A stretch of 64,000 bases of DNA, taken from Octopus sinensis (lineage: Eukaryota). Positions 1-64,000 of this stretch are shown here, piece after piece; the stretch's first letter is position 1, and every line of letters begins with the position of its first letter. The notes beneath the pieces were generated by a model that had not been told where the DNA came from, made no database searches, and was given only the letters and a program-made list of their open reading frames with translations. The translations under genes were made by a program, and so were the position numbers. The stretch spans positions 10,974,001-11,038,000 of the forward strand of contig NC_043021.1 in NCBI RefSeq assembly GCF_006345805.1, read 5' to 3'.

Positions 1-175
1 ACACACACATATACACGACGGGCTTCTTTCAGTTTCCGTCTACCAAATCCACTCACAACGCTTTGGTCGGCCCGAGGCTATAGTAGAAGACACTTGCCCA
101 AGGTGCCATGCAGTGGGACTGAACCCGGTACCATATGGTTGGTAAACAAGCTACTTACCATACAGCCACTCGTGC
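1..175 (-). mobile_element. SINE family A (tRNA-derived), 5' half
   Basis: Reverse complement reads GAGTGGCTGTATGGTAAGTAGC (A box)...GGGTTCAGTCCC (B-box-like)...CTATAGCCTCGGGCCGACC; same sequence dispersed many times in the window. Confidence 0.85.
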
Positions 176-193
176 ACATATATATATATATAT

Positions 194-572
194 TTTACTC
201 TTTTACTTGTTTCAGTCATTTGACTGTGCCCATGCTAGAGCACCGCCTTTAGTCGAGCAAATTGACTCCAAGACTTATTCTTTGTAAGCCTAGTACTTAT
301 TCTATCGGTGTATTTTGCCAAACTGCTAAGTTACGGGGACGTAAACACACCAGCATCGGTTGTCAAGCGATGTTGGGGGGACAAACACAGACACACAAAC
401 ACATATATATATACGACAGACTTCTTTTCAGTTTTCGTCTACCAAATCCACTCACAAGGCTTTGGTTGGGTCGAGGCTATAGTAGAAGAAACTTGCTCAA
501 GGTGCCACGCAGTGGGAATGAACCCGGAACCATGTGGTTGGTAAGCAAGCTACTTACCACATAGCCACTCCT
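194..572 (-). mobile_element. SINE family A, near full length
   Basis: tRNA-like head at 500-572, central (GT/AT)n, 3' part ending ...GACTGAAACAAGTAAAAAGAGTAAAA on minus strand. Confidence 0.9.
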
Positions 573-611
573 ATACACATACACACACACATACAAACAC
601 ACACACGCACA

Positions 612-787
612 TATACATATACGATGGGCTTCTACGCAGTTTCCATCTACCAAATTGACTGATAAAGAATTGGTCCCATGGCTATTACAGAAAACACATG
701 CTCCAGGTGCCGCGCCGCGCAGTGGGACTGAACCCAGAACCACACTATTAAAAAGTGAGCTTCTTAACCATTACAGCCATGCCTGCA
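612..787 (-). mobile_element. SINE family A, diverged 5' half
   Basis: CAGTGGGACTGAACCCAGAACC and ACAGCCATGCC match the reversed head. Confidence 0.7.
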
Positions 788-933
788 TGTGTAAAGTTAC
801 TTAAAGTTTTTGTTACACATTGCGCTATAAAAACCATATTTACGAAATAAGATAGTATTAAAAAAATATCCTAAAATCAAACCTAAAATACACAAATAAA
901 CATCAAAATTATTCAAAGCCTTATATATATATA

Positions 934-1446
934 CTAGCAGTATCGCCCGGCGTTGCTCGGGTTTGTAAGGAAAATAACTATATAAGCATTTTTAGAGAGT
1001 TACTTCCCTTATAGATGCCAATTTGGGCTTTCTTAGCCATTTCTGTTTTGGTGTCTTCAAGCCATGAAGTCGTTGTTCTAAAAGAACGCTGGTCTCCTTG
1101 ACAACGCATTATGACGTTGATTTCTTTACACTCCCTTCCCCACAGCTTCACGAGGGAAGGAAGAAGGGGGAGAAGCAAACAGGTGCAGGTGTGACCATGG
1201 ACGCCGACTCCGCCGCCATTGACACACGAAAGATTATGCATTAAAATGGAATAAAAAATTATGTTAAATTATTTTTTAAATCGTAGACTCATCGTTGACG
1301 CGCGCTAATAGCCAGACGGGCTTGATATGAATCACGACTATAAGATACCCGAATTTGGTTAAACTGCACCGCAAAATGTGGGAGGAGTTAGGAATCTAAA
1401 TCGAAGGGGACAGACACTCACACAACTAGAGTTTTATATATATAGA
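934..1446 (-). mobile_element. Non-autonomous Helitron
   Basis: Minus strand begins TC(TATATATATAAAA), ends with hairpin CCCGAGCAACGCCGGG then CGATACTG-CTAG; inserted between A and T with no TSD; homologous copies at 39541 and 40015. Confidence 0.85.
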
Positions 1447-1460
1447 TGTGTGTGTGTGTG

Positions 1461-1492
<32 letters not shown>

Positions 1493-1509
1493 ATATATAT
1501 ATATATATA

Positions 1510-1557
<48 letters not shown>

Positions 1558-1702
1558 ATATATAATATATATGTATGTATATATATATTATATATATATG
1601 TATATATATATATATGTATGTATATATATGTATATATATATATATATTATATATATGTATGTGTGTGTATGTGTGTATGACCATTCCGAAATATAACATA
1701 TG

Positions 1703-1749
<47 letters not shown>

Positions 1750-1788
1750 ATGTATGTGTGTATGACCATTCCGAAATATAACAATATG

Positions 1789-1819
<31 letters not shown>

Positions 1820-1821
1820 AT

Positions 1822-1854
<33 letters not shown>

Positions 1855-1884
1855 GTTTAACGTCCGCTTTCCATGCTAGCATGG

Positions 1885-1919
<35 letters not shown>

Positions 1920-1920
1920 A
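1447..1920. repeat. Compound (TG)n/(TA)n/(CAT)n microsatellite containing a short retroposon 3' tail (1823-1885, minus)
   Basis: Simple repeats; TGACCATTCCGAAATATAACA occurs twice; minus strand reads CCATGCTAGCATGGAAAGCGGACGTTAAAC(GAT)n, a tail also seen at 33264 and 35072. Confidence 0.85.
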
Positions 1921-1929
1921 GAAAATAGT

Positions 1930-2221
1930 AAAAAGTGAAAAAACTACAGAAGGCTTGTTTTAAAAGGTTAAAAAATATATTTTTGAGTCAATATGTCTGA
2001 AGAATGTTATCAATTTTTTTCTTAGAATGACATAGTTTAGAAGAAATGACTGGTTTCGCGTTCAGCTTTTCAAATTTTTGAAAAGCTGAACGCGAAACCG
2101 GTCATTTCTTCTAAACTATGTCATTGTAAGAAAAAAATTGATAACATTCTTCAGACATATTGACTCAAAAATATATTTTTTAACCTTTTAAAACAAGCCT
2201 TCTGTAGTTTTTTCACTTTTT
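1930..2221. repeat. ~290-bp fold-back palindrome, probably Penelope-like inverted terminus
   Basis: Arms 1930-2074 and 2077-2221 are reverse complements with about 2 mismatches; contains GAAACCGGTC, a hammerhead stem-III half motif. Confidence 0.85.
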
Positions 2222-2269
2222 TCTATATATTCAACCACATACTTTCACAAACCAACTTTCTCATCTATA

Positions 2270-2324
<55 letters not shown>

Positions 2325-2325
<1 letters not shown>

Positions 2326-2745
2326 GGTCCCGGGTTGAGTCGGGGTTAACCACAGTAAATAAGGTACTCAATACATAGCAGAGTAAATAAATTTATTTTG
2401 TAGAAGGAGCTTCTACGGAACTAGAACTGTTTCATTCAAAAGAAATCATCAGGAAGCTTGCTGTCAAAATAAGTCTTGGCATTTATACATTTAGGCAGAT
2501 TTAATGGGATGGTGGTGGGGGACATTTTCTGGGTAAGCAGGGCACAAGCTTTCTTTCTTAGGGGAGTGGTCAAGAGAGTCAGTGATAAAGTAAATAAATA
2601 AATGAATAAATAGAATTATTGAATAGAGTTTTAGATAAATTAGAAGACTATGGCTTTTAGTCAGTTTGTTGTTGTGGGGGGAAGAAGTAGATAAGTATAC
2701 ATAAAAGAACATATAAAATAAAAACAAAAATAAATATACTTACAA
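2325..2745 (-). mobile_element. Penelope-like element terminal repeat remnant
   Basis: Carries a minimal hammerhead (2408-2458) and lies between (TA)n tracts. Confidence 0.55.
2408..2458 (-). ncRNA. Minimal type I hammerhead ribozyme
   Basis: Minus strand: AGCTTC-CTGATGA-TTTC TTTT GAAT-GAAAC-AGTTCTAGTTCC-GTA-GAAGCT; stem I AGCTTC/GAAGCT, CUGAUGA and GAAA cores, GUA site. Confidence 0.7.
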
Positions 2746-2840
2746 ACCCACACACACATACATACATACACATACACATACGTACATGCACACATATATG
2801 CAGACACACATATATACAAATACATATACATGCCAACAAA

Positions 2841-2878
<38 letters not shown>

Positions 2879-2948
2879 GTATGTATGTATGTATGTATGT
2901 ATATATATATGTATATATATGTATGTATATATATGTATATATATGTAT

Positions 2949-3007
<59 letters not shown>

Positions 3008-3022
3008 GTATATATATGTATA

Positions 3023-3068
<46 letters not shown>

Positions 3069-3086
3069 ATAATATATATATATATA
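2746..3086. repeat. (CA)n/(TA)n/(TATG)n microsatellite
   Basis: Simple repeats; source of the spurious YIYI ORFs. Confidence 0.95.
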
Positions 3087-3360
3087 CGAACGTCTTTTTA
3101 ATAATAGTAGTAATAAAATCATATTTCTTAGAGAACAGGATCAAATTTATTGCACCACATAAATTCAGTAGGGATTGTACATAACAAATGGAAATGAAAG
3201 TAATTATACTGAAAGTCTATATTCCCTTACGTCAGACAGACATAAGAAAAAAGACGCCTATTACTTTATTCATGTCCAGAAAACGCATTGTCGTCTAAAT
3301 ATTAGTTCAACAGTTATGTCACATATACACGTGTTGCAACTCATAATACAGAGATGTCTT

Positions 3361-6300
3361 GAAAGAAATTGGATGCCATTATTTTTTAAGGATGTGGCTG
3401 TGTGGTAAGAAGCTTGCTTCCCGACCACATGGTTCCGGGTTCAGTCCCATTGCGGGACAACTTTGGCCAGGTGTCTTCTACTATAGCCGTGGGGCCGACC
3501 AAAGCACTGTGGGTGAATTTGATAGATGGAAGCTGAATGAAAGTGGACGCCCTTGTTTTTGAACGATGTGGCTGTGTGGTAAGAAGCTTCTTTCCCGATC
3601 ACATGGTTCCGGGTTCGGTCCCATTGCGGGACAACTTTGGCAAGGTTTCTTCTACTATAGCCATGGGGCCGACCAAAGCACTGTGGGTGAATTTGATAGA
3701 TGGAAGCTGAATGAAAGTGGACGCCCTTGTTTTTGAACGATGTGGCTGTGTGGTAAGAAGCTTCTTTCCCGATCACATGGTTCCGGGTTCGGTCCCATTG
3801 CGGGACAACTTTGGCAAGGTTTCTTCTACTATAGCCGTGGGGCCGACCAAAGCACTGTGGGTGAATTTGATAGATGGAAGCTGAAAGAAAATTGACGCCC
3901 TTGTTTTTGGACGATGTGGCTGTGTGGTAAGAAGCTTCTTTCCCGATCACATGGTTCTGGGTTCGGTCCCATTGCGGGACAACTTTGGCCAGGTGTCTTC
4001 TACTATAGCCGTGGGGCCGACCAAAGCACTGTGGGTGAATTTGATAGATGGAAGCTGAAAGAAAATTGACGCCATTGTTTTTGAACGATGTGGCTGTGTG
4101 GTAAGAAGCTTCTTCCCGATCACATGGTTCTGGGTTCGGTCCCATTGCGGGACAACTTTGGCCAGGTGTCTTCTACTATAGCCGTGGGGCCGACCAAAGC
4201 ACTGTGGGTGAATTTGATAGATGGAAGCTGAATGAAAGTGGACGCCCTTGTTTTTGAACGATGTGGCTGTGTGGTAAGAAGCTTCTTTCCCGATCACATG
4301 GTTCCGGGTTCGGTCCCATTGCGGGACAACTTTGGCCAGGTGTCTTCTACTATAGCCGTGGGGCCGACCAAAGCACTGTGGGTGAATTTGATAGATGGAA
4401 GCTGAAAGAAAATTGACGCCATTGTTTTTGAACGATGTGGCTGTGTGGTAAGAAGCTTCTTTCCCGATCACATGGTTCTGGTTCGGTCCCATTGCGGGAC
4501 AACTTTGGCCAGGTGTCTTCTACTATAGCCGTGGGCCGACCAAAGCACTGTGGGTGAATTTGATAGATGGAAGCTGAATGAAAGTGGACGCCCTTGTTTT
4601 TGAACGATGTGGCTGTGTGGTAAGAAGCCTGCTTCCCGATCACATGGTTCCGGGTTCGGCCCCATTGCGGGACAACTTTGGCCAGGTGTCTTCTACTATA
4701 GCCGTGGGGCCGACCAAAGCACTGTGGGTGAATTTGATAGATGGAAGCTGAATGAAAGTGGACGCCCTTGTTTTTGAACGATGTGGCTGTGTGGTAAGAA
4801 GCTTCTTTCCCGATCACATGGTTCCGGGTTCAATCCCATTGCGGGACAACTTTGGCCAGGTGTCTTCTACTATAGCCGTGGGGCCGACCAAAGCACTGTG
4901 GGTGAATTTGATAGATGGAAGCTGAAAGAAAATTGACGCCATTGTTTTTGAACGATGTGGCTGTGTGGTAAGAAGCTTCTTTCCCGATCACATGGTTCTG
5001 GGTTCGGTCCCATTGCGGGACAACTTTGGCCAGGTGTCTTCTACTATAGCCGTGGGGCCGACCAAAGCACTGTGGGTGAATTTGATAGATGGAAGCTGAA
5101 TGAAAGTGGACGCCCTTGTTTTTGAACGATGTGGCTGTGTGGTAAGAAGCTTCTTTCCCGATCACATGGTTCCAGGTTCGGTCCCATTGCGGGACAACTT
5201 TGGCCAGGTGTCTTCTACTATAGCCGTGGGGCCGACCAAAGCACTGTGGGTGAATGTGATAGATGGAAGCTGAAAGAAAATTGACGCCATTGTTTTTGAA
5301 TGATGTGGCTGTGTGGTAAGAAGCTTCTTTCCCGATCACATGGTTCCAGGTTCGGTCCCATTGCGGGACAACTTTGGCCAGGTGTCTTCTACTATAGCCG
5401 TGGGGCCGACCAAAGCACTGTGGGTGAATTTGATAGATGGAAGCTGAATGAAAGTGGACGCCCTTGTTTTTGAACGATGTGGCTGTGTGGTAAGAAGCTT
5501 CTTTCCCGATCACATGGTTCCGGGTTCGGTCCCATTGCGGGACAACTTTGGCCAGGTGTCTTCTACTATAGCCGTGGGGCCGACCAAAGCACTGTGGGTG
5601 AATTGATAGATGGAAGCTGAAAGAAAATTGACGCCATTGTTTTTGAACGATGTGGCTGTGTGGTAAGAAGCTTCTTTCCCGATCACATGGTTCTGGGTTC
5701 GGTCCCATTGCGGGACAACTTTGGCCAGGTGTCTTCTACTATAGCCGTGGGGCCGACCAAAGCACTGTGGGTGAATTTGATAGATGGAAGCTGAATGAAA
5801 GTGGACGCCCTTGTTTTTGAACGATGTGGCTGTGTGGTAAGAAGCTTCTTTCCCGATCACATGGTTCCGGGTTCGGTCCCATTGCGGGACAACTTTGGCC
5901 AGGTGCCTTCTACTATAGCCGTGGGGCCGAGCAAAGCACTGTGGGTGAATTTGATAGATGGAAGCTGAAAGAAAATTGACGCCATTGTTTTTGAACGATG
6001 TGGCTGTGTGGTAAGAAGCTTCTTTCCCGATCACATGGTTCTGGGTTCGGTCCCATTGCGGGACAACTTTAGCCAGGTGTCTTCTACTATAGCCGTGGGG
6101 CCGACCAAAGCACTGTGGGTGAATTTGATAGATGGAAGCTGAATGAAAGTGGACGCCCTTGTTTTTGAACGATGTGGCTGTGTGGTAAGAAGCCTGCTTC
6201 CTGATCACATGGTTCCGGGTTCGGTCCCATTGCGGGACAACTTTGGCCAGTTGTCTTCTACTATAGCCGTGGGGCCGACCAAAGCACTGTGGGTGAATTT

Positions 6301-9300
6301 GATAGATGGAAGCTGAAAGAAAATTGACGCCATTGTTTTTGAACGATGTGGCTGTGTGGTAAGAAGCTTCTTTCCCGATCACATGGTTCTGGGTTCGGTC
6401 CCATTGCGGGACAACTTTGGCCAGGTGTCTTCTACTATAGCCGTGGGGCCGACCAAAGCACTGTGGGTGAATTTGATAGATGGAAGCTGAATGAAAGTGG
6501 ACGCCATTGTTTTTGAACGATGTGGCTGTGTGGTAAGAAGCCTGCTTCCTGATCACATGGTTCCGGGTTCGGTCCCATTGCGGGACAACTTTGGCCAGGT
6601 GTCTTCTACTATAGCCGTGGGACCGACCAAAGCACTGTGGGTGAATTTGATAGATGGAAGCTGAATGAAAGTGGATGCCATTGTTTTTGAACGATGTGGC
6701 TGTGTGGTAAGAAGCTTCTTTCCCGATCACATGGTTCCGGGTTCGGTCCCATTGTGGGACAACTTTGGCCAGGTGTCTTCTACTATAGCCGTGGGGCCGA
6801 CCAAAGCACTGTGGGTGAATTTGATAGATGGAAGCTGAAAGAAAATTGACGCCCTTGTTTTTGAACGATGTGGCTGTGTGGTAAGAAGCTTCTTTCCCGA
6901 TCACATGGTTCCGGGTTCGGTCCCATTGCGGGACAACTTTGGCCAGGTGTCTTCTACTATAGCCGTGGGGCCGACCAAAGCACTGTGGGTGAATTTGATA
7001 GATGGAAGCTGAAAGAAAATTGACGCCCTTGTTTTTGAACGATGTGGCTGTGTGGTAAGAAGCTTCTTTCCCGATCACATGGTTCCGGGTTCGGTCCCAT
7101 TGCGGGACAACTTTGGCCAGGTGTCTTCTACTATAGCCGTGGGGCCGACCAAAGCACTGTGGGTGAATTTGATAGATGGAAGCTGAAAGAAAATTGATGC
7201 CATTGTTTTTGAACGATGTGGCTGTGTGGTAAGAAGCTTCTTTCCCGATCACATGGTTCTGGGTTCGGTCCCATTGCGGGACAACTTTGGCAAGGTTTCT
7301 TCTACTATAGCCATGGGGCCGACCAAAGCACTGTGGGTGAATTTGATAGATGGAAGCTGAATGAAAGTGGACGCCCTTGTTTTTGAACGATGTGGCTGTG
7401 TGGTAAGAAGCTTCTTCCCGATCACATGGTTCCGGTTCGGTCCCATTGCGGGACAACTTTGGCCAGGGGTCTTCTACTATAGCCGTGGGGCCGACCAAAG
7501 CACTGTGGGTGAATTTGATAGATGGAAGCTGAAAGAAAATTGACGCCATTGTTTTTGAACGATGTGGCTGTGTGGTAAGAAGCTTCTTTCCCGATCACAT
7601 GGTTCTGGATTCGGTCCCATTGCGGGACAACTTTGGCCAGGTGTCTTCTACTATAGCCGTGGGCCGACCAAAGCACTGTGGGTGAATTTGATAGATGGAA
7701 GCTGAATGAAAGTGGACGCCCTGTTTTTGAACGATGTGGCTGTGTGGTAAGAAGCCTGCTTCCTGATCACATGGTTCTGGGTTCGGTCCCATTGCGGGAC
7801 AACTTTGGCCAGGTGTCTTCTACTATAGCCGTGGGGCCGACCAAAGCACTGTGGGTGAATTTGATAGATGGAAGCTGAATGAAAGTGGACGCCCTTGTTT
7901 TTGAACGATGTGGCTGTGTGGTAAGAAGCTTCTTTCCCGATCACATGGTTCTGGGTTCGGTCCCATTGCGGGACAACTTTGGCAAGGTTTCTTCTACTAT
8001 AGCCGTGGGGCCGACCAAAGCACTGTGGGTGAATTTGATAGATGGAAGCTGAAAGAAAATTGACGCCATTGTTTTTGAACGATGTGGCTGTGTGGTAAGA
8101 AGCTTCTTTCCCGATCACATGGTTCTGGGTTCGGTCCCATTGCGGGACAACTTTGGCCAGGTGCCTTCTACTATAGCCGTGGGGCCGACCAAAGCACTGT
8201 GCGTGAATTTGATAGATGGAAGCTGAATGAAAGTGGACGCCATTGTTTTTGAACGATGTGGCTGTGTGGTAAGAAGCTTCTTTCCCGATCACATGGTTCT
8301 GGGTTCGGTCCCATTGCGGGACAACTTTGGCCAGGTGTCTTCTACTATAGCCGTGGGGCCGACCAAAGCACTGTGGGTGAATTTGATAGATGGAAGCTGA
8401 ATGAAAGTGGACGCCATTGTTTTTGAACGATGTGGCTGCGTGGTAAGAAGCTTCTTTCCCGATCACATGGTTCTGGGTTCGGTCCCATTGCGGGACAACT
8501 TTGGCAAGGTTTCTTCTACTATAGCCGTGGGGCCGACCAAAGCACTGTGGGTGAATTTGATAGATGGAAGCTGAATGAAAGTGGACGCCAATGTTTTTGA
8601 ACGATGTGGCTGTGTGGTAAGAAGCTTCTTTCCCGATCACATGGTTCTGGGTTCGGTCCCATTGCGGGACAACTTTGGCAAGGTTTCTTCTACTATAGCC
8701 GTGGGGCCGACCAAAGCACTGTGGGTGAATTTGATAGATGGAAGCTGAATGAAAGTGGACGCCAATGTTTTTGAACGATGTGGCTGTGTGGTAAGAAGCT
8801 TCTTTCCCGATCACATGGTTCTGGGTTCGGTCCCATTGCGGGACAACTTTGGCCAGGTGTCTTCTACTATAGCCGTGGGGCCGACCAAAGCACTGTGGGT
8901 GAATTTGATAGATGGAAGCTGAATGAAAGTGGACGCCCTTGTTTTTGAACGATGTGGCTGTGTGGTAAGAAGCCTGCTTCCTGATCACATGGTTCCGGGT
9001 TCGGTCCCATTGCGGGACAACTTTGGCCAGGTGTCTTCTACTATAGCCGTGGGGCCGACCAAGGCACTGTGGGTGAATTTGATAGATGGAAGCTGAATGA
9101 AAGTGACGCCCTTGTTTTTGAACGATGTGGCTGTGTGGTAAGAAGCCTGCTTCCTGATCACATGGTTCTGGTTCGGTCCCATTGCGGGACAACTTTGGCC
9201 AGTGTCTTCTACTATAGCTGGGGCCGACCAAAGCACTGTGGGTGAATTTGATAGATGGAAGCTGAATGAAAGTGGACGCCCTTGTTTTTGAACGATGTGG

Positions 9301-12300
9301 CTGTGTGGTAAGAAGCCTGCTTCCTGATCACATGGTTCTGGGTTCGGTCCCATTGCGGGACAACTTTGGCAAGGTTTCTTCTACTATAGCCGTGGGGCCG
9401 ACCAAAGCACTGTGGGTGAATTTGATAGATGGAAGCTGAAAGAAAATTGACGCCCTTGTTTTTGAACGATGTGGCTGTGTGGTAAGAAGCCTGCTTCCTG
9501 ATCACATGGTTCCGGGTTCGGTCCCATTGCGGGACAACTTTGGCCAGGTGTCTTCTACTATAGCCGTGGGGCCGACCAAAGCACTGTGGGTGAATTTGAT
9601 AGATGGAAGCTGAATGAAAGTGGACGCCCTTGTTTTTGAACGATGTGGCTGTGTGGTAAGAAGCCTGCTTCCTGATCACATGGTTCTGGGTTCGGTCCCA
9701 CTGCGGGACAACTTTGGCCAGGTGTCTTCTACTATAGCCGTGGGGCCGACCAAAGCACTGTGGGTGAATTTGATAGATGGAAGCTGAATGAAAGTGGACG
9801 CCCTTGTTTTTGAACGATGTGGCTGTGTGGTAAGAAGCCTGCTTCCTGATCACATGGTTCTGGGTTCGGTCCCATTGCGGGACAACTTTGGCCAGGTGTC
9901 TTCTACTATAGCCGTGGGGCCGACCAAAGCACTGTGGGTGAATTTGATAGATGGAAGCTGAAAGAAAATTGACGCCCTTGTTTTTGAACGATGTGGCTGT
10001 GTGGTAAGAAGCTTCTTTCCCGATCACATGGTTCCGGTTCAATCCCATTGCGGGACAACTTTGGCCAGGTGTCTTCTACTATACTAGCCGTGGGGCCGAC
10101 CAAAGCACTGTGGGTGAATTTGATAGATGGAAGCTGAAGGAAAATTGACGCCATTGTTTTTGAACGATGTGGCTGTGTGGTAAGAAGCTTCTTTCCCGAT
10201 CACATGGTTCTGGGTTCGGTCCCATTGCGGGACAACTTTGGCCAGGTGTCTTCTACTATAGCCGTGGGGCCGACCAAAGCACTGTGGGTGAATTTGATAG
10301 ATGGAAGCTGAATGAAAGTGGACGCCCTTGTTTTTGAACGATGTGGCTGTGTGGTAAGAAGCTTCTTTCCCGATCACATGGTTCCAGGTTCGGTCCCATT
10401 GCGGGACAACTTTGGCCAGGTGTCTTCTCTACTATAGCCGTGGGGCCGACCAAAGCACTGTGGGTGAATGTGATAGATGGAAGCTGAAAGAAAATTGACG
10501 CCATTGTTTTTGAATGATGTGGCTGTGTGGTAAGAAGCTTCTTTCCCGATCACATGGTTCTGGGTTCGGTCCCATTGCGGGACAACTTTGGCCAGGTGTC
10601 TTCTACTATAGCCGTGGGGCCGACCAAAGCACTGTGGGTGAATTTGATAGATGGAAGCTGAATGAAAGTGGACGCCCTTGTTTTTGAACGATGTGGCTGT
10701 GTGGTAAGAAGCCTGCTTCCTGATCACATGGTTCTGGGTTCGGTCCCATTGCGGGACAACTTTGGCCAGGTGTCTTCTACTATAGCCGTGGGGCCGACCA
10801 AAGCACTGTGGGTGAATTTGATAGATGGAAGCTGAATGAAAGTGGACGCCCTTGTTTTTGAACGATGTGGCTGTGTGGTAAGAAGCTTCTTTCCCGATCA
10901 CATGGTTCTGGGTTCGGTCCCATTGCGGGACAACTTTGGCAAGGTTTCTTCTACTATAGCCGTGGGGCCGACCAAAGCACTGTGGGTGAATTTGATAGAT
11001 GGAAGCTGAAAGAAAATTGACGCCATTGTTTTTGAACGATGTGGCTGTGTGGTAAGAAGCTTCTTTCCCGATCACATGGTTCTGGGTTCGGTCCCATTGC
11101 GGGACAACTTTGGCCAGGTTCTTCTACTATAGCCGTGGGCCGACCAAAGCACTGTGGGTGAATTTGATAGATGGAAGCTGAATGAAAGTGGACGCCATTG
11201 TTTTTGAACGATGTGGCTGTGTGGTAAGAAGCTTCTTTCCCGATCACATGGTTCTGGGTTCGGTCCCATTGCGGGACAACTTTGGCCAGGTGTCTTCTAC
11301 TATAGCCGTGGGGCCGACCAAAGCACTGTGGGTGAATTTGATAGATGGAAGCTGAATGAAAGTGGACGCCATTGTTTTTGAACGATGTGGCTGTGTGGTA
11401 AGAAGCGTCTTTCCCGATCACATGGTTCTGGGTTCGGTCCCATTGCGGGACAACTTTGGCCAGGTGTCTTCTACTATAGCCGTGGGGCCGACCAAAGCAC
11501 TGTGGGTGAATTTGATAGATGGAAGCTGAATGAAAGTGGACGCCCTTGTTTTTGAACGATGTGGCTGTGTGGTAAGAAGCCTGCTTCCTGATCACATGGT
11601 TCCGGGTTCGGTCCCATTGCGGGACAACTTTGGCCAGGTGTCTTCTACTATAGCCGTGGGGCCGACCAAAGCACTGTGGGTGAATTTGATAGATGGAAGC
11701 TGAATGAAAGTGGACGCCCTTGTTTTTGAACGATGTGGCTGTGTGGTAAGAAGCCTGCTTCCTGATCACATGGTTCTGGGTTCGGTCCCATTGCGGGACA
11801 ACTTTGGCCAGGTGTCTTCTACTATAGCCGTGGGGCCGACCAAAGCACTGTGGGTGAATTTGATAGATGGAAGCTGAATGAAAGTGGACGCCCTTGTTTT
11901 TGAACGATATGGCTGTGTGGTAAGAAGCCTGCTTCCTGATCACATGGTTCTGGGTTCGGTCCCATTGCGGGACAACTTTGGCAAGGTTTCTTCTACTATA
12001 GCCGTGGGGCCGACCAAAGCACTGTGGGTGAATTTGATAGATGGAAGCTGAAAGAAAATTGACGCCCTTGTTTTTGAACGATGTGGCTGTGTGGTAAGAA
12101 ACCTGCTTCCTGATCACATGGTTCCGGGTTCGGTCCCATTGCGGGACAACTTTGGCCAGGTGTCTTCTACTATAGCCGTGGGGCCGACCAAAGCACTGTG
12201 GGTGAATTTGATGGATGGAAGCTGAATGAAAGTGGACGCCCTTGTTTTTGAACGATGTGCCTGTGTGGTAAGAAGCCTGCTTCCTGATCACATGGTTCTG

Positions 12301-15300
12301 GGTTCGGTCCCACTGCGGGACAACTTTGGCCAGGTGTCTTCTACTATAGCCGTGGGGCCGACCAAAGCACTGTGGGTGAATTTGATAGATGGAAGCTGAA
12401 TGAAAGTGGACGCCCTTGTTTTTGAACGATGTGGCTGTGTGGTAAGAAGCTTCTTTCCCGATCACATGGTTCCAGGTTCGGTCCCATTGCGGGACAACTT
12501 TGGCCAGGTGTCTTCTACTATAGCCGTGGGGCCGACCAAAGCACTGTGGGTGAATGTGATAGATGGAAGCTGAAAGAAAATTGACGCCATTGTTTTTGAA
12601 TGATGTGGCTGTGTGGTAAGATGCTTCTTTCCCGATCACATGGTTCTGGGTTCGGTCCCATTGCGGGACAACTTTGGCCAGGTGTCTTCTACTATAGCCG
12701 TGGGGCCGACCAAAGCACTGTGGGTGAATTTGATAGATGGAAGCTGAAAGAAAATTGACGCCCTTGTTTTTGAACGATGTGGCTGTGTGGTAAGAAGCCT
12801 GCTTCCTGATCACATGGTTCCGGGTTCGGTCCCATTGCGGGACAACTTTGGCCAGGTGTCTTCTACTATAGCCGTGGGGCCGACCAAAGCACTGTGGGTG
12901 AATTTGATAGATGGAAGCTGAAAGAAAATTGACGCCATTGTTTTTGAACGATGTGGCTGTGTGGTAAGAAGCTTCTTTCCCGATCACATGGTTCTGGGTT
13001 CGGTCCCATTGCGGGACAACTTTGGCCAGGTGTCTTCTACTATAGCCGTGGGGCCGACCAAAGCACTGTGGGTGAATTTGATAGATGGAAGCTGAATGAA
13101 AGTGGACGCCCTTGTTTTTGAATGATGTGGCTGTGTGGTAAGAAGCTTCTTTCCCGATCACATGGTTCCGGGTTCGGTCCCATTGCGGGACAACTTTGGC
13201 CAGGTGTCTTCTACTATAGCCGTGGGGCCGACCAAAGCACTGTGGGTGAATTTGATAGATGGAAGCTGAAAGAAAATTGACGCCATTGTTTCTGAACGAT
13301 GTGGCTGTGTGGTAAGAAGCTTCTTTCCCGATCACATGGTTCCGGGTTCGGTCCCATTGCGGGACAACTTTGGCCAGGTGTCTTCTACTATAGCCGTGGG
13401 GCCGACCAAAGCACTGTGGGTGAATTTGATAGATGGAAGCTGAAAGAAAATTGACGCCATTGTTTTTGAACGATGTGGCTGTGTGGTAAGAAGCTTCTTT
13501 CCCGATCACATGGTTCTGGGTTCGGTCCCATTGCGGGACAACTTTGGCCAGGTGTCTTCTACTATAGCCGTGGGGCCGACCAAGCACTGTGGGTGAATTT
13601 GATAGATGGAAGCTGAAAGAAAATTGACGCCATTGTTTTTGAACGATGTGGCTGTGTGGTAAGAAGCTTCTTTCCCGATCACATGGTTCTGGGTTCGGTC
13701 CCATTGCGGGACAACTTTGGCCAGGTGTCTTCTACTATAGCCGTGGGGCCGACCAAAGCACTGTGGGTGAATTTGATAGATGGAAGCTGAATGAAAGTGG
13801 ACGCCCTTGTTTTTGAACGATGTGGCTGTGTGGTAAGAAGCTTCTTTCCGATCACATGGTTCCGGGTTCGGTCCCATTGCGGGACAACTTTGGCCAGGTG
13901 TCTTCTACTATAGCCGTGGGGCCGACCAAAGCACTGTGGGTGAATTTGATAGATGGAAGCTGAAAGAAAATTGACGCCATTGTTTTTGAACGATGTGGCT
14001 GTGTGGTAAGAAGCTTCTTTCCCGATCACATGGTTCTGGGTTCGGTCCCATTGCGGGACAACTTTGGCCAGGTGTCTTCTACTATAGCCGTGGGGCCGAC
14101 CAAAGCACTGTGGGTGAATTGATAGATGGAAGCTGAATGAAAGTGGACGCCCTTGTTTTTGAACGATATGGCTGTGTGGTAAGAAGCCTGCTTCCTGATC
14201 ACATGGTTCTGGGTTCGGTCCCATTGCGGGACAACATTGGCCAGGTGTCTTCTACTATAGCCGTGGGGCCGACCAAAGCACTGTGGGTGAATTTGATAGA
14301 TGGAAGCTGAATGAAAGTGGACGCCCTTGTTTTTGAACGATGTGGCTGTGTGGTAAGAAGCTTCTTTCCCGATCACATGGTTCTGGGTTCGGTCCCATTG
14401 CGGGACAACTTTGGCAAGGTTTCTTCTACTATAGCCGTGGGGCCGACCAAAGCACTGTGGGTGAATTTGATAGATGGAAGCTGAAAGAAAATTGACGCCA
14501 TTGTTTTTGTACGATGTGGCTGTGTGGTAAGAAGCTTCTTTCCCGATCACATGGTTCTGGGTTCGGTCCCATTGCGGGACAACTTTCGCCAGGTGTCTTC
14601 TACTATAGCCGTGGGCCGACCAAAGCACTGTGGGTGAATTTGATAGATGGAAGCTGAATGAAAGTGGACGCCATTGTTTTTGAACGATGTGGCTGTGTGG
14701 TAAGAAGCTTCTTTCCCGATCACATGGTTCTGGGTTCGGTCCCATTGCGGGACAACTTTGGCCAGGTGTCTTCTACTATAGCCGTGGGGCCGACCAAAGC
14801 ACTGTGGGTGAATTTGATAGATGGAAGCTGAATGAAAGTGGACGCCATTGTTTTTGAACGATGTGGCTGTGTGGTAAGAAGCTTCTTTCCGATCACATGG
14901 TTCTGGGTTCGGTCCCATTGCGGGACAACTTTGGCAAGGTTTCTTCTACTATAGCCGTGGGGCCGACCAAAGCACTGTGGGTGAATTTGATAGATGGAAG
15001 CTGAATGAAAGTGGACGCCAATGTTTTTGAACGATGTGGCTGTGTGGTAAGAAGCTTCTTTCTCGATCACATGGTTCTGGCGGGTTCGGTCCCATTGCGG
15101 GACAACTTTGGCAAGGTTTCTTCTACTATAGCCGTGGGGCCGACCAAAGCACTGTGGGTGAATTTGATAGATGGAAGCTGAATGAAAGTGGACGCCAATG
15201 TTTTTGAACGATGTGGCTGTGTGGTAAGAAGCTTCTTTCTCATCACATGGTTCTGGGTTCGGTCCCATTGCGGGACAACTTTGGCCAGGTGTCTTCTACT

Positions 15301-18300
15301 ATAGCCGTGGGGCCGACCAAAGCACTGTGGGTGAATTTGATAGATGGAAGCTGAATGAAAGTGGACGCCCTTGTTTTTGAACGATGTGGCTGTGTGGTAA
15401 GAAGCCTGCTTCCTGATCACATGGTTCCGGGTTCGGTCCCATTGCGGGACAACTTTGGCCAGGTGTCTTCTACTATAGCCGTGGGGCCGACCAAGGCACT
15501 GTGGGTGAATTTGATAGATGGAAGCTGAATGAAAGTGGACGCCCTTGTTTTTGAACGATGTGGCTGTGTGGTAAGAAGCCTGCTTCCTGATCACATGGTT
15601 CTGGGTTCGGTCCCATTGCGGGACAACTTTGGCAGGTGTCTTCTACTATAGCCGTGGGGCCGACCAAAGCACTGTGGGTGAATTTGATAGATGGAAGCTG
15701 AATGAAAGTGGACGCCCTTGTTTTTGAACGATGTGGCTGTGTGGTAAGAAGCCTGCTTCCTGATCACATGGTTCTGGGTTCGGTCCCATTGCGGGACAAC
15801 TTTGGCAAGGTTTCTTCTACTATAGCCGTGGGGCCGACCAAAGCACTGTGGGTGAATTTGATAGATGGAAGCTGAAAGAAAATTGACGCCATTGTTTCTG
15901 AACGATGTGGCTGTGTGGTAAGAGCTTCTTTCCCGATCACATGGTTCCGGGTTCGGTCCCATTGCGGGACAACTTTGGCCAGGTGTCTTCTACTATAGCC
16001 GTGGGGCCGACCAAAGCACTGTGGGTGAATTTGATAGATGGAAGCTGAAAGAAAATTGACGCCATTGTTTTTGAACGATGTGGCTGTGTGGTAAGAAGCT
16101 TCTTTCCCGATCACATGGTTCTGGGTTCGGTCCCATTGCGGGACAACTTTGGCCAGGTGTCTTCTACTATAGCCGTGGGGCCGACCAAAGCACTGTGGGT
16201 GAATTTGATAGATGGAAGCTGAAAGAAAATTGACGCCATTGTTTTTGAACGATGTGGCTGTGTGGTAAGAAGCTTCTTTCCCGATCACATGGTTCTGGGT
16301 TCGGTCCCATTGCGGGACAACTTTGGCCAGGTGTCTTCTACTATAGCCGTGGGGCCGACCAAAGCACTGTGGGTGAATTTGATAGATGGAAGCTGAATGA
16401 AAGTGGACGCCCTTGTTTTTGAACGATGTGGCTGTGTGGTAAGAAGCTTCTTTCCCGATCACATGGTTCCGGGTTCGGTCCCATTGCGGGACAACTTTGG
16501 CCAGGTGTCTTCTACTATAGCCGTGGGGCCGACCAAAGCACTGTGGGTGAATTTGATAGATGGAAGCTGAAAGAAAATTGACGCCATTGTTTTTGAACGA
16601 TGTGGCTGTGTGGTAAGAAGCTTTTCCCGATCACATGGTTCCGGGTTCGGTCCCATTGCGGGACAACTTTGGCCAGGTGTCTTCTACTATAGCCGTGGGG
16701 CCGACCAAAGCACTGTGGGTGAATTTGATAGATGGAAGCTGAATGAAAGTGGACGCCCTTGTTTTTGAACGATATGGCTGTGTGGTAAGAAGCCTGCTTC
16801 CTGATCACATGGTTCTGGGTTCGGTCCCATTGCGGGACAACTTTGGCCAGGTGTCTTCTACTATAGCCGTGGGGCCGACCAAAGCACTGTGGGTGAATTT
16901 GATAGATGGAAGCTGAATGAAAGTGGACGCCCTTGTTTTTGAACGATGTGGCTGTGTGGTAAGAAGCTTCTTCCCGATCACATGGTTCTGGGTTCGGTCC
17001 CATTGCGGGACAACTTTGGCAAGGTTTCTTCTACTATAGCCGTGGGGCCGACCAAAGCACTGTGGGTGAATTTGATAGATGGAAGCTGAAAAAAAGACGC
17101 CATTGTTTTTGTACGATGTGGCTGTGTGGTAAGAAGCTTCTTTCCCGATCACATGGTTCTGGGTTCGGTCCCATTGCGGGACAACTTTGGCCAGGTGTCT
17201 TCTACTATAGCCGTGGGGCCGACCAAAGCACTGTGGGTGAATTTGATAGATGGAAGCTGAATGAAAGTGGACGCCATTGTTTTTGAACGATGTGGCTGTG
17301 TGGTAAGAAGCTTCTTTCCCGATCACATGGTTCTGGGTTCGGTCCCATTGCGGGACAACTTTGGCCAGGTGTCTTCTACTATAGCCGTGGGGCCGACCAA
17401 AGCACTGTGGGTGAATTTGATAGATGGAAGCTGAATGAAAGTGGACGCCATTGTTTTTGAACGATGTGGCTGTGTGGTAAGAAGCTTCTTTCCCGATCAC
17501 ATGGTTCTGGGTTCGGTCCCATTGCGGGACAACTTTGCAAGGTTTCTTCTACTATAGCCGTGGGGCCGACCAAAGCACTGTGGGTGAATTTGATAGATGG
17601 AAGCTGAATGAAAGTGGACGCCAATGTTTTTGAACGATGTGGCTGTGTGGTAAGAAGCTTCTTTCTCAATCACATGGTTCTGGGTTCGGTCCCATTGCGG
17701 GACAACTTTGGCCAGGTGTCTCTACTATAGCCGTGGGGCCGACCAAAGCACTGTGGGTGAATTTGATAGATGGAAGCTGAATGAAAGTGGACGCCCTTGT
17801 TTTTGAACGATGTGGCTGTGTGGTAAGAAGCCTGCTTCCTGATCACATGGTTCCGGGTTCGGTCCCATTGCGGGACAACTTTGGCCAGGTGTCTTCTACT
17901 ATAGCCGTGGGGCCGACCAAGGCACTGTGGGTGAATTTGATAGATGGAAGCTGAATGAAAGTGGACGCCCTTGTTTTTGAACGATGTGGCTGTGTGGTAA
18001 GAAGCCTGCTTCCTGATCACATGGTTCTGGGTTCGGTCCCATTGCGGGACAACTTTGGCAAGGTGTCTTCTACTATAGCCGTGGGGCCGACCAAAGCACT
18101 GTGGGTGAATTTGATAGATGGAAGCTGAATGAAAGTGGACGCCCTTGTTTTTGAACGATGTGGCTGTGTGGTAAGAAGCCTGCTTCCTGATCACATGGTT
18201 CTGGGTTCGGTCCCATTGCGGGACAACTTTGGCAAGGTTTCTTCTACTATAGCCGTGGGCCGACCAAGCACTGTGGGTGAATTTGATAGATGGAAGCTGA

Positions 18301-21300
18301 AAGAAAATTGACGCCCTTGTTTTTGAACGATGTGGCTGTGTGGTAAGAAGCCTGCTTCCTGATCACATGGTTCGGGTTCGGTCCCATTGCGGGACAACTT
18401 TGGCCAGGTGTCTTCTACTATAGCCGTGGGGCCGACCAAAGCACTGTGGGTGAATTTGATAGATGGAAGCTGAATGAAAGTGGACGCCCTTGTTTTTTGA
18501 ACGATGTGGCTGTGTGGTAAGAAGCCTGCTTCCTGATCACATGGTTCTGGGTTCGGTCCCATTGCGGGACAACTTTGGCAAGGTTTCTTCTACTATAGCC
18601 GTGGGGCCGACCAAAGCACTGTGGGTGAATTTGATAGATGGAAGCTGAAAGAAAATTGACGCCCTTGTTTTTGAACGATGTGGCTGTGTGTGTAAGAAGC
18701 CTGCTTCCTGATCACATGGTTCCGGGTTCGGTCCCATTGCGGGACAACTTTGGCCAGGTGTCTTCTACTATAGCCGTGGGGCCGACCAAAGCACTGTGGT
18801 GAATTTGATAGATGGAGCTGAATGAAAGTGGACGCCCTTGTTTTTGAACGATGTGGCTGTGTGGTAAGAAGCCTGCTTCCTGATCACATGGTTCTGGGTC
18901 GGTCCCACTGCGGGACAACTTTGGCCAGGTGTCTTCTACTATAGCCGTGGGGCCGACCAAAGCACTGTGGGTGAATTTGATAGATGGAAGCTGAATGAAA
19001 GTGGACGCCCTTGTTTTTGAACGATGTGGCTGTGTGGTAAGAAGCCTGCTTCCTGATCACATGGTTCTGGGTCGGTCCCATTGCGGGACAACTTTGGCCA
19101 GGTGTCTTCTACTATAGCCGTGGGGCCGACCAAAGCACTGTGGGTGAATTTGATAGATGGAAGCTGAATGAAAGTGGACGCCTTGTTTTTGAACGATGTG
19201 GCTGTGTGGTAAGAAGCTTCTTTCCCGATCACATGGTTCTGGGTTCGGTCCCATTGCGGGACAACTTTGGCAAGGTTTCTTCTACTATAGCCGTGGGGCC
19301 GACCAAAGCACTGTGGGTGAATTTGATAGATGGAAGCTGAAAGAAAATTGACGCCATTGTTTTTGTACGATGTGGCTGTGTGGTAAGAAGCTTCTTTCCC
19401 GATCACATGGTTCTGGGTTCGGTCCCATTGCGGGACAACTTTGGCCAGGTGTCTTCTACTATAGCCGTGGGGCCGACCAAAGCACTGTGGGTGAATTTGA
19501 TAGATGGAAGCTGAATGAAAGTGGACGCCATTGTTTTTGAACGATGTGGCTGTGTGGTAAGAAGCTTCTTTCCCGATCACATGGTTTGGGTTCGGTCCCA
19601 TTGCGGGACAACTTTGGCCAGGTGTCTTCTACTATAGCCGTGGGGCCGACCAACACTGTGGGTGAATTTGATAGATGGAAGCTGAATGAAAGTGGACGCC
19701 ATTGTTTTTGAACGATGTGGCTGTGTGGTAAGAAGCTTCTTCCCGATCACATGGTTCTGGGTTCGGTCCCATTGCGGGACAACTTTGGCAAGGTTTCTTC
19801 TACTATAGCCGTGGGGCCGACCAAAGCATTGTGGGTGAATTGATAGATGGAAGCTGAATGAAAGTGGACGCCAATGTTTTTGAACGATGTGGCTGTGTGG
19901 TAAGAAGCTTCTTCCCATCACATGGTTCTGGGTTCGGTCCCATTGCGGGACAACTTTGGCCAGGTGTCTTCTACTATAGCCGTGGGGCCGACCAAAGCAC
20001 TGTGGGTGAATTTGATAGATGGAAGCTGAATGAAAGTGGACGCCCTTGTTTTTGAACGATGTGGCTGTGTGGTAAGAAGCCTGCTTCCTGATCACATGGT
20101 TCCGGGTTCGGTCCCATTGCGGGACAACTTTGGCCAGGTGTCTTCTACTATAGCCGTGGGGCCGACCAAGCACGTGGGTGAATTTGATAGATGGAAGCTG
20201 AATGAAAGTGGACGCCCTTGTTTTTGAACGATGTGGCTGTGTGGTAAGAAGCCTGCTTCCTGATCACATGGTTCTGGGTTCGGTCCCATTGCGGGACAAC
20301 TTTGGCCAGGTGTCTTCTACTATAGCCGTGGGGCCGACCAAAGCACTGTGGGGGAATTTGATAGATGGAAGCTGAATGAAAGTGGACGCCCTTGTTTTTG
20401 AACGATGTGGCTGTGTGGTAAGAAGCCTGCTTCCTGATCACATGGTTCTGGGTTCGGTCCCATTGCGGGCCAACTTTGGCAAGGTTTCTTCTACTATAGC
20501 CGTGGGCCGACCAAAGCACTGTGGGTGAATTTGATAGATGGAAGCTGAAAGAAAATTGACGCCCTTGTTTTGAACGATGTGGCTGTGTGGTAAGAAGCTG
20601 CTTCCTGATCACATGGTTCCGGGTTCGGTCCCATTGCGGGACAACTTTGGCCAGGTGTCTTCTACTATAGCCGTGGGGCCGACCAAAGCACTGTGGGTGA
20701 ATTTGATAGATGGAAGCTGAATGAAAGTGGACGCCCTTGTTTTTGAACGATGTGGCTGTGTGGTAAGAAGCCTGCTTCCTGATCACATGGTTCCGGGTTC
20801 GGTCCCATTGCGGGACAACTTTGGCCAGGTGTCTTCTACTATAGCCGTGGGGCCGACCAAGGCACTGTGGGTGAATTTGATAGATGGAAGCTGAATGAAA
20901 GTTGACGCCCTTGTTTTTGAACGATGTGGCTGTGTGGTAAGAAGCTGCTTCCGATCACATGGTTCTGGGTTCGGTCCCATTGCGGGACAACTTTGGCCAG
21001 GTGTCTTCTACTATAGCCGTGGGGCCGACCAAAGCACTGTGGGTGAATTTGATAGATGGAAGCTGAATGAAAGTGGACGCCCTTGTTTTGAACGATGTGG
21101 CTGTGTGGTAAGAAGCCTGCTTCCTGATCACATGGTTCTGGGTTCGGTCCCATTGCGGGACAACTTGGCAAGGTTCTTCTTCTACTATAGCGTGGGGCCG
21201 ACCAAAGCACTGTGGGTGAATTGATAGATGGAAGCTGAAAGAAAATTGACGCCCTTGTTTTGAACGATGTGGCTGTGTGGTAAGAAGCCTGCTTCCTGAT

Positions 21301-24300
21301 CACATGGTTCCGGGTTCGGTCCCATTGCGGGACAACTTTGGCCAGGTGTCTTCTACTATAGCCGTGGGGCCGACCAAAGCACTGTGGGTGAATTTGATAG
21401 ATGGAAGCTGAAAGGTGGACGCCCTTGTTTTTGAACGATGTGGCTGTGTGGTAAGAAGCCTGCTTCCTGATCACATGGTTCTGGGTTCGGTCCCACTGCG
21501 GGACAACTTTGGCCAGGTGTCTTCTACTATAGCCGTGGGCCGACCAAAGCACTGTGGGTGAATTTGATAGATGGAAGCTGAATGAAAGTGGACGCCCTTG
21601 TTTTTGAACGATGTGGCTGTGTGGTAAGAAGCCTGCTTCCTGATCACATGGTTCTGGGTTCGGTCCCATTGCGGGACAACTTTGGCCAGGTGTCTTCTAC
21701 TATAGCCGTGGGGCCGACCAAAGCACTGTGGGTGAATTTGATAGATGGAAGCTGAAAGAAAATTGACGCCCTTGTTTTTGAACTATGTGGCTGTGTGGTA
21801 AGAAGCTTCTTTCCCGATCACATGGTTCCGGGTTCAATCCCATTGCGGGACAACTTTGGCCAGGTGTCTTCTACTATAGCCGTGGGGCCGACCAAAGCAC
21901 TGTGGGTGAATTTGATAGATGGAAGCTGAAAGAAAATTGACGCCATTGTTTTTGAACGATGTGGCTGTGTGGTAAGAAGCTTCTTTCCCGATCACATGGT
22001 TCTGGGTTCGGTCCCATTGCGGGACAACTTTGGCCAGGTGTCTTCTACTATAGGCGTGGGGCCGACCAAAGCACTGTGGGTGAATTTGATAGATGGAAGC
22101 TGAATGAAAGTGGACGCCCTTCTTTTTGAACGATGTGGCTGTGTGGTAAGAAGCTTCTTTCCCGATCACATGGTTCCAGGTTCGGTCCCATTGCGGGACA
22201 ACTTTGGCCAGGTGTCTTCTACTATAGCCGTGGGGCCGACCAAAGCATTGTGGGTGAATGTGATAGATGGAAGCTGAAAGAAAATTCACGCCATTGTTTT
22301 TGAATGATGTGGCTGTGGGTAAGAAGCTTCTTTCCCGATCACATGGTTTGGGTTCGGTCCCATTGCGGGACAACTTTGGCCAGGTGTCTCTACTATAGCC
22401 GTGGGGCCGACCCAAGCACTGTGGGTGAACTTGATAGATGGAAGCTGAATGAAAGTGGACGCCCTTGTTTTTGAACGATGTGGCTGTGTGGTAAGAAGCC
22501 TGCTTCCTGATCACATGGTTCTGGGTTCGGTCCCATTGCAGGACAACTTTGGCCAGGTGTCTTCTACTATAGCCGTGGGGCCGACCAAAGCACTGTGGGT
22601 GAATTTGATAGATGGAAGCTGAATGAAAGTGGACGCCCTTGTTTTTGAACGATGTGGCTGTGTGGTAAGAAGCTTCTTTCCCGATCACATGGTTCTGGGT
22701 TCGGTCCATTGCGGGACAACTTTGGCAAGGTTTCTTCTACTATAGCCGTGGGGCCGACACCAAAGCACTGTGGGTGAATTTGATAGATGGAAGCTGAAAG
22801 AAAATTGACGCCATTGTTTTTGAACGATGTGGCTGTGTGGTAAGAAGCTTCTTTCCCGATCACATGGTTCTGGGTTCGGTCCCATTGCGGGACAACTTTG
22901 GCCAGGTGTCTTCTACTATAGCCGTGGGGCCGACCAAAGCACTGTGGGTGAATTTGATAGATGGAAGCTGAATGAAAGTGGACGCCATTGTTTTTGAACG
23001 ATGTGGCTGGTGGTAAGAAGCTTCTTCCCGATCACATGGTTCTGGGTTCGGTCCCATTGCGGGACAACTTTGGCCAGGTGTCTTCTACTATAGCCGTGGG
23101 GCCGACCAAAGCACTGTGGGTGAATTTGATAGATGGAAGCTGAATGAAAGTGGACGCCATTGTTTTTGAACGATGTGGCTGTGTGGTAAGAAGCTTCTTT
23201 CCCGATCACATGGTTCTGGGTTCGGTCCCATTGCGGGACAACTTTGGCAAGGTTTCTTCTACTATAGCCGTGGGGCCGACCAAAGCACTGTGGGTGAATT
23301 GATAGATGGAAGCTGAATGAAAGTGGACGCAATGTTTTTGAACGATGTGGCTGTGTGGTAAGAAGCTTCTTTCCCGATCACATGGTTCTGGGTTCGGTCC
23401 CATTGCGGGACAACTTTGGCCAGGTGTCTTCTACTATAGCCGTGGGGCCGACCAAAGCACTGTGGGTGAATTTGATAGATGGAAGCTGAATGAAAGTGGA
23501 CGCCCTGTTTTTTGAACGATGTGGCTGTGTGGTAAGAAGCCTGCTTCCTGATCACATGGTTCCGGGTTCGGTCCCATTGCGGGACAACTTTGGCCAGGTG
23601 TCTTCTACTATAGCCGTGGGGCCGACCAAAGCACTGTGGGTGAATTTGATAGATGGAAGCTGAATGAAAGTGGACGCCCTTGTTTTTGAACGATGTGGCT
23701 GTGTGGTAAGAAGCTGCTTCCTGATCACATGGTTCTGGGTTCGGTCCCATTGCGGGACAACTTTGGCCAGGTGTCTTCTACTATAGCCGTGGGGCCGACC
23801 AAAGCACTGTGGGTGAATTTGATAGATGGAAGCTGAATGAAAGTGGACGCCCTTGTTTTTGAACGATGTGGCTGTGTGGTAAGAAGCTTCTTTCCTTCCG
23901 ATCACATGGTTCTGGGTTCGGTCCCATTGCGGGACAACTTTGGCAAGGTTTCTTCTACTATAGCCGTGGGGCCGACCAAAGCACTGTGGGTGAATTTGAT
24001 AGATGGAAGCTGAATGAAAGTGGACGCCATGTTTTTGAACGATGTGGCTGTGTGGTAAGAAGCTTCTTCCCGATCACATGGTTCTGGGTTCGGTCCCATT
24101 GCGGGACAACTTTGGCCAGGTTCTTCTACTATAGCCGTGGGGCCGACCAAAGCACTGTGGGTGAATTTGATAGATGGAAGCTGAATGAAAGTGGACGCCC
24201 TTGTTTTTGAACGATGTGGCTGTGTGGTAAGAAGCCTGCTTCCTGATCACATGGTTCCGGTTCGGTCCCATTGCGGGACAACTTTGGCCAGGTGTCTTCT

Positions 24301-25750
24301 ACTATAGCCGTGGGGCCGACCAAAGCACTGTGGGTGAATTTAATGATAGATGGAAGCTGAATGAAAGTGGACGCCCTTGTTTTTGAACGATGTGGCTGTG
24401 TGGTAAGAAGCCTGCTTCCTGATCACATGGTTCTGGGTTCGGTCCCATTGCGGGACAACTTTGGCCAGGTGTCTCTACTATAGCCGTGGGGCCGACCAAA
24501 GCACTGTGGGTGAATTTGATAGATGGAAGCTGAATGAAAGTGGACGCCCTTGTTTTTGAACGATGTGGCTGTGTGGTAAGAAGCCTGCTTCCTGATCACA
24601 TGGTTCTGGGTTCGGTCCCATTGCGGGACAACTTTGGCAAGGTTTCTTCTACTATAGCCGTGGGGCCGACCAAAGCACTGTGGGTGAATTTGATAGATGG
24701 AAGCTGAAAGAAAATTGACGCCCTTGTTTTTGAACGATGTGGCTGTGTGGTAAGAAGCCTGCTTCCTGATCACATGGTTCTGGGTTCGGTCCCATTGCGG
24801 GACAACTTTGGCCAGGTGTCTTCTACTATAGCCGTGGGGCCGACCAAAGCACTGTGGGTGAATTTGATAGATGGAAGCTGAATGAAAGTGGACGCCCTTG
24901 TTTTTGAACGATGTGGCTGTGTGGTAAGAAGCCTGCTTCCTGATCACATGGTTCTGGGTTCGGTCCCATTGCGGGACAACTTTGGCCAGGTGTCTTCTAC
25001 TATAGCCGTGGGGCCGACCAAAGCACTGTGGGTGAATTTGATAGATGGAAGCTGAAGAAAATTGACGCCCTGTTTTTTGTGATGTGGCTGTGTGGTAAGA
25101 AGCCTGCTTCCTGATCACATGGTTCCGGGTTCGGTCCCATTGCGGGACAACTTTGGCCAGGTGTCTTCTACTATAGCCGTGGGGCCGACCAAAGCACTGT
25201 GGGTGAATTTGATAGATGGAAGCTGAAAGAAAATTGACGCCCTTGTTTTTGAACGATGTGGCTGTGTGGTAAGAAGCCTGCTTCCTGATCACATGGTTCC
25301 GGGTTCGGTCCCATTGCGGGACAACTTTGGCAAGGTTTCTTCTACTATAGCCGTGGGGCCGACCAAAGCACTGTGGGTGAATTTGATAGATGGAAGCTGA
25401 AAGAAAATTGACGCCATTGTTTTTGAACGATGTGGCTGTGTGGTAAGAAGCTTCTTTCCCGATCACATGGTTCCGGGTTCGGTCCCATTGCGGGACAACT
25501 TTGGCAAGGTTTCTTCTACTATAGCCATGGGGCCGACCAAAGCACTGTGGGTGAATTTGATAGATGGAAGCTGAATGAAAGTGGACGCCCTTGTTTTTGA
25601 ATGATGTGGCTGTGTGGTAAGAAGCTTGCTTCCCGACCACATGGTTCCGGGGGCGGTCCCACTGCGTGACACCTTGGGCAGGTGTCTTCTACTATAGCCA
25701 TGGGGCTGACCGAAGCACTGTGGGTGAATTTGATAGATGGAAGCTGAAAA
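3361..25750 (+). repeat. SINE-derived satellite: ~128 tandem copies of a 174-bp unit
   Basis: GATGTGGCTGTGTGGTAAG recurs at 3391, 3565, 3739 ... 25603 (22212 bp / 174 = 127.7); unit = SINE A head and body to GGAAGCTGAA plus a spacer containing TTTTT. Confidence 0.98.
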
Positions 25751-25775
25751 AAGCTCATCATATTTATGTGTGTGT

Positions 25776-26160
25776 GTGGCTGTGTGGTAAGAAACTTGCT
25801 TTCCGACCACATGGTTCCAGGTTCAGTACCACTGCGTAACACCTTGGGTAGGTGTCTTCTACTATAGCCGTGGGGCCGACCAAAGCATTGTGGGTGAATT
25901 TCATAGACGGAAGATGAAAGAAGCTCATTGTATTTATGTGGGTGTGTGCGTTAGTGTGTTTGTGTGTCCCACCATCGTTTGACGACTGATGGTGTATTTG
26001 CGTCCCTGTGACTTAGCGGTTCAGCAAAAGAAACGACTGAATAAGTATCAGGCTTTAAAAACAAAATGCAAGTGCTGGGGTCGATTCATTCAACTAAAAT
26101 GCTTCAAGGAGGTGCTCCAGTATGGCCGCAGTCTAATGACTGAAGGAAGTAAATGATAAC
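25776..26160 (+). mobile_element. SINE family A, full-length older variant directly after the array (progenitor-like)
   Basis: Shares array-type bases (GCCGTGGGGCCGACC, GTGGGTGAATTT) and continues into the normal 3' half ...GGTGCTCCAGTATGGCCGCAGTCTAATGACTGAA. Confidence 0.85.
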
Positions 26161-26169
26161 AGATAGAAG

Positions 26170-26376
26170 ACGGCAGCAAGATGGCAGAGTCGTTAGCGAA
26201 GTACTTAGCGGCATTTCATTGGTCCTTATGTTCTGAGTTCAAATTCCACCAAGGTCAACTTTGTCTTTCATCCTTTCGGGGTCGATGAAATAAGTACCGG
26301 TTGAGCACTAGGGTCGATATAATCGACTTAGCCTCCTATCTCGAAGTTGCTGGCCTTGTGCCAAAATTTGAAATCA
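26170..26376 (+). mobile_element. SINE family B, alternative-tail variant
   Basis: GAGTTCAAATTCC B box, body CTTTCATCCTTTCGGGGTCGAT..AAGTACC, tail TTGCTGGCCTTGTGCCAAAATTTGAAATC; similar copy at 27597-27755. Confidence 0.75.
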
Positions 26377-26499
26377 TTACTTTTGATAAATCTATTTCTC
26401 TTTCCTTCTTTGAATATTTGCTGGTCAAAGAAGGAGTTTCCTTTGAACTGTTCTGTCATAGTAGACAACTTGGTGAAGATACCTCACAGAAGTACTCCA

Positions 26500-26913
26500 G
26501 CGGTGAGCTAACAGAAACGTTAGCACACCAGGTGAAATGTGTAGCCATATTTCGTCTGCCATTACGTTCTGAGTTCAAATTCCGCCAAGGTCGACTTTGC
26601 CTTTCATCCTTTCGGGGTCGATTAAATGAGTACCAGTTACGCACTGGGGTCGATATAATCGACTTAATCCGTTTGTCTGTCCTTGTTTGTCCTCTAAGTG
26701 TTTAGCCCCTTGTGGGTAGTAAAGAAATAGGTATTTTGCCAGTCACTACGTTCTGAGTTCAAATTCCACCGAGGTCGACTTTGCCTTTTATCCTTTCGGG
26801 GTCGATTATTTAAGTACCAGTTGCGTACTGGGGTTGATGTAATCGAATTAATCCCTTTGTCTGTCTTTGTTTGTCCCCTCTATATTTAACCCCTTGTGGG
26901 TAGTAAAGAAATA
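26500..26913 (+). mobile_element. SINE family B, head plus two tandem body/tail units
   Basis: GCGGTGAGCTAACAGAAACGTTAGC head; unit repeats after GTAAAGAAATAG|GTATTT. Confidence 0.85.
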
Positions 26914-26919
26914 AGAAGT

Positions 26920-27215
26920 ACTCCAACTCATTTAGAGTTGCTCTGTAGCATCAACTGCCTTACAATGAGGATTATTTTCAACAATCCGCTTGACAGCCCA
27001 AAGACATTTGTCTGAGGGCCCAGGTGAACTCGTATCGGATGCTGTACATTCTTTTCCTTTGCTAGTGAATCGTCCAAACACTCCATTGGCTGACAAAGGA
27101 AATGAGAAAGGTCTAGTGCAATCATATGTTGGCTAAATTCACCCTCAGATTGACCGACAAAACGTCCTCTTTGCCGATCGAATAATTCTTTTACTTTTGG
27201 TGCTTGTGGCATGGC
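26920..27215 (-). pseudogene. Tc1-like transposase N-terminal relic
   Basis: MPQAPKVKELFDRQRGRFVGQSEGEFSQHMIA resembles the Tc1/Tc3 HTH start; a second frame gives GPSDKCLWAVKRIVENNP; frameshifted. Confidence 0.5.
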
Positions 27216-27229
27216 TAATTGTTGTAGAG

Positions 27230-27568
27230 CAGGGATTCTCAACCAGTTTTCATCTATAGGCCCCTATTTTAATCTGGTGGACCCTCATAGTCATTTGATG
27301 TTTAAAAACTAGCTTTATAGATCCTTCTTTCAAAATTCCCATTTTATTTTTCCCACATTCACTCATGTAGGTTGAACTTTGTAAAATGTTAGAGAAAGAA
27401 ACCTAGCTGTTTCTTGCAATACATACCAATACATAGATCTGAAGCAAAATTTTCTCAGGGTTCCTTAAAATACTATTGTGGATCCCCAATTTACTATGTT
27501 GTTGTGTGGACCCCCAAAAGCTTATCTGATCTCTCAAGGGCCATATGGACCCCGGTTGAGAACTATTG
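27230..27568. mobile_element. hAT (Charlie-like) MITE
   Basis: TIR CAGGGATTCTCAACC / GGTTGAGAACTATTG; degenerate 8-bp TSD TTGTAGAG / CTATAGAC. Confidence 0.7.
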
Positions 27569-28546
27569 CTATAGACAATTAAAATACCATGATCAGTCGT
27601 CCGCTTTTACGTTCTGACTACAAATTCCGCCGAGGTTGACTTTGTCTTTCATCCTTTCGAGGTCGATAAATTAAGTACCAGTTGAGTACTGGGATCGATG
27701 TAATCCACGTAATCACTGCCATGAAATTGCTGACCCTGTGCCAAAATTCGAAATCTGAAATGCAAAAAAAAAGATAATACATTAGCAAGATCGAAACACC
27801 GGATACACCCGGTAGTGTCCGCCCACATAAAATGATATAATGAATGAGGGGTGTCTAGCTACATTTGAGATGTTTGTGTACACACACACACACAAACAAA
27901 CAAACAAACACACATATATACACACACATTCGCGCATGTGCGTGCGCAGGGACGCCTATGGATCACTCTTTAACAGTACTGTAATTACTTCGTTGAGTTC
28001 TCTCGAAGTATTTCTGTCTTAACAAAGACACAAGCTGGGTTGTAACGTTACACATTCACTTCGTTCTATTCGTCTTACAATCACAGTTTTTTTTTGTTTT
28101 TGCTTTTTTTTTTTTGGTAACTTAGGCCTTCTAGATCATCTAGAAACCATGTTGTATTAGCGAGATAGCATTCAGTTTTTACTGATTTATGTTTGTTTGA
28201 AGCTATCTGAGTGAAGTAGGTTGCACATTCGTTGGCAGAAACAAATCTTATCCTAGCAACAATAGATATTTCCATATATTTTTGCGTTTCGTCATTTTTC
28301 TGAGTTCTTTAACTATGATCCCCATTAATTCTGTACTTTAGGGATGGTAAATGGTTCAGGCTCGGCAGGGCAGAATTTTAAGTTTTTAGCGATCAACTTG
28401 TATGCATGCATGCATTAATGTATGTATGTATGTATGCATGTATGTATAGTTAATCCAAACATGAACAAAGAGAAAACACAACAACGTGAGGATGTGGAAC
28501 ATGTATAGTGTTATTGGACGCTCAGAAAGGGAAAGAAAGAAGGAGG

Positions 28547-28581
28547 ATTTAACGTTTCGAGTGGAGCTCTTCATCAGAAAC
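28547..28581 (-). ncRNA. Minimal hammerhead-like motif (Penelope-type, palindromic stem III)
   Basis: Minus strand: GTTT-CTGATGA-AGAG CTCCA CTC-GAAACGTT-AAAT. Confidence 0.55.
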
Positions 28582-28671
28582 ATAGAAAAAGGAAAGGTCC
28601 AAGGAAGGGAAGACGGAGAGAAAAATTGTCAACGATACACACGCGGTCATATGTATGTATGTATGCATGCA

Positions 28672-28891
28672 TATGAGGAGATGCAAAATGTTATTGGCCT
28701 TAAGGGTATCGTGAAAGGCCTGGCTGGAGGTCCAACATTCTGAGTTCTTTTAGAGGGCTTAGAAAAACAGAGGGACCGCTGGAATAAGTATGTGAATCTG
28801 AAAGGGGAATATGTTGAATAAAATCATAATTAACTGATTCTCTTGTATTTTCTTTTACACAAAGCCAGGAACTTTTCAGCACACCCTCGTA
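28672..28891 (+). mobile_element. mariner-derived MITE
   Basis: TA-flanked; right TIR AAAGCCAGGAACTTTTCAGCACACCCTCG-TA; internal GLEKQRDRWNKYVNLKGEYVE* resembles a mariner transposase C-terminus. Confidence 0.75.
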
Positions 28892-29564
28892 CGTTGTCGA
28901 ATACACGTACTCAATATACGCGCTCTGCTTGTTCGCCGGTAGGCTGCGAATTGAAATGGTGGAGATGACAGATGTTGCAACGAAAGGTGCTTCCTGCAGT
29001 AGGTGTTAAGAGAATGTACCGCCCTCGTAGACACATGTTTTTATTGAGTATTTTGCCAGTAACGGAAACAGCCAACCATAGTCAGCAACACTTAATAAAA
29101 ATGTTAATAAAGATGTTAAAAACCAGGCAATCCCTGTGCCTGAAGCTTTTTAAAGTGAGGAAAACCTTTGCACATGGTCAATCCCACTCCCTAAACACAT
29201 ATTTAATAAGCCACAAGTTATATCATGCTGATGGTTTCTAAAAAGAATGAAATGCCAAACATGATTATATCATTAAGTTGAAACTCCCTAAATGTGAGCA
29301 TAAAAAAAAAAGAAGAATTATGTGAATTCTGTGCATCTTCGTTTTTATATTTCCTTAATTTAAAATTCATATTTCTAATTCCGACCAGTGTTATGAGGAA
29401 ATTATTATCTCCGTCAGTCGCTATGACAACTCAGGAAACCACACCCGTGTTTATACATACATACATACATAAATACGTACATACATACATATATTCATAC
29501 ATATATTCATACATACATGCATACATACATACAAGCATGCACACATACACACACACACATATAT

Positions 29565-29797
29565 GTTTCTTTATTACCCACAAGGGGCTAAACACAGAGG
29601 GGACAAACAAGGACAGACAAACGGATTAAGTCGATTACATCGACCCCAGTGCGTAACTGGTACTTAAATTATCGACCCCGAAAGGATGAAAGGCAAAGTC
29701 GACCTCGGCGTGATTTGAACTCTCAACGTAACGGCAGACGAAATATAGCTACGCATTTCGCCCTGGCGTGCTAACGTTTCTGCCAGCTTGCCGCCTT
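29565..29797 (-). mobile_element. SINE family B, full length
   Basis: Minus strand: GGCGGCAAGCTGGCAGAAACGTTAGC...GAGTTCAAATCAC...TTTGTCCCCTCTGTGTTTAGCCCCTTGTGGGTAATAAAGAAA. Confidence 0.9.
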
Positions 29798-30207
29798 TAC
29801 ACATACATATATACATATATAGGTGTACATACACACATACATATATAGGTGTACATACTGTATCAGGACAATGACCTCCTAGGACAAATACCCACCTTGG
29901 TTAATTACTCCCTCTCCAATATATTAAGAAGTTTTAAATCATCGTCTGCTGTCCTCAGGGGGGGTTATTGCGCATGGAAAGGGGTAAATGTCCTAGATTC
30001 AAATACACATCTCCATTCATGCATATATCTATATATTTATATGAAGGTTATGAGCGGTAATGGTGTCAATGAGACCCAAAGGTGTCAGGTAATGCTGAAT
30101 AAGTGCTATAAATAGACCATAGTTAAGTTCCAGATTCGGTGATTATGCAAATAAGGGGTCCAACTTAGGTCATATATCAACGTGTGTATATAAAAAAACT
30201 TTTTCGT

Positions 30208-30317
30208 AATGAGATAAAAAACCAAGGCTGTGTAGATTTTAGAACATTTATAAATAGAAGGTTAGGGTTTATAAATGTTCTAAAATCTACACAGCCTTGG
30301 CTTTTTTTTATCTCATT
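30208..30317. repeat. Short fold-back inverted repeat
   Basis: AATGAGATAAAAAACCAAGGCTGTGTAGATTTTAGAACATTTATAAA and its reverse complement, about 14-nt spacer. Confidence 0.85.
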
Positions 30318-30405
30318 GCAAAAAAATATAATATATATTTATATCTAAATCTATCTAGCTATCTATTTATCTATCTATCTATATATATAATTATGTATAT
30401 GCACA

Positions 30406-30437
<32 letters not shown>

Positions 30438-30440
30438 CAC

Positions 30441-30637
30441 AGGCGCGATAGGAGTGGCTGTGTGGTAAGTAGCTTGCTTACCAATGACATGGTTCCGTGT
30501 TCATTCCCACTGCATGGCACCTTGGGCAAGTGTCTTCTACTATAGCCTCGGGCTGACCAAAGTCTTGTGAGTGGATTTGGTAGACGGAAGCTGAAAGAAG
30601 CCCGTCGTATATATGTTTGTATATAAATATATAAACA

Positions 30638-30673
<36 letters not shown>

Positions 30674-31200
30674 AAAAAAGGAACCAAGAAGTGGAACGAA
30701 ACGACGAATCGGAACGAACCTGATGCGGGGTGCTGTCAGACAATAAGGTGATAAATAAAAATATATGCATACATACAAACATATATGTACGTACCTACAT
30801 CTACATGTATATATACATGCATATATAAATAATTATACATGAGTACAGGACACCACAATAAGACGTAGAAACGGAAAAAACAAAAAAACAAAAAAAAAAA
30901 AAACGTAAAAGCCTTTTTTTCTGGCATAGACAAACAATAAAACTGCAAAAATAAAAATACATGTACAAAAAATACAATTAATTACAAAACGATATATACA
31001 CATGTATGTATGTGTGTGTATATGTTTGTGTGTGTGTGTGTTTGGCCCCCAACATCACTTAATAACTGATAGTGTGCTTATGTCTCCCGTAACTTAGCGG
31101 TTCGGCAAAAAACACTGATAGAATGAATACTAGTCTTCTGAAGAATAAAGGCGGTGCTCCAGCATGGCCGCAGTCAAAAGACTGAAACAAGTAAAAGAGT
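30441..31200 (+). mobile_element. SINE family A interrupted in its central microsatellite by another repeat
   Basis: Head 30441-30615, 3' half about 31010-31200, intervening repeat about 30680-30990. Confidence 0.8.
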
Positions 31201-31546
31201 GAAAGGGTAAAGCAACAAACAGACTGACAGACAAAGAATATTTGTCAAACTGGAATTGTCAAGCTTGTTTCCGCTTCTTTTAGTACATATATATATATTA
31301 TAAGGATAATAATAACGACGTGTGTGACCATACTGGCAACCGTGTGTGTGTGTAGTGGAGGAGGAATGAGGGTCGTGGCTACGTTTGGAGTGGGGGCACG
31401 GATACAGTAAAGAGTTCACACAATAAGATCAAGTCTTGGGCACAGAGCCATGGAGATGAGGAAGTAGAGGGCGTTCAAGGCATATTTGATTTATGAATAA
31501 TAAGGCTGAAAGGAGAATATCTCAGGGGAGCATTCTGTATACTATA

Positions 31547-31584
<38 letters not shown>

Positions 31585-31888
31585 CGTGTGTACATATACA
31601 TACACACACATATACATACACATATATACATACATATATACATAGATGCATACATGCATACATACATACATAAATACACCATAGGTATATGTACGTGTGT
31701 ATGTATGTATGTATGTATGTATGTATGTATATATGTATATATGAGGCACAGACGCGGATGTGTGGTAAGAAGTTTGTTTTCTAAGCATAGAGATTAAGAT
31801 TCAGCCCCACTGCATGGTACCTTCGGCAAGTTTCTTTTTTCTACCTACCTACCTATCTATCTATCTCTCATCTATCTATCTATCTTCC

Positions 31889-31927
<39 letters not shown>

Positions 31928-31933
31928 ACTCAG

Positions 31934-31965
<32 letters not shown>

Positions 31966-32151
31966 CCTACCTGCCTACCTATCTATTTATCTCTTTCTCT
32001 CTCTCTCTCTCTCCACACACACACAAGGTGTTTGGGCCAGATTTGACAGTTTGCATAAAAAGAAAGGAAAGCACAATACACCATCTCCAAAAATAAAGTA
32101 TTTAAGAAAAATTTTTTTAATTCACCTGGGTTATTGCCGAAAGACAACAGT

Positions 32152-32570
32152 TCACTCAAAGTAGCCATCCTTAGCTTCCACCATGGCCTCGGGAGGGCTC
32201 CAACACTTGGCGCATGAATTTCTCACTCTGTCCCTGCGAAGATTTTCGGATATCTTTATTTTGGCCTGCTGCTCGGCCTTGGTGTTACAGACAGAGCGGT
32301 TGGTGTCTTTCTCGAACTGTGCCCTACACATAGTAATCTGTGGGATTAAAATCGTGGGAATTTGGAGGTCAGAAATCGGGACTGGTGAAGTCGTAGTCAT
32401 AACTCTTTCCAGAGATATGGCAAAGAGCTGAATCCTGTTGTCCTATCGATGGCCTTCCAGCAGCAACACCCTCTAGCTAGAGATTAACCACAAACCCCAG
32501 TAGCTTCACATAGCCAGCTGAATTGAGCCTAAGGCCCTTTCCAAATATGTGGGAACAAATCCTGGCATGC
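32152..32570 (-). pseudogene. Tc1/mariner-superfamily (maT/DD37D-like) transposase catalytic-domain relic
   Basis: Minus-strand pieces EKGLRLNSAGYVKLL, GRPSIGQQDSALCH, F*PPNSHDFNPTDYYV*G, EAMVEAKDGYFE*. Confidence 0.75.
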
Positions 32571-33169
32571 AGACGGAGTCAGACTGCCTATTATGTCACT
32601 TCCTACTGGCCGTGTTTTCGTAGTTCCCGTTGCAGCTGTACATGTCACCTCTATAATGGAAGGCAAGGTTTACGATATCGGGAGAATACCGCCTTCTCCC
32701 ATTATATCTTGGTCTTTGTGTAGTTCAGGCTCCGGCAGGCGAAGAAAGAAGTCTTTAAGTACAAACGCTTCGAGAAGAGATAGGCAAAATCACGTCTTGT
32801 CTTTAGGAAGGAAGTGGAAGAAAGAAAGATAGATAACCGTTGGTCATGTGTGGGCAACGAAAGAGTCAAGGAGGAAGAGTGAGAGAGAGAGAGAGAGAGG
32901 GAACGGTAAAGGGAGAGGAGAAGAATAGGGAAAGGATGGGAGAGAAAAACAGAAAGGAAGAAGAACAAGGCAGGGAGATAGAAAGAATAGAGATAGGATG
33001 TAGAGTACGCATTAGAATTATTAAGATAAAACTTACTTGGAAAAGGATGCGTGGCGTTCGATCATATAATGATACAAATAATATATAAATATATGCATAT
33101 ATACATACATATATGTACATACCTACATATATATACATACATACATATATACATGCATACATTCATATA

Positions 33170-33368
33170 TATATAATAATATTAGGGAGTAAATCCAAAC
33201 TTACAGGGAAAAATTAGATTTAGGATTAAATCTAATTTTACAGTATAAATATATATATTATATTTGTCCAACCCATGCTAGCATGGAAAACGGACGCTAA
33301 ATGATGATGATGATGATATTAAATTAGAGATTTGCCTAATAGTGGTTTTATCTCTAATTTAATATATA
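33170..33368. mobile_element. AT-rich fold-back repeat family with inserted (GAT)n retroposon tail at ~33264-33317
   Basis: Reverse complement matches about 45225-45345; insert GTCCAACCCATGCTAGCATGGAAAACGGACGCTAAAT(GAT)n. Confidence 0.7.
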
Positions 33369-33509
33369 TATATACACACATGCATATATAGGTACAGGAC
33401 ATGAAAAAAAAATGTGAACAAAATGAGAAACAAGAGCATAAAAACAAAAGCGCATAGAAAACAAAATTTTTTTTAACAACAAAAGAAACAAATAGAGAAA
33501 CCAGACAGG

Positions 33510-33575
<66 letters not shown>

Positions 33576-33589
33576 TATATATATAAATA

Positions 33590-33850
33590 CATTAATAAAT
33601 AAAATAAAAACATATGCATATATATAAACATATATGTACGTACCTACCTCTACATGTACATATACACGCATATATGAGTACAGGACACCAAAAGGACGTC
33701 GAACACAATGAGAAACGAAAACATAGACACAAACCAAAGGAACTGGACATTTATTTAAAAACAGCAAAAAAAATAGAGTACAGGACAATTAACACAAAGA
33801 AAAAAACCCTTCTTCAGTCGCTAAAGGTTTCATCTACTCTACGTTTCATG
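33590..33850. repeat. Unclassified dispersed repeat (copies also at ~30740-30965 and, inverted, ~38797-39030)
   Basis: Shared CATATATGTACGTACC..CTACATGTA..GAGTACAGGACACC; always next to (TA)n. Confidence 0.7.
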
Positions 33851-33852
33851 GA

Positions 33853-35305
33853 CAGAGCAACCTCAGTTCTCGACCATAATTTGTTTTGAAAGTCTGTTCT
33901 AAAACCAAATTGTTCGAGAAGCGAATAATTTTTTCCCATTACAATTAATGTAAAAGAGATATAATTCGTTTCCAAGCACGAGATGAATGCTTATTTACAT
34001 ACTTACATTATATATTTTAATACAGAAACGTTTACTCAAACTGTAAATAACACAGAAAAGTGTGTTATTTCTTAGAAGGGGAATCCCCTTCCATAAAAAC
34101 TTCCATCTTTCATTGGCTTGTACCCTGGCAACAGTTTTTTCCTCCTTAGTAATATAGATCCTATTTGGCATTCGTTTCCAAAATAATCCTGTTTCATCCC
34201 CATTAAACACCTGTTGCTGGAGATAACCTCCTTTCCTTTATCAAGTCACTGAACTCAATTACAAATTTCTCAGCCACTTCCTTGTTTGAACTCGTTGCCT
34301 CTCCATGCCTAATTACACTGTGTGTTTCACTTCTCTTCTTAAATTTCTCGAACCAGCCTCTACTAGCCTTGAATTCAAAAGTATCACTTTCAGCTCTTGT
34401 ACCAAGAGTTTTCTTTACTAGATCATTATAAATTTCTAATGCTTTCTCACAAATAAATGCTTCACTGATACTGTCACCTGCTAACTGTTTTTCATTCATA
34501 AAATTAGGCAAAAACTTTTCCACTTCATCGAAAATCTTTGGTCTTCGTTTATTAATAACAGTCAATCCTTTTGCAACATCAGCTGTTTTTATCACTTCCT
34601 TATTTTTTTTTTAGAATAGTAGATATTGTCAATTTAGGCATACCATACTGCAAAGCGAGATCCGATACAGGAACGCCATTTTTGTGTTTTGCGATTACTC
34701 TTTTACTTTCTTTTACTTGTTTCAGTCATTTGACTGCGGCCATGCTGGAGCACCGCCTTTAGTTGAGGAAATCGACCCCCAGGACTTATTCTTTGTAAGC
34801 CTAGTACTTATTCTATTGGTCTCTTTTGCCGAACCGCTAAGTTACGGGGACGTAAACACACCAACATCGGTTGTCAAGTGATGTTGGGGAGACAAACACA
34901 GGCACTCAAACACACACACATATATATACATATATACGACGGGCTTCTTTCAGTTTCTGTCTACCAAATCCACTCACAAGGCTTTGGTCGGCCCATCCAG
35001 CTGTAGAAACATTGCCAGATAAGACTGGAACCTGATGCAGCCTTCTGGCTTCCCAGATCCCCGGTCGAACCGTCCAACCCATGCTAGCATGGAGAACGGA
35101 TGTTAAACGATGATGATGATGATGAAGGCTATAGTAGAAGACACTTGCCCAAGGCGCCACGCAGTGGGACTGAACCCGGAACCATGTGGTTGGTAAGCAA
35201 GCTACTTACCACACAGCCACTCCTCTTCACTTTAATTGTTTTTTTCTCAACTTTTCTTTTTCCTTTACCAGTATCATTACCAATTTGGATCTTTACCTTT
35301 TGACC
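33853..35305 (-). pseudogene. Tigger/pogo (TIGD1-like) transposon relic, internally deleted and split by a SINE
   Basis: N-term GQKVK...KTIKVK (35226-35305), psq-HTH NGVPVSDLALQYGMPKLTISTILK, CENP-B HTH FKASRGWFEKFKKR, first catalytic motif FNGDETGLFWKRMP; TIR-like CAGAGCAACCTCAGTTCTCGA at 33853. Confidence 0.9.
34697..35225 (-). mobile_element. SINE family A, full length, with a 130-bp opposite-strand (GAT)n-tailed retroposon fragment inserted at ~34994-35124
   Basis: SINE sequence GGTCGGCCC|GAGGCTATAG is split by ATCCAGCTGTAGAAAC...CCATGCTAGCATGG...(GAT)n. Confidence 0.85.
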
Positions 35306-35307
35306 TA

Positions 35308-35770
35308 CAGATTTAAAAAATAATTTTTGGAAACTAAACATTTTCAAACTTCGGACACTGGTAGAATGTGTCATATAAAACATCTTTTACTCTTAGCATT
35401 TTTGAGAAAAACTTATATTTACGAAGTTATTTCATCTTAAAGTAGTCGTATTTCGGTAATTTCAACCAATCAATGACGTGCATTCAGCTGAATAAAATTA
35501 CTACTGTTGTTTGTCAACAAGAACTTCCGGTGGTGTATATTTCGTTTGTCACTGTTATTTATGACAACCCTAACCCCAATACCCTAACCCTATAACCTTA
35601 AAACCAGTACAAACGCACGAACGATGTCATAAATAACAATGACAAACGAAAAATACACCGCCGATAGTTGTTGTTGACAAGCAACGGCAGTAATTTTATT
35701 CAGGTGAATACACGTCATTGATTGGTTGAAATTACCGAAATAAGAGAACTTTGACGTGAAATAACTTTCC
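35308..35770. mobile_element. Degenerate MITE with internal inverted repeats and ACCCTAACCC motifs
   Basis: About 35420-35560 is inverted relative to 35625-35768; shares CTGGTAGAATGTG with the 41.5, 61.1 and 63.0 kb family. Confidence 0.6.
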
Positions 35771-35779
35771 ACAGAGTTC

Positions 35780-35917
35780 CTATTTCTTTATTACCCACAA
35801 GGGGCTAAATACAGAGGGGACAAACAAGGACAGACATAGGTATTAAGTCGATTACATCGACCCCAGTGCGTAACTGGTACTTAATTTATCGACCCCGAAA
35901 GGATGAAAGGCAAAGTC
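35780..35917 (-). mobile_element. SINE family B, 3' fragment
   Basis: TTTCTTTATTACCCACAAGGGGCTAAA...GGATGAAAGGCAAAGTC. Confidence 0.85.
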
Positions 35918-36242
35918 CCGACCATGTTTGAATCCACGATGCCAGCGTTTTACAAGGTCATATGATGGGGCATCATCACCATAAGTTACCTTCATTTCAT
36001 CAAAAGTCTCCCGTGGTGTGCGTCCTTTCAAATACAAAACCCGGATCACTACTCGACACTCAGCAGGCTCCAATTCACCCTTGACTCAGTTCAAACATCT
36101 GTAAATCAGAAACCACAGTTAGTTAAGAGCTGTAATTCGCCACTTAATCTATAGAGATATAAATAACAGCACATGCAAAATTTCAGCTAGATCAAACAAC
36201 TGCAAGTGGGTCAGGGGCATTACTTATTGAACGTCCCTCGTA
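35918..36242 (-). pseudogene. mariner element 5' end with transposase N-terminal HTH
   Basis: TA-CGAGGGACGTTCAATAAGTAATGCCC TIR; MEPAECRVVIRVLYLKGRTPRETFDEMKVTYGDDAPSYDLVKRWHRGFKHGR. Confidence 0.85.
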
Positions 36243-36690
36243 TTTCATTAGATCTTGTCCGTCTCGGAATGACTGGTAATGTCTGTATGAAATCTCTTGA
36301 TAAAACTATTGTAATTCCTCCCATAAATTTATTGCTGCCCCTGATGTCCTGTAAGGTCTTACCAAGAGCTTCCATTGCACCTCTATGTGACATGGTGCAT
36401 TCATCCTAAATGATCAGGTGGCATTGGCACAACACTTCTGGTGAGCTTGAATCTTTGCTTATGTTACAAAATGGACTGTCATTTGTGACCAGGTTTAGTG
36501 GTATTTTTAAAGCAGAATGAGCTGTTCATCCTCCTGGGAGAATGGTGGCAGCAAAGCCTGACATTGGTGCAGCAGCGACAATCCTTTTTTGTTACCTTAC
36601 CTTGGAGAGAAGCAATGTTGTTATAAATGTTTTACCTGTGCCGCCAGGAGCATCAAGAAAGAAAATTCTGCTGCTTTTTTTCTGGCGATT
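36243..36690 (-). pseudogene. Helitron RepHel PIF1-family helicase relic
   Basis: Minus strand (not in the ORF track because of stops): IFFLDAPGGTGKTF (Walker A), SGFAATILPGG*TAHS, II*DECTM (Walker B), MGGITIVLSRDFIQTLPVIP. Confidence 0.9.
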
Positions 36691-36904
36691 GTGGAACGCT
36701 GCACGCACGCACGTACGCGCATGCACACACACACACACACACATACACACACACACATACATAGAGTATCAAACACCAGATGAAGTGGACGTGTGTGTGT
36801 GAGAGAGAGAAACAGAGACAGAGAGAGAGCGAGTGAAGAGGTGTGTTGTCATGTATACGTACATACATAAATAAATAGGTATACATCTTTCTTGTATGTA
36901 TGTT

Positions 36905-36957
<53 letters not shown>

Positions 36958-37080
36958 GAGAGTGGCTGCCACTTAGACATCATTCCCTCTCTCTCTCATA
37001 CACATATACGCACACATACACAGAAAAAAGATGTATGCATAAATATCTATGTATGCACGTATACATGCCAACACACCCCC

Positions 37081-37115
<35 letters not shown>

Positions 37116-37369
37116 GCATGAATGTTTACAAACGTGCATACAAAAACACACGTGCGCGTGTGTGGCTGACTACAAATACATAGAGCTGGACACGGCGTGC
37201 AAAAATAAAATGAAATAAATAAAAATTCACGGAAATTAACGAAGTGTGCGAGTTCAGAACCAAATGAAAGCTGGAATGTTTTTGTGTGTGTATGTGTGTA
37301 TTTGCGCGCGCGTGTGTGTGTGTGAGTGAGAGAGAGAGAACATTGCAAACAATGTATGAGATAAACCTA

Positions 37370-37662
37370 GGTTGCTTGACAACCGATGTTGGTGTGTTTA
37401 CGTCCCCGTAACTTAGCGGTTCAGCCAAAGAGACCGATAGAATAAGTACTAGGCTTTGTGTGTCTGTGTTTGTCCCCCTCCCCACCCAACATCACTTGGC
37501 AACTGATGCTGGTGTATTTACATCCCCGTAACTTAGCGGTTCGGCAAAAAAGAGACCGACAGAATAAGTACTAGGCTTACAAAGAATAAGTCCTGGGGTC
37601 GATTTGCTCGACTAAAGGCGGTGCTCCAGCACGGCCACAGTCAAATGACTGAAATAGGTAAA
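37370..37662 (+). mobile_element. SINE family A 3' half with internal duplication
   Basis: GGTGT.TTTAC.TCCCCGTAACTTAGCGGTTC occurs twice, followed by the normal 3' end. Confidence 0.8.
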
Positions 37663-38718
37663 GGAGAGAAAAAGAACTCCTGTAAATACGATGTTCTCAT
37701 AATTTGACGCTGTCTTTTTTTTATTCATTATTTATGAAGCCCTAGCAATAGGTACGCATATAAATTGCTACCATATCTTGTAACTATTGGCCCCCACCAC
37801 ACACACACACACAAATACACACGACGCGCTTCTTTCAATTTCCGTCTACCAAATCCTTAGACAAAGTTTTGCTCGGTCGGAAGCTAGAGTAGAAGACACT
37901 CGCCCAAAGTGCCGCACTGTGGGACTGAACTCCGAACCATTCGGTTGGGCATCCTATATTAACAACACTGAAGATAAAATGTTCAGAACACTATATGTGT
38001 ACGATATAACTGTGTCTATTTTTAGAGCAGATTTAGTTTGCTCTATTGAATTTAACTGAAGCGATGCAGGGGTTAAAGGTTTTTACGCTTCAGTGTGTAC
38101 GACAAAGGACGTTGACATCTGTGAGATTCATAATAATAAAAAAATTATTCCCGTAAACAAAAATCAGCTGTCGACAAAATGTCGAGAGAGTTTGAAAGCT
38201 TATTGTTCTAGGTGTAATTATAGCAGCAGTCAAAGTGCGGCCCCCTTCTTGCCGGCCTATTGACTTTTAATACGGTACTTGCCCATTCTAGGTATAAAAG
38301 AAAAGACCCCTTTCAGTTATGAATTTACTATACGATTACTCAGCATTCCACTTCGATGAAATGATACATATCTTACCAGCAATTGCTTTATTATAGCTCC
38401 CCTTATTCAGCATATTTGCTTTTCTTTCTTTCGCCTGTTCAATGCGGTCTTCTAAGATCAGCAATGTTAAAGCGACATTCTTTAGCTGTTTTTCTCTAAG
38501 TCAACATTCAGCTCAAAATCTGGCGCAATTTTGCTTTGCGCACGGTATATAAAAACCACTCATACACATTTTTGACTTTTCGGGATTTTCAGAAAAGTTT
38601 TGCGAATTTGTGTCACAAACACGGGAAATCATACGACTATGCAAGTGCCTTCTACTATAGCTTCGGGCCGACCAAGACCTTGTGAGTAGATTTGGTAGAC
38701 AGACAGACAGAAACTGTC

Positions 38719-38782
<64 letters not shown>

Positions 38783-39109
38783 GTATGTATGAACAGAGGC
38801 GACTGAAGAAGGGGAATTTTCCTTGTGTTGTGTGTCCTGTACTCTATTTTTTCGTTGTTTAAGAAAAATGTCCATTTCCTTGGTTTTGTGTTTATGTTTT
38901 CGTTTCTCATTGTGTTCGATGTTTTTTTGGGGGGTCCTGTACCCATATATGCATGTATATATACATGTAGATGTTGGTACGTACATATATATGTAAGTAT
39001 ATATGCATATATTTTATTTATTAATTTGTTATATATATATATATATATACCAAATCTACTCACTTGACTTATTTTGCTTATATATATATGGGTGTGTGTG
39101 TGTGTATGT

Positions 39110-39273
39110 ATATACGATGGGCTTCTTTCAGTTTCCGTCTACCAAATCCACTCACAATGCTTTGGACAGCCCGATGCTATCGTAGAAGATGCTTGCCCAA
39201 GGTGTCACGCAGTGGGATTGAACCCGCAACCATGTGGTTTGGAAGCAAGCTTCTTACCACACAGCCACACCTG
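39110..39273 (-). mobile_element. SINE family A 5' half (further fragments at ~37810-37950, 38640-38715, 43024-43395, 43695-43793)
   Basis: GGGCTTCTTTCAGTTTCCGTCTACCAAATCC...TTACCACACAGCCAC. Confidence 0.8.
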
Positions 39274-39540
39274 TTCCTTGATTTGAATTAATCGCGCACT
39301 ATCTTGCAGCTTCGAGATTTCAATGGTGCGATTACTTATGCTTTGAATAGCATTGTTCGTTCGGTGGAAGAAGCCAGGTCTGACCAGTTCGGATATAAAA
39401 CAGGTAAAAAAAACTTTGGGCCGCATATGGCCGGTTTAAATGCTAAACGGTCAAGAAAACAATTGCAGCGTGGAAGGTGTTTGTAAGCCATTTAAGAAAC
39501 ACACAAAAGCCGTTCGATTCACTTCAACATTTAAATTTAA

Positions 39541-39825
39541 CTAGCAGTATCGTCCGGCGTTGCTCGGGTTTGTAAGGGAAATAACTATATAAGCATTTTT
39601 AGAGAGTTACTTCCCTTATATAATAGCAAAAAATGCATTAAAAATGGGAAAAATGATGGTAATTTTTTTTTTTAATCGTAGACTCATCGTAGACGCGCGC
39701 TCGATATGAATCACGACTATAAGATACCCGGTTTTGGTTAAACTGCACCGCAAAATGTGGGAGTAGTTAGGAATCTAAATCTTAGGAGACAGACACTCAC
39801 ACAACTTCACTTTTATATATAAAGA
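39541..39825 (-). mobile_element. Non-autonomous Helitron, inserted into another repeat
   Basis: TC...hairpin...CTAG termini at an A|T site; host reads TTTAAATTTAA|TTTGTCAAAATATTTTCG once the element is removed. Confidence 0.85.
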
Positions 39826-40014
39826 TTTGTCAAAATATTTTCGTCGCTTTAAGACCGCGACCTGTTCACTGACAAAAATCTGTGCTGCATCTCAGAAAAA
39901 AATAAGAAAAAAATAAATGGAATGGTCCCGTTAGGAATGATGTTGGTCTGCCTGGTCAGAGCCGGTCTGAATCTGCTCAGCAACAGCAATTACGACATCA
40001 ATAGCAGTAGTATA

Positions 40015-40413
40015 TCTTTATATATAAAAGTCAAGTTGTGTGTCTGTCTCCTACGATTTAGATTCCTAACTACTCCCACATTTTGCGGTGCAGTTTAACC
40101 AAAACCGGGTATCTTATGGTCGTGATTCATATCGAGCCCTTCTGGGTATTAGCGCGCGTCTACGATGAGTCTACGATTTAAAAAAAAATTACCATCATTT
40201 TTTTTCCATTTTCATGCATTTCTTCGCTATTATATAAGGGAAGTAACTCTCTAAAAATGTCTACGATGAATCAACGATTTAAAAAAAATTTACCATCATT
40301 TTTTTTCTCCATTTTTAATGTATTTTTTTGCTATCTTTTGGCTATAACTCTCTTAAAATGCTTATATAGTTATTTCCCTTACAAACCCAAGCAACGCCGG
40401 GCGATACTGCCAG
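40015..40413 (+). mobile_element. Non-autonomous Helitron with internal duplication
   Basis: A|TCTTTATATATAAAAG...CCCAAGCAACGCCGGGCGATACTGCCAG|T. Confidence 0.85.
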
Positions 40414-40999
40414 TATATATATAAAGGTCTTTCTTGTTTGTTTCTCGTTTTTATCTCTCATTTACACTTCACTTCAAACCCTGAATACCAAATACCTATT
40501 TCTTTACTACCCACCAGGGGCTAAACACAGAGGGGAGTACCAAATACGTCTCACCTCCATAATTAAGCGAGCGAATGTGGTGAAGAAGGAAGTGGGTCTG
40601 TATAAAGTTGTTGGGGAAGGTAGTAATAGGAGCTAAATACCTTTTAAGTGGCATGCCCTGTGGTGTATAAAAAAAGAAGGGAAAAAAATAAGAAGAAAGA
40701 CGAGATTCCATCATGTCCATCAGGTTGTTTATACTCTCTTTGCTATGTCTCAATAAAATAATAACAAGAACAACAACAGCAATGATAACAGAGCCGAACA
40801 GCAACAGTAGCAAAGCGACAACAATAAACGAACGTTTTATGAATGTTGGACCACCGAGGTAGCAACAAGATAGCCGCAAAAATCAACGGTTCTTAGATAC
40901 ATAAATACACACAGGCGCGCAAGCGCAACCCTACACATATATGTAGACGCACAAAATACATGCATGTGTTTCTATGTGTGTGTCTGTGAGAGTGTGTTA

Positions 41000-41043
<44 letters not shown>

Positions 41044-41132
41044 TCATCAATCTGTCTATCTATTTGTCTGTCAATTTGTCTATCAATTTGTCTGTCTGTG
41101 TATCATAAGCATACATATACATGTGTGCACAT

Positions 41133-41176
<44 letters not shown>

Positions 41177-41316
41177 TAAGTAATTAAGGTTTAGCAACGA
41201 ATTGCCTCACCAACACACCGAATTTAGAAATAGCAGTCAAAGAGATATAGCTATTCCTTCTTGGTGTAATTAATAATTATTCCAAATTAATTAGTTTCAC
41301 CCTTTATTGTTACTGA

Positions 41317-41402
<86 letters not shown>

Positions 41403-41535
41403 CGAACAGACATTTATACACACACACGCACACACACACACCACATATATATATATTTAATGTAGGATAAAAATTTTTCGAAAAAAAAATTTATCAATGG
41501 CCAGCATATTAAAAAAATACCTTTAAAGGTTAAAT

Positions 41536-42268
41536 GGATCTTTGGGATCTTTTCCTTTTGAACGGCAGTTTTCAACACAATTTCTAGTTAACTAAACACT
41601 TTTAAACTTCGTATACTGGTAGAACCCTAACCCTAAAACAGATTGAAATGCAATAGATCGATACTAGGGTTATAATTATGGATGGCAATTTCATACGACA
41701 CCGCTACGGAAAATGGGATTTTTTTCTAGCGGTGTCAAATGAAAATGTCACCCATAATTATAACCCTAGTATCGATCTATTGCATTTCAATCTGTTTTAG
41801 AGTTAGGGTTAGGGGTGGGAGAAGAGTATCTTTTTTTCTTCGCAAATGTAAATAAACCCAATGTGTTTCTTAAATGAGGGGCATATTCATACAGCACGGA
41901 ATGTTACCTAAATGGAGGTCAGCGATTGGTTAAAATTGCCGAAATGCTCGATTTTAAAGTGGAAATATCTTACAAACTATAGAATTTTCTCAATAAAGCC
42001 ACGAAAAAATGATGTTTTATAAACACATTCTATCAGTATACGAAGTTTAAAAGTGTTTAGTTAACTAGAAATTGTGTTGACATATGCCGTTCAAAAGGAA
42101 AAGATCCGATCTTTTCCTTTTGAACGGCACTTTGTAACATAATTTCTAGGTAACTAAAAAGTTCTAAACTTCGTATACTGGTAGAATGTGTTTATAACAC
42201 ATAATTTTCTCTTGGCTTTATTGAGAAAATACTATAGGTTGTAACATATTTCGTCTAAAATTTCTTGC
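41536..42268. mobile_element. GG...CC MITE (41545-42107) inserted in the terminus of a second copy of the same family
   Basis: TIR GGATCTTTTCCTTTTGAACGGCA / TGCCGTTCAAAAGGAAAAGATCC; 8-bp TSD GATCTTTG / GATCTTTT. Confidence 0.8.
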
Positions 42269-42657
42269 GCGCATACAAAACCATCATGCATGCGCACGTA
42301 CACGTACGCACACACAAACAAACACGCACACACGCACATAGACATTTAGAGTACGTTGACATATGCTTTTTGTTCTCTTATCGAGGAACACAATAAACAT
42401 GTATATTTTATGAGAAAAGTGTGCTAATGTGTGTAGGGGTATGTGTGAAAGTATGTGTAGGGGTATGTGTGTGTGTGAATTGAAAGGGTGTGTAGGGGTA
42501 TGAGTGAAAGTATATGTGTGTAGGGTGTGTGTGTGTGTGTGTGAGAGAGAATGTCTGAATGTGTTTGGATGTGCGCGCGCACGTAAATTGCTAAAGGAAA
42601 AATATATAAAAACCTGAAATTAACCAATGGTAGTTAGAAAGTGAAGTTTAATCCTAC

Positions 42658-42869
42658 CTGTCTCTCCGAAGAAAAATTTTTAGTTCGACTTGCTTTAAGC
42701 TGTCCATTTGCAGATTTGCGACAGACGACTTCGACTTTGCTACTGTAACAAGCCGACCACGGGATCAAATTACATTAAACTCCCTTGTAATAATAATAAT
42801 AATAATAATAAGTCACCTGAGTTAATAACTGTGATTGTTACTTCTGTGAAACTGTTATTCCTCGAGTTT
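42658..42869 (-). CDS. Two candidate host exons (42817-42869 and 42658-42742), unknown product
   Basis: T-rich tract + TTACAG acceptor, CAG|GTGACT donor, short intron, TTACAG acceptor, CAG|GTAGGA donor; phases join into NSRNNSFTEVTITVINSVAKSKSSVANLQMDSLKQVELKIFLRRD. Confidence 0.35.
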
Positions 42870-43284
42870 CTGTAAAATATAAAACAAACAAAAAAAAAAA
42901 CAAACTCATTAGCGTAATTATTATAATTATTGACATTAATTTTATTATTATTTAGTTCACGAAAGGAATTACTCATGGCAAAGGTAAGGCCATTTCTATT
43001 TCTTTTTTAAAATTTTTAAAATTTTTATTCTTTTACTTGTTTCTGTCATTTGACTGCGGCCATGCTGGAGCACCGCCTTAAGTGTGTGTGTGTGTGTGTG
43101 TGTGGTCTTTGTAGTCTCAGAAATGGACCCCCCCCCCAGGACTTTACCTTATTCTTTGTAAGCCTAATACTTATTCTATTATTCCGTCTTTTGCCGAACC
43201 GCTAGGTTACAGGGATGTAAACACAACAGCGCCGGTTGTTAAATGGGGGACGGGGAGAACACAGATACAAAAGCACACATACAC

Positions 43285-43315
<31 letters not shown>

Positions 43316-43792
43316 CAGGCTTCTTTCAGTTTCCGTCTACCAAATTCACTCACACGGCTTTGGTCAGCTATAGTAAAAAAAAGACACTTGCCCAAATTTG
43401 TAAGTTGCGATTTTTGCCTTTTTTTTTTTTGTTTCAGAATCAGAATCTCCATAGCCGAAAACAGGGGTTATTTATTTTTCTTGTTTGTTTGTTCTTCTTT
43501 GTTTGGATTCACTGATAGATCGCTAGCCACTACACATTCTTTATTTTCTCTCCTTGTCTTTTTTGTGTTCCTTTCTGTGGAAGAACGTAGGCTCGAAACG
43601 TTAAAGACTTTTTCACTACCTGTCTTCGTATTTTGCTTTTTTGTGAATTCTCCCTATATATATATATATATATATATCTATATATATATATATAGAATGA
43701 GTACTGGGCTTACAAAGAATAAGTCCCGGGGTCGATTTGCTCGACTAAAGGCGGTGCTCCAGCATGGCCGCAGTGAAAATGACTGAAACAAG

Positions 43793-43823
<31 letters not shown>

Positions 43824-43866
43824 TTAGAGATAAAACCACTATTAAGCAAATCATACAATGAAAAAC

Positions 43867-45067
43867 GGTTAATATAGGGCGTAACAAATATCAGAAAATC
43901 AAAAAAAAAATGTGTGTAATAGGTGTAAAACAACTTCCTATGAACGAATATGAAAAAAAAAATTCGCGCACGCGAAAGGGGGGTGGGGGAGAATCCTCGG
44001 AAAATTCACATCGGGAAGTTCCGAAAGCGTCTGAGGGGCTGACCCGGGCACCAAAACAAAAAAAAAATAGTGTAATATGTGTAAAACAACTTGCTCTAAA
44101 CGAATATGACAAAAAAAAATGCGCTCTCGAGAAAGGATGCATTACTTAGTATATATTACATCTAGAGAATTTTGATTAATAAGTCAAATATGCAAATTAT
44201 AAAGATAATTAATTGCTTTACTAAACAGTGTTGTAAAGGTGAAAAAATAAATTTGGGAAAAAAATACACGCCAAAACTAATTAATAAAGGATAATTAGGG
44301 AAGGATTGACACAAAATAATAATTTTTTGTCTCTTTTTTTCTGATAAATGCATCTTAATAAGTGAGAAGAATTGCATATATCTGAACTATTTCAAAGAAA
44401 AGCATAAATTTAATGTTTAAAATAGCTTTAACCAAGGAATGAGATCCAACATTTCTTCACTTTTTCCAGAATTTCTTCTCTTTATTTTTTTTTTTTTTGC
44501 GAATACGGAGTTTATGATTCATGTGTGAGTGTGTGTTCTTGATACTCGTTTAGAACAAGTAGTTTTACACCAATTACACTATTTTTTTCTTAGTTTAAAG
44601 GCCGTGGACTGAAGATGTGAAATTTCCGAAGCCTCTCCCCCACCCCCCTTTCGCGAGCGCGCATTTTTTTCATGATAGTCGTTTAGAGCAAGTTGTTTTA
44701 CACCTATTACGCTGTTTTTGTTTTTGTTTTTGTGCCCGGTTCAGACGCTTTCGGAAATTCCCGATATAAATATTCCGAGGCCTCTCCCCCACCCCTCTTT
44801 CTCGAGAGCGCATTTTTTTTTTGTCATATTCGTTTAGAGCAAGTTGTTTTACACATATTACACTATTTTTTTTTTTGTTTTGGTGCCCGGGTCAGCTCCT
44901 CAGACGCTTTCGGAACTTCCCGATGTGAATTTTCCGAGGCCTCTCCCCCACCCCCCTTTCGCGTGCGCGAATTTTTTTTTTCATATTCGTTCATAGGAAG
45001 TTGTTTTACACCTATTACACACATTTTTAAAAAAATTTTCTAATATTTGTTACGCCCTATATTAACC
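43867..45067. mobile_element. 1.2-kb non-autonomous DNA transposon with ~270-bp TIRs (Merlin- or Mutator/Foldback-like)
   Basis: GGTTAATATAGGGCGTAACAAAT / ATTTGTTACGCCCTATATTAACC; exact 8-bp TSD TGAAAAAC (43859-43866, 45068-45075); subterminal tandem subrepeats. Confidence 0.9.
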
Positions 45068-45260
45068 TGAAAAACTTAAGCCAATACATAAGATTAATTA
45101 ATTTATATTATTTAAAATATATATCAAAATTATTAAAAAGATGATCTTTTTAATAATTTTGATATATATTTTAAATAATATAAATTAATTAATCTTATGT
45201 ATTGGCTTAAGTTTTTCATTGTATGATTTGCCTAATAGTGGTTTTATCTCTAATTTAATA
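45068..45260. repeat. Fold-back palindrome centred at 45143 whose left arm continues at ~43815-43866
   Basis: AAAAAGAT-G-ATCTTTTT centre; arms pair once the 43867-45067 insertion is removed. Confidence 0.9.
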
Positions 45261-45345
45261 TAATATAATATTTTACTATAAAATTAGATACAATCCTAAA
45301 TCTGATTTTTCCCTGTAAGTTTGGATTTATTCCCTAATATTTTAT

Positions 45346-45392
<47 letters not shown>

Positions 45393-45559
45393 AGCGTGCC
45401 TGGGGAGTGAACCAAAGGAGTCGCTATTAAACTACCAAAGAAAGGAGATTTGAGCTAAAACTGGATAAGAATAACACCATTGCCAACGCCAGATAAAGTG
45501 CTGTAGTCATTGTTTCTGTTCCGGTTGAAGTTTGTACCAGATGTAAAGCTGAGAGAACA

Positions 45560-46245
45560 GGCTAGGTTTCAACTCAGCAGATCGTGCTGCGAGCAAATAT
45601 CCACACTGTGCAACATCGTAGAACATTGCATGGAACACCAAAGACCACCGCCACCGCGGCAATCTTTCGTCTCTAGTAGACCTTTCCGTCGATTTCCGTA
45701 AAAAAAAATTTTTTTTTTACATATGGGCTTGCGGGAACTTTTGAAGTAATGAGAGCGAAAGAGACTAAGAGAAAGCGATTGTATGACGAGGGAAGTTCTT
45801 TTGAAGTTACCGTCCAGGGGAAGCATTGATGTACATGTGTGTGTGTGTTTGATGGGGTGTGGGAGACAGACAGTATGTTGTGTAAGTGAAGTGCTTCTGT
45901 TAGTGTGTGTGAAGAGACAGAGTAATGTGTGAAGGAAAGAGATAACTGAACTTTTTTACTCGGTGTATGTGTATATGTATGTATATTACTTCAAAAGTTC
46001 CCGCAAGCCCATATGTAAAAAAAAATTTGTTACGGAAATCGACGGAAAGGTCTACTAGAGACGAAAGATCGCCAAGACCACTAATAATAAACTTCATTGA
46101 CTTCAAAAAGGCGTTTGACAATGTACATGGTGAAACCCTCAGGAAGATTGCAAAAGTGTATGGAATACCAGACGATTATATCAGTCTGCTTAGCAGTTTC
46201 TACACTAACTCAAGCTGCTGCATTAGTACAGAGTGTGGATACCCT
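45560..46245 (+). pseudogene. RTE-like LINE reverse transcriptase relic split by a MITE
   Basis: FQLSRSCCEQISTLCNIVEHCMEHQRP | LIINFIDFKKAFDNVHGETLRKIAKVYGIP. Confidence 0.85.
45658..46073. mobile_element. GG...CC MITE with ~90-bp TIRs
   Basis: GGCAATCTTTCGTCTCTAGTAGACC / GGTCTACTAGAGACGAAAGATCGCC; TSD AAGACCAC at 45641-45648 and 46074-46081, with 9 extra nt on the left. Confidence 0.85.
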
Positions 46246-46331
46246 CGGTACTGAATTAACCATAAAGCAAAATAAGCACGTGCTTAGGGCATCAAAGGAA
46301 AGGAGCACCACAGAAATGGTAAATGATTTGA

Positions 46332-47435
46332 AGGCGGCGAGTTGGCAGAAAGGTTAGCACGCCGGGCGAAATGCTTAGCAGTATTTCGTCTGCTGCTACG
46401 TTCTGAGTTCAAATTCCCCCCGAGGTCGACTTTGCCTTTCATCCTTTCGGGGTCGATTAAATAAGTACCTGTTACGCTCCGGGGTCGATGTAATCGACTC
46501 AATCCGTTTGTCTGTCCTTGTTTGTCTCCTCTGTGTTTAACCCCTTGTGGGTAGTAAAGAAATAGGTATTTCGTCTGCCGCTATGTTCTGAGTTCAAATT
46601 CCGCCGAGGTCGACTTTGCCTTTCATCCTTTCGGGGTCGATTAAATAAGTACCAGTTACGCACTGGGGTCGATGTAATCGACTTAATCCGTTTGTCTGTC
46701 CTCTCTGTGCTTAGCCCCTTGTGGGTAGTAAATAAATAGGTATTTCGTCTGCTGCTACGTTCTGAGTTCAAATTCCGCCGAGGTCGACTTTGCCTTTCAT
46801 CCTTTCCGGGTCGATTAAGTAAGTACCAGTTACGCTCTCGACTCAATCCGTTTGTCCTTGTTTGTCCCCTCTGTGTTTAACCCCTTGTGGGTAGTAAAGA
46901 AATAGGTATTTCGTCTGCCGCTATGTTCTGAGTTCAAATTCCGCCGAGGTCCACTTTGCCTTTCATCCTTTCAGGGTCGATTAAATAAGTACCAGTTACG
47001 CTCTCGACTCAATCCGTTTGTCTGTCCCCTCTGTGTTTAACCCCTTGTGGGTAGTAAAGAAATAAGTATTTCGTCTGCCGTTACGTTCTGAGTTCAAATT
47101 CCGCCGAGGTTGACTTTGCCTTTCATCCTTTCGGGGTCGATTAAATAAGTATCAGTTACGCACTGGGGTCGATGCAATCGACTTAATCCGTTTGTCTGTC
47201 TTTGTTTGTCCTCTCTGTGCTTAGCCCCTTGTGGGTAGTAAATAAATAGATATTTCGTCTGCTGCTACGTTCTGAGTTCAAATTCCGCCAAGGTCGACTT
47301 TGCTTTTCAACCTTTCGTGGTCGATAAATGAAGTACTAGTTACGCACTGGGGTCGATGTAATCGACTTAATCTGTTTGTTGGTCCCTGTTTGTCCCCTCT
47401 GTTTAACCCCTTGTGGGCAAAAAAAAAAAAGAAAT
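46332..47435 (+). mobile_element. SINE family B: one head followed by six tandem body/tail units
   Basis: Units start with (G)TATTTCGTCTG at about 46381, 46567, 46740, 46906, 47066, 47250. Confidence 0.9.
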
Positions 47436-47821
47436 GGTAAAAGATTGTGGCTCAAAAGAAATTACTTTAAATTGACTAAAAAAATTCAAAGTGATTTATA
47501 TGATTAGAAATATAATTTCGAAGTGTTCATGGTACCATAGTGAGGATCTGATCAAAGGCTTTGCCATTAAAAAAGGCCAGAGAAAACTTTTGAAATATGA
47601 ATAAGCTTGATCGTATATAAAAATAAGTATTATTTTCCATATTACTGTTTGTTCTATTTTATTTTGAAAAATATGAATTTATTTTATGGTATTGTTTATA
47701 TTTTGGATTACATATATATGGGGACACCACGATTTTTTAAGTGCTTAGGGCCTCTCTGGGTCTTAATCCGGCCCAGTATACACTTGTCTTCTTAAGATCG
47801 TCACTGGAGTAAGACAAAGCG

Positions 47822-48114
47822 ATCTCAAGGATTGCACCTAGAAAGTTACCCTCCGAGGCACAAGTCCGGGCAAGGCCAGCAGTCGCCCATGCATATCAGC
47901 CTCTCCTCTCCACACCACTGATGTTATCTAAGGGAAAGGCAAAGGGGCCGATACGGCTTGGCCCCTGTGATGTCGCAACTCATTTCTACAGCTGAGTGAA
48001 CTGGAGCAACGTGAAATAAAGTGTCTTGCTCAAGAACACAACACGCAGCTCGGTCCGAGAATCGAACTCACAACCTCACGCTCTACGCTCTAACCACTGA
48101 GCCATGTGCCTTCA
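47822..48114 (-). mobile_element. SINE family D (tRNA head plus CORE/V-like domain)
   Basis: Minus strand: ATGGCTCAGTGGTTAGAGCG...GAGTTCGATTCTC...GTGTTCTTGAGCAAGACACTTT. Confidence 0.8.
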
Positions 48115-48515
48115 CACACACAGATAGATATATATATTCACTTTTTACTATTTTCTATATATATATATATATATTCACTTTTTACTATTTTCTATATATA
48201 TATATATATATATTCACTTTTTACTATTTTCTATATATATATATATATATATATGAGTGTATTTTTACCTTGTTAACAATAAACGTAATAATGCCGGTCT
48301 CAGCAAACTAATTTGGGATCTAAAAGACCGCAATGAACAATTTCATTTAGAATGGTTGATTCTCTCAATCTCGATACCTTATGACAAAGGCAAGGAATTC
48401 TGTCTTCTCTGCAATTCTGAGCTATTTTTCATTATTTTTAAAAAAATCCCCTAGTAAAACACGGTTATAGAGCGAGCATACAGATGTAAACATTGGCAAA
48501 AACACACCTTTAGTT

Positions 48516-49012
48516 CACCCTCCATCAGGCATTTGCCATATGCTGTACGCCTTACTTCCCTGGGCATGGAAACATTGAAACTCCGACGTCTGGCTGCTGA
48601 CTTGGCAGACACCCATAAAATTATCAACCATCGTACAAACAATAACTCTGAGCACCTTTTCAAACTCCACCCATCTAACACCCGTGGACATATTTACAAA
48701 GTAAGAAAACAGCACAGCTCCCATGACTTCAGGAAACATTTTTTCACGCTGAGAGTTGCTGAAGCATGGAACAAACTGCCGCCATCAGTTGTTAGTTGTC
48801 GGAGCACTGCACCCTTCAAAACGTCCATGCTTCCTGAGATTCGCCAACACTACACTTGATTTTCTCCCCTCCATACACACACAAGCATGTATCTGACTCA
48901 TACATTGTTCGCTTTCCAGACATTTCTACATTACTACATGTACTTTATATGCACTTTCTGACAAGTTGTGGTGCACCTGAGCACTGTATACAATAATTTC
49001 ATCATTATTATT
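48516..49012 (+). mobile_element. CR1-clade LINE, 5'-truncated
   Basis: PYAVRLTSLGMETLKLRRLAADL...NTRGHIYK...RKHFFTLRVAEAWNKLP is typical of the CR1 ORF2 C-terminus; (ATT)n-type tail. Confidence 0.9.
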
Positions 49013-49212
49013 TATATAAGTAGTCTCTATCATTATACATAATTTAAACTTTAATTTCCCTTATATTTAACATTTCTACTCTTTCTGTAAGCTACTTATG
49101 ACGTTATATCATATAACGTTTTTTTAAACAATATTAATAGCGTTCAGTTAATCGCTATACAAATCCATCATTTTTTGCTAAAATGTCTTATTGACGAGTT
49201 TCGTTTTTTTTC

Positions 49213-49298
49213 ACTTTCCTGAAGAGAAGATTGCATTGTTTATACCATTTATTCTTTTGAATAGTATCAGTGGAATTTTCGAAACATGTGTCGAAAGT
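49213..49298 (+). ncRNA. Type I hammerhead ribozyme with intact core
   Basis: ACTTTC-CTGAAGA-GAAGATT..long loop..AATTTTC-GAAAC-ATGT-GTC-GAAAGT; predicted cleavage after 49292. Confidence 0.8.
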
Positions 49299-49417
49299 AA
49301 AAATATTTTATTTATACCTGCGTTAAACTCCATTTATTTATTCATATATATATATATATATCAGAAATATTAAATTTCTAAATGTCTCAAAGAGACATGA
49401 GCGGTGGTGGAGCGATA

Positions 49418-49675
49418 GAGTGGTTGTATACTGTCAACGTGACAGTCCCGTATGGGAATTACATCACCGCTGTTTAGCCCTAGGAAGCATCGAACGCTTC
49501 CTGTCGGCTTTGACACATTTTCTATGTCCTTATATTTGCCTCCCCTTCACAAATATAAGGACACAGAAAATGTGTCAAAGCCGACAGGAAGCGTTCGATG
49601 CTTCCTAGGGTTAAACAGCGGTGGTGTAATTCCCATACGGGACTGTCACGTTAAGTTGACAGTATACAACCACTC
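49418..49675. mobile_element. Near-perfect palindromic MITE with TA flanks
   Basis: TA-GAGTGGTTGTATACTGTCAAC...GTTGACAGTATACAACCACTC-TA; arms about 120 bp, 11-nt spacer CCTCCCCTTCA. Confidence 0.8.
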
Positions 49676-49677
49676 TA

Positions 49678-49710
<33 letters not shown>

Positions 49711-49714
49711 ATAT

Positions 49715-49745
<31 letters not shown>

Positions 49746-50289
49746 ATGAGGAGTACAAAATATATAAGTGGATGATGAGTAAAGCACCAGCACAGCTTCG
49801 ATTATCTGTAATTATCCGTAGATGCAGAAACTACATAGCGGTGGTTGAGGTAACAAGTACTAATAAAATAGATGGAAAAAAACGATTTTATTTAGTACGA
49901 CACATGTTTCGACCCGTTCTGGATCTCTTTGAGTACATAAATAAATAAATAAAAAAAGGATCACAATTTTGTTTTCAATTTTGTTTACAATAATGTTTTC
50001 TTTTGACACATTCTACCAGTATACGAAGTTTCAAATTGTTTAGTTAACTAGAAAATTCCGTCCATCAAACAGAAAAGATCAAAAAAAAAAAAAGTATCAC
50101 TAGAGATTCGGTTTTACGTATCGCTAAATGTCCGTCAACTTTGGGACTGAGTAAAAAAAAAAAACAGAGAACAGTTGAAGCGCGAAAAATTCAAATATGA
50201 ACGTGAAAATTCTAGTTTAAGAGAAAACGACGTAATGTGCCATCACTGTTGTAACTGCCGAGAAAGAAAAGGAAGTAGAAAGGAAGATG

Positions 50290-50672
50290 GGAAGCACTCC
50301 GTCGGTTACGACGACGAGTGTTCCGGTTGATCCGATCAACGGAACAGCCTGCTCGTGAAATTAACGTGTAAGTGGCTGAGCACTCCACAGACACGTCTAC
50401 CCTTGACGTAGTTCTCGGGAATATTCAGCGTGACACAGAGAGTGACAAGGCCAGCCCTTTGAAATACAGGTACAACAGAAACAGGAAGTAAGAGTGAGAG
50501 AAAGTTGTGGTGAAAGAGTACAGCAGGGATCACCACCATCCCTGCCGGAGCCTCGTGGAGCTTTTTTATGTGTTTTTACTCAATAAACACTCACAACGCC
50601 CGGTCTGGGAATCGAAACCACGATCGTACGACAGCGAGTCCGCTGCCCTAACCACTGGGCCATTGCGCCTCC
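50290..50672 (-). mobile_element. SINE family C, full length
   Basis: Minus-strand head GGAGGCGCAATGGCCCAGTGGTTAGGGC...GGTTTCGATTCCC; second copy at 58882-59262. Confidence 0.9.
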
Positions 50673-50748
50673 TGGAAAGGAAGATAATACTTAAACGAAA
50701 AACATTTTTTTGCATTTCGTGCTCATAAGCACATAGACATACACAAAG

Positions 50749-50749
50749 A

Positions 50750-50793
<44 letters not shown>

Positions 50794-50870
50794 ATCTATC
50801 TATCTATCTATCTATCATCTATCTATCTATCATCTATCTATCTATCATCTATCTATCTATCTATCTATCT
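50749..50870. repeat. (TATC)n microsatellite, left flank of the LINE
   Basis: TATC/ATC repeats. Confidence 0.95.
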
Positions 50871-51274
50871 CTGACGGATGTGATGTCGTTTCAGCTCCGA
50901 AGGTAATCATTTATTTTGACCATTTAAAAGTGTATATTGACAAACATTTTGTGCTTAAAAGTTGTGCAACAACATCCACTGTAAACCTTTGATAAATATC
51001 GACACAAAATTTTGCCCCTTGTGGGCAAAATTTAAAAGAAAAAATTCTCATAGCCTTCGTGGTTTCATTTAGCCATTTTTTTCCAAAATGGCCACTGGCC
51101 ACCACGAGGCTGAGTTGCAAGTGAAGCGTGACGCAGAAACAAAAAACAGGATGCTCTGTTAGCATACGCCGAACCTGACAACTCCACCACCACCAACAGC
51201 AACAATACAAAACAAAGGTCGCAAGGCCAAGCACCGTCAACACCATCAGTGAGTCCACCACCACCACCAACACC

Positions 51275-53234
51275 ATGGCAGAATCTGCTACTAAAACTGC
51301 TATCCCTACTAAAGATATCGCCACCAATAACAACATCACCATCACCGCCACCAAAGACCGTGCCGTCAATGCTACTAATACTACCAACACCACCGCCGTC
51401 ACCAAGAACGACAATAACAACAACAACAACGACGACAACAACAATTCCCTTCAACCACTGCTCACTCCATCACCAACAAGTGAAAAAATAACGACGACAA
51501 GCAAACGAAATGTCGAATTTTGCCCTAGTGCAGGACTAAAGTACGCAGGCAATTTTCCACCCCTTCCTACTTGCACGATCGAACCAAACACACCAATTTT
51601 ACAAACTGCAGCCAACAACAACATCACCACAAGCAACAACAATAACAAAACAACAACAAATTTCGCTGAGGCGATTAAAGAAAAAAAAAACAACAATATA
51701 CTTTACGGCTCAACAAATACAGGACACGAACATCAAAATAACAGAATCAGAAGGTATAGTAAAAATAAACATACCAGAAGATATTTTGGAAAATGAAAAA
51801 AGACGAACAATCATTTATAAAATAGTTAACAAAAAAACAAAAATCCCAGAGAAGGCCAACACAAGCAAAATAGAGAAGTGCTTGAAACCCATCTGGGATC
51901 ACAAAGAATATGTAACCTGGTGGAACAAATTTGCCCACATACAAGTCGTTTTCTACACCGAAGAGTTAGCTAGACATTTCTCAACGCTAACTCTTCACTC
52001 AGATGAACTCCAACTTACACCAAGCTATCGGGGACAGAAAGTGACTAAGATCACTCTAAACAATGTCCCCAAAATAGCCAATAGTCTATGGCTTGTAAAG
52101 GCCTTATGCGTAAAAATGGCGAATTATACTATTTTGGAAACCACAGTCACAGAGCATAAAAACTGGGTGGGAAAAAAAATAGAATTTCTTCTACATATAC
52201 ATCATGAAGATATAAAAAAAATACCCACCCAGATATGTGTATCAGACGACCACAAGTTATATGGGGTCGTCGATGGCAGAAGACCACGTTGCTACATATG
52301 CGGCAGTGAGCAACACCTCAAAAAAGACTGCAAATCTGCCGCAAGAAAACAACAGCAACAACAACAGCAGCCGGAAACAAAAACAAATAAACAAGGTTTA
52401 CTACCCACACCACTTTTTGCAGGAACAAACCTCACCAAACAAACAACCACACCAACTGCAGCACCAAGAACAGAAGCAGCATCACCAACAACAACAACCA
52501 AGAATATACCAACTCCCAAACCAAGGACATCTGCCAAAAAGACACCCAGCAAAAATGAAGAAACAATTACAACTCCAAATCCCCACAAAATTGAGACCCT
52601 AAACAACACAACAATACCCACAATCACTCAAACACAAAATACCCAAACCCCACATCCAAAACCGCATACACCACAACCAAACACTCACCAACCAACACCA
52701 ACAACAAAACCAACACAGTCGACAATAGACCCCAATACTTTCCCTCTTCCAGACTCCGCTTCGTCTGATCTGTCATTAGACGAAGAAGACACGGAAGATT
52801 GGCAAATAGCCACAGGGGGGAGAAGAAAAAGGGGAAAAAAAAGAAAAGAAAAAATAACAAACAAAGCGGGAAGATACACCACTCCCGAAACAAAAACATC
52901 CACAGAAAACACACACATCAACACAAACACACCATCATCAAACCCCCCAAAAATGTTGACAGCCATAAACACAAACAACCACGACCTAATGGAACACATT
53001 AGGTCAAACACTAACATTACTGAAAACGACATAAAAACAAGTAACTACCCACACACAACACCACCACAACACATTAAAATAATACACGTGACACAGAACA
53101 CATACAGCACCCTGAAATCTCTTTACCCTGATGCAGTAGGGAGATTTCAAAAGTACTCATCGAAAAAACTGTATAAAAGCCTCATAGAAGAAGACCGTGA
53201 GGTGAAAGACAAAGAACTTTCGAAAAACAAGTAA
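51275..53234 (+). CDS. LINE ORF1 (gag-like nucleic-acid-binding protein), one frameshift at the A10 run 51681-51690
   Basis: ACCATGG start; NFAEAIK motif; removing one A joins to KTTIYFTAQQIQD...ILENEKRR; zinc knuckle CYICGSEQHLKKDC; T/P/Q-rich linker; basic RRKRGKKRK. Confidence 0.85.
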
Positions 53235-53276
53235 CCTTTTCTCTCTCCTTTTCCTTTTTTGCACTTTTATCGGAAC

Positions 53277-56200
53277 ATGCTCAGAATAGGTAGTATAAAT
53301 GTACGTGGCTTGGGGTCGCCTTGGAAACAAGGCTACCTGTTAAATGACATCAAGTCACTAAATCTGAATATCATAGCCATCAGTGAGACCAGACTCCACA
53401 GCTTGCGGGCACTCCAGCACATTTTCGGTACACATTTCAACATTTATTTTTCTCCGTGTCTACCGAGAATGGGCGGAGGGGCACCGCGGTGCTTATCCGG
53501 AAGAGTCTGGATCTCAAAGTAAGAGCAAATTTCCTAGACCCGGAGGGTAGGCTGGTCGTTTTGGATGTCGATGGCAGCAATGAGTGTGCTTTTCGACTGA
53601 TAGCAGTTTATGCTCCGTCCTTAACAGGCCGACCAGATTTCTTTCGACGTCTAGAGTCTTTCATGGAACGTCTCGTCCTTTACTTTTAGTGGGGGATTGG
53701 AATGCCACCCTGGACACGCATCTAGACTACGTGGGCAGAGATAGCAATAGAAGGGGATGCAAATGCCTCAAAGACCTGCTCAGACGTTTCCAACTGTCTG
53801 ACAGGTACCGACTGGACCACCCGAATGTGCCAATGTGGACATGGAGTAACCGCATCGGGTCGTCCAGATCATACTTAGATAGAGTATTCTGTAGGACAAT
53901 AGATAAAAATAGTGTAGGTTGTCCACAATTTCATATAGTCAGTTACACAGATCACAAGTTTGTGACTTGTACACTTGACTTAGATAAGACACATAGGCAG
54001 GGTCCTGGTTACTGGAAACTGAACGCGTCTTTTACAGCACGACAGGTTTACAGGGACCGGATCAGCACATTAGTTAAGAGAGCTTTGACGGGTACCATCA
54101 TCAACAACAGATGGTGGTATGCCCTAAAAAAAGCGATTAAAGCAGAATCAGTCAGATACAGTAGAGCCCTAGCATTAGACCGAAATAGAATAGAGGGAGA
54201 TTAGTTAAGGTTTTAGAAGAGGCACTTAGAACTGGCATCGCGTCCAACGTACTGGCGGCGAGATTGGCCCTCGACCAACACCTCAACGCCAAACACGAGG
54301 GATGCGTTGTCAGAGCTAGGATGCGTGCTCTGAGGAACGAAGGAGTTGGATCCGCCCAAGAGGCCCGAGTGGTGGAGACGCAACGAGGCAACAGAGCCAC
54401 CATCAAGTCTCTTATAGATGAACAGGGGCGCGAATTGCTCGAGCCTAAAAGGATGTGTGGGGTTTTTCAACAACACTTCACCCAACTGTTTGGGACAAGT
54501 GGTGAGTCAGAAAGCAGAGTGGACTTTAGTGCCTACCTGCATGCCTTGCCACGACTCTCAGCAAGAGGAGGTGGAGTCTTGTGAAAAGCCTATCACAGCT
54601 GCGGACGTACAGGATGCGATGGTAGGCTGCGCGAGAGACAAGTCACCAGGCTTGGATGGTCTGCCCTACGAATTTTATTTTCATATGCCAGACTTGTTTG
54701 GAGGCGTCTTGGCAGCTGTCTACTGCAACTGGCAGCAGAACGGGAGTATTCCTGCTTTTGTAAAGCGAGGAGCAGTGGCACTGATCAAGAAAGACCCAAA
54801 CAAGGGGGACGTCATAGATAATTTCAGGCCCATCACTCTGCTCAACGCAGATTTGAAAATTTTGGCCAAGGTGTTAGCCGAGAGGTTGGCGCTTGTCATC
54901 AAGAAACTAATCGACAAGGCGCAAACATGCGCCGTGCCGGGTAGAAGTATTCATGACAACCTCCATCTGATGCGCTACATCATAGACAGGGTAGTTAAAA
55001 ATCCTGGCATGGGTGGGGCGCTGATCAATTTGGATCAATCAAAAGCCTTCGATAGGGTAGACCATCACTACTTGGAGGCTGTCCTCAAAGCGGCTGGTTT
55101 CGGTCCAGTTTTCCGCGGTTGGATCGCTGCCTTATACAGCGGCATCCGCTCAGTAGTTCGCGTAAATGGTCATCTATCCAGACCTTTTAACATCATGCGT
55201 TCGGTTCGTCAGGGATGCCCCCTCTCATCGCTGCTGTATGTACTGACTCTTGAGCCACTACTGCGGAAACTGGCGACGCTGAGGGGCATCCCACGAGAGC
55301 TGGGATGCGGGAGGAGCGTGTCTGCATACGCGGATGACGTCACCGTCATAGTGTCGAGCTACGAGCACATCGAGCTGGTCGGCGAGACACTGAAAGAATA
55401 CGAAGCGGTAACGGGAGCAAAAATTAACCGGGAAAAGTCAGTGGCTTGCGGCTCGGCACCTGGAGAAGCAAGCCCATGCCGTCCAACAGCGTCTCCATCG
55501 TGGGACGCTGGACGGACGGACCGGTTAAATTGCTCGGGGTCTGGTTCGGTCCGGACCTCCAAATGGAGAAGAATTGGGGCGAGATAACGACTAGGGTGGC
55601 TACTCTCACCCAGAAATGGACTGAGAGAAAGCTATCCCTAAAAGGTCGGGCGGAGGTGGCGAACGCGTACATCGCATCCGTCATCGAGTATCGTCTGACC
55701 GTCGTGCCTTGTCCCGACCCTACCATCACCAAACTGGAACGCATACTCTTCCGCTTCTTGTGGAAGGGAAACGTTCCGATGGTTAGGCGATCCATTTGCT
55801 GCCAACACCCGCTAAATGGAGGGCTGGGCATGCCGTGGTTGATGATGCGCAGACATGCGCTGAGACTGCGACATCTCCGGCGCTTCATAGACAACGGTGA
55901 ACAGGGGTGGTCGCCTTTTGTGCGGCGCGCTTTCCCGCAGCTCGTCTCCTTGGACGAACTACAGTCATGGATCAAGCAGAGACCGAGGCTAGGCGAATGG
56001 CACCGCGAGTGTCGCGTTGCTCTCAAGCAACCTGCCGTCCGGGATCGAACTTGTGCGACTCCATCACAACAAAGGCATTCTATAGAGGATTAGTGGAGGG
56101 GAGGTGCGATGACGAACTCGGGCAGAGTCTGGGCGTCGACGAGGAACACCTGACCCGCCTGTTCAGGACAACTTTCGGGCCGGGACCTATGAACAATCAC

Positions 56201-56709
56201 CAAAGATCCCTGGCCTGGCAGTGCTATCGAGAAGCATTACCTGTTCGGGATAAGCTCTACAGACACGGTTCCAGACACACTGGACCGACTTGCCCGAGAT
56301 GCGGTCAGAGCGACGAAACCGTTCTGCACGCACTCGTGCAATGTCCAACCATTTCCGACCTGTGGGCTTATGCCGAACGGCTGCTGTCACGTGTGGGACG
56401 AATCCGCCTATCGGCCGAGTCTATCGTGGGAATTGCTCCGCCCCCTTCCCTCAACCGGGAAGGCAAGGCAGTTTTCATCGTACTGGTGGCCATGGTGAAA
56501 GAATGTGTGTGGTGGACTCGAGCGAAAGGATTAGAGACAAACACTTACCTCTCTGGCCAATCGCTCATCAACTTTTTCAAGTACCACTTGAAAAGGAAGG
56601 TGAGAATGGAGAGGGAAGTTTTGTCTCGCGAAAGATTCAAAAAAAGATGGGTGAATGTTGCAAGATGGTGCGTGCTAGTGACGAAACCATTTTGAGCATG
56701 ATCCTGTAG
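53277..56709 (+). CDS. LINE ORF2 (AP endonuclease, reverse transcriptase, C-terminal zinc finger), about 7 frameshifts
   Basis: SINVRGL, ISETRL, GDWNA, YLDRVF, TDHK; KSPGLDGLPYEFY, FRPITLLNADLKILAK, LDQSKAFDRVDH, VRQGCPLS, AYADDV; CPRCGQSDETVLHALVQC. Confidence 0.95.
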
Positions 56710-57010
56710 ATCGTAAAAAAGAAAGAAAGAGAGCATTTTTGACCTCATGTGTTTATTTCCTCCCTGACTGGGGTTCCCGTGGTCTTTTCTGTAGGCTTTT
56801 CTTCCACGGATGAACCCAATCTTGTTATATCAATGATTACACCATTATTTCTGTGATACACGATTTTCTTTTTTCCTTTTTTTCCTCCTCTTGATCCCTT
56901 TTGATCGCAATCTTACATTTTTTTTTTTTTTTCCACCCTCGAAAAGAAAAGCTCTGCATTTGTATTTGTCCCCTCTGTATTCAGCCCTGTGTGGCTAATA
57001 AAAGAAAGTT

Positions 57011-57092
57011 GTCTGTCTGTCTGTCTGTCTATCATCTGTCTATCATCTGTCTATCATCTATCTATCATCTATCTATCATCTATCTATCTATC

Positions 57093-57139
<47 letters not shown>
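57011..57139. repeat. (TGTC)n/(TATC)n microsatellite, right flank of the LINE
   Basis: Same orientation as the left-flank TATC tract. Confidence 0.95.
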
Positions 57140-57141
<2 letters not shown>

Positions 57142-57820
57142 CTTTTACTTGTTTCAGTCGTTTGACTGTGGTCATGCTGGAACACCGCCTTTAGTCGAGT
57201 AAATCGACCCCAGGACTTATTCTTTGTAAGCCTTGTACTTATTCTATCGGTCTATTTTGCCGAACCGATAAGTTACGGGGACGTAAACACACAAGCATAG
57301 GTTGTCAAGCAATGTTGGGGGGACAAACACAGACGCACACACACACATATACATATATACGATGGGCTTCTTTCAGTTTATATATATATATATATATATA
57401 TCTTTTACTCTTTTACTTGTTTGTCATTTAACTGCGGCCATGCTGGAGCACCGCCATTAGTCGAGCCAATCGATTCCAGGACTTATTAGTCGAGCCAATC
57501 GATTCCAGGACTTATTCTTTGTAAGCCTAGTACTTATTCTATCGGTCTCTTTTGCCGAACCGCTAAGTTACGGGGACATAAACACAGCAGCATCGGTTGT
57601 CAAGCGATGTTGGGGGGGGGACAAACACAGACACACACACACATATATACATATATACGACGGGCTTCTTTCAGTTTCCGTCTACCAAATCTACTCACAA
57701 GGTTTTGGTCGGCCCGAGGCTATAGTAGAAGACACTTGCTCAAGGTGCCACGCAATGGGACTGAACCTGGAACCATGTGGTTCGTAAGCAAGTTACTTAC
57801 CACACAGCCACTCCTACGCC
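57140..57820 (-). mobile_element. Two SINE family A copies (57140-57378 partial; 57402-57820 full, with a short internal duplication)
   Basis: Match to family A; ATTAGTCGAGCCAATCGATTCCAGGACTT occurs twice. Confidence 0.9.
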
Positions 57821-57829
57821 TATGATTTC

Positions 57830-58085
57830 AAAATTTAAAAGATTATCAGGCTCTTTTTGGATGCACAACCAGAAGCAACATCCATGTGTCTCTTCAAAAG
57901 CATTACCCATCCTTCTACAGTTCTCCATGGTATATTGTTGTGAAGGAGGATTTTCAGTTCTGGCAAATATCAAAAACCAAAAAGTGGAAAGGCTTTTTTG
58001 TGTCTGAGCAGATGTGAGTCTGTTTATCTCAAATTTGGCCTAATGTAAAGGAGATTACTAGTCAAAAACAACCTCATATCTTTGA
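57830..58085 (+). pseudogene. hAT transposase C-terminal dimerisation-domain relic
   Basis: FWMHNQKQHPCVSSKALPILLQFSMVYCCEGGFSVLANIK fits the Charlie/ZBED-type FW..YP....A...L.F...Y.CE.GFS motif. Confidence 0.8.
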
Positions 58086-58141
58086 ATTTGTGTATTTTAA
58101 TCATATTACAAGTTATTTGTGTTATATTTTATATTTAACGC

Positions 58142-58320
58142 TTTTCTGCTGATACGTTCTGAGTTCAAATTCCGCCGAGGTCGACCTAGCCTTTCATCCT
58201 TTCGGGGTCGATAAATTAAGTACCAGTTACGCTCTGGGGTCGATGTAATCGACTTAATCCGTTTGTTTGTCCTTGTTTGTCCCCCTTTGTGTTTAGCCCT
58301 TGTGGGTAGTAAAGAAATAA
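58142..58320 (+). mobile_element. SINE family B body/tail unit
   Basis: TACGTTCTGAGTTCAAATTCCGCCGAGG...GTGGGTAGTAAAGAAATA. Confidence 0.85.
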
Positions 58321-58881
58321 GTAACACATAAAAACAAGTACTGTGTTTATAAAATAATATGTGTGTGCGTGTCTAAAAATTTCTCTGTGTAAAGTAAGTG
58401 AAACATATTTTCATTTATGGACAAGCATGACCCCCCCCCCCCCACACACACACACACACAAACAAACAAACACACAGAATCTAATAAAAAGGAGTTGGAA
58501 TTACATTCAGCACCTTCCTAACACACATAGAAGACAACGACAAAATAAAGAAAGTAAAAAGAATGACGCAGCGATCAAATATTTGAGGTTGGATCAACTG
58601 AAAAAAGTATATACAACGGCATAAAAGTAAAGGTACGTTTCTGTGAACAAAACAGACTACAAAACCCACAGAACTAGCACAATACAGGGTGGACTTATAC
58701 TGCCACCGATACAATAAAATAAACTTGCGCCAATACAACAAAACTGGTAAAAACAAATGGCTATTTTGTTATGTGAATGGTATGGTTTGTTGTTACAGCA
58801 AATTTCAATCCTGACAGTCTTTGCTACAAGATAAAAAAAATAAACCGTCTCTAAACACTCTCAGAGGTAGAAACAACAAAT

Positions 58882-59262
58882 GGAAGCACTCCGTCGGTTA
58901 CGACGACGAGGGTTCCGGTTGATCCGAATCAACGGAACAGCCTGCTCGTGAAATTAACGTGTAAGTAGCTGAGCACTCCACAGACACGTGTACCCTTAAC
59001 GTAGTTCTCGGAGATATTCAGCGTGACACAGAGAGTGACAAGGCCGGCCCTTTGAAATACAGGTACAACAGAAACGGGAAGTAAGAGTGAGAGAAAGTCG
59101 TGGTGAAAGAGTACAGCAGGGATCGCCACCATCCCCTGCCGGAGCCTCGTGGAGCTTTAGGTGTTTTCGCTTAATAAACACTCACAACGCCCGGTCTGGG
59201 AATCGAAACCGCGATCCTATGACCGCGAGTCCGCTGCCTTAACCACTGGGCCATTGCGCCTC
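58882..59262 (-). mobile_element. SINE family C, full length
   Basis: Near-identical to 50290-50672. Confidence 0.9.
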
Positions 59263-59388
59263 TCGCTATATCGCGGTTCATCTATCGGGATTTATTATTT
59301 AAACTTACGTCGATTCCTCTGTGGGTTTTTTTTTTTTGCATTTATACTAAAATAAATATATACAAGTTATAAAAATAATCAAAAGACA

Positions 59389-59775
59389 CAGGAGTGGCTG
59401 TGTGGTAAGTAGCTTGCTTACAAACTATATGGTTCCGGGTTCAGTCCCACTGTGTGGCACCTTGAGCAAGTGTCTTCTACTATAGCCTCAAGCCGACCAA
59501 AGCCTTGTGAGTGGATTTGGTAGACGGAAACTGAAAGAAGTTCCGTCGTATATGTATATATTTGTGTGTGATTGTGTTTCCGTGTTGTTCCCACCCCCAT
59601 CGCTTGATAACAGATGCTGGTGTGTTTACGTCCCCGTAACCTAGCGGTTCGGCAAAAGAATAAGTACTAGGCTTACTAATATTAGGCTTACAAAGAATAA
59701 GTCTTAGAATCGATTTGCTCGACTAAAGGCGGTGCTCCAGCATGGCCGCATAACTGAAACAAATAAAAGAAAAGA
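59389..59775 (+). mobile_element. SINE family A, full length
   Basis: CAGGAGTGGCTGTGTGGTAAG head to AACTGAAACAAATAAAAGA tail. Confidence 0.9.
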
Positions 59776-60051
59776 ATGAATGGAAGTACAGCACAGTTTC
59801 TGCTTCGCGGATTTTCACTTATCGCGTACCGCGGAGGTGGGATTATGAAGGTAACGCCGGTGATAATCGAAGGATTACTGTATACTAAGTCATTGGACTG
59901 CGGCCGTGCTGGAGCAGTGCCTTAACGGATTTTAGTCGAATGAATCGCCCACAGCCCCAACCCATTTTTTTTTTTAGTCTGGTTTTTTTATTTTATTGTC
60001 TCTTTTATTGAACGTTACGGGGACAGAAAACACACGACCACCGGTTGTCAA

Positions 60052-60436
60052 GAGCTGGCAGAGTCATTATCACTCCGTGCGAAATGCTTAACAGTCTTTC
60101 GTCTGCCGATACGTTCTGAGTTCAAATTCTGCCGAGGCTGACTTTGCCTTTCATCCTTTCGGGGTCGATTAAATAAGTACCAGTTACGCACTGGGGTCTA
60201 TGTAATCGACTTAATCCCTTTGTCTGCCCTTGTTTGTCCCCTCTATGTTTAGCCCCTTGTGGTCAGTAAAGAAATATATATCAACCCCAGTGCGTAACTG
60301 GTACTTATTTAATCGACCTCGAAAGGATGAAAGGCAAAGTCGACCTCGGCGAAATTTGAACTCAGAACGTAGCGGCAGACGAAATACCGCTGAATATTTC
60401 GCCCGGCGTGCTAATGATTCTGCCAGCTCGACGCCC
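60052..60436. mobile_element. Two SINE family B copies tail-to-tail (60052-60275 plus, 60280-60436 minus)
   Basis: Second copy is the reverse complement of the head and body of the first. Confidence 0.85.
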
Positions 60437-60951
60437 TCTAGTATTGTAGTGTAAATGAGCAGAGGATCTGTATAGTTGCTGGCAGGCATCGTTGAGTAAT
60501 CTTTATGTAATTTTTGTAAGCTTTATAACCTCTTTTCAGGACGATGCATTTAGTTGTTCGGTATGTTGCTGTCTTTGTTATTATTCGAGAAGTTTACACC
60601 TACCTCAACAGACAGAACCTATTTATTTCCTGTATATATATATATATACAGAGAGAGAGAGAGAGGTGGAGAGAAAGAGGCAGTGGGGTGTACAGTGGTC
60701 TTTTTGGCCTAAATACATATTCTTAAAGTGGAAAGTAAATTTAATTATGTGATTATACTTAATCACCTACACGCATGCCTCTACAAACACTTGTGTATAA
60801 TGGCGAGTGAGGGTACTATTTAAGAAGAGTGGTCCCGGTGCGCACACTCGCGCAAACCAGTCGTGACTAGTCGATCCTACAACGACTACCTAGCGCAAGT
60901 GCGCGTATGCAAATAGATGGTTTTTTAAAAAAAACATTTTTAAACAAAGTA

Positions 60952-62339
60952 CCGTAAATCCTCGAGTATAGTCCGCCCTTGAGTATAATATGCAGGTAAT
61001 TTTTAGGGGGCTGTACCTCTGAAAAACCTAAACCTTGTGTATAATACGCATCCGTTCTCTAACTTGAGTCAAGGAGGTCTATATAACGTCCTTGGTTTGT
61101 AAAACTGTATACGGTGACGTCCTTTATTATTATTGTATATATAACAGAGCTTTTCCTTTTGAACGGCATATGTCAACACAATTTCTAGTTAACTAAACAC
61201 TTTTAAACTTCGTATGCTGGTAGAATGTGTTTATAAAACATCATTTTTTCTTGGCTTTATTGAGAAGATTCTATAGTTTGTAAGATATTTCGTCTGAAAT
61301 TTCAAGCCTTTCGACAATTTTAACCAATCCCTGACCTCCATTTGCGGTGAAAACATACCGTGCTGTATGAATATGTCCCTCGCTTAAGAAACAGATTGGG
61401 TTTATTTACATTTGCGAAGAAAAAAAGATACCCTTCCTCCACCCCTAACCCTAACTCTAAAATAGATTGAAATGCAATAGATCGATACTAGGGTTATAAT
61501 TATGGGTGACATTTTCATTTGACACCGCTAGAAAAAAATCCCATTTTCCGTAGTGGTGTCGTATGAAATTGTCACCCATAATTATAACCCTAGTATCGAT
61601 CTATTGCATTTCAATCTATTTTAGATTTAGGATTAGAGTTAGGGGTGGGGGAAGGGTATATTTTTTTCTTCGCAAACGTAAATAAACCCAATCTGTTTCT
61701 TAAACGAGGGACATATTCATACAGCACGGAATGTTTTCACCCCAAATGGAGGTCAGCGATTGGTTAAAATTGCCGAAATGCTTGAAATTAAAGTGGAAAT
61801 ATGTTACAACATATAGAATTTTCTCAATAAAGCCAAGAAAAAATGATGTTTTATAAACACATTCTACCAGTATACGAAGTTTAAAAGTGTTTAGTTAACT
61901 AGAAATTGTGTTGACATGTGCTGTTCAACAGAAAAAGATCCTATATAACACAATGCAAACGTGTAGCTTTTTTGTGTATTTTGTTTGCAGAAAATAAAGA
62001 AATAACAGTAATAACGTTTAATAAATGTTGCTTACTGCAAGTTATGGATGATTCTTTTATGACTTCATTGCTTTCAGGATTAGATTAAGGTATTTTCATG
62101 CCCGACATCACAAAATGCGTCTGAATAAACATTGCCGGACAGCAAATAGAGACTCGGACATTGCTTAGAAAATAATTTTCATTTTTAACCTTGTGTATAG
62201 TACGCACTAAGGATTTTGACCTTTAAATTTTGGGGAAAATGCGGATTATACTCGAGGATTTAGGTCTTTCAGAGGTACAGCTCCCTAAAAATCCCCTGCG
62301 TATTATACTCAATGGCGGACTATACTCGAGAATTTACGG
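60952..62339. mobile_element. Tc2/pogo-like non-autonomous element (TA target)
   Basis: TA-CCGTAAATCCTCGAGTATAGTCCGCC / GGCGGACTATACTCGAGAATTTACGG-TT; TIR about 80 bp. Confidence 0.8.
61146..61941. mobile_element. 796-bp near-palindromic MITE (GGATCTTTT family)
   Basis: Exact 8-bp TSD TATATAAC (61138-61145, 61942-61949); arms about 390 bp around ~61540; ACCCTAACCCTAA motifs. Confidence 0.9.
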
Positions 62340-62974
62340 TTCTTTGTTTAAAGAAATTATTTACTTTGTGTAAAAATTATTTATTTTGTTTAAAAAAAAA
62401 ACCCTATTTGTTAAAAAAAAACAAACCTATCTTGCACTCGCGCTAGGTAGTCGTTTCAGGATCGACTAGTCACGACTAGCTAGCGCGGATGCGCGAGATC
62501 ACGAGTGCGCGCACCGGCACCATCCTTCTTAAATAGTACCACGAAAGAGTTAGTGCGTGAGTATTTGTGCATGTTTAGATAAATCGAAGAGAAAACTTGA
62601 GAGTAAGATAACAAGGCTGTATCATATATATTTCAGGATTAAATAAGAAAACACGGAAAATATGACGTACCTATAATTTTGAAAAAGAGGCATGTGCTAG
62701 AAATAACAGCCATATCTCTTAAATCGATGAATAAATAAACGAACGTATACTAAATGCACATATGTAATAAAGAGAAAAAAAACATTTCGATTCATTCGTC
62801 CACCAGTTTTAAAGATAATCAAACCAAAGTAATGAGTTCGAACCCGTCACTCAATGAGTATTTCTGCCACATTTGGAGAAAATCCCTTGTGTCGTGTCTG
62901 GGGAGAGTCATTTTCTTTTTGTACCTCATAATATAACACACTCACCGGTAAAATTTCCACTTATTTCTTACTTT

Positions 62975-63342
62975 GGATCTTTTTGGTTTGAACGGCAACT
63001 GGTAGAATGTGTTTATAAAACATCTTTTTCTCTTGGCTTTATTGAGAAAATTCTATAGTTTGTAAGATATTTGTTGTTGTTTTTTTTTCAATTTCTACAA
63101 TTTCAACCAATCACTGACGTCTATTGAGGTAAAAAAAACATTCTGTGTGGTATGAATATGTCCCTCGTTTAAGTAACAGATTGGGTTTATTTACATTTGT
63201 GAAGAAAAAAAGATACCCTTCCCCCCCACCTCTAACCCTAAAACAGATTGAAATGCAATAGATCGAGACTAGGGTCATAATTATGGGTGACAATTTCATA
63301 TGACACCGCTAGAAAACACTGCCATTCAAACCGAAAAGATCC
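62975..63342. mobile_element. GGATCTTTT-family MITE, single-arm form
   Basis: GGATCTTTTTGGTTTGAACGGC / GCCATTCAAACCGAAAAGATCC; exact TSD CTTACTTT. Confidence 0.9.
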
Positions 63343-63829
63343 CTTACTTTTATTTGCCTAAAATTTTCGTTGCGTCTTGCAACCTAATCAATAGTCCTGA
63401 CTCCCTTCTGTCGTTTCCCAGTAATTCTGCAAATACGGAGACAAAGAGACAAAAAAAAACAAAAAAAAACGAGCGACTACAATACCCTGGTTTCGCTTAC
63501 GCGCCCTGGGTAAATATAATATATATATTATATTGGGATTGTGCAACCTGAGATCCTTTCCTCTCCAGTTTCAGTATTAAAAAATGTGGTTGACATATTC
63601 ATTATCAGCTTTAAATACGAGAATGCAAATACTTATAATTCGCAGCAACAGTTTCTTTCTCCTATTTTTTAGAATCTTTACCTTGGTATTTAATGGCATT
63701 CCTTTATTTCTTATGTGACGTGATGAAATAATAGGAATATTGGATTAACTTAGTATGTATAGACACAGGCGTGGACGTGTTATTAAGAAACTTGCTTCTG
63801 AATGAACCCGGCTGGAAGAAAACCCATTG

Positions 63830-63862
<33 letters not shown>

Positions 63863-63934
63863 CTTGGTTTATGTCTATCATTGTTTGAATTATACAATAG
63901 TGGTTTTTCTCTAATTCATACACACACACACATT

Positions 63935-64000
63935 CTTTTATTCTTTTATGTGTTTCAGTCATTTGACTGGAGCCATACTGGAGCACCGCTTTTAGTCGAA
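63935..64000 (-). mobile_element. SINE family A 3' end (runs off the window)
   Basis: GTTTCAGTCATTTGACTG..GCCATACTGGAGCACCGC. Confidence 0.8.

What the first reader, a model, noticed from the sequence alone, without database searches (positions are those of the whole stretch)
3358..3570. The birth junction of the satellite appears to be preserved: 8-bp microhomology between flank and SINE body
Seen: left flank TGAAAGAAATTGGATGCCATTATTTTTTAAGGAT (3360-3393) matches the unit spacer TGAAAGAAAATTGACGCCATTGTTTTTGAACGAT at 28 of 34 positions, and SINE A contains GC-TGAAAGAA-G exactly where units break off (e.g. ~30590). Inference: slippage or unequal exchange across TGAAAGAA duplicated flank + SINE head, defining the 174-bp unit in situ.
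Basis: partly seen in the sequence, partly recalled or inferred. Interest (0 to 1): 0.7.

Follow-up and report, generated by a model that had tools for sequence, protein, structure and literature searches.

The report
Satellite array still shows its birthplace
A 22-kb run of about 130 near-identical repeats is built from the front end of a common jumping element plus a short piece of neighbouring DNA, and both of its ends keep older sequence, so it likely arose on this spot by an accidental duplication across a shared 8-letter word, a known process caught unusually clearly.

Summary
The left flank (3360-3393) matches unit spacers at 27-28/34; the best match outside the array is 22/34. Similarity stops dead at 3360, exactly where units leave the SINE sequence. 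TGAAAGAA is the longest word shared between the SINE and 300 nt of flank. The right edge supplies the other half: the last head runs on into native SINE body. The two terminal heads, 22 kb apart, are identical over 46 nt, and 0 of 127 interior units carry their first-40-nt haplotype. Their differences from the interior mostly match the dispersed-SINE state, so they look ancestral, not eroded. Best reading (0.82): in-situ microhomology-mediated duplication of a 173-bp segment, then expansion and homogenisation. Corrections: the right-hand 8-mer is now 7/8; about one third of junctions keep the word; an older SINE-head duplication adjoins the array; slippage versus unequal exchange cannot be told apart. 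The genome-wide and orthologue tests could not be run. This is a new member of known kinds (SINE-derived satellites; Haber-Louis duplication), probably from a cephalopod.

The parts
3360..3367 (+). Left microhomology arm TGAAAGAA in unique flank; left limit of similarity to the unit
3368..3388 (+). Non-SINE flank captured into the unit as spacer (16/21 to a type-A spacer); holds a T6 run that is T5 in 120 of 128 spacers
3389..3533 (+). First SINE head (u1; anchor at 3394). Founder state to head position 50, array state from position 57. Keeps AGG at the 5' end like 6 of 7 dispersed heads
3534..25571 (+). 127 interior units of about 174 bp (34-nt spacer + 140-nt head); two spacer types, two head types, multi-unit block duplications; mean pairwise 4.8 substitutions per head
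25572..25744 (+). Last array unit (u129): array-type spacer, then a 139-nt founder-state head lacking the array's 1-nt insertion
25745..25752 (+). Right microhomology arm, now TGAAAAAA (7/8)
25753..25775 (+). Native SINE body stub ending in a (TG)n run joined to the next head; joint of an older head duplication, simplest reading 4-nt TGTG overlap
25776..26160 (+). Full-length local SINE copy (u130), 13.6% from u129 in the head; intact 8-mer at 25915-25922; no target-site duplication seen; a second SINE family follows directly
30454..30599 (+).

Best explanation
The array is a SINE-derived satellite that was likely born at this locus, when a segment of about 173 bp running from TGAAAGAA in the upstream flank to the same word inside a resident SINE was duplicated head-to-tail across that 8-bp microhomology. 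Shown: unit anatomy, both boundaries, founder-like edge units, block duplications inside. Inferred steps: (1) an older SINE copy sat here and had already duplicated its head once through its (TG)n tract (u129/u130, 13.6% apart); (2) a replication template switch or microhomology-mediated repair joined the SINE 8-mer back to the flank 8-mer, creating the spacer+head unit; (3) unequal exchange, often several units at a time, grew the array to about 130 copies and fixed new mutations in the interior, while the two ends, held by unique neighbours, kept founder sequence. It most likely has no function. It is self-amplifying DNA that cannot readily move by the SINE route, because each spacer carries a T5 run that would end Pol III transcripts and the units lack the SINE 3' tail.
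For: Left boundary at the exact SINE/spacer switch, with background identity upstream. The 8-mer is the longest SINE-flank shared word; 9 of 104,755 joints reach 8. Right edge continues into native body and a full SINE. u1 and u129 differ only at head positions 47, 48, 50 of the first 56, and 0 of 127 interior units match them over positions 1-40. Of their differences from the interior majority, 5 of 5 (u1) and 8 of 12 (u129) equal the dispersed-SINE state; at head positions 32, 62, 68, 73 no interior unit has that state while u129 has it at all four. u1 switches once from founder to array state. The flank is intermediate between the two spacer types at columns 5, 10, 12. Tree of 21 heads (6 dispersed, 3 edge, 12 of 127 interior): local clade 98/95, u1 at the base of the interior units with branch length 0. 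Longest repeated block 12 units at lag 68, against at most 6 in 300 permutations. Mechanism precedent: Haber and Louis as summarised in PMC6947457, PMC3389668, PMC13167724.
Against: No orthologue, second haplotype or genome-wide search was available, so no one-copy allele was seen. Right arm is 7/8. Two of the six 'local' characters, and the shared CpG decay at head 132, also occur in older partial copies at 742 and 43401, so part of the local clade signal may be subfamily; four head characters remain, judged against about 12 copies. The binomial p values are inflated because three of the sites are polymorphic in the interior. The 5' AGG polarity is one site with an ambiguous 1-nt alignment. 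A second SINE family shows the same tandem joint at two unrelated loci of this window, so recurring or mobile tandem units exist in this genome. One review holds that 5-10 bp repeats cannot start long-unit satellites (PMC6947457).
Confidence: 0.82

Rival explanations
1. Imported array: the unit arose elsewhere and inserted here (circle reintegration or microhomology repair), possibly at a 5'-truncated SINE beginning at the 8-mer; the 'flank' is an old edge unit.
For: Satellites do spread this way, with 4-7 bp microhomology at junctions (PMC7403614 passages). Squamate SINE satellites occur at many loci with an extended terminal unit (PMC10702118). A 5'-truncated copy at 57381 starts 4 nt before the same 8-mer. 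A weak spacer-like motif lies at 3244-3267 (19/24; 4 of 1000 shuffles). A second SINE family repeats one tandem joint at two loci.
Against: The left boundary would have to fall within about 12 of 174 positions by chance (about 7%, my arithmetic). Edges are founder-state, not randomly decayed. The array shares characters with the resident u130. Homologous integration into a resident SINE would explain founder-state heads but not a flank that matches the spacer. 3271-3359 shows no head similarity (500 of 1000 shuffles as good), and the 3244 motif is out of register and matched by 2 of 148 real windows.
Confidence: 0.06
2. Double retroposition: a second, 3'-truncated SINE head was reverse-transcribed into the site just upstream of the resident copy, primed at the 8-mer, so the spacer is a 29-34 bp target-site duplication; unequal exchange then amplified it.
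For: Gives the same order of parts. TSD1-(SINE-TSD1)n arrays of 3'-truncated SINEs are described in a bivalve (PMC11481361 passages). SINEs cluster and nest in this window.
Against: No clear target-site duplication at five dispersed copies (longest shared words 6-8 nt of low complexity, none abutting). No spacer copy after the last SINE (best 19/34). Both halves of the array head share characters with local u129/u130, including position 30 in the founder-state part of u1.
Confidence: 0.06
3. This locus is a segmental copy of the true birth locus, carried with its flanks. The anatomy still records the birth, but not the place.
For: A faithful copy would pass every test run here.
Against: Nothing in the window points to it; 3087-3400 has no match elsewhere in the window (best E 0.68). 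It needs an extra event.
Confidence: 0.04
4. The array or its edges are an assembly artefact.
For: Indels rise from 0.18 to 1.44 bases per unit along the array, and 58 of 71 deleted bases fall in homopolymer columns, as long-read error would give. Copy number and block order may be inexact.
Against: Substitution variants form consistent haplotypes. Error would not make both ends revert to the dispersed-SINE state or match each other across 22 kb.
Confidence: 0.02

Closest known systems
SINE-derived satellites (sSats) of squamates, especially sSat3Gja2 (Vassetzky et al. 2023, PMC10702118; parts 1-4 of 5 read plus a term search; supplements not read)
   Same: Unit is part of a SINE and shorter than it; sSat3Gja2 is the SINE 5' part plus about 30 nt of unknown origin; a longer terminal unit reaches the SINE end; long loci are homogeneous and have subvariants.
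   Different: Here the extra sequence can be traced to the flank of the same locus and an 8-bp overlap marks the joint; the main text of that paper has 0 hits for 'microhomology' or 'direct repeat'. Host is probably a cephalopod, not a reptile. Multi-locus spread and subtelomeric position are unknown here.
Haber-Louis model / microhomology-mediated tandem duplication (PMC13167724 part 1 of 7; PMC3389668 passages; PMC6947457 section 9; the 1998 paper itself not seen)
   Same: A single-copy segment bounded by 5-10 bp direct repeats is duplicated and then expands, leaving n units plus one extra arm.
   Different: Unit is 173-174 bp and reached about 130 copies; one arm is in a SINE, the other in unique flank. 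PMC6947457 doubts this route for long units but notes a similar proposal for maize repeats.
TSD1-(SINE-TSD1)n arrays of Scapharca broughtonii (PMC11481361, passages)
   Same: Mollusc; 3'-truncated SINE copies separated by a constant piece of flank.
   Different: Those arrays have 4-15 units and, by their formula, end in the TSD; this one ends in native SINE body with no spacer copy downstream.
CRM1TR/CRM4TR of maize (PMC3648361, passages)
   Same: Tandem repeats born from one parental retroelement at one or two loci by illegitimate recombination.
   Different: LTR-element parent, longer units, and no single-step short direct repeats were found there.
Pol III-type tandem repeats OAX, PolIII/TAN, Rana/polIII (seen only as described in PMC10702118 and PMC12054243 passages)
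   Same: Tandem units with a tRNA-like segment.
   Different: Their SINE parents are unconfirmed; here the parent is abundant in the same window. Transcription here is untested.

Membership tests
SINE-derived satellite (sSat) | Tandem unit derived from part of a dispersed element and shorter than it | tested here: met
   140 of 174 nt match 12 dispersed segments at 70-84%; full element about 385-410 nt
SINE-derived satellite (sSat) | At least four middle monomers, homogeneous | tested here: met
   127 interior units, 95% matches
SINE-derived satellite (sSat) | Longer terminal unit reaching a SINE terminus | tested here: met
   u129 enters native body; u130 runs to the 3' end near 26160
SINE-derived satellite (sSat) | Parent is a tRNA-derived SINE | tested here: inconclusive
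   Short, dispersed, non-coding, with A/B-box-like motifs (consensus recalled). No tRNA at default ARAGORN or in two Rfam scans. Relaxed ARAGORN: 5 of 6 heads against 85 of 600 shuffles at -ps70, but 0 of 6 against 19 of 600 at -ps80. Family name and partner LINE not determined.
SINE-derived satellite (sSat) | Alternating subvariants (seen in up to 25% of long snake loci) | tested here: inconclusive
   A/B alternation visible in u4-u19; overall 13 adjacent AA pairs against 15.8 expected
SINE-derived satellite (sSat) | Many loci per genome; subtelomeric tendency | not testable with these tools
   No eukaryotic genome collection
Microhomology-mediated tandem duplication (Haber-Louis) | Duplicated segment bounded by 5-10 bp direct repeats at both array ends | tested here: met
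   3360-3367 and 25745-25752 (7/8; 8/8 in u130 and in 9 dispersed SINE occurrences)
Microhomology-mediated tandem duplication (Haber-Louis) | Similarity ends at the arms | tested here: met
Microhomology-mediated tandem duplication (Haber-Louis) | A one-copy ancestral allele exists | not testable with these tools
   Needs orthologues or haplotypes
TSD-(SINE-TSD)n array | Array closes with a copy of the target-site duplication | tested here: not met
   Best spacer match in 25751-27000 is 19/34; only a 5-nt word near the SINE 3' end
Reinserted satellite array | Truncated first and last units against unrelated DNA on both sides | tested here: not met
   Right neighbour is the native continuation of the SINE; both edges are founder-state

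The most novel reading that the evidence does not exclude
Flank capture built a new gene family in one step: the duplication placed a T5 terminator from the flank behind a SINE's Pol III promoter, so the array is about 130 self-terminating Pol III cassettes making a roughly 170-nt RNA. The same flank capture would then explain the 'sequence of unknown origin' in reptile SINE satellites and offer a route to OAX-type Pol III satellites. Support is thin: T5 or T6 in 123 of 128 spacers and T4 in only 1 of 129 heads; 4 of 71 rare substitutions in the two boxes against 9 expected, p 0.045, confounded by sequencing error. Against: the predicted RNA folds no better than shuffles (z 0.08), the B box is non-canonical in 119 of 130 units (consensus recalled), and the T run was already in the flank.
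Probability: 0.1. Interest if true: 0.7.

Novelty: new member of a known kind. Interest (0 to 1): 0.42.

Why it matters
How a satellite's first repeat forms is usually hidden by later homogenisation. Here both edges keep the founder, so the first event can be read to the base and tested against orthologues. It suggests a concrete, checkable origin for the extra 14-44 nt 'of unknown origin' reported in reptile SINE satellites, and is a case of an 8-bp overlap seeding a satellite-sized unit, which one review doubts. Two searches (listings only) showed no paper on an octopus SINE-derived satellite, but the library lacks most subscription papers. The mechanism and the architecture are each already described, and no function is shown, so the value is that of a clean natural example.

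Tried and rejected
Eroded units further left: in-register identity is background; 3271-3359 does not align to a head better than shuffles. The motif at 3244-3267 was considered as a relic spacer and left unexplained. Extending the left arm with the nearby AGATG needs a 2-nt gap and was not counted. For the older u129/u130 joint a 12-of-13 match was considered, but it needs four added TG units; the 4-nt reading needs none. Target-site duplications: none convincing. tRNA identity: ARAGORN and Rfam gave nothing firm. RNA structure: none above shuffles. More dispersed copies were sought as host contamination in bacterial and archaeal genomes: 0 matches, uninformative. A paper search for a SINE head motif found 0 papers, so the family was not named. 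Spacer against head divergence (6/34 against 14/147) does not differ significantly (p 0.22). Uniform rolling-circle growth was not favoured, because repeated blocks occur at many lags (13-88). Supplementary figures of PMC10702118 were not read and may show flank matches or microhomology.

Full report
Setting. The window is repeat-rich animal DNA. TRF finds a 174-bp array at 3360-25922, 130 copies, 95% matches. A LINE reverse transcriptase at 54580-55554 has, among 120 listed of 969 hits, only two with species names: Acanthosepion pharaonis (53%) and Argonauta hians (62% over 57% of the query). A cephalopod source is therefore inferred; that the repeats look octopus-like is my recall and was not tested. 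I split the array into 130 heads: u1, 127 interior units, u129 and u130. Each unit is 34 nt of spacer plus 140 nt matching the 5' part of an element that has 12 dispersed matches in the window at 70-84%. I call it a SINE from its anatomy; tRNA origin is only weakly supported.

Observation. The flank at 3360-3393 matches the quoted spacer at 28/34 and the commonest spacer at 27/34; outside the array the best is 22/34. The 21 nt that are not SINE match 16/21 (p 4e-6). Upstream of 3360 identity is background: 7/30 and 40/174 in register. The 8-mer is where dispersed copies pass into their body. A shared 8-mer somewhere is common (823 of 1000 shuffles), but this is the longest shared word and sits at the joint; 9 of 104,755 possible joints reach 8. 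Corrections: 82 of 128 junctions carry T at column 5, including the first one at 3534; the right arm reads TGAAAAAA; the last 5 nt or so of the spacer are probably SINE 5' end, where the flank keeps AGG like 6 of 7 dispersed heads and 121 of 128 units have C.

The right edge. In-situ duplication predicts that the last head continues into native body. It does: u129 ends at 25752, runs through body to a (TG)n tract, and joins a full-length copy, u130 (25776 to about 26160). u129 and u130 differ at 20 of 147 sites and share two body changes absent from 8 of 8 dispersed bodies, so they are likely an older local head duplication; the simplest joint is a 4-nt TGTG overlap at the end of the tract. 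u129 lacks a 1-nt insertion carried by the array, so the birth unit was likely 173 bp.

Ancestral or eroded edges. Erosion predicts random differences; birth predicts older states. u1 differs from the interior majority at 5 head sites and all 5 equal the dispersed consensus; u129 differs at 12, and 8 equal it. Three of those sites are polymorphic in the interior, so the binomial values are inflated. The strict result: at positions 32, 62, 68, 73 no interior unit has the dispersed state, u129 has it at all four and u1 at 32. u1 switches once, between head positions 50 and 57, from founder to array state. u1 and u129 are identical over positions 1-46, and 0 of 127 interior units match them over 1-40. 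The flank is intermediate between the two spacer types. In a tree of 21 heads (12 of 127 interior units, chosen as every third distinct 140-nt sequence) the local copies group at 98/95 and u1 sits at the base of the interior units. Against: two of six locally shared characters, and one CpG decay, recur in older partial copies at 742 and 43401, so some signal may be subfamily.

Growth. There are 19 repeated blocks of 5 or more units and one of 12 units at lag 68; permutations give at most 1 and 6. This fits unequal exchange in multi-unit steps (inference). Indels rise along the array and favour homopolymers, so exact copy number is uncertain.

Mechanism. Shown: anatomy, boundaries, polarity, blocks. 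Inferred: a replication template switch or microhomology-mediated repair between the two 8-mers, 173 bp apart, made the first two copies; exchange and conversion did the rest. Slippage, sister exchange and a locally reinserted circle give the same edges. A T5 run in 120 of 128 spacers, with T4 in only 1 of 129 heads, would stop Pol III in every unit (established knowledge), and the units lack the 3' tail, so spread by retroposition is unlikely. Confidence 0.82.

Rivals. Import (0.06) has precedent (PMC7403614) and local hints: a 5'-truncated copy starting 4 nt before the 8-mer, a weak motif at 3244-3267, and a second SINE family with one joint at two loci. It needs a roughly 7% coincidence at the left boundary plus founder-state edges plus kinship with u130. 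Double retroposition with a long target-site duplication (0.06) resembles bivalve arrays but finds no such duplications here. A segmental copy of the birth locus (0.04) cannot be excluded. Artefact (0.02) does not explain the polarity.

Comparison with what is known. The architecture is that of squamate sSats; sSat3Gja2 is a SINE 5' part plus about 30 nt of unknown origin (PMC10702118; parts 1-4 of 5, supplements not read). The mechanism is Haber-Louis or microhomology-mediated tandem duplication (PMC13167724 part 1; PMC3389668 passages; PMC6947457 passages and section 9). Also consulted as passages: PMC4824008 (names octopus OR1 as a CORE-SINE; no sequence test possible), PMC12628747, PMC12054243, PMC3648361. 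It works like an MTD-born satellite and meets the testable defining features of both kinds. The tRNA-SINE status of the parent is inconclusive, and the one-copy allele and genome-wide distribution could not be tested.

Verdict. It is a new member of a known kind, unusually well preserved; interest 0.42. The boldest open reading, a cluster of self-terminating Pol III cassettes created by flank capture, has probability about 0.1.

Noticed in passing
window 3244-3267: Spacer-like motif 119 nt upstream of the flank spacer, 19/24 to a type-A spacer (4 of 1000 shuffles, but 2 of 148 real windows score as high; 64 of 1000 against the flank itself). Out of register, no head behind it; unexplained.
   Followed up: partly
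window 26563-26913 and 46381-47386: Tandem runs of a second SINE family (184-bp period; 1.9 and 5.8 copies) with the same tail-to-internal joint at two unrelated loci.
   Followed up: partly
window 57130-57811 (-): Full SINE followed by (TA)n and a 5'-truncated copy starting 4 nt before the same 8-mer; the full copy also has a perfect 29-bp internal tandem duplication at 57456-57516.
   Followed up: no
window 1-790 (-): Three SINE copies of different ages stacked tail-to-head through microsatellite tracts.
   Followed up: partly
window 51540-56700 (+): LINE with an ORF1-like frame (564 aa) and endonuclease/RT/zinc-finger pieces in several frames; RT relatives named from cephalopods. L1/Tx1-like is my recall; not tested as the SINE's partner.
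   Followed up: partly
window 1921-2222: Near-perfect palindrome of about 300 bp, MITE-like, seen by eye.
   Followed up: no
window 44614-45230: 159-bp tandem repeat (2.7 copies) next to an AT-rich palindrome centred near 45143.
   Followed up: no
window 34203-34610 (-): 135-aa frame resembling a pogo/Tigger transposase DNA-binding region (resemblance recalled, not searched).
   Followed up: no
window 34709-35220 (-): SINE copy split in its head by an insertion of about 130 bp that begins with a (CAT)n tract.
   Followed up: no
window 3534-25571: Indel density rises eightfold from left to right along the array, mostly homopolymer deletions, suggesting uneven consensus polishing.
   Followed up: partly

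Follow-up and report, generated by a model that had tools for sequence, protein, structure and literature searches.

The window, which is the whole 64-kb stretch of octopus DNA analysed here, contains a SINE-derived satellite (sSat), in which the head of a tRNA-type SINE and a short T5-bearing spacer are repeated in tandem. The array is probably a SINE-head satellite confined to this single locus, with a T5 captured from the flanking DNA and an expansion by unequal crossing-over, and its units are probably not working Pol III genes. Ordinary duplication of its copies likely accounts for its growth, and the apparent Pol III stop is likely chance flanking DNA placed on the start site. The assignment to the sSats is based on the following observations. 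The unit is homologous to a part of a SINE dispersed in the same genome; the inner monomers, of which an sSat should have at least four uniform ones, number 128 and are homogenised above the level of the dispersed copies; and the terminal monomer, unit 130 (~390 bp), reaches the end of the SINE.

TRF detected a single array at 3360-25922 with a period of 174, 130.0 copies and 95% matches, and splitting at the A boxes also gave 130 head-to-tail units, 82 of which are exactly 174 bp long. The repeat structure itself is far above the chance expectation. The A-box T is located at 3395 in the first unit, and at 25433, 25607 and 25777 in the last three. The preliminary description had reported ~128 units, each of 174 bp, at 3361..25750. 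The tandem array, the period and the left edge agree with our results, but the count is 130, the unit length is not uniform, and the feature continues beyond 25750 with a full-length SINE to ~26,165. Each unit is composed of ~140 bp of tRNA-type SINE head and a 34-bp spacer with the T5 (Table 1). Genome searches with array-specific sequence gave 115/115 and 120/120 matches inside the window, indicating a single locus. At the right end, a (TG)n tail links unit 129 to unit 130, which shows 70-76% identity to dispersed full-length copies across ~390 bp. No target-site duplication was found around the founding SINE (unit 130), where the flank match is only 7 nt.

Table 1. Features of the SINE-head array (positions are those of the window)
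Feature	Position	Strand	Remark
Left edge, 34 bp with T6 at 3382-3387	3361..3394	+	Spacer-like; likely the DNA that lay 5' of the SINE when it inserted
128 homogenised units, SINE head (A box, B box, start of central domain) and T5 spacer	3395..25606	+	
A-box-like element, example from unit 2	3569..3579	+	T for consensus A, like the parent SINE
B-box-like element, example from unit 2	3612..3622	+	G for consensus A, like the parent
T5, example at the end of unit 1	3556..3560	+	-13..-9 from the next A-box T
Unit 129, a SINE head with weaker homogenisation and without T5 spacer	25607..25776	+	Microsatellite tail joins unit 130
Unit 130, trailing monomer, old full-length copy of the parent SINE	25777..26165	+	

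The inner units differ from each other by 3.7% on average (6.4 substitutions per 174), and are thus ~96% homogenised, while the edge units are not. Blocks of 12 units are duplicated at lags 37 and 68, and the longest such run in 300 shuffles was 7. A strict higher-order repeat was rejected, because the best lag means (5.2, against 6.4 overall) were near the shuffled minimum of 5.06; only irregular block duplications are present. CpG transitions are enriched (7/16 versus 7/75 C/G sites, p=0.002; one of the seven may be a retained ancestral A). This decay pattern suggests a germline-methylated repeat, and octopus satellites are known to be relatively methylated (PMC9476566). Variable sites make up 3/27 of the positions in the boxes and T5 and 28/147 of the rest, which is not a significant difference (Fisher p=0.24; range p=0.21-0.24). 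Compared with the parent, the boxes differ at 0/22 positions in unit 1 and 1/22 in unit 10, while the overall differences are 21 and 26/147 (P~0.03 and 0.08), although this comparison is biased since the locus had been chosen for intact boxes.

The parent SINE is very abundant, with 120,773 exact heads in the genome, and has young dispersed copies (66 of them differ from their majority by a median of 6%). The array unit differs from this majority at 21-26/147 positions. The head, central stretch and microsatellite-containing body of the parent resemble an octopus SINE of the CORE type, to which it may be related. The tRNA-derived SINEs OK, OR1 and OR2 of octopus, reportedly described by Ohshima and Okada in 1994, are likewise very abundant and of the tRNA type, and are putative counterparts of the parent. 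PMC4758252 and PMC4824008, which cite that work, differ as to which of OR1 and OR2 belongs to the CORE group.

The origin from a SINE head with A- and B-like boxes, as proposed earlier, was supported by the similarity to the dispersed heads, and the boxes have a tRNA-like spacing in nearly all units. The A box TGGCTGTGTGG is exact in 125/130 units, and the B-box core GTTCGGTCCC is found in 119/130. The Pol III consensus sequences are TRGYnnAnnnG for the A box and GWTCRAnnC for the B box (PMC4333407). A B box matching the consensus, GTTCAATCCC, occurs in only three units (9, 39 and 107); the other 127/130 lack the consensus A, as the preliminary description had cautioned. The A box also misses its consensus A, which was absent from those caveats. 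Both mismatches are present in the parent SINE and are therefore inherited, and at the R position the array B box additionally has G where the parent has A. The perfect B box is not enriched in the array (3/130 units versus 3/66 dispersed copies). These mismatches alone do not kill the promoter, because they are common to young dispersed copies that must have been transcribed.

The distribution of T runs along the unit was largely as first described. A run of T>=5 lies within the final 25 bp of 123/128 inner units and a run of T>=4 in 126/128, while an internal T4 was found in 1/128, and thus a T4-free body followed by a T run, as a Pol III gene cluster needs, is present. Such a cluster also needs a terminator-free start ~10-12 nt upstream of the A box, and here the T5 occupies -13..-9. 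The T run ends 8 nt ahead of the next A-box T in 125/128 junctions. The 5' end of the parent SINE is at -11/-10 and is overlapped by the T5, in line with the earlier caution that the T5 may overlap the start. The dispersed parents have a GGCGCAGGAG-type leader at the position of the T5, and a T5 within 30 nt upstream was observed in only 3/66 of them, which agrees with the earlier statement that the parent lacks the T5 here. Genome-wide, 2,593 of 60,290 forward-strand SINE heads (4.3%) have a T5 within ~21 nt upstream, and in the non-array DNA of the window 97 of 1,111 34-nt tiles contain one. Any flank that is captured would thus contain a T5 by chance in 4-9% of cases.

The T5 is likely a captured flank, as had been suggested, because the spacer matches the left flank of the locus: the 34 bp at the left edge are identical to the spacer preceding unit 5 at 28/34 positions. 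The sequence further left does not resemble the unit. From these alignments, the T5 is likely a passenger from the SINE's own 5' flank. Alternatively, the spacer could have originated from a decayed SINE tail plus leader. In a genome search 3090-3392 was single-copy, with no second repeat copy that would show the empty site.

A possible course of events starts from the old SINE copy at the right end and the tail-joined dimer of units 129 and 130, both of which are observed. A 7-nt match, GAAAGAA, between SINE position ~141-147 and the flank may have seeded a duplication of flank plus head, which likely fused the first ~140 bp of the SINE with the 34 bp adjoining it on the 5' side. Unequal crossing-over then likely expanded the array; such exchange would give the observed recurrence of blocks with up to 12 units. 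Pol III starting at the start of the parent would initiate within the T run or immediately ahead of it, and would abort. Unit-length RNA would accordingly be scarce, because the T5 replaces the leader of the parent.

The same SINE is found in tandem elsewhere in the genome, with at least 1,459 exact tail-to-head junctions. Triple-head matches number 1,342 genome-wide, of which 113 come from the 130-unit array, and the comparison of array sizes covers the first 100 of these 1,342 matches. One sister array consists of at least 482 units of 37 bp (at least 17.8 kb) with the A box only, and a T4 or B box was detected in 0/481 units. Three sister arrays with a 165-bp unit have 7-15 units each and no T4, and among three further arrays, two have no T4 units and the third has 1/8. 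Outside the 130-unit array, six T4-bearing junctions were found, each as one match, and the four that were inspected belong to dimers at most. Among the examined arrays that retain both boxes, the 130-unit array is the largest and the sole one with a T run. In the genome searches the array variant gave no dispersed daughter copies, all matches being inside the window; this says little on transcription, because the unit is without the 3' tail of the SINE.

Assembled contigs from runs presumed to be RNA, although no run with the sequence is recorded as such, cover the whole unit. A 204-nt contig from run X3 spans a unit junction across the T5, with 63 letters on the short side. This contig is likely read-through or DNA; the contigs carry neither ends nor strand and are blind to a 165-nt RNA. 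Contig depths over the array are dominated by dispersed SINE copies, and represent neither copy number nor expression. The unique left flank at 3092-3363 had no cover in any of the 4 runs examined out of 24, which is uninformative because the contigs were filtered. Any RNA detected would likely reflect a longer transcript that reads through the array, or carried-over DNA. The predicted fold of the unit showed no extra stability against shuffles (z 0.24), and no tRNA (ARAGORN) and no Rfam family at gathering score was found in it. Matches to Rfam sR30 and CRISPR were far under the gathering scores, with E-values of 0.3-8 at chance level, and were rejected.

The preliminary description had proposed a cluster of self-contained Pol III cassettes. 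In such a cluster, transcription would start after the T5, at the G at -8, and stop at the next T5 to give an RNA of ~165-170 nt, which we consider unlikely. The box spacing in nearly all units and the T runs described above fit this reading, the boxes have diverged from the parent a little less than the remainder (P 0.03-0.08), and precedents exist in the Xenopus OAX and newt PolIII/TAN repeats (PMC10702118) and in human snaR-A (PMC2094060). A start at G(-8) is geometrically possible and, with termination at the following T5, would yield ~170 nt of RNA. However, the T5 covers the start of the parent, and -8 is nearer to the A box than the Alu start at -12 (PMC4333407). Moreover, with a site of ~50 bp (PMC4333407), TFIIIB would occupy the last third of the preceding unit, and neighbours may interfere with each other. 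The cassette proposal was not borne out in other respects either: the boxes and T5 are without significant constraint among units, the RNA would have no structure, the X3 contig crosses the T5, equally large sister arrays amplified without B box or terminator, and T4 junctions elsewhere remained unamplified. It is similarly unlikely that a dead SINE, by capturing a T run from its flank, gave rise to 128 genes in tandem that encode a new RNA of ~170 nt and in which terminator and start share bases.

A non-transcribed landing array for TFIIIC, acting as a boundary between divergent genes, is also unlikely. The array lies at ~11.0 Mb of a 28.9-Mb contig, that is, mid-contig (contig ends may not be telomeres), and is not evidently subtelomeric; a subtelomeric or heterochromatic site is a trend among sSats and not a rule. 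The divergently oriented neighbours are an EGF-repeat gene on the left, ~49 kb away, and an SLC34-like gene on the right, ~55 kb away, and no exons of host genes were found within the 64-kb window. The location between the 5'-most detected exons of these two genes and the 128 near-consensus B boxes in 22 kb would suit a boundary. On the other hand, 127/130 B boxes lack the consensus A and the perfect variant has not spread, ~120,000 dispersed heads present the same site, and the CpG decay suggests methylation. It is very improbable that the array is real but distorted in length or unit order by long-read assembly. Single-base deletions are more frequent in the right half of the array (11-19 per 16 units) than in the left (3-8), as is typical of unpolished reads, but the variant haplotypes are structured, with duplicated 12-unit blocks, and array-type unit sequence is present in independent runs of several studies. 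Such distortion would alter the copy number only, and not the existence of the array. The flank-derived, exchange-expanded SINE-head satellite is therefore the explanation that we prefer.

A literature search, which missed most subscription journals, found no published account of an octopus SINE satellite. On the preferred reading, the array extends the SINE-derived satellites, known from reptiles and as short bivalve tandems, to long arrays in octopus, and its birth junction, a probable flank capture at a 7-nt match, is still readable. The series formed from one SINE (dimers, 7-15-mers, the 130-mer with boxes and T5, and the A-box-only array of at least 482 units) offers convenient material for studying how satellites are born, and suits asking whether promoter parts affect amplification. 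If the Pol III reading were true, the locus would be a clean birth of an ncRNA cluster from a satellite, with the start directly behind the terminator. In squamates, sSat units measure 70-290 nt and derive from a portion of a tRNA SINE; subvariants alternate, loci with hundreds of units are ~94% homogeneous, and there are single giant loci (PMC10702118). The octopus array matches this architecture and shares with them the long terminal monomer reaching the SINE end and the extra non-SINE piece, which is ~30-44 nt in some squamate units, but it differs in its invertebrate host, the retention of both boxes, the gain of a T5, and the restriction of the variant to one mid-contig locus that is not evidently subtelomeric. 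The tandem HCD-SINEs of bivalves, as described in PMC11481361, are likewise molluscan and have units truncated at one 3' position, a flank-derived separator and a last copy with a complete tail; their arrays have 2-15 units with TSD spacers, in contrast to the 130 units of the octopus array, for which no TSD was detected. The amphibian Pol III tandems (Xenopus OAX/satellite I, newt PolIII/TAN, Rana/polIII and Hy/polIII) also have internal promoters of the tRNA type, as summarised in PMC10702118. PolIII/TAN is transcribed in vitro, whereas the octopus array is known from sequence; the octopus units are shorter, and their parent SINE is identified here while that of the amphibian repeats is given there as uncertain. 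Human snaR-A is also SINE-related and tandem with an intragenic Pol III promoter (PMC2094060). However, the snaR repeat units of 5.3 kb have room for TFIIIB and a separate terminator, and the snaR genes make a structured RNA, whereas in the octopus array the start overlaps the terminator and any RNA would lack structure.

The tandem array in the octopus window was detected by TRF as a single array at 3360-25922, with a period of 174, 130 copies and 95% matches. Cutting at the A box also gave 130 units, 82 of which were 174 bp and the remainder 170-177 bp, and the count of about 128 units in the preliminary description is corrected accordingly, while the tandem array itself stands. The A-box-like 11-mer was exact in 125/130 units and the B-box-like core was present in 119/130. 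A run of T>=5 closed 123 of the 128 inner units, the run stopped 8 nt before the following A-box T in 125 of these 128, and one of the 128 had an internal T4. Thus, two boxes per unit and a T5 before the next unit, without longer internal T runs, had been described correctly. The units differed pairwise by 3.7% on average. ARAGORN and Rfam recognised no tRNA or RNA family in the array, and the unit fold was no more stable than those of shuffled sequences (z 0.24). Two array-specific words gave 115 and 120 matches in the genome, all of them inside the window, and therefore the array-specific sequence is confined to one locus. Single-base deletions per 16 units numbered 3-8 in the left half of the array versus 11-19 in the right (window ~14,300-25,600), an excess that is likely to be unpolished long-read error.

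The initial ~140 bp of the unit is part of a very abundant tRNA-type SINE, whose head (exact 16-nt word) occurs 120,773 times in the 2.7-Gb assembly and which may be one of octopus OK/OR1/OR2. For comparison, 66 dispersed heads were sampled: the loci listed first on contig C1 supplied 30, and the 200 kb surrounding the window supplied 36. In these, the 5' end of the parent SINE, with a AGGCGCAGGAG-type leader, lies at -11/-10 relative to the A-box T. The OK/OR1/OR2 family is cited, with no sequence, in the accessible parts of PMC4758252 and PMC4824008. Against the consensus TRGYnnAnnnG (A) and GWTCRAnnC (B) given in an excerpt of PMC4333407, both boxes of the array depart, and both departures are inherited from the parent, because dispersed copies share the identical A box and have GTTCAGTCC as their commonest B box (43/66). 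The G for A noted earlier in the B box is therefore real but inherited, and the A box departs too; the only change made in the array is at the R position.

The GAAAGAA that opens the left edge of the array also closes the SINE part of the unit, and the sequence left of this edge is single-copy and unlike the unit. At the other end, unit 129 is joined to unit 130 via a microsatellite tail. In the simplest history, a duplication at the 7-nt GAAAGAA match would have fused the SINE head with 34 bp from its 5' flank, and unequal exchange would then have expanded the flank-plus-head unit. Such expansion would account for the 12-unit blocks that repeat at lags 37 and 68, while the longest in 300 shuffles was 7. 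A strict higher-order period was rejected, as none appeared in the unit comparisons. The match of the left edge to the spacer supports the capture of flank proposed previously, although the spacer could instead be a decayed SINE tail plus leader. Under either origin the T5 does not come from the parent SINE, as had been stated.

No host exon was found in the window. To the left of the array, an EGF-repeat gene on the minus strand has its exons ending ~49 kb away, and to the right, plus-strand SLC34-like exons begin at ~55 kb (both named by eye from translations). Since these divergent exons flank the array and the window shows none, the array sits between two divergent genes or inside the 5' intron of one. 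The near-identical EGF-like exons would represent recent exon duplication. More ~184-bp tandems of the second SINE family were seen in the adjoining 200 kb.

Features of the array, its surroundings and related arrays (C2, C4 and C25 are contigs; C25 carries the window)
Feature	Position	Strand	Details
EGF-repeat gene	C25:10,890,141-10,928,760	-	14 or more EGF-like exons matched by pattern, some of them near-identical to one another
SLC34-like sodium-phosphate cotransporter exons	C25:11,055,500-11,068,000	+	named by eye from motifs
Array left edge	window 3361-3394		28/34 positions match spacer
Unit 130, full-length old SINE copy	window 25,777-~26,165		70-76% to dispersed copies
Second SINE family, ~184-bp tandems	window 26,563-26,913 and 46,381-47,386		1.9 and 5.8 copies
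Tigger/pogo-type transposase DNA-binding-region-like fragment	window 34,203-34,610	-	by eye
Non-LTR retrotransposon	window 51,540-56,700	+	first ORF of 564 aa followed by parts of an endonuclease and a reverse transcriptase in several frames; by eye
Three arrays, near-identical 165-bp SINE-head unit	C2 ~188.446, ~197.359, ~198.151 Mb		15, 7, 7 units; both boxes, no T4
Minisatellite from parent SINE leader and A box only	C4:132,014,155 to beyond 132,032,000		at least 482 x 37 bp, at least 17.8 kb, 99% identical, no terminator

Of 60,290 forward-strand SINE heads, 2,593 (4.3%) are preceded by a T5 within ~21 nt, and when the non-array DNA of the window is cut into 1,111 tiles of 34 nt, 97 contain one. 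SINE tandems gave at least 1,459 exact tail-to-head junctions genome-wide (counted as matches rather than loci), as well as 1,342 triple-head matches, 113 of which belong to the array. T4-bearing junction matches numbered 44, with 38 in the array and six single ones elsewhere; the four of these six that were inspected were dimers at most. Three further sister arrays had T4 in 0/9, 1/8 and 0/5 units. Because a sister array can be large without a terminator and the four outside T4 junctions inspected are dimers at most, large amplification requires no cassette, and a T run does not bring amplification. The 165-bp arrays at separate loci of C2 suggest a small multi-locus satellite family. Among the matches listed were also two tandem repeats with the SINE A-box word, a short-period minisatellite of >14 kb (C3:167,118,058-167,132,527) and a 163-bp unit joining the parent SINE leader to other sequence (C4:1,223,080-1,223,575).

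The array is a real feature with an ordinary mechanism, and is probably a passive satellite; that its form was shaped by assembly distortion is very improbable. The proposal that each unit is a self-contained Pol III cassette, a gene for a small RNA, is favoured by the array being, among the box-bearing arrays inspected (the listing gave the first 100 of the 1,342 triple matches), both the largest and the sole one with a T run. However, the T5 occupies -13 to -9, over the parent's own 5' end, so that the suspected overlap with the start site is supported, and it also covers the Alu start at -12 (PMC4333407, in part). A polymerase initiating at the parent's start would begin inside or just ahead of the terminator, although a start at G(-8) would clear the T5 and yield a product of ~170 nt, in keeping with an RNA gene cluster. 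Variable sites numbered 3/27 in boxes and T5 versus 28/147 elsewhere (alleles in at least two units, p=0.24), or 7/27 versus 53/147 with singletons (p=0.21), and a perfect B box occurred in 3/130 units, the same rate as in dispersed copies (3/66). As a weak and ascertainment-biased hint of function, the boxes were closer to the parent than the whole unit (0/22 positions differing in unit 1 and 1/22 in unit 10 versus 14-18% overall; P 0.03, 0.08). With the T5 on the start site, this variability and amplification of cassette-free sister arrays, the self-contained cassette is not supported; an RNA gene cluster is unlikely, and a TFIIIC landing array only slightly less so.

Four of 24 listed sequencing runs were compared with the flank plus unit 1; three of them, each from a different study, are putatively RNA, and the fourth is unclassified. 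Each of the three RNA-guessed runs gave an inner-unit contig of 204 nt that differs from unit 1 at 6-7 positions, the usual inter-unit distance; 204 nt, or 174 + 30, would be the length expected of a closed loop of 31-mers. The contig of one of them (X3) jumps from 3564 back to 3391, has 63 letters on its shorter side and spans the T5. The run contigs carry no transcript ends, and because the X3 contig bridges the T5, its material is read-through or DNA rather than unit-length RNA, the RNA origin of the runs being guessed. Transitions were more frequent at CpG (7/16, one case possibly ancestral) than at other C/G sites (7/75, p=0.002), which suggests germline methylation of the array. In O. 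bimaculoides, gene bodies are methylated and methylation is relatively higher in satellites, according to an excerpt of PMC9476566.

Searches of the accessible literature brought up no account of a SINE satellite in octopus. The array belongs to the SINE-derived satellites and is similar to a type-2 Pol III gene cluster, one defining feature of which it lacks; snaR-A, a working model of a tandem Pol III cluster, has 5.3-kb units (PMC2094060, in part). Bivalve SINE tandems comprise 2-15 units in the portion of PMC11481361 available, as compared with 130 here. The consulted part of PMC10702118, in which amphibian Pol III-type tandem repeats are also catalogued, describes squamate SINE-derived satellites with the same build as the array, i.e., partial SINE units with extra pieces of 14-44 nt, a long terminal monomer and alternating subvariants, at loci of 320 to >1,200 units.

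What the first reader, a model, noticed from the sequence alone, without database searches (positions are those of the whole stretch)
56958..57008. Tx1/L1-clade LINE shares its 3' terminal ~48 nt with SINE family B: a candidate SINE/LINE partner pair
Seen: LINE end TTGTATTTGTCCCCTCTGTATTCAGCCCTGTGTGGCTAATAAAAGAAA versus SINE B end TTGTTTGTCCCCTCTGTGTTTAGCCCCTTGTGGGTAATAAAGAAA (29565-29610 minus; also ~46858-46903). Both can form a small stem-loop (AGCC/GGCT; GCCC/GGGT) just before an AAAGAAA end, with no poly(A) tail. Established: stringent LINEs (L2, CR1, RTE) recognise a 3' stem-loop that partner SINEs copy, whereas mammalian L1 relies on poly(A). Inference: this Tx1-type ORF2p is a stringent-type enzyme mobilising a very abundant SINE. 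I do not know whether this pair has been reported.
Basis: partly seen in the sequence, partly recalled or inferred. Interest (0 to 1): 0.8.

Follow-up and report, generated by a model that had tools for sequence, protein, structure and literature searches.

The report
Octopus SINE borrows Tx1 LINE tail
In what is likely an octopus genome, an abundant short jumping element and a long, enzyme-coding one end in the same 43-base tail, which other copies of the long element also carry; the short one therefore likely hijacks the copying enzyme of this lineage, a partnership I found described for this enzyme group only in plants and algae.

Summary
The LINE's last 43 nt (56965-57007) match the tails of 13 SINE B units in the window at 74-88% (0 of 1000 shuffles).

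In four public runs, contigs bridge the LINE 3' UTR into this tail, and 119 listed contigs carry LINE-type, not SINE-type, sequence upstream of it. The tail belongs to the LINE family.

The LINE has the L1/Tx1-type layout; strict Tx1 membership was not tested. A sister SINE has the same body but another tail, which points to tail swapping.

Against: LINE copies are mostly followed by (TATC)n, but 0 of 13 SINE tails are. The hairpin is compatible in both but folds no better than shuffles. The driver may be a sister or ancestral subfamily, and stringent recognition is inferred only.

Eight paper searches found no animal L1/Tx1 tail-sharing pair; Repbase and Dfam could not be checked. This scan had not noted this DNA before. 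Verdict: a new variant of a known kind.

The parts
50871..57007 (+). Near full-length L1/Tx1-type LINE, decayed in this copy; the 5' boundary is inferred from the end of the upstream (TATC)n tract
   Evidence: only copy in the window
51540..53234 (+). ORF1 main frame with one CCHC zinc knuckle; its N-terminal part probably lies in frame 51179-51796
   Evidence: Pfam zf-CCHC E 0.0022, below the curated cut-off; 48% identical over 185 aa to an O. bimaculoides protein; Atlas neighbours are zf-CCHC and ZCCHC3-like RNA-binding clusters
53277..56709 (+). ORF2: APE endonuclease, reverse transcriptase, C-terminal zinc-binding motif; at least six frame changes in this copy
   Evidence: Pfam Exo_endo_phos, RVT_1, zf-RVT; tblastn with the 1111-aa relative P0130, 43-71% identity over successive frames
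56710..57007 (+). LINE 3' UTR, about 300 nt
   Evidence: covered by high-depth contigs in 4 of 4 runs
56965..57007 (+). Terminal tail shared with SINE B; predicted bulged hairpin 56974-57005 (3+4+4 pairs, loop CUGUGU), ending AAAGAAA
50750..50870 (.). (TATC)n tract 5' of the LINE
57016..57140 (.). (TGTC)n/(TATC)n tract 3' of the LINE; on the minus strand it is the (GATA)n run after the 3' end of a SINE A copy ending at 57140
51007..51033 (+). Perfect 11-bp hairpin upstream of ORF1 with the same CUUGU loop and 12-nt core as the SINE B tail
   Evidence: z -3.7; exact 12-mer match; 0 of 300 shuffles
29566..29795 (-). SINE B, full length (about 230 nt); tail 37/43 identical to the LINE
26500..26911 (+). 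SINE B dimer (full plus 5'-truncated unit) between 12-bp direct repeats at 26488-26499 and 26914-26925
46333..47428 (+). SINE B six-unit tandem array between 17-bp direct repeats (16/17) at 46312-46328 and 47430-47446
35783..35917 (-). 5'-truncated SINE B; best tail match to the LINE (38/43)
40499..40536 (-). 38-nt 5'-truncated SINE B tail between 13-bp direct repeats (12/13) at 40535-40547 and 40483-40495
58145..58317 (+). 5'-truncated SINE B
60047..60274 (+). SINE B, near full length, abutting an inverted tailless copy at 60277-60435
26172..26385 (+). Sister SINE (B2): same head and body as SINE B, different tail with a UGGC/GCCA stem around the same CUUGU loop; second copy at 27597-27760

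Best explanation
The last 43 bases of this L1/Tx1-type LINE family are shared with SINE B, which likely acquired them from this LINE lineage and is likely copied in trans by its ORF2 protein, predicted to grip a small bulged RNA hairpin in the tail instead of a poly(A). Shown: the shared tail, its linkage to the 3' UTR in other LINE copies, the LINE's domain layout, target duplications and 5' truncation of SINE copies, and a sister SINE with the same body and another tail. Inferred: direction of transfer (LINE to SINE, by template switch), hairpin recognition, and target-primed reverse transcription by this lineage. The copies that did most of the SINE copying were probably an older or sister subfamily rather than exactly the (TATC)n-associated one seen here.
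For: Tail identity 74-88% to 13 of 13 SINE B tails, at the terminus of both elements; 0 of 1000 shuffles; contigs X15-16 (56877-56993, depth 720) and X2-22 (56869-57002, depth 98) bridge UTR and tail; two low-depth X2 contigs with 9 differences each do too. 119 contigs in the listed rows have loose ends before 56964-56967 whose consensus reads like the LINE UTR. In X2, contigs from ORF2 end to tail have like depth (102, 101, 83, 98). No SINE-type letter reaches 8% in the tail. SINE B and B2 part just after the shared body, and SINE A has a similar pre-tail block with a third tail (by eye). The same three-tier hairpin is the predicted minimum-energy fold for the LINE and for 3 of 13 SINE tails. 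Under that model 84 of 88 cells pair in 8 distinct SINE tails and 11 of 11 in the LINE. Direct repeats of 12-17 bp flank 3 of 7 SINE B sites (control: 7 of 500 random flank pairs reach 12).
Against: Insertion context differs: 156 listed contigs end behind 57002 with a (TATC)n consensus (agreement 0.61-0.80), whereas 0 of 13 SINE B tails are followed by such a tract; PMC4494074 says target choice is set mainly by the endonuclease and uses shared targets to assign SINEU to Tx1-Mar. Tail folds are not better than shuffles. RNAalifold on 11 tails gave 3 pairs and no compensatory change. The one compensatory pair between LINE and SINE appears only if the stems are aligned with a one-base shift. Among SINE copies, 5 variant pair types keep pairing and 4 break it. 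The loops differ (CUGUGU vs CUUGU). 391 loose-end rows were not shown. No genome was available to look for a better-matching LINE.
Confidence: 0.68

Rival explanations
1. This exact (TATC)n-associated subfamily is the direct driver of SINE B. Its apparent microsatellite preference would come from RNA-DNA pairing of read-through (UAUC)n ends, which SINE transcripts lack. This is a sub-case of the best explanation.
For: Two SINE copies (35783, 29566) match the tail at 86-88%; the 29566 copy continues with the same next letters as the LINE loose-end consensus of X10 and X8. SINE copies lie 2.9-9.6% (mean 6.1%, 12 copies) from their window majority, and most laid LINE contigs are 90-99% alike, so activity periods could overlap.
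Against: Most SINE B tails differ from the LINE at 8-11 of 43 positions; 0 of 13 lie before (TATC)n; published Tx1 work ties targets to the endonuclease (PMC4494074).
Confidence: 0.3
2. The transfer ran the other way: an ancestor of this LINE family captured the 3' end of SINE B (or both took it from a third element), and SINE B is moved by an unseen LINE of another clade.
For: Nothing seen here fixes the direction; an A-rich stretch just upstream of the tail (56941-56950) could be an older LINE end; a second SINE-like hairpin lies at 51007-51033, so this lineage may pick up such ends.
Against: The SINE lineage visibly swaps tails on a constant body. The tail is kept in diverged LINE copies, and summed contig depth is far higher over it than over the mid-UTR (X10: 121k-321k against mostly 4k-16k; the tool warns that depth is not copy number). 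Published pairs run LINE to SINE (PMC3747384).
Confidence: 0.17
3. The SINE tail is a relic of the LINE, but recognition is relaxed: the enzyme needs only the A-rich AAAGAAA end or target pairing, and the hairpin is incidental.
For: Weak folding statistics; two target duplications begin with AGAA, overlapping the terminal motif.
Against: A CUUGU or CUGUGU loop closed by 4 or more pairs occurs 14 times in the window: 9 SINE B tails, 1 SINE B2 tail, twice in the LINE and twice in TG repeats, against 0.34 expected in the shuffled non-satellite part; four different stems surround the loop. The SINE B hits share descent and are not independent.
Confidence: 0.13
4. A SINE fragment was inserted behind the LINE at this one locus, or the match is chance.
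For: A 38-nt truncated SINE B tail does exist on its own at 40499-40536.
Against: Bridging contigs and 119 LINE-type upstream loose ends in 4 of 4 runs; shuffles 0 of 1000.
Confidence: 0.02

Closest known systems
Maize/sorghum ZmSINE2, ZmSINE3 with LINE1-1_ZM; Chlamydomonas SINEX-3_CR with L1-1_CR (PMC3472496 part 1; PMC3747384 passages and Table 1)
   Same: L1-clade LINE sharing a roughly 50-nt hairpin-forming 3' end with tRNA-type SINEs; tail better kept than the rest of the element.
   Different: Those are plant and algal, end in poly(A) or poly(T), and the maize stems show compensatory changes. Here the host is an animal, the end is AAAGAAA without poly(A), and covariation is not established.
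Crocodilian SINEU with Tx1-Mar (PMC4494074 passages)
   Same: A SINE assigned to a Tx1-type LINE in an animal; tandem SINE insertions occur.
   Different: SINEU has snRNA heads and poly(A), no LINE was found sharing the SINEU-1 3' end, and the link rests on a shared target. Here the tail is shared and the target is not.
Kibi, Koshi and crocodilian microsatellite-targeting Tx1 families (PMC4494074 passages)
   Same: Tx1-type elements found at microsatellites: (TC)n, (TTC)n, (TTCC)n, (TTTC)n.
   Different: The repeat here is (TATC)n; that paper's main text has no GATA or TATC string. No tree with those families was built.
Stringent SINE/LINE pairs of L2, CR1 and RTE clades, e.g. eel UnaSINE/UnaL2 (PMC3747384 Table 1)
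   Same: Shared 3' tail with a predicted stem-loop and no poly(A).
   Different: Different LINE clade; there the dependence was shown by experiment.
Octopus SINEs OK, OR1, OR2 (Ohshima and Okada 1994; seen only as a citation, paper not held)
   Same: Octopus tRNA-derived SINEs; SINE B may be one of them or a 'tRNA-Deu' family named in PMC8967140.
   Different: Could not be compared; no partner LINE for an octopus SINE is listed in PMC3747384 Table 1.

Membership tests
Stringent SINE/LINE partner pair | Shared sequence at the 3' terminus of both elements | tested here: met
   43 nt, 74-88% to 13 of 13 tails; 0 of 1000 shuffles
Stringent SINE/LINE partner pair | Tail is intrinsic to the LINE family, not to one locus | tested here: met
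   Bridging contigs in X15 and X2; LINE-type upstream loose ends in 4 of 4 runs
Stringent SINE/LINE partner pair | Conserved 3' stem-loop with compensatory changes | tested here: inconclusive
   Same fold possible and four stems around one loop, but z-scores are weak and RNAalifold shows no covariation
Stringent SINE/LINE partner pair | Tail required for cis and trans retrotransposition | not testable with these tools
   Needs a cell assay
Partner of this exact LINE subfamily | Same insertion-site preference in SINE and LINE | tested here: not met
   LINE ends mostly followed by (TATC)n; 0 of 13 SINE B tails are; window sample only
Partner of this exact LINE subfamily | Overlapping ages | tested here: inconclusive
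   SINE copies 2.9-9.6% from the window majority; LINE contigs range from 99+ to under 90% alike; not a genome-wide dating
L1/Tx1 group LINE | Two ORFs; ORF2 with APE endonuclease, RT and C-terminal zinc motif | tested here: met
   relative P0130 aligns with human L1 ORF2p over residues 38-829 (E 1e-50) against 4e-22 for R2; no CR1, L2 or RTE chain appeared among the 10 hits, so those clades were not compared
Tx1 clade | RT groups with named Tx1 elements in a tree | not testable with these tools
   No named Tx1 sequence came back
Tx1 clade | ORF1 with CCHC zinc knuckle (feature recalled, not from a call) | tested here: inconclusive
   zf-CCHC E 0.0022, under the curated cut-off; Atlas 0.90-0.92 to zf-CCHC clusters
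Tx1 clade | Target sequence preference (common in the clade, PMC4494074) | tested here: inconclusive
   (TATC)n on both sides of the window copy and behind most listed 3' ends; 5' flanks of other copies not seen, so a self-made repeat tail is not excluded
tRNA-derived SINE | Short, dispersed, non-coding, with target duplications and 5' truncation | tested here: met
   About 230 nt, 7 sites in 64 kb, clear duplications at 3 of 7
tRNA-derived SINE | Pol III A and B boxes in a tRNA-like head | tested here: inconclusive
   Loose A-box pattern in 6 of 6 heads, strict B-box in 1 of 6 (patterns recalled); ARAGORN and Rfam found no tRNA
MetaSINE | 66-bp Meta domain behind the head | tested here: not met
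   By eye, no likeness to BivaMeta-SINE1 and BivaMD-SINE1 in the supplement of PMC4824008; the other MetaSINE sequences are in figures that are not held
Deu/Nin-domain SINE | Deu or Nin central domain | not testable with these tools
   Resemblance is recalled only; motif searches found no reference

The most novel reading that the evidence does not exclude
This is the first animal L1-superfamily (Tx1-type) retrotransposon with stringent, hairpin-based RNA recognition and a tail-sharing SINE. A group of octopus Tx1-like enzymes reads a short CU(U/G)GU-loop hairpin, two major SINE families captured versions of it, and the LINE carries a second copy near its 5' end. The SINE escapes the LINE's (TATC)n targeting, so template RNA rather than endonuclease alone would set the target.
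Probability: 0.3. Interest if true: 0.78.

Novelty: new variant of a known kind. Interest (0 to 1): 0.56.

Why it matters
[quoted passage not shown] An animal L1/Tx1-type case without poly(A) would give an independent, testable lineage for that question, and a natural contrast to the solved human L1 ORF2p structures. It would also name a candidate engine for part of the octopus SINE expansion (SINEs are 11.6% of the O. vulgaris assembly, PMC13282606). If Repbase or Dfam already note the pair, the value drops to confirmation.

Tried and rejected
No own genome was held, so no genome-wide copy survey was possible.

Searches for LINE relatives with flanking DNA found nothing in metagenome, prokaryote-genome or viral contigs. 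DNA-pattern scans for the tail and the SINE body found nothing either. These collections are not animal genomes, so the blanks say nothing.

No RNA holder was listed on record; X15 is only guessed to be RNA, so I make no claim on expression. Summed contig depth was not used as copy number.

Rfam gave only microsatellite-driven matches under the gathering scores. ARAGORN found no tRNA. RNAalifold gave no covariation.

My first guess that SINE B is a MetaSINE was dropped. Attempts to get named Tx1 references failed, so no tree was built.

No clear target duplication was found at 60047, 58145 and 35783, nor at the two B2 copies; the 14-bp one at 29566 lies in low-complexity DNA and was not counted. 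The LINE's own duplication cannot be read inside the repeat tracts.

SINE A, SINE C and SINE B2 do not share the LINE 3' tail (scores 23, 16, 15 and 14 against 54).

The 1994 octopus SINE paper is not held, and one supplement file of PMC4758252 could not be searched; both may bear on the SINE's name.

Full report
Observation. The LINE end (56960-57007) and the SINE end (29566-29610, minus) read as the first stage quoted them. BLAST of the last 421 nt of the LINE against the window returned SINE B tails as its ten best non-self hits, all confined to 56953-57020 (best E 6.7e-9). The 43-nt block 56965-57007 is 74-88% identical to all 13 SINE B tails in the window, which lie at 7 insertion sites. 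Three whole SINE copies scored 54, 39 and 34 against the LINE 3' UTR, and 0 of 1000 dinucleotide shuffles reached each score.

Host. No genome was held. The RT frame hits an Argonauta protein at 66% and a cuttlefish protein at 52%. The ORF2 end matches an O. bimaculoides protein at 92% over 37 residues. The host is therefore likely an Octopus species (inference).

The LINE. It spans about 50871-57007. ORF1 has a weak zinc-knuckle hit; ORF2 starts at 53277 and holds endonuclease, RT and zf-RVT domains. It is broken by at least six frame changes against a 1111-aa relative. One small indel near the ORF2 end is absent from most contig depth in 4 of 4 runs, so some breaks may be copy-specific or assembly errors. 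The relative aligns with human L1 ORF2p over about 790 residues (E 1e-50), far better than with R2. This places it in the L1/Tx1 group. Tx1 proper rests on the zinc knuckle (recalled feature) and the microsatellite context; no named Tx1 sequence was obtained, so no tree was built.

Key test: do other copies carry the tail? One search listed 20 of 24 runs holding 68-77% of the element's words. Four were laid on 56480-57020 at 88% likeness. X15 contig 16 (56877-56993, depth 720) and X2 contig 22 (56869-57002, depth 98) bridge UTR and tail with at least 31 letters on each side. Two further X2 contigs (depth 3.9 and 8.2, 9 differences each) do the same and look like distinct copies. Loose ends before 56964-56967 (X10 23+13, X8 43+30, X15 7, X2 1+2 contigs) have a consensus that reads like the LINE UTR, not the SINE body. 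No SINE-type letter reaches the 8% listing limit in the tail. Limits: 391 loose-end rows and 5664 pieces were not shown, no piece spans the whole stretch, and none of the 8 listed pieces of X10 or of X8 reaches the tail. The single-locus explanation is rejected.

The SINE. SINE B is about 230 nt, with a loose A-box in 6 of 6 heads and a strict B-box in 1 of 6 (recalled patterns); no tRNA was called. Twelve copies lie 2.9-9.6% from their window majority. Direct repeats of 12, 17 and 13 bp flank 3 of 7 sites; 7 of 500 random flank pairs reach 12. One of the three is a 38-nt truncated tail. A sister family (B2, 2 copies) shares head and body and then takes another tail. SINE A has a similar pre-tail block followed by a third tail (by eye). 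Tail exchange on a constant body is what PMC4824008 proposes for SINE survival (section 9). SINE B did not look like the two bivalve MetaSINEs in that paper's supplement (by eye).

Structure. The LINE tail folds as a bulged hairpin of 3+4+4 pairs; 3 of 13 SINE tails give the same minimum-energy fold. Under that model 84 of 88 cells pair in 8 distinct SINE tails (2 of 13 tails with indels were left out, 3 were duplicates) and 11 of 11 in the LINE. But z-scores are -1.39 to -0.31, RNAalifold on 11 tails finds no covariation, and variant pairs split 5 kept to 4 broken. The better hint is across families: a CUUGU or CUGUGU loop is closed by four different stems in SINE B, SINE B2, the LINE tail and an 11-bp hairpin at 51007-51033. 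That last hairpin matches the SINE B tail beyond chance (0 of 300 shuffles) and the B2 tail weakly (11 of 300). Its role is unexplained.

Target mismatch. The window LINE has (TATC)n on both sides, and the downstream tract is also the (GATA)n run after a minus-strand SINE A. Behind 57002, 60, 77, 14 and 5 contigs continue with a (TATC)n consensus (agreement 0.61-0.80). None of 13 SINE B tails is followed by such a tract. PMC4494074 (passages) describes microsatellite-targeting Tx1 families and assigns SINEU to Tx1-Mar by shared targets. The mismatch is the main reason to doubt that this exact subfamily drove SINE B.

Mechanism. Most likely (0.68) SINE B took its tail from this LINE lineage by template switch, and ORF2p of the lineage binds the tail hairpin, nicks DNA and reverse-transcribes the SINE RNA at the nick. 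All of these steps are inferred from established SINE/LINE biology. I put about 0.3 on this exact subfamily as driver, 0.17 on reverse or third-party transfer, 0.13 on a relic tail with relaxed recognition, and 0.02 on a local accident.

What is in print. PMC3472496 (part 1 of 3) reports 58 SINE/LINE pairs with only three L1-tailed SINEs. Table 1 of PMC3747384 lists L1 tails only for maize, sorghum and Chlamydomonas, with no Tx1 and no octopus row. PMC4494074 found no LINE sharing the SINEU-1 3' end. Octopus repeat papers mention L1-Tx1 and SINE abundance but, in the passages returned, no partner: PMC13282606 (part 1 of 3 and passages), PMC8967140, PMC9115989 (no mention of Tx1). Passages of PMC4758252, PMC10294476, PMC5786205, PMC5804259 and PMC3531059 added nothing on this pair. 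Eight searches found no report of it. The library lacks most subscription papers, and Repbase, Dfam and SINEBase sequences could not be queried. Earlier scan notes held nothing on this DNA and one loosely related note on another genome.

Verdict. A real, family-level shared tail between an L1/Tx1-type LINE and an abundant octopod SINE. It is a known kind of partnership in a clade and kingdom where I found no earlier case. Stringent recognition and the exact driver remain to be shown. Interest 0.56.

Noticed in passing
window 51007-51040: Perfect 11-bp hairpin with the SINE B loop, followed by an A-rich run like an element end, inside the stretch 5' of ORF1. It could be a 5' UTR motif or the captured 3' end of a sister element.
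   Followed up: partly
window 51050-51112: Second strong hairpin upstream of ORF1 (z -4.9); no Rfam match at E under 1.
   Followed up: no
window 3360-25922: A 22.5-kb satellite of 130 copies of a 174-bp unit (95% matches) that resembles the head of SINE A.
   Followed up: no
window 46333-47428 and 26500-26911: SINE B tandem units join at nearly the same internal site, and the lone truncated copy at 40499 has a target duplication starting with the same six letters; SINE B may insert into itself.
   Followed up: partly
window 56765-56817: A second block of the 3' UTR with raised contig depth that can form a stem-loop.
   Followed up: no
SINE B tails, e.g. 46526-46562: The three recurrent stem differences are all A/G at positions opposite U, which keep pairing; transitions or A-to-I editing of master RNAs could explain this (speculation).
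   Followed up: no
protein P0126 (O. bimaculoides): An annotated protein joins this family's ORF2 end to an ORF1-like region, which suggests neighbouring copies merged by gene prediction.
   Followed up: no
window 56605-56966 (run X15): One contig skips 360 nt and joins the ORF2 end to the tail through 25 other letters: possibly a short-UTR or deleted relative.
   Followed up: no
window 50272-50671 and 58864-59262 (minus): A third SINE-like family (92% between two copies) with a tRNA-like head and an unrelated tail.
   Followed up: no
window 60047-60435: A SINE B copy directly abuts an inverted, tailless copy.
   Followed up: no
proteins P0125 and P0137: A close relative of this LINE's ORF2 (P0125, 66% over the C-terminal 200 aa) is filed under a Herbaspirillum MAG, likely host DNA in a bacterial bin.
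   Followed up: no
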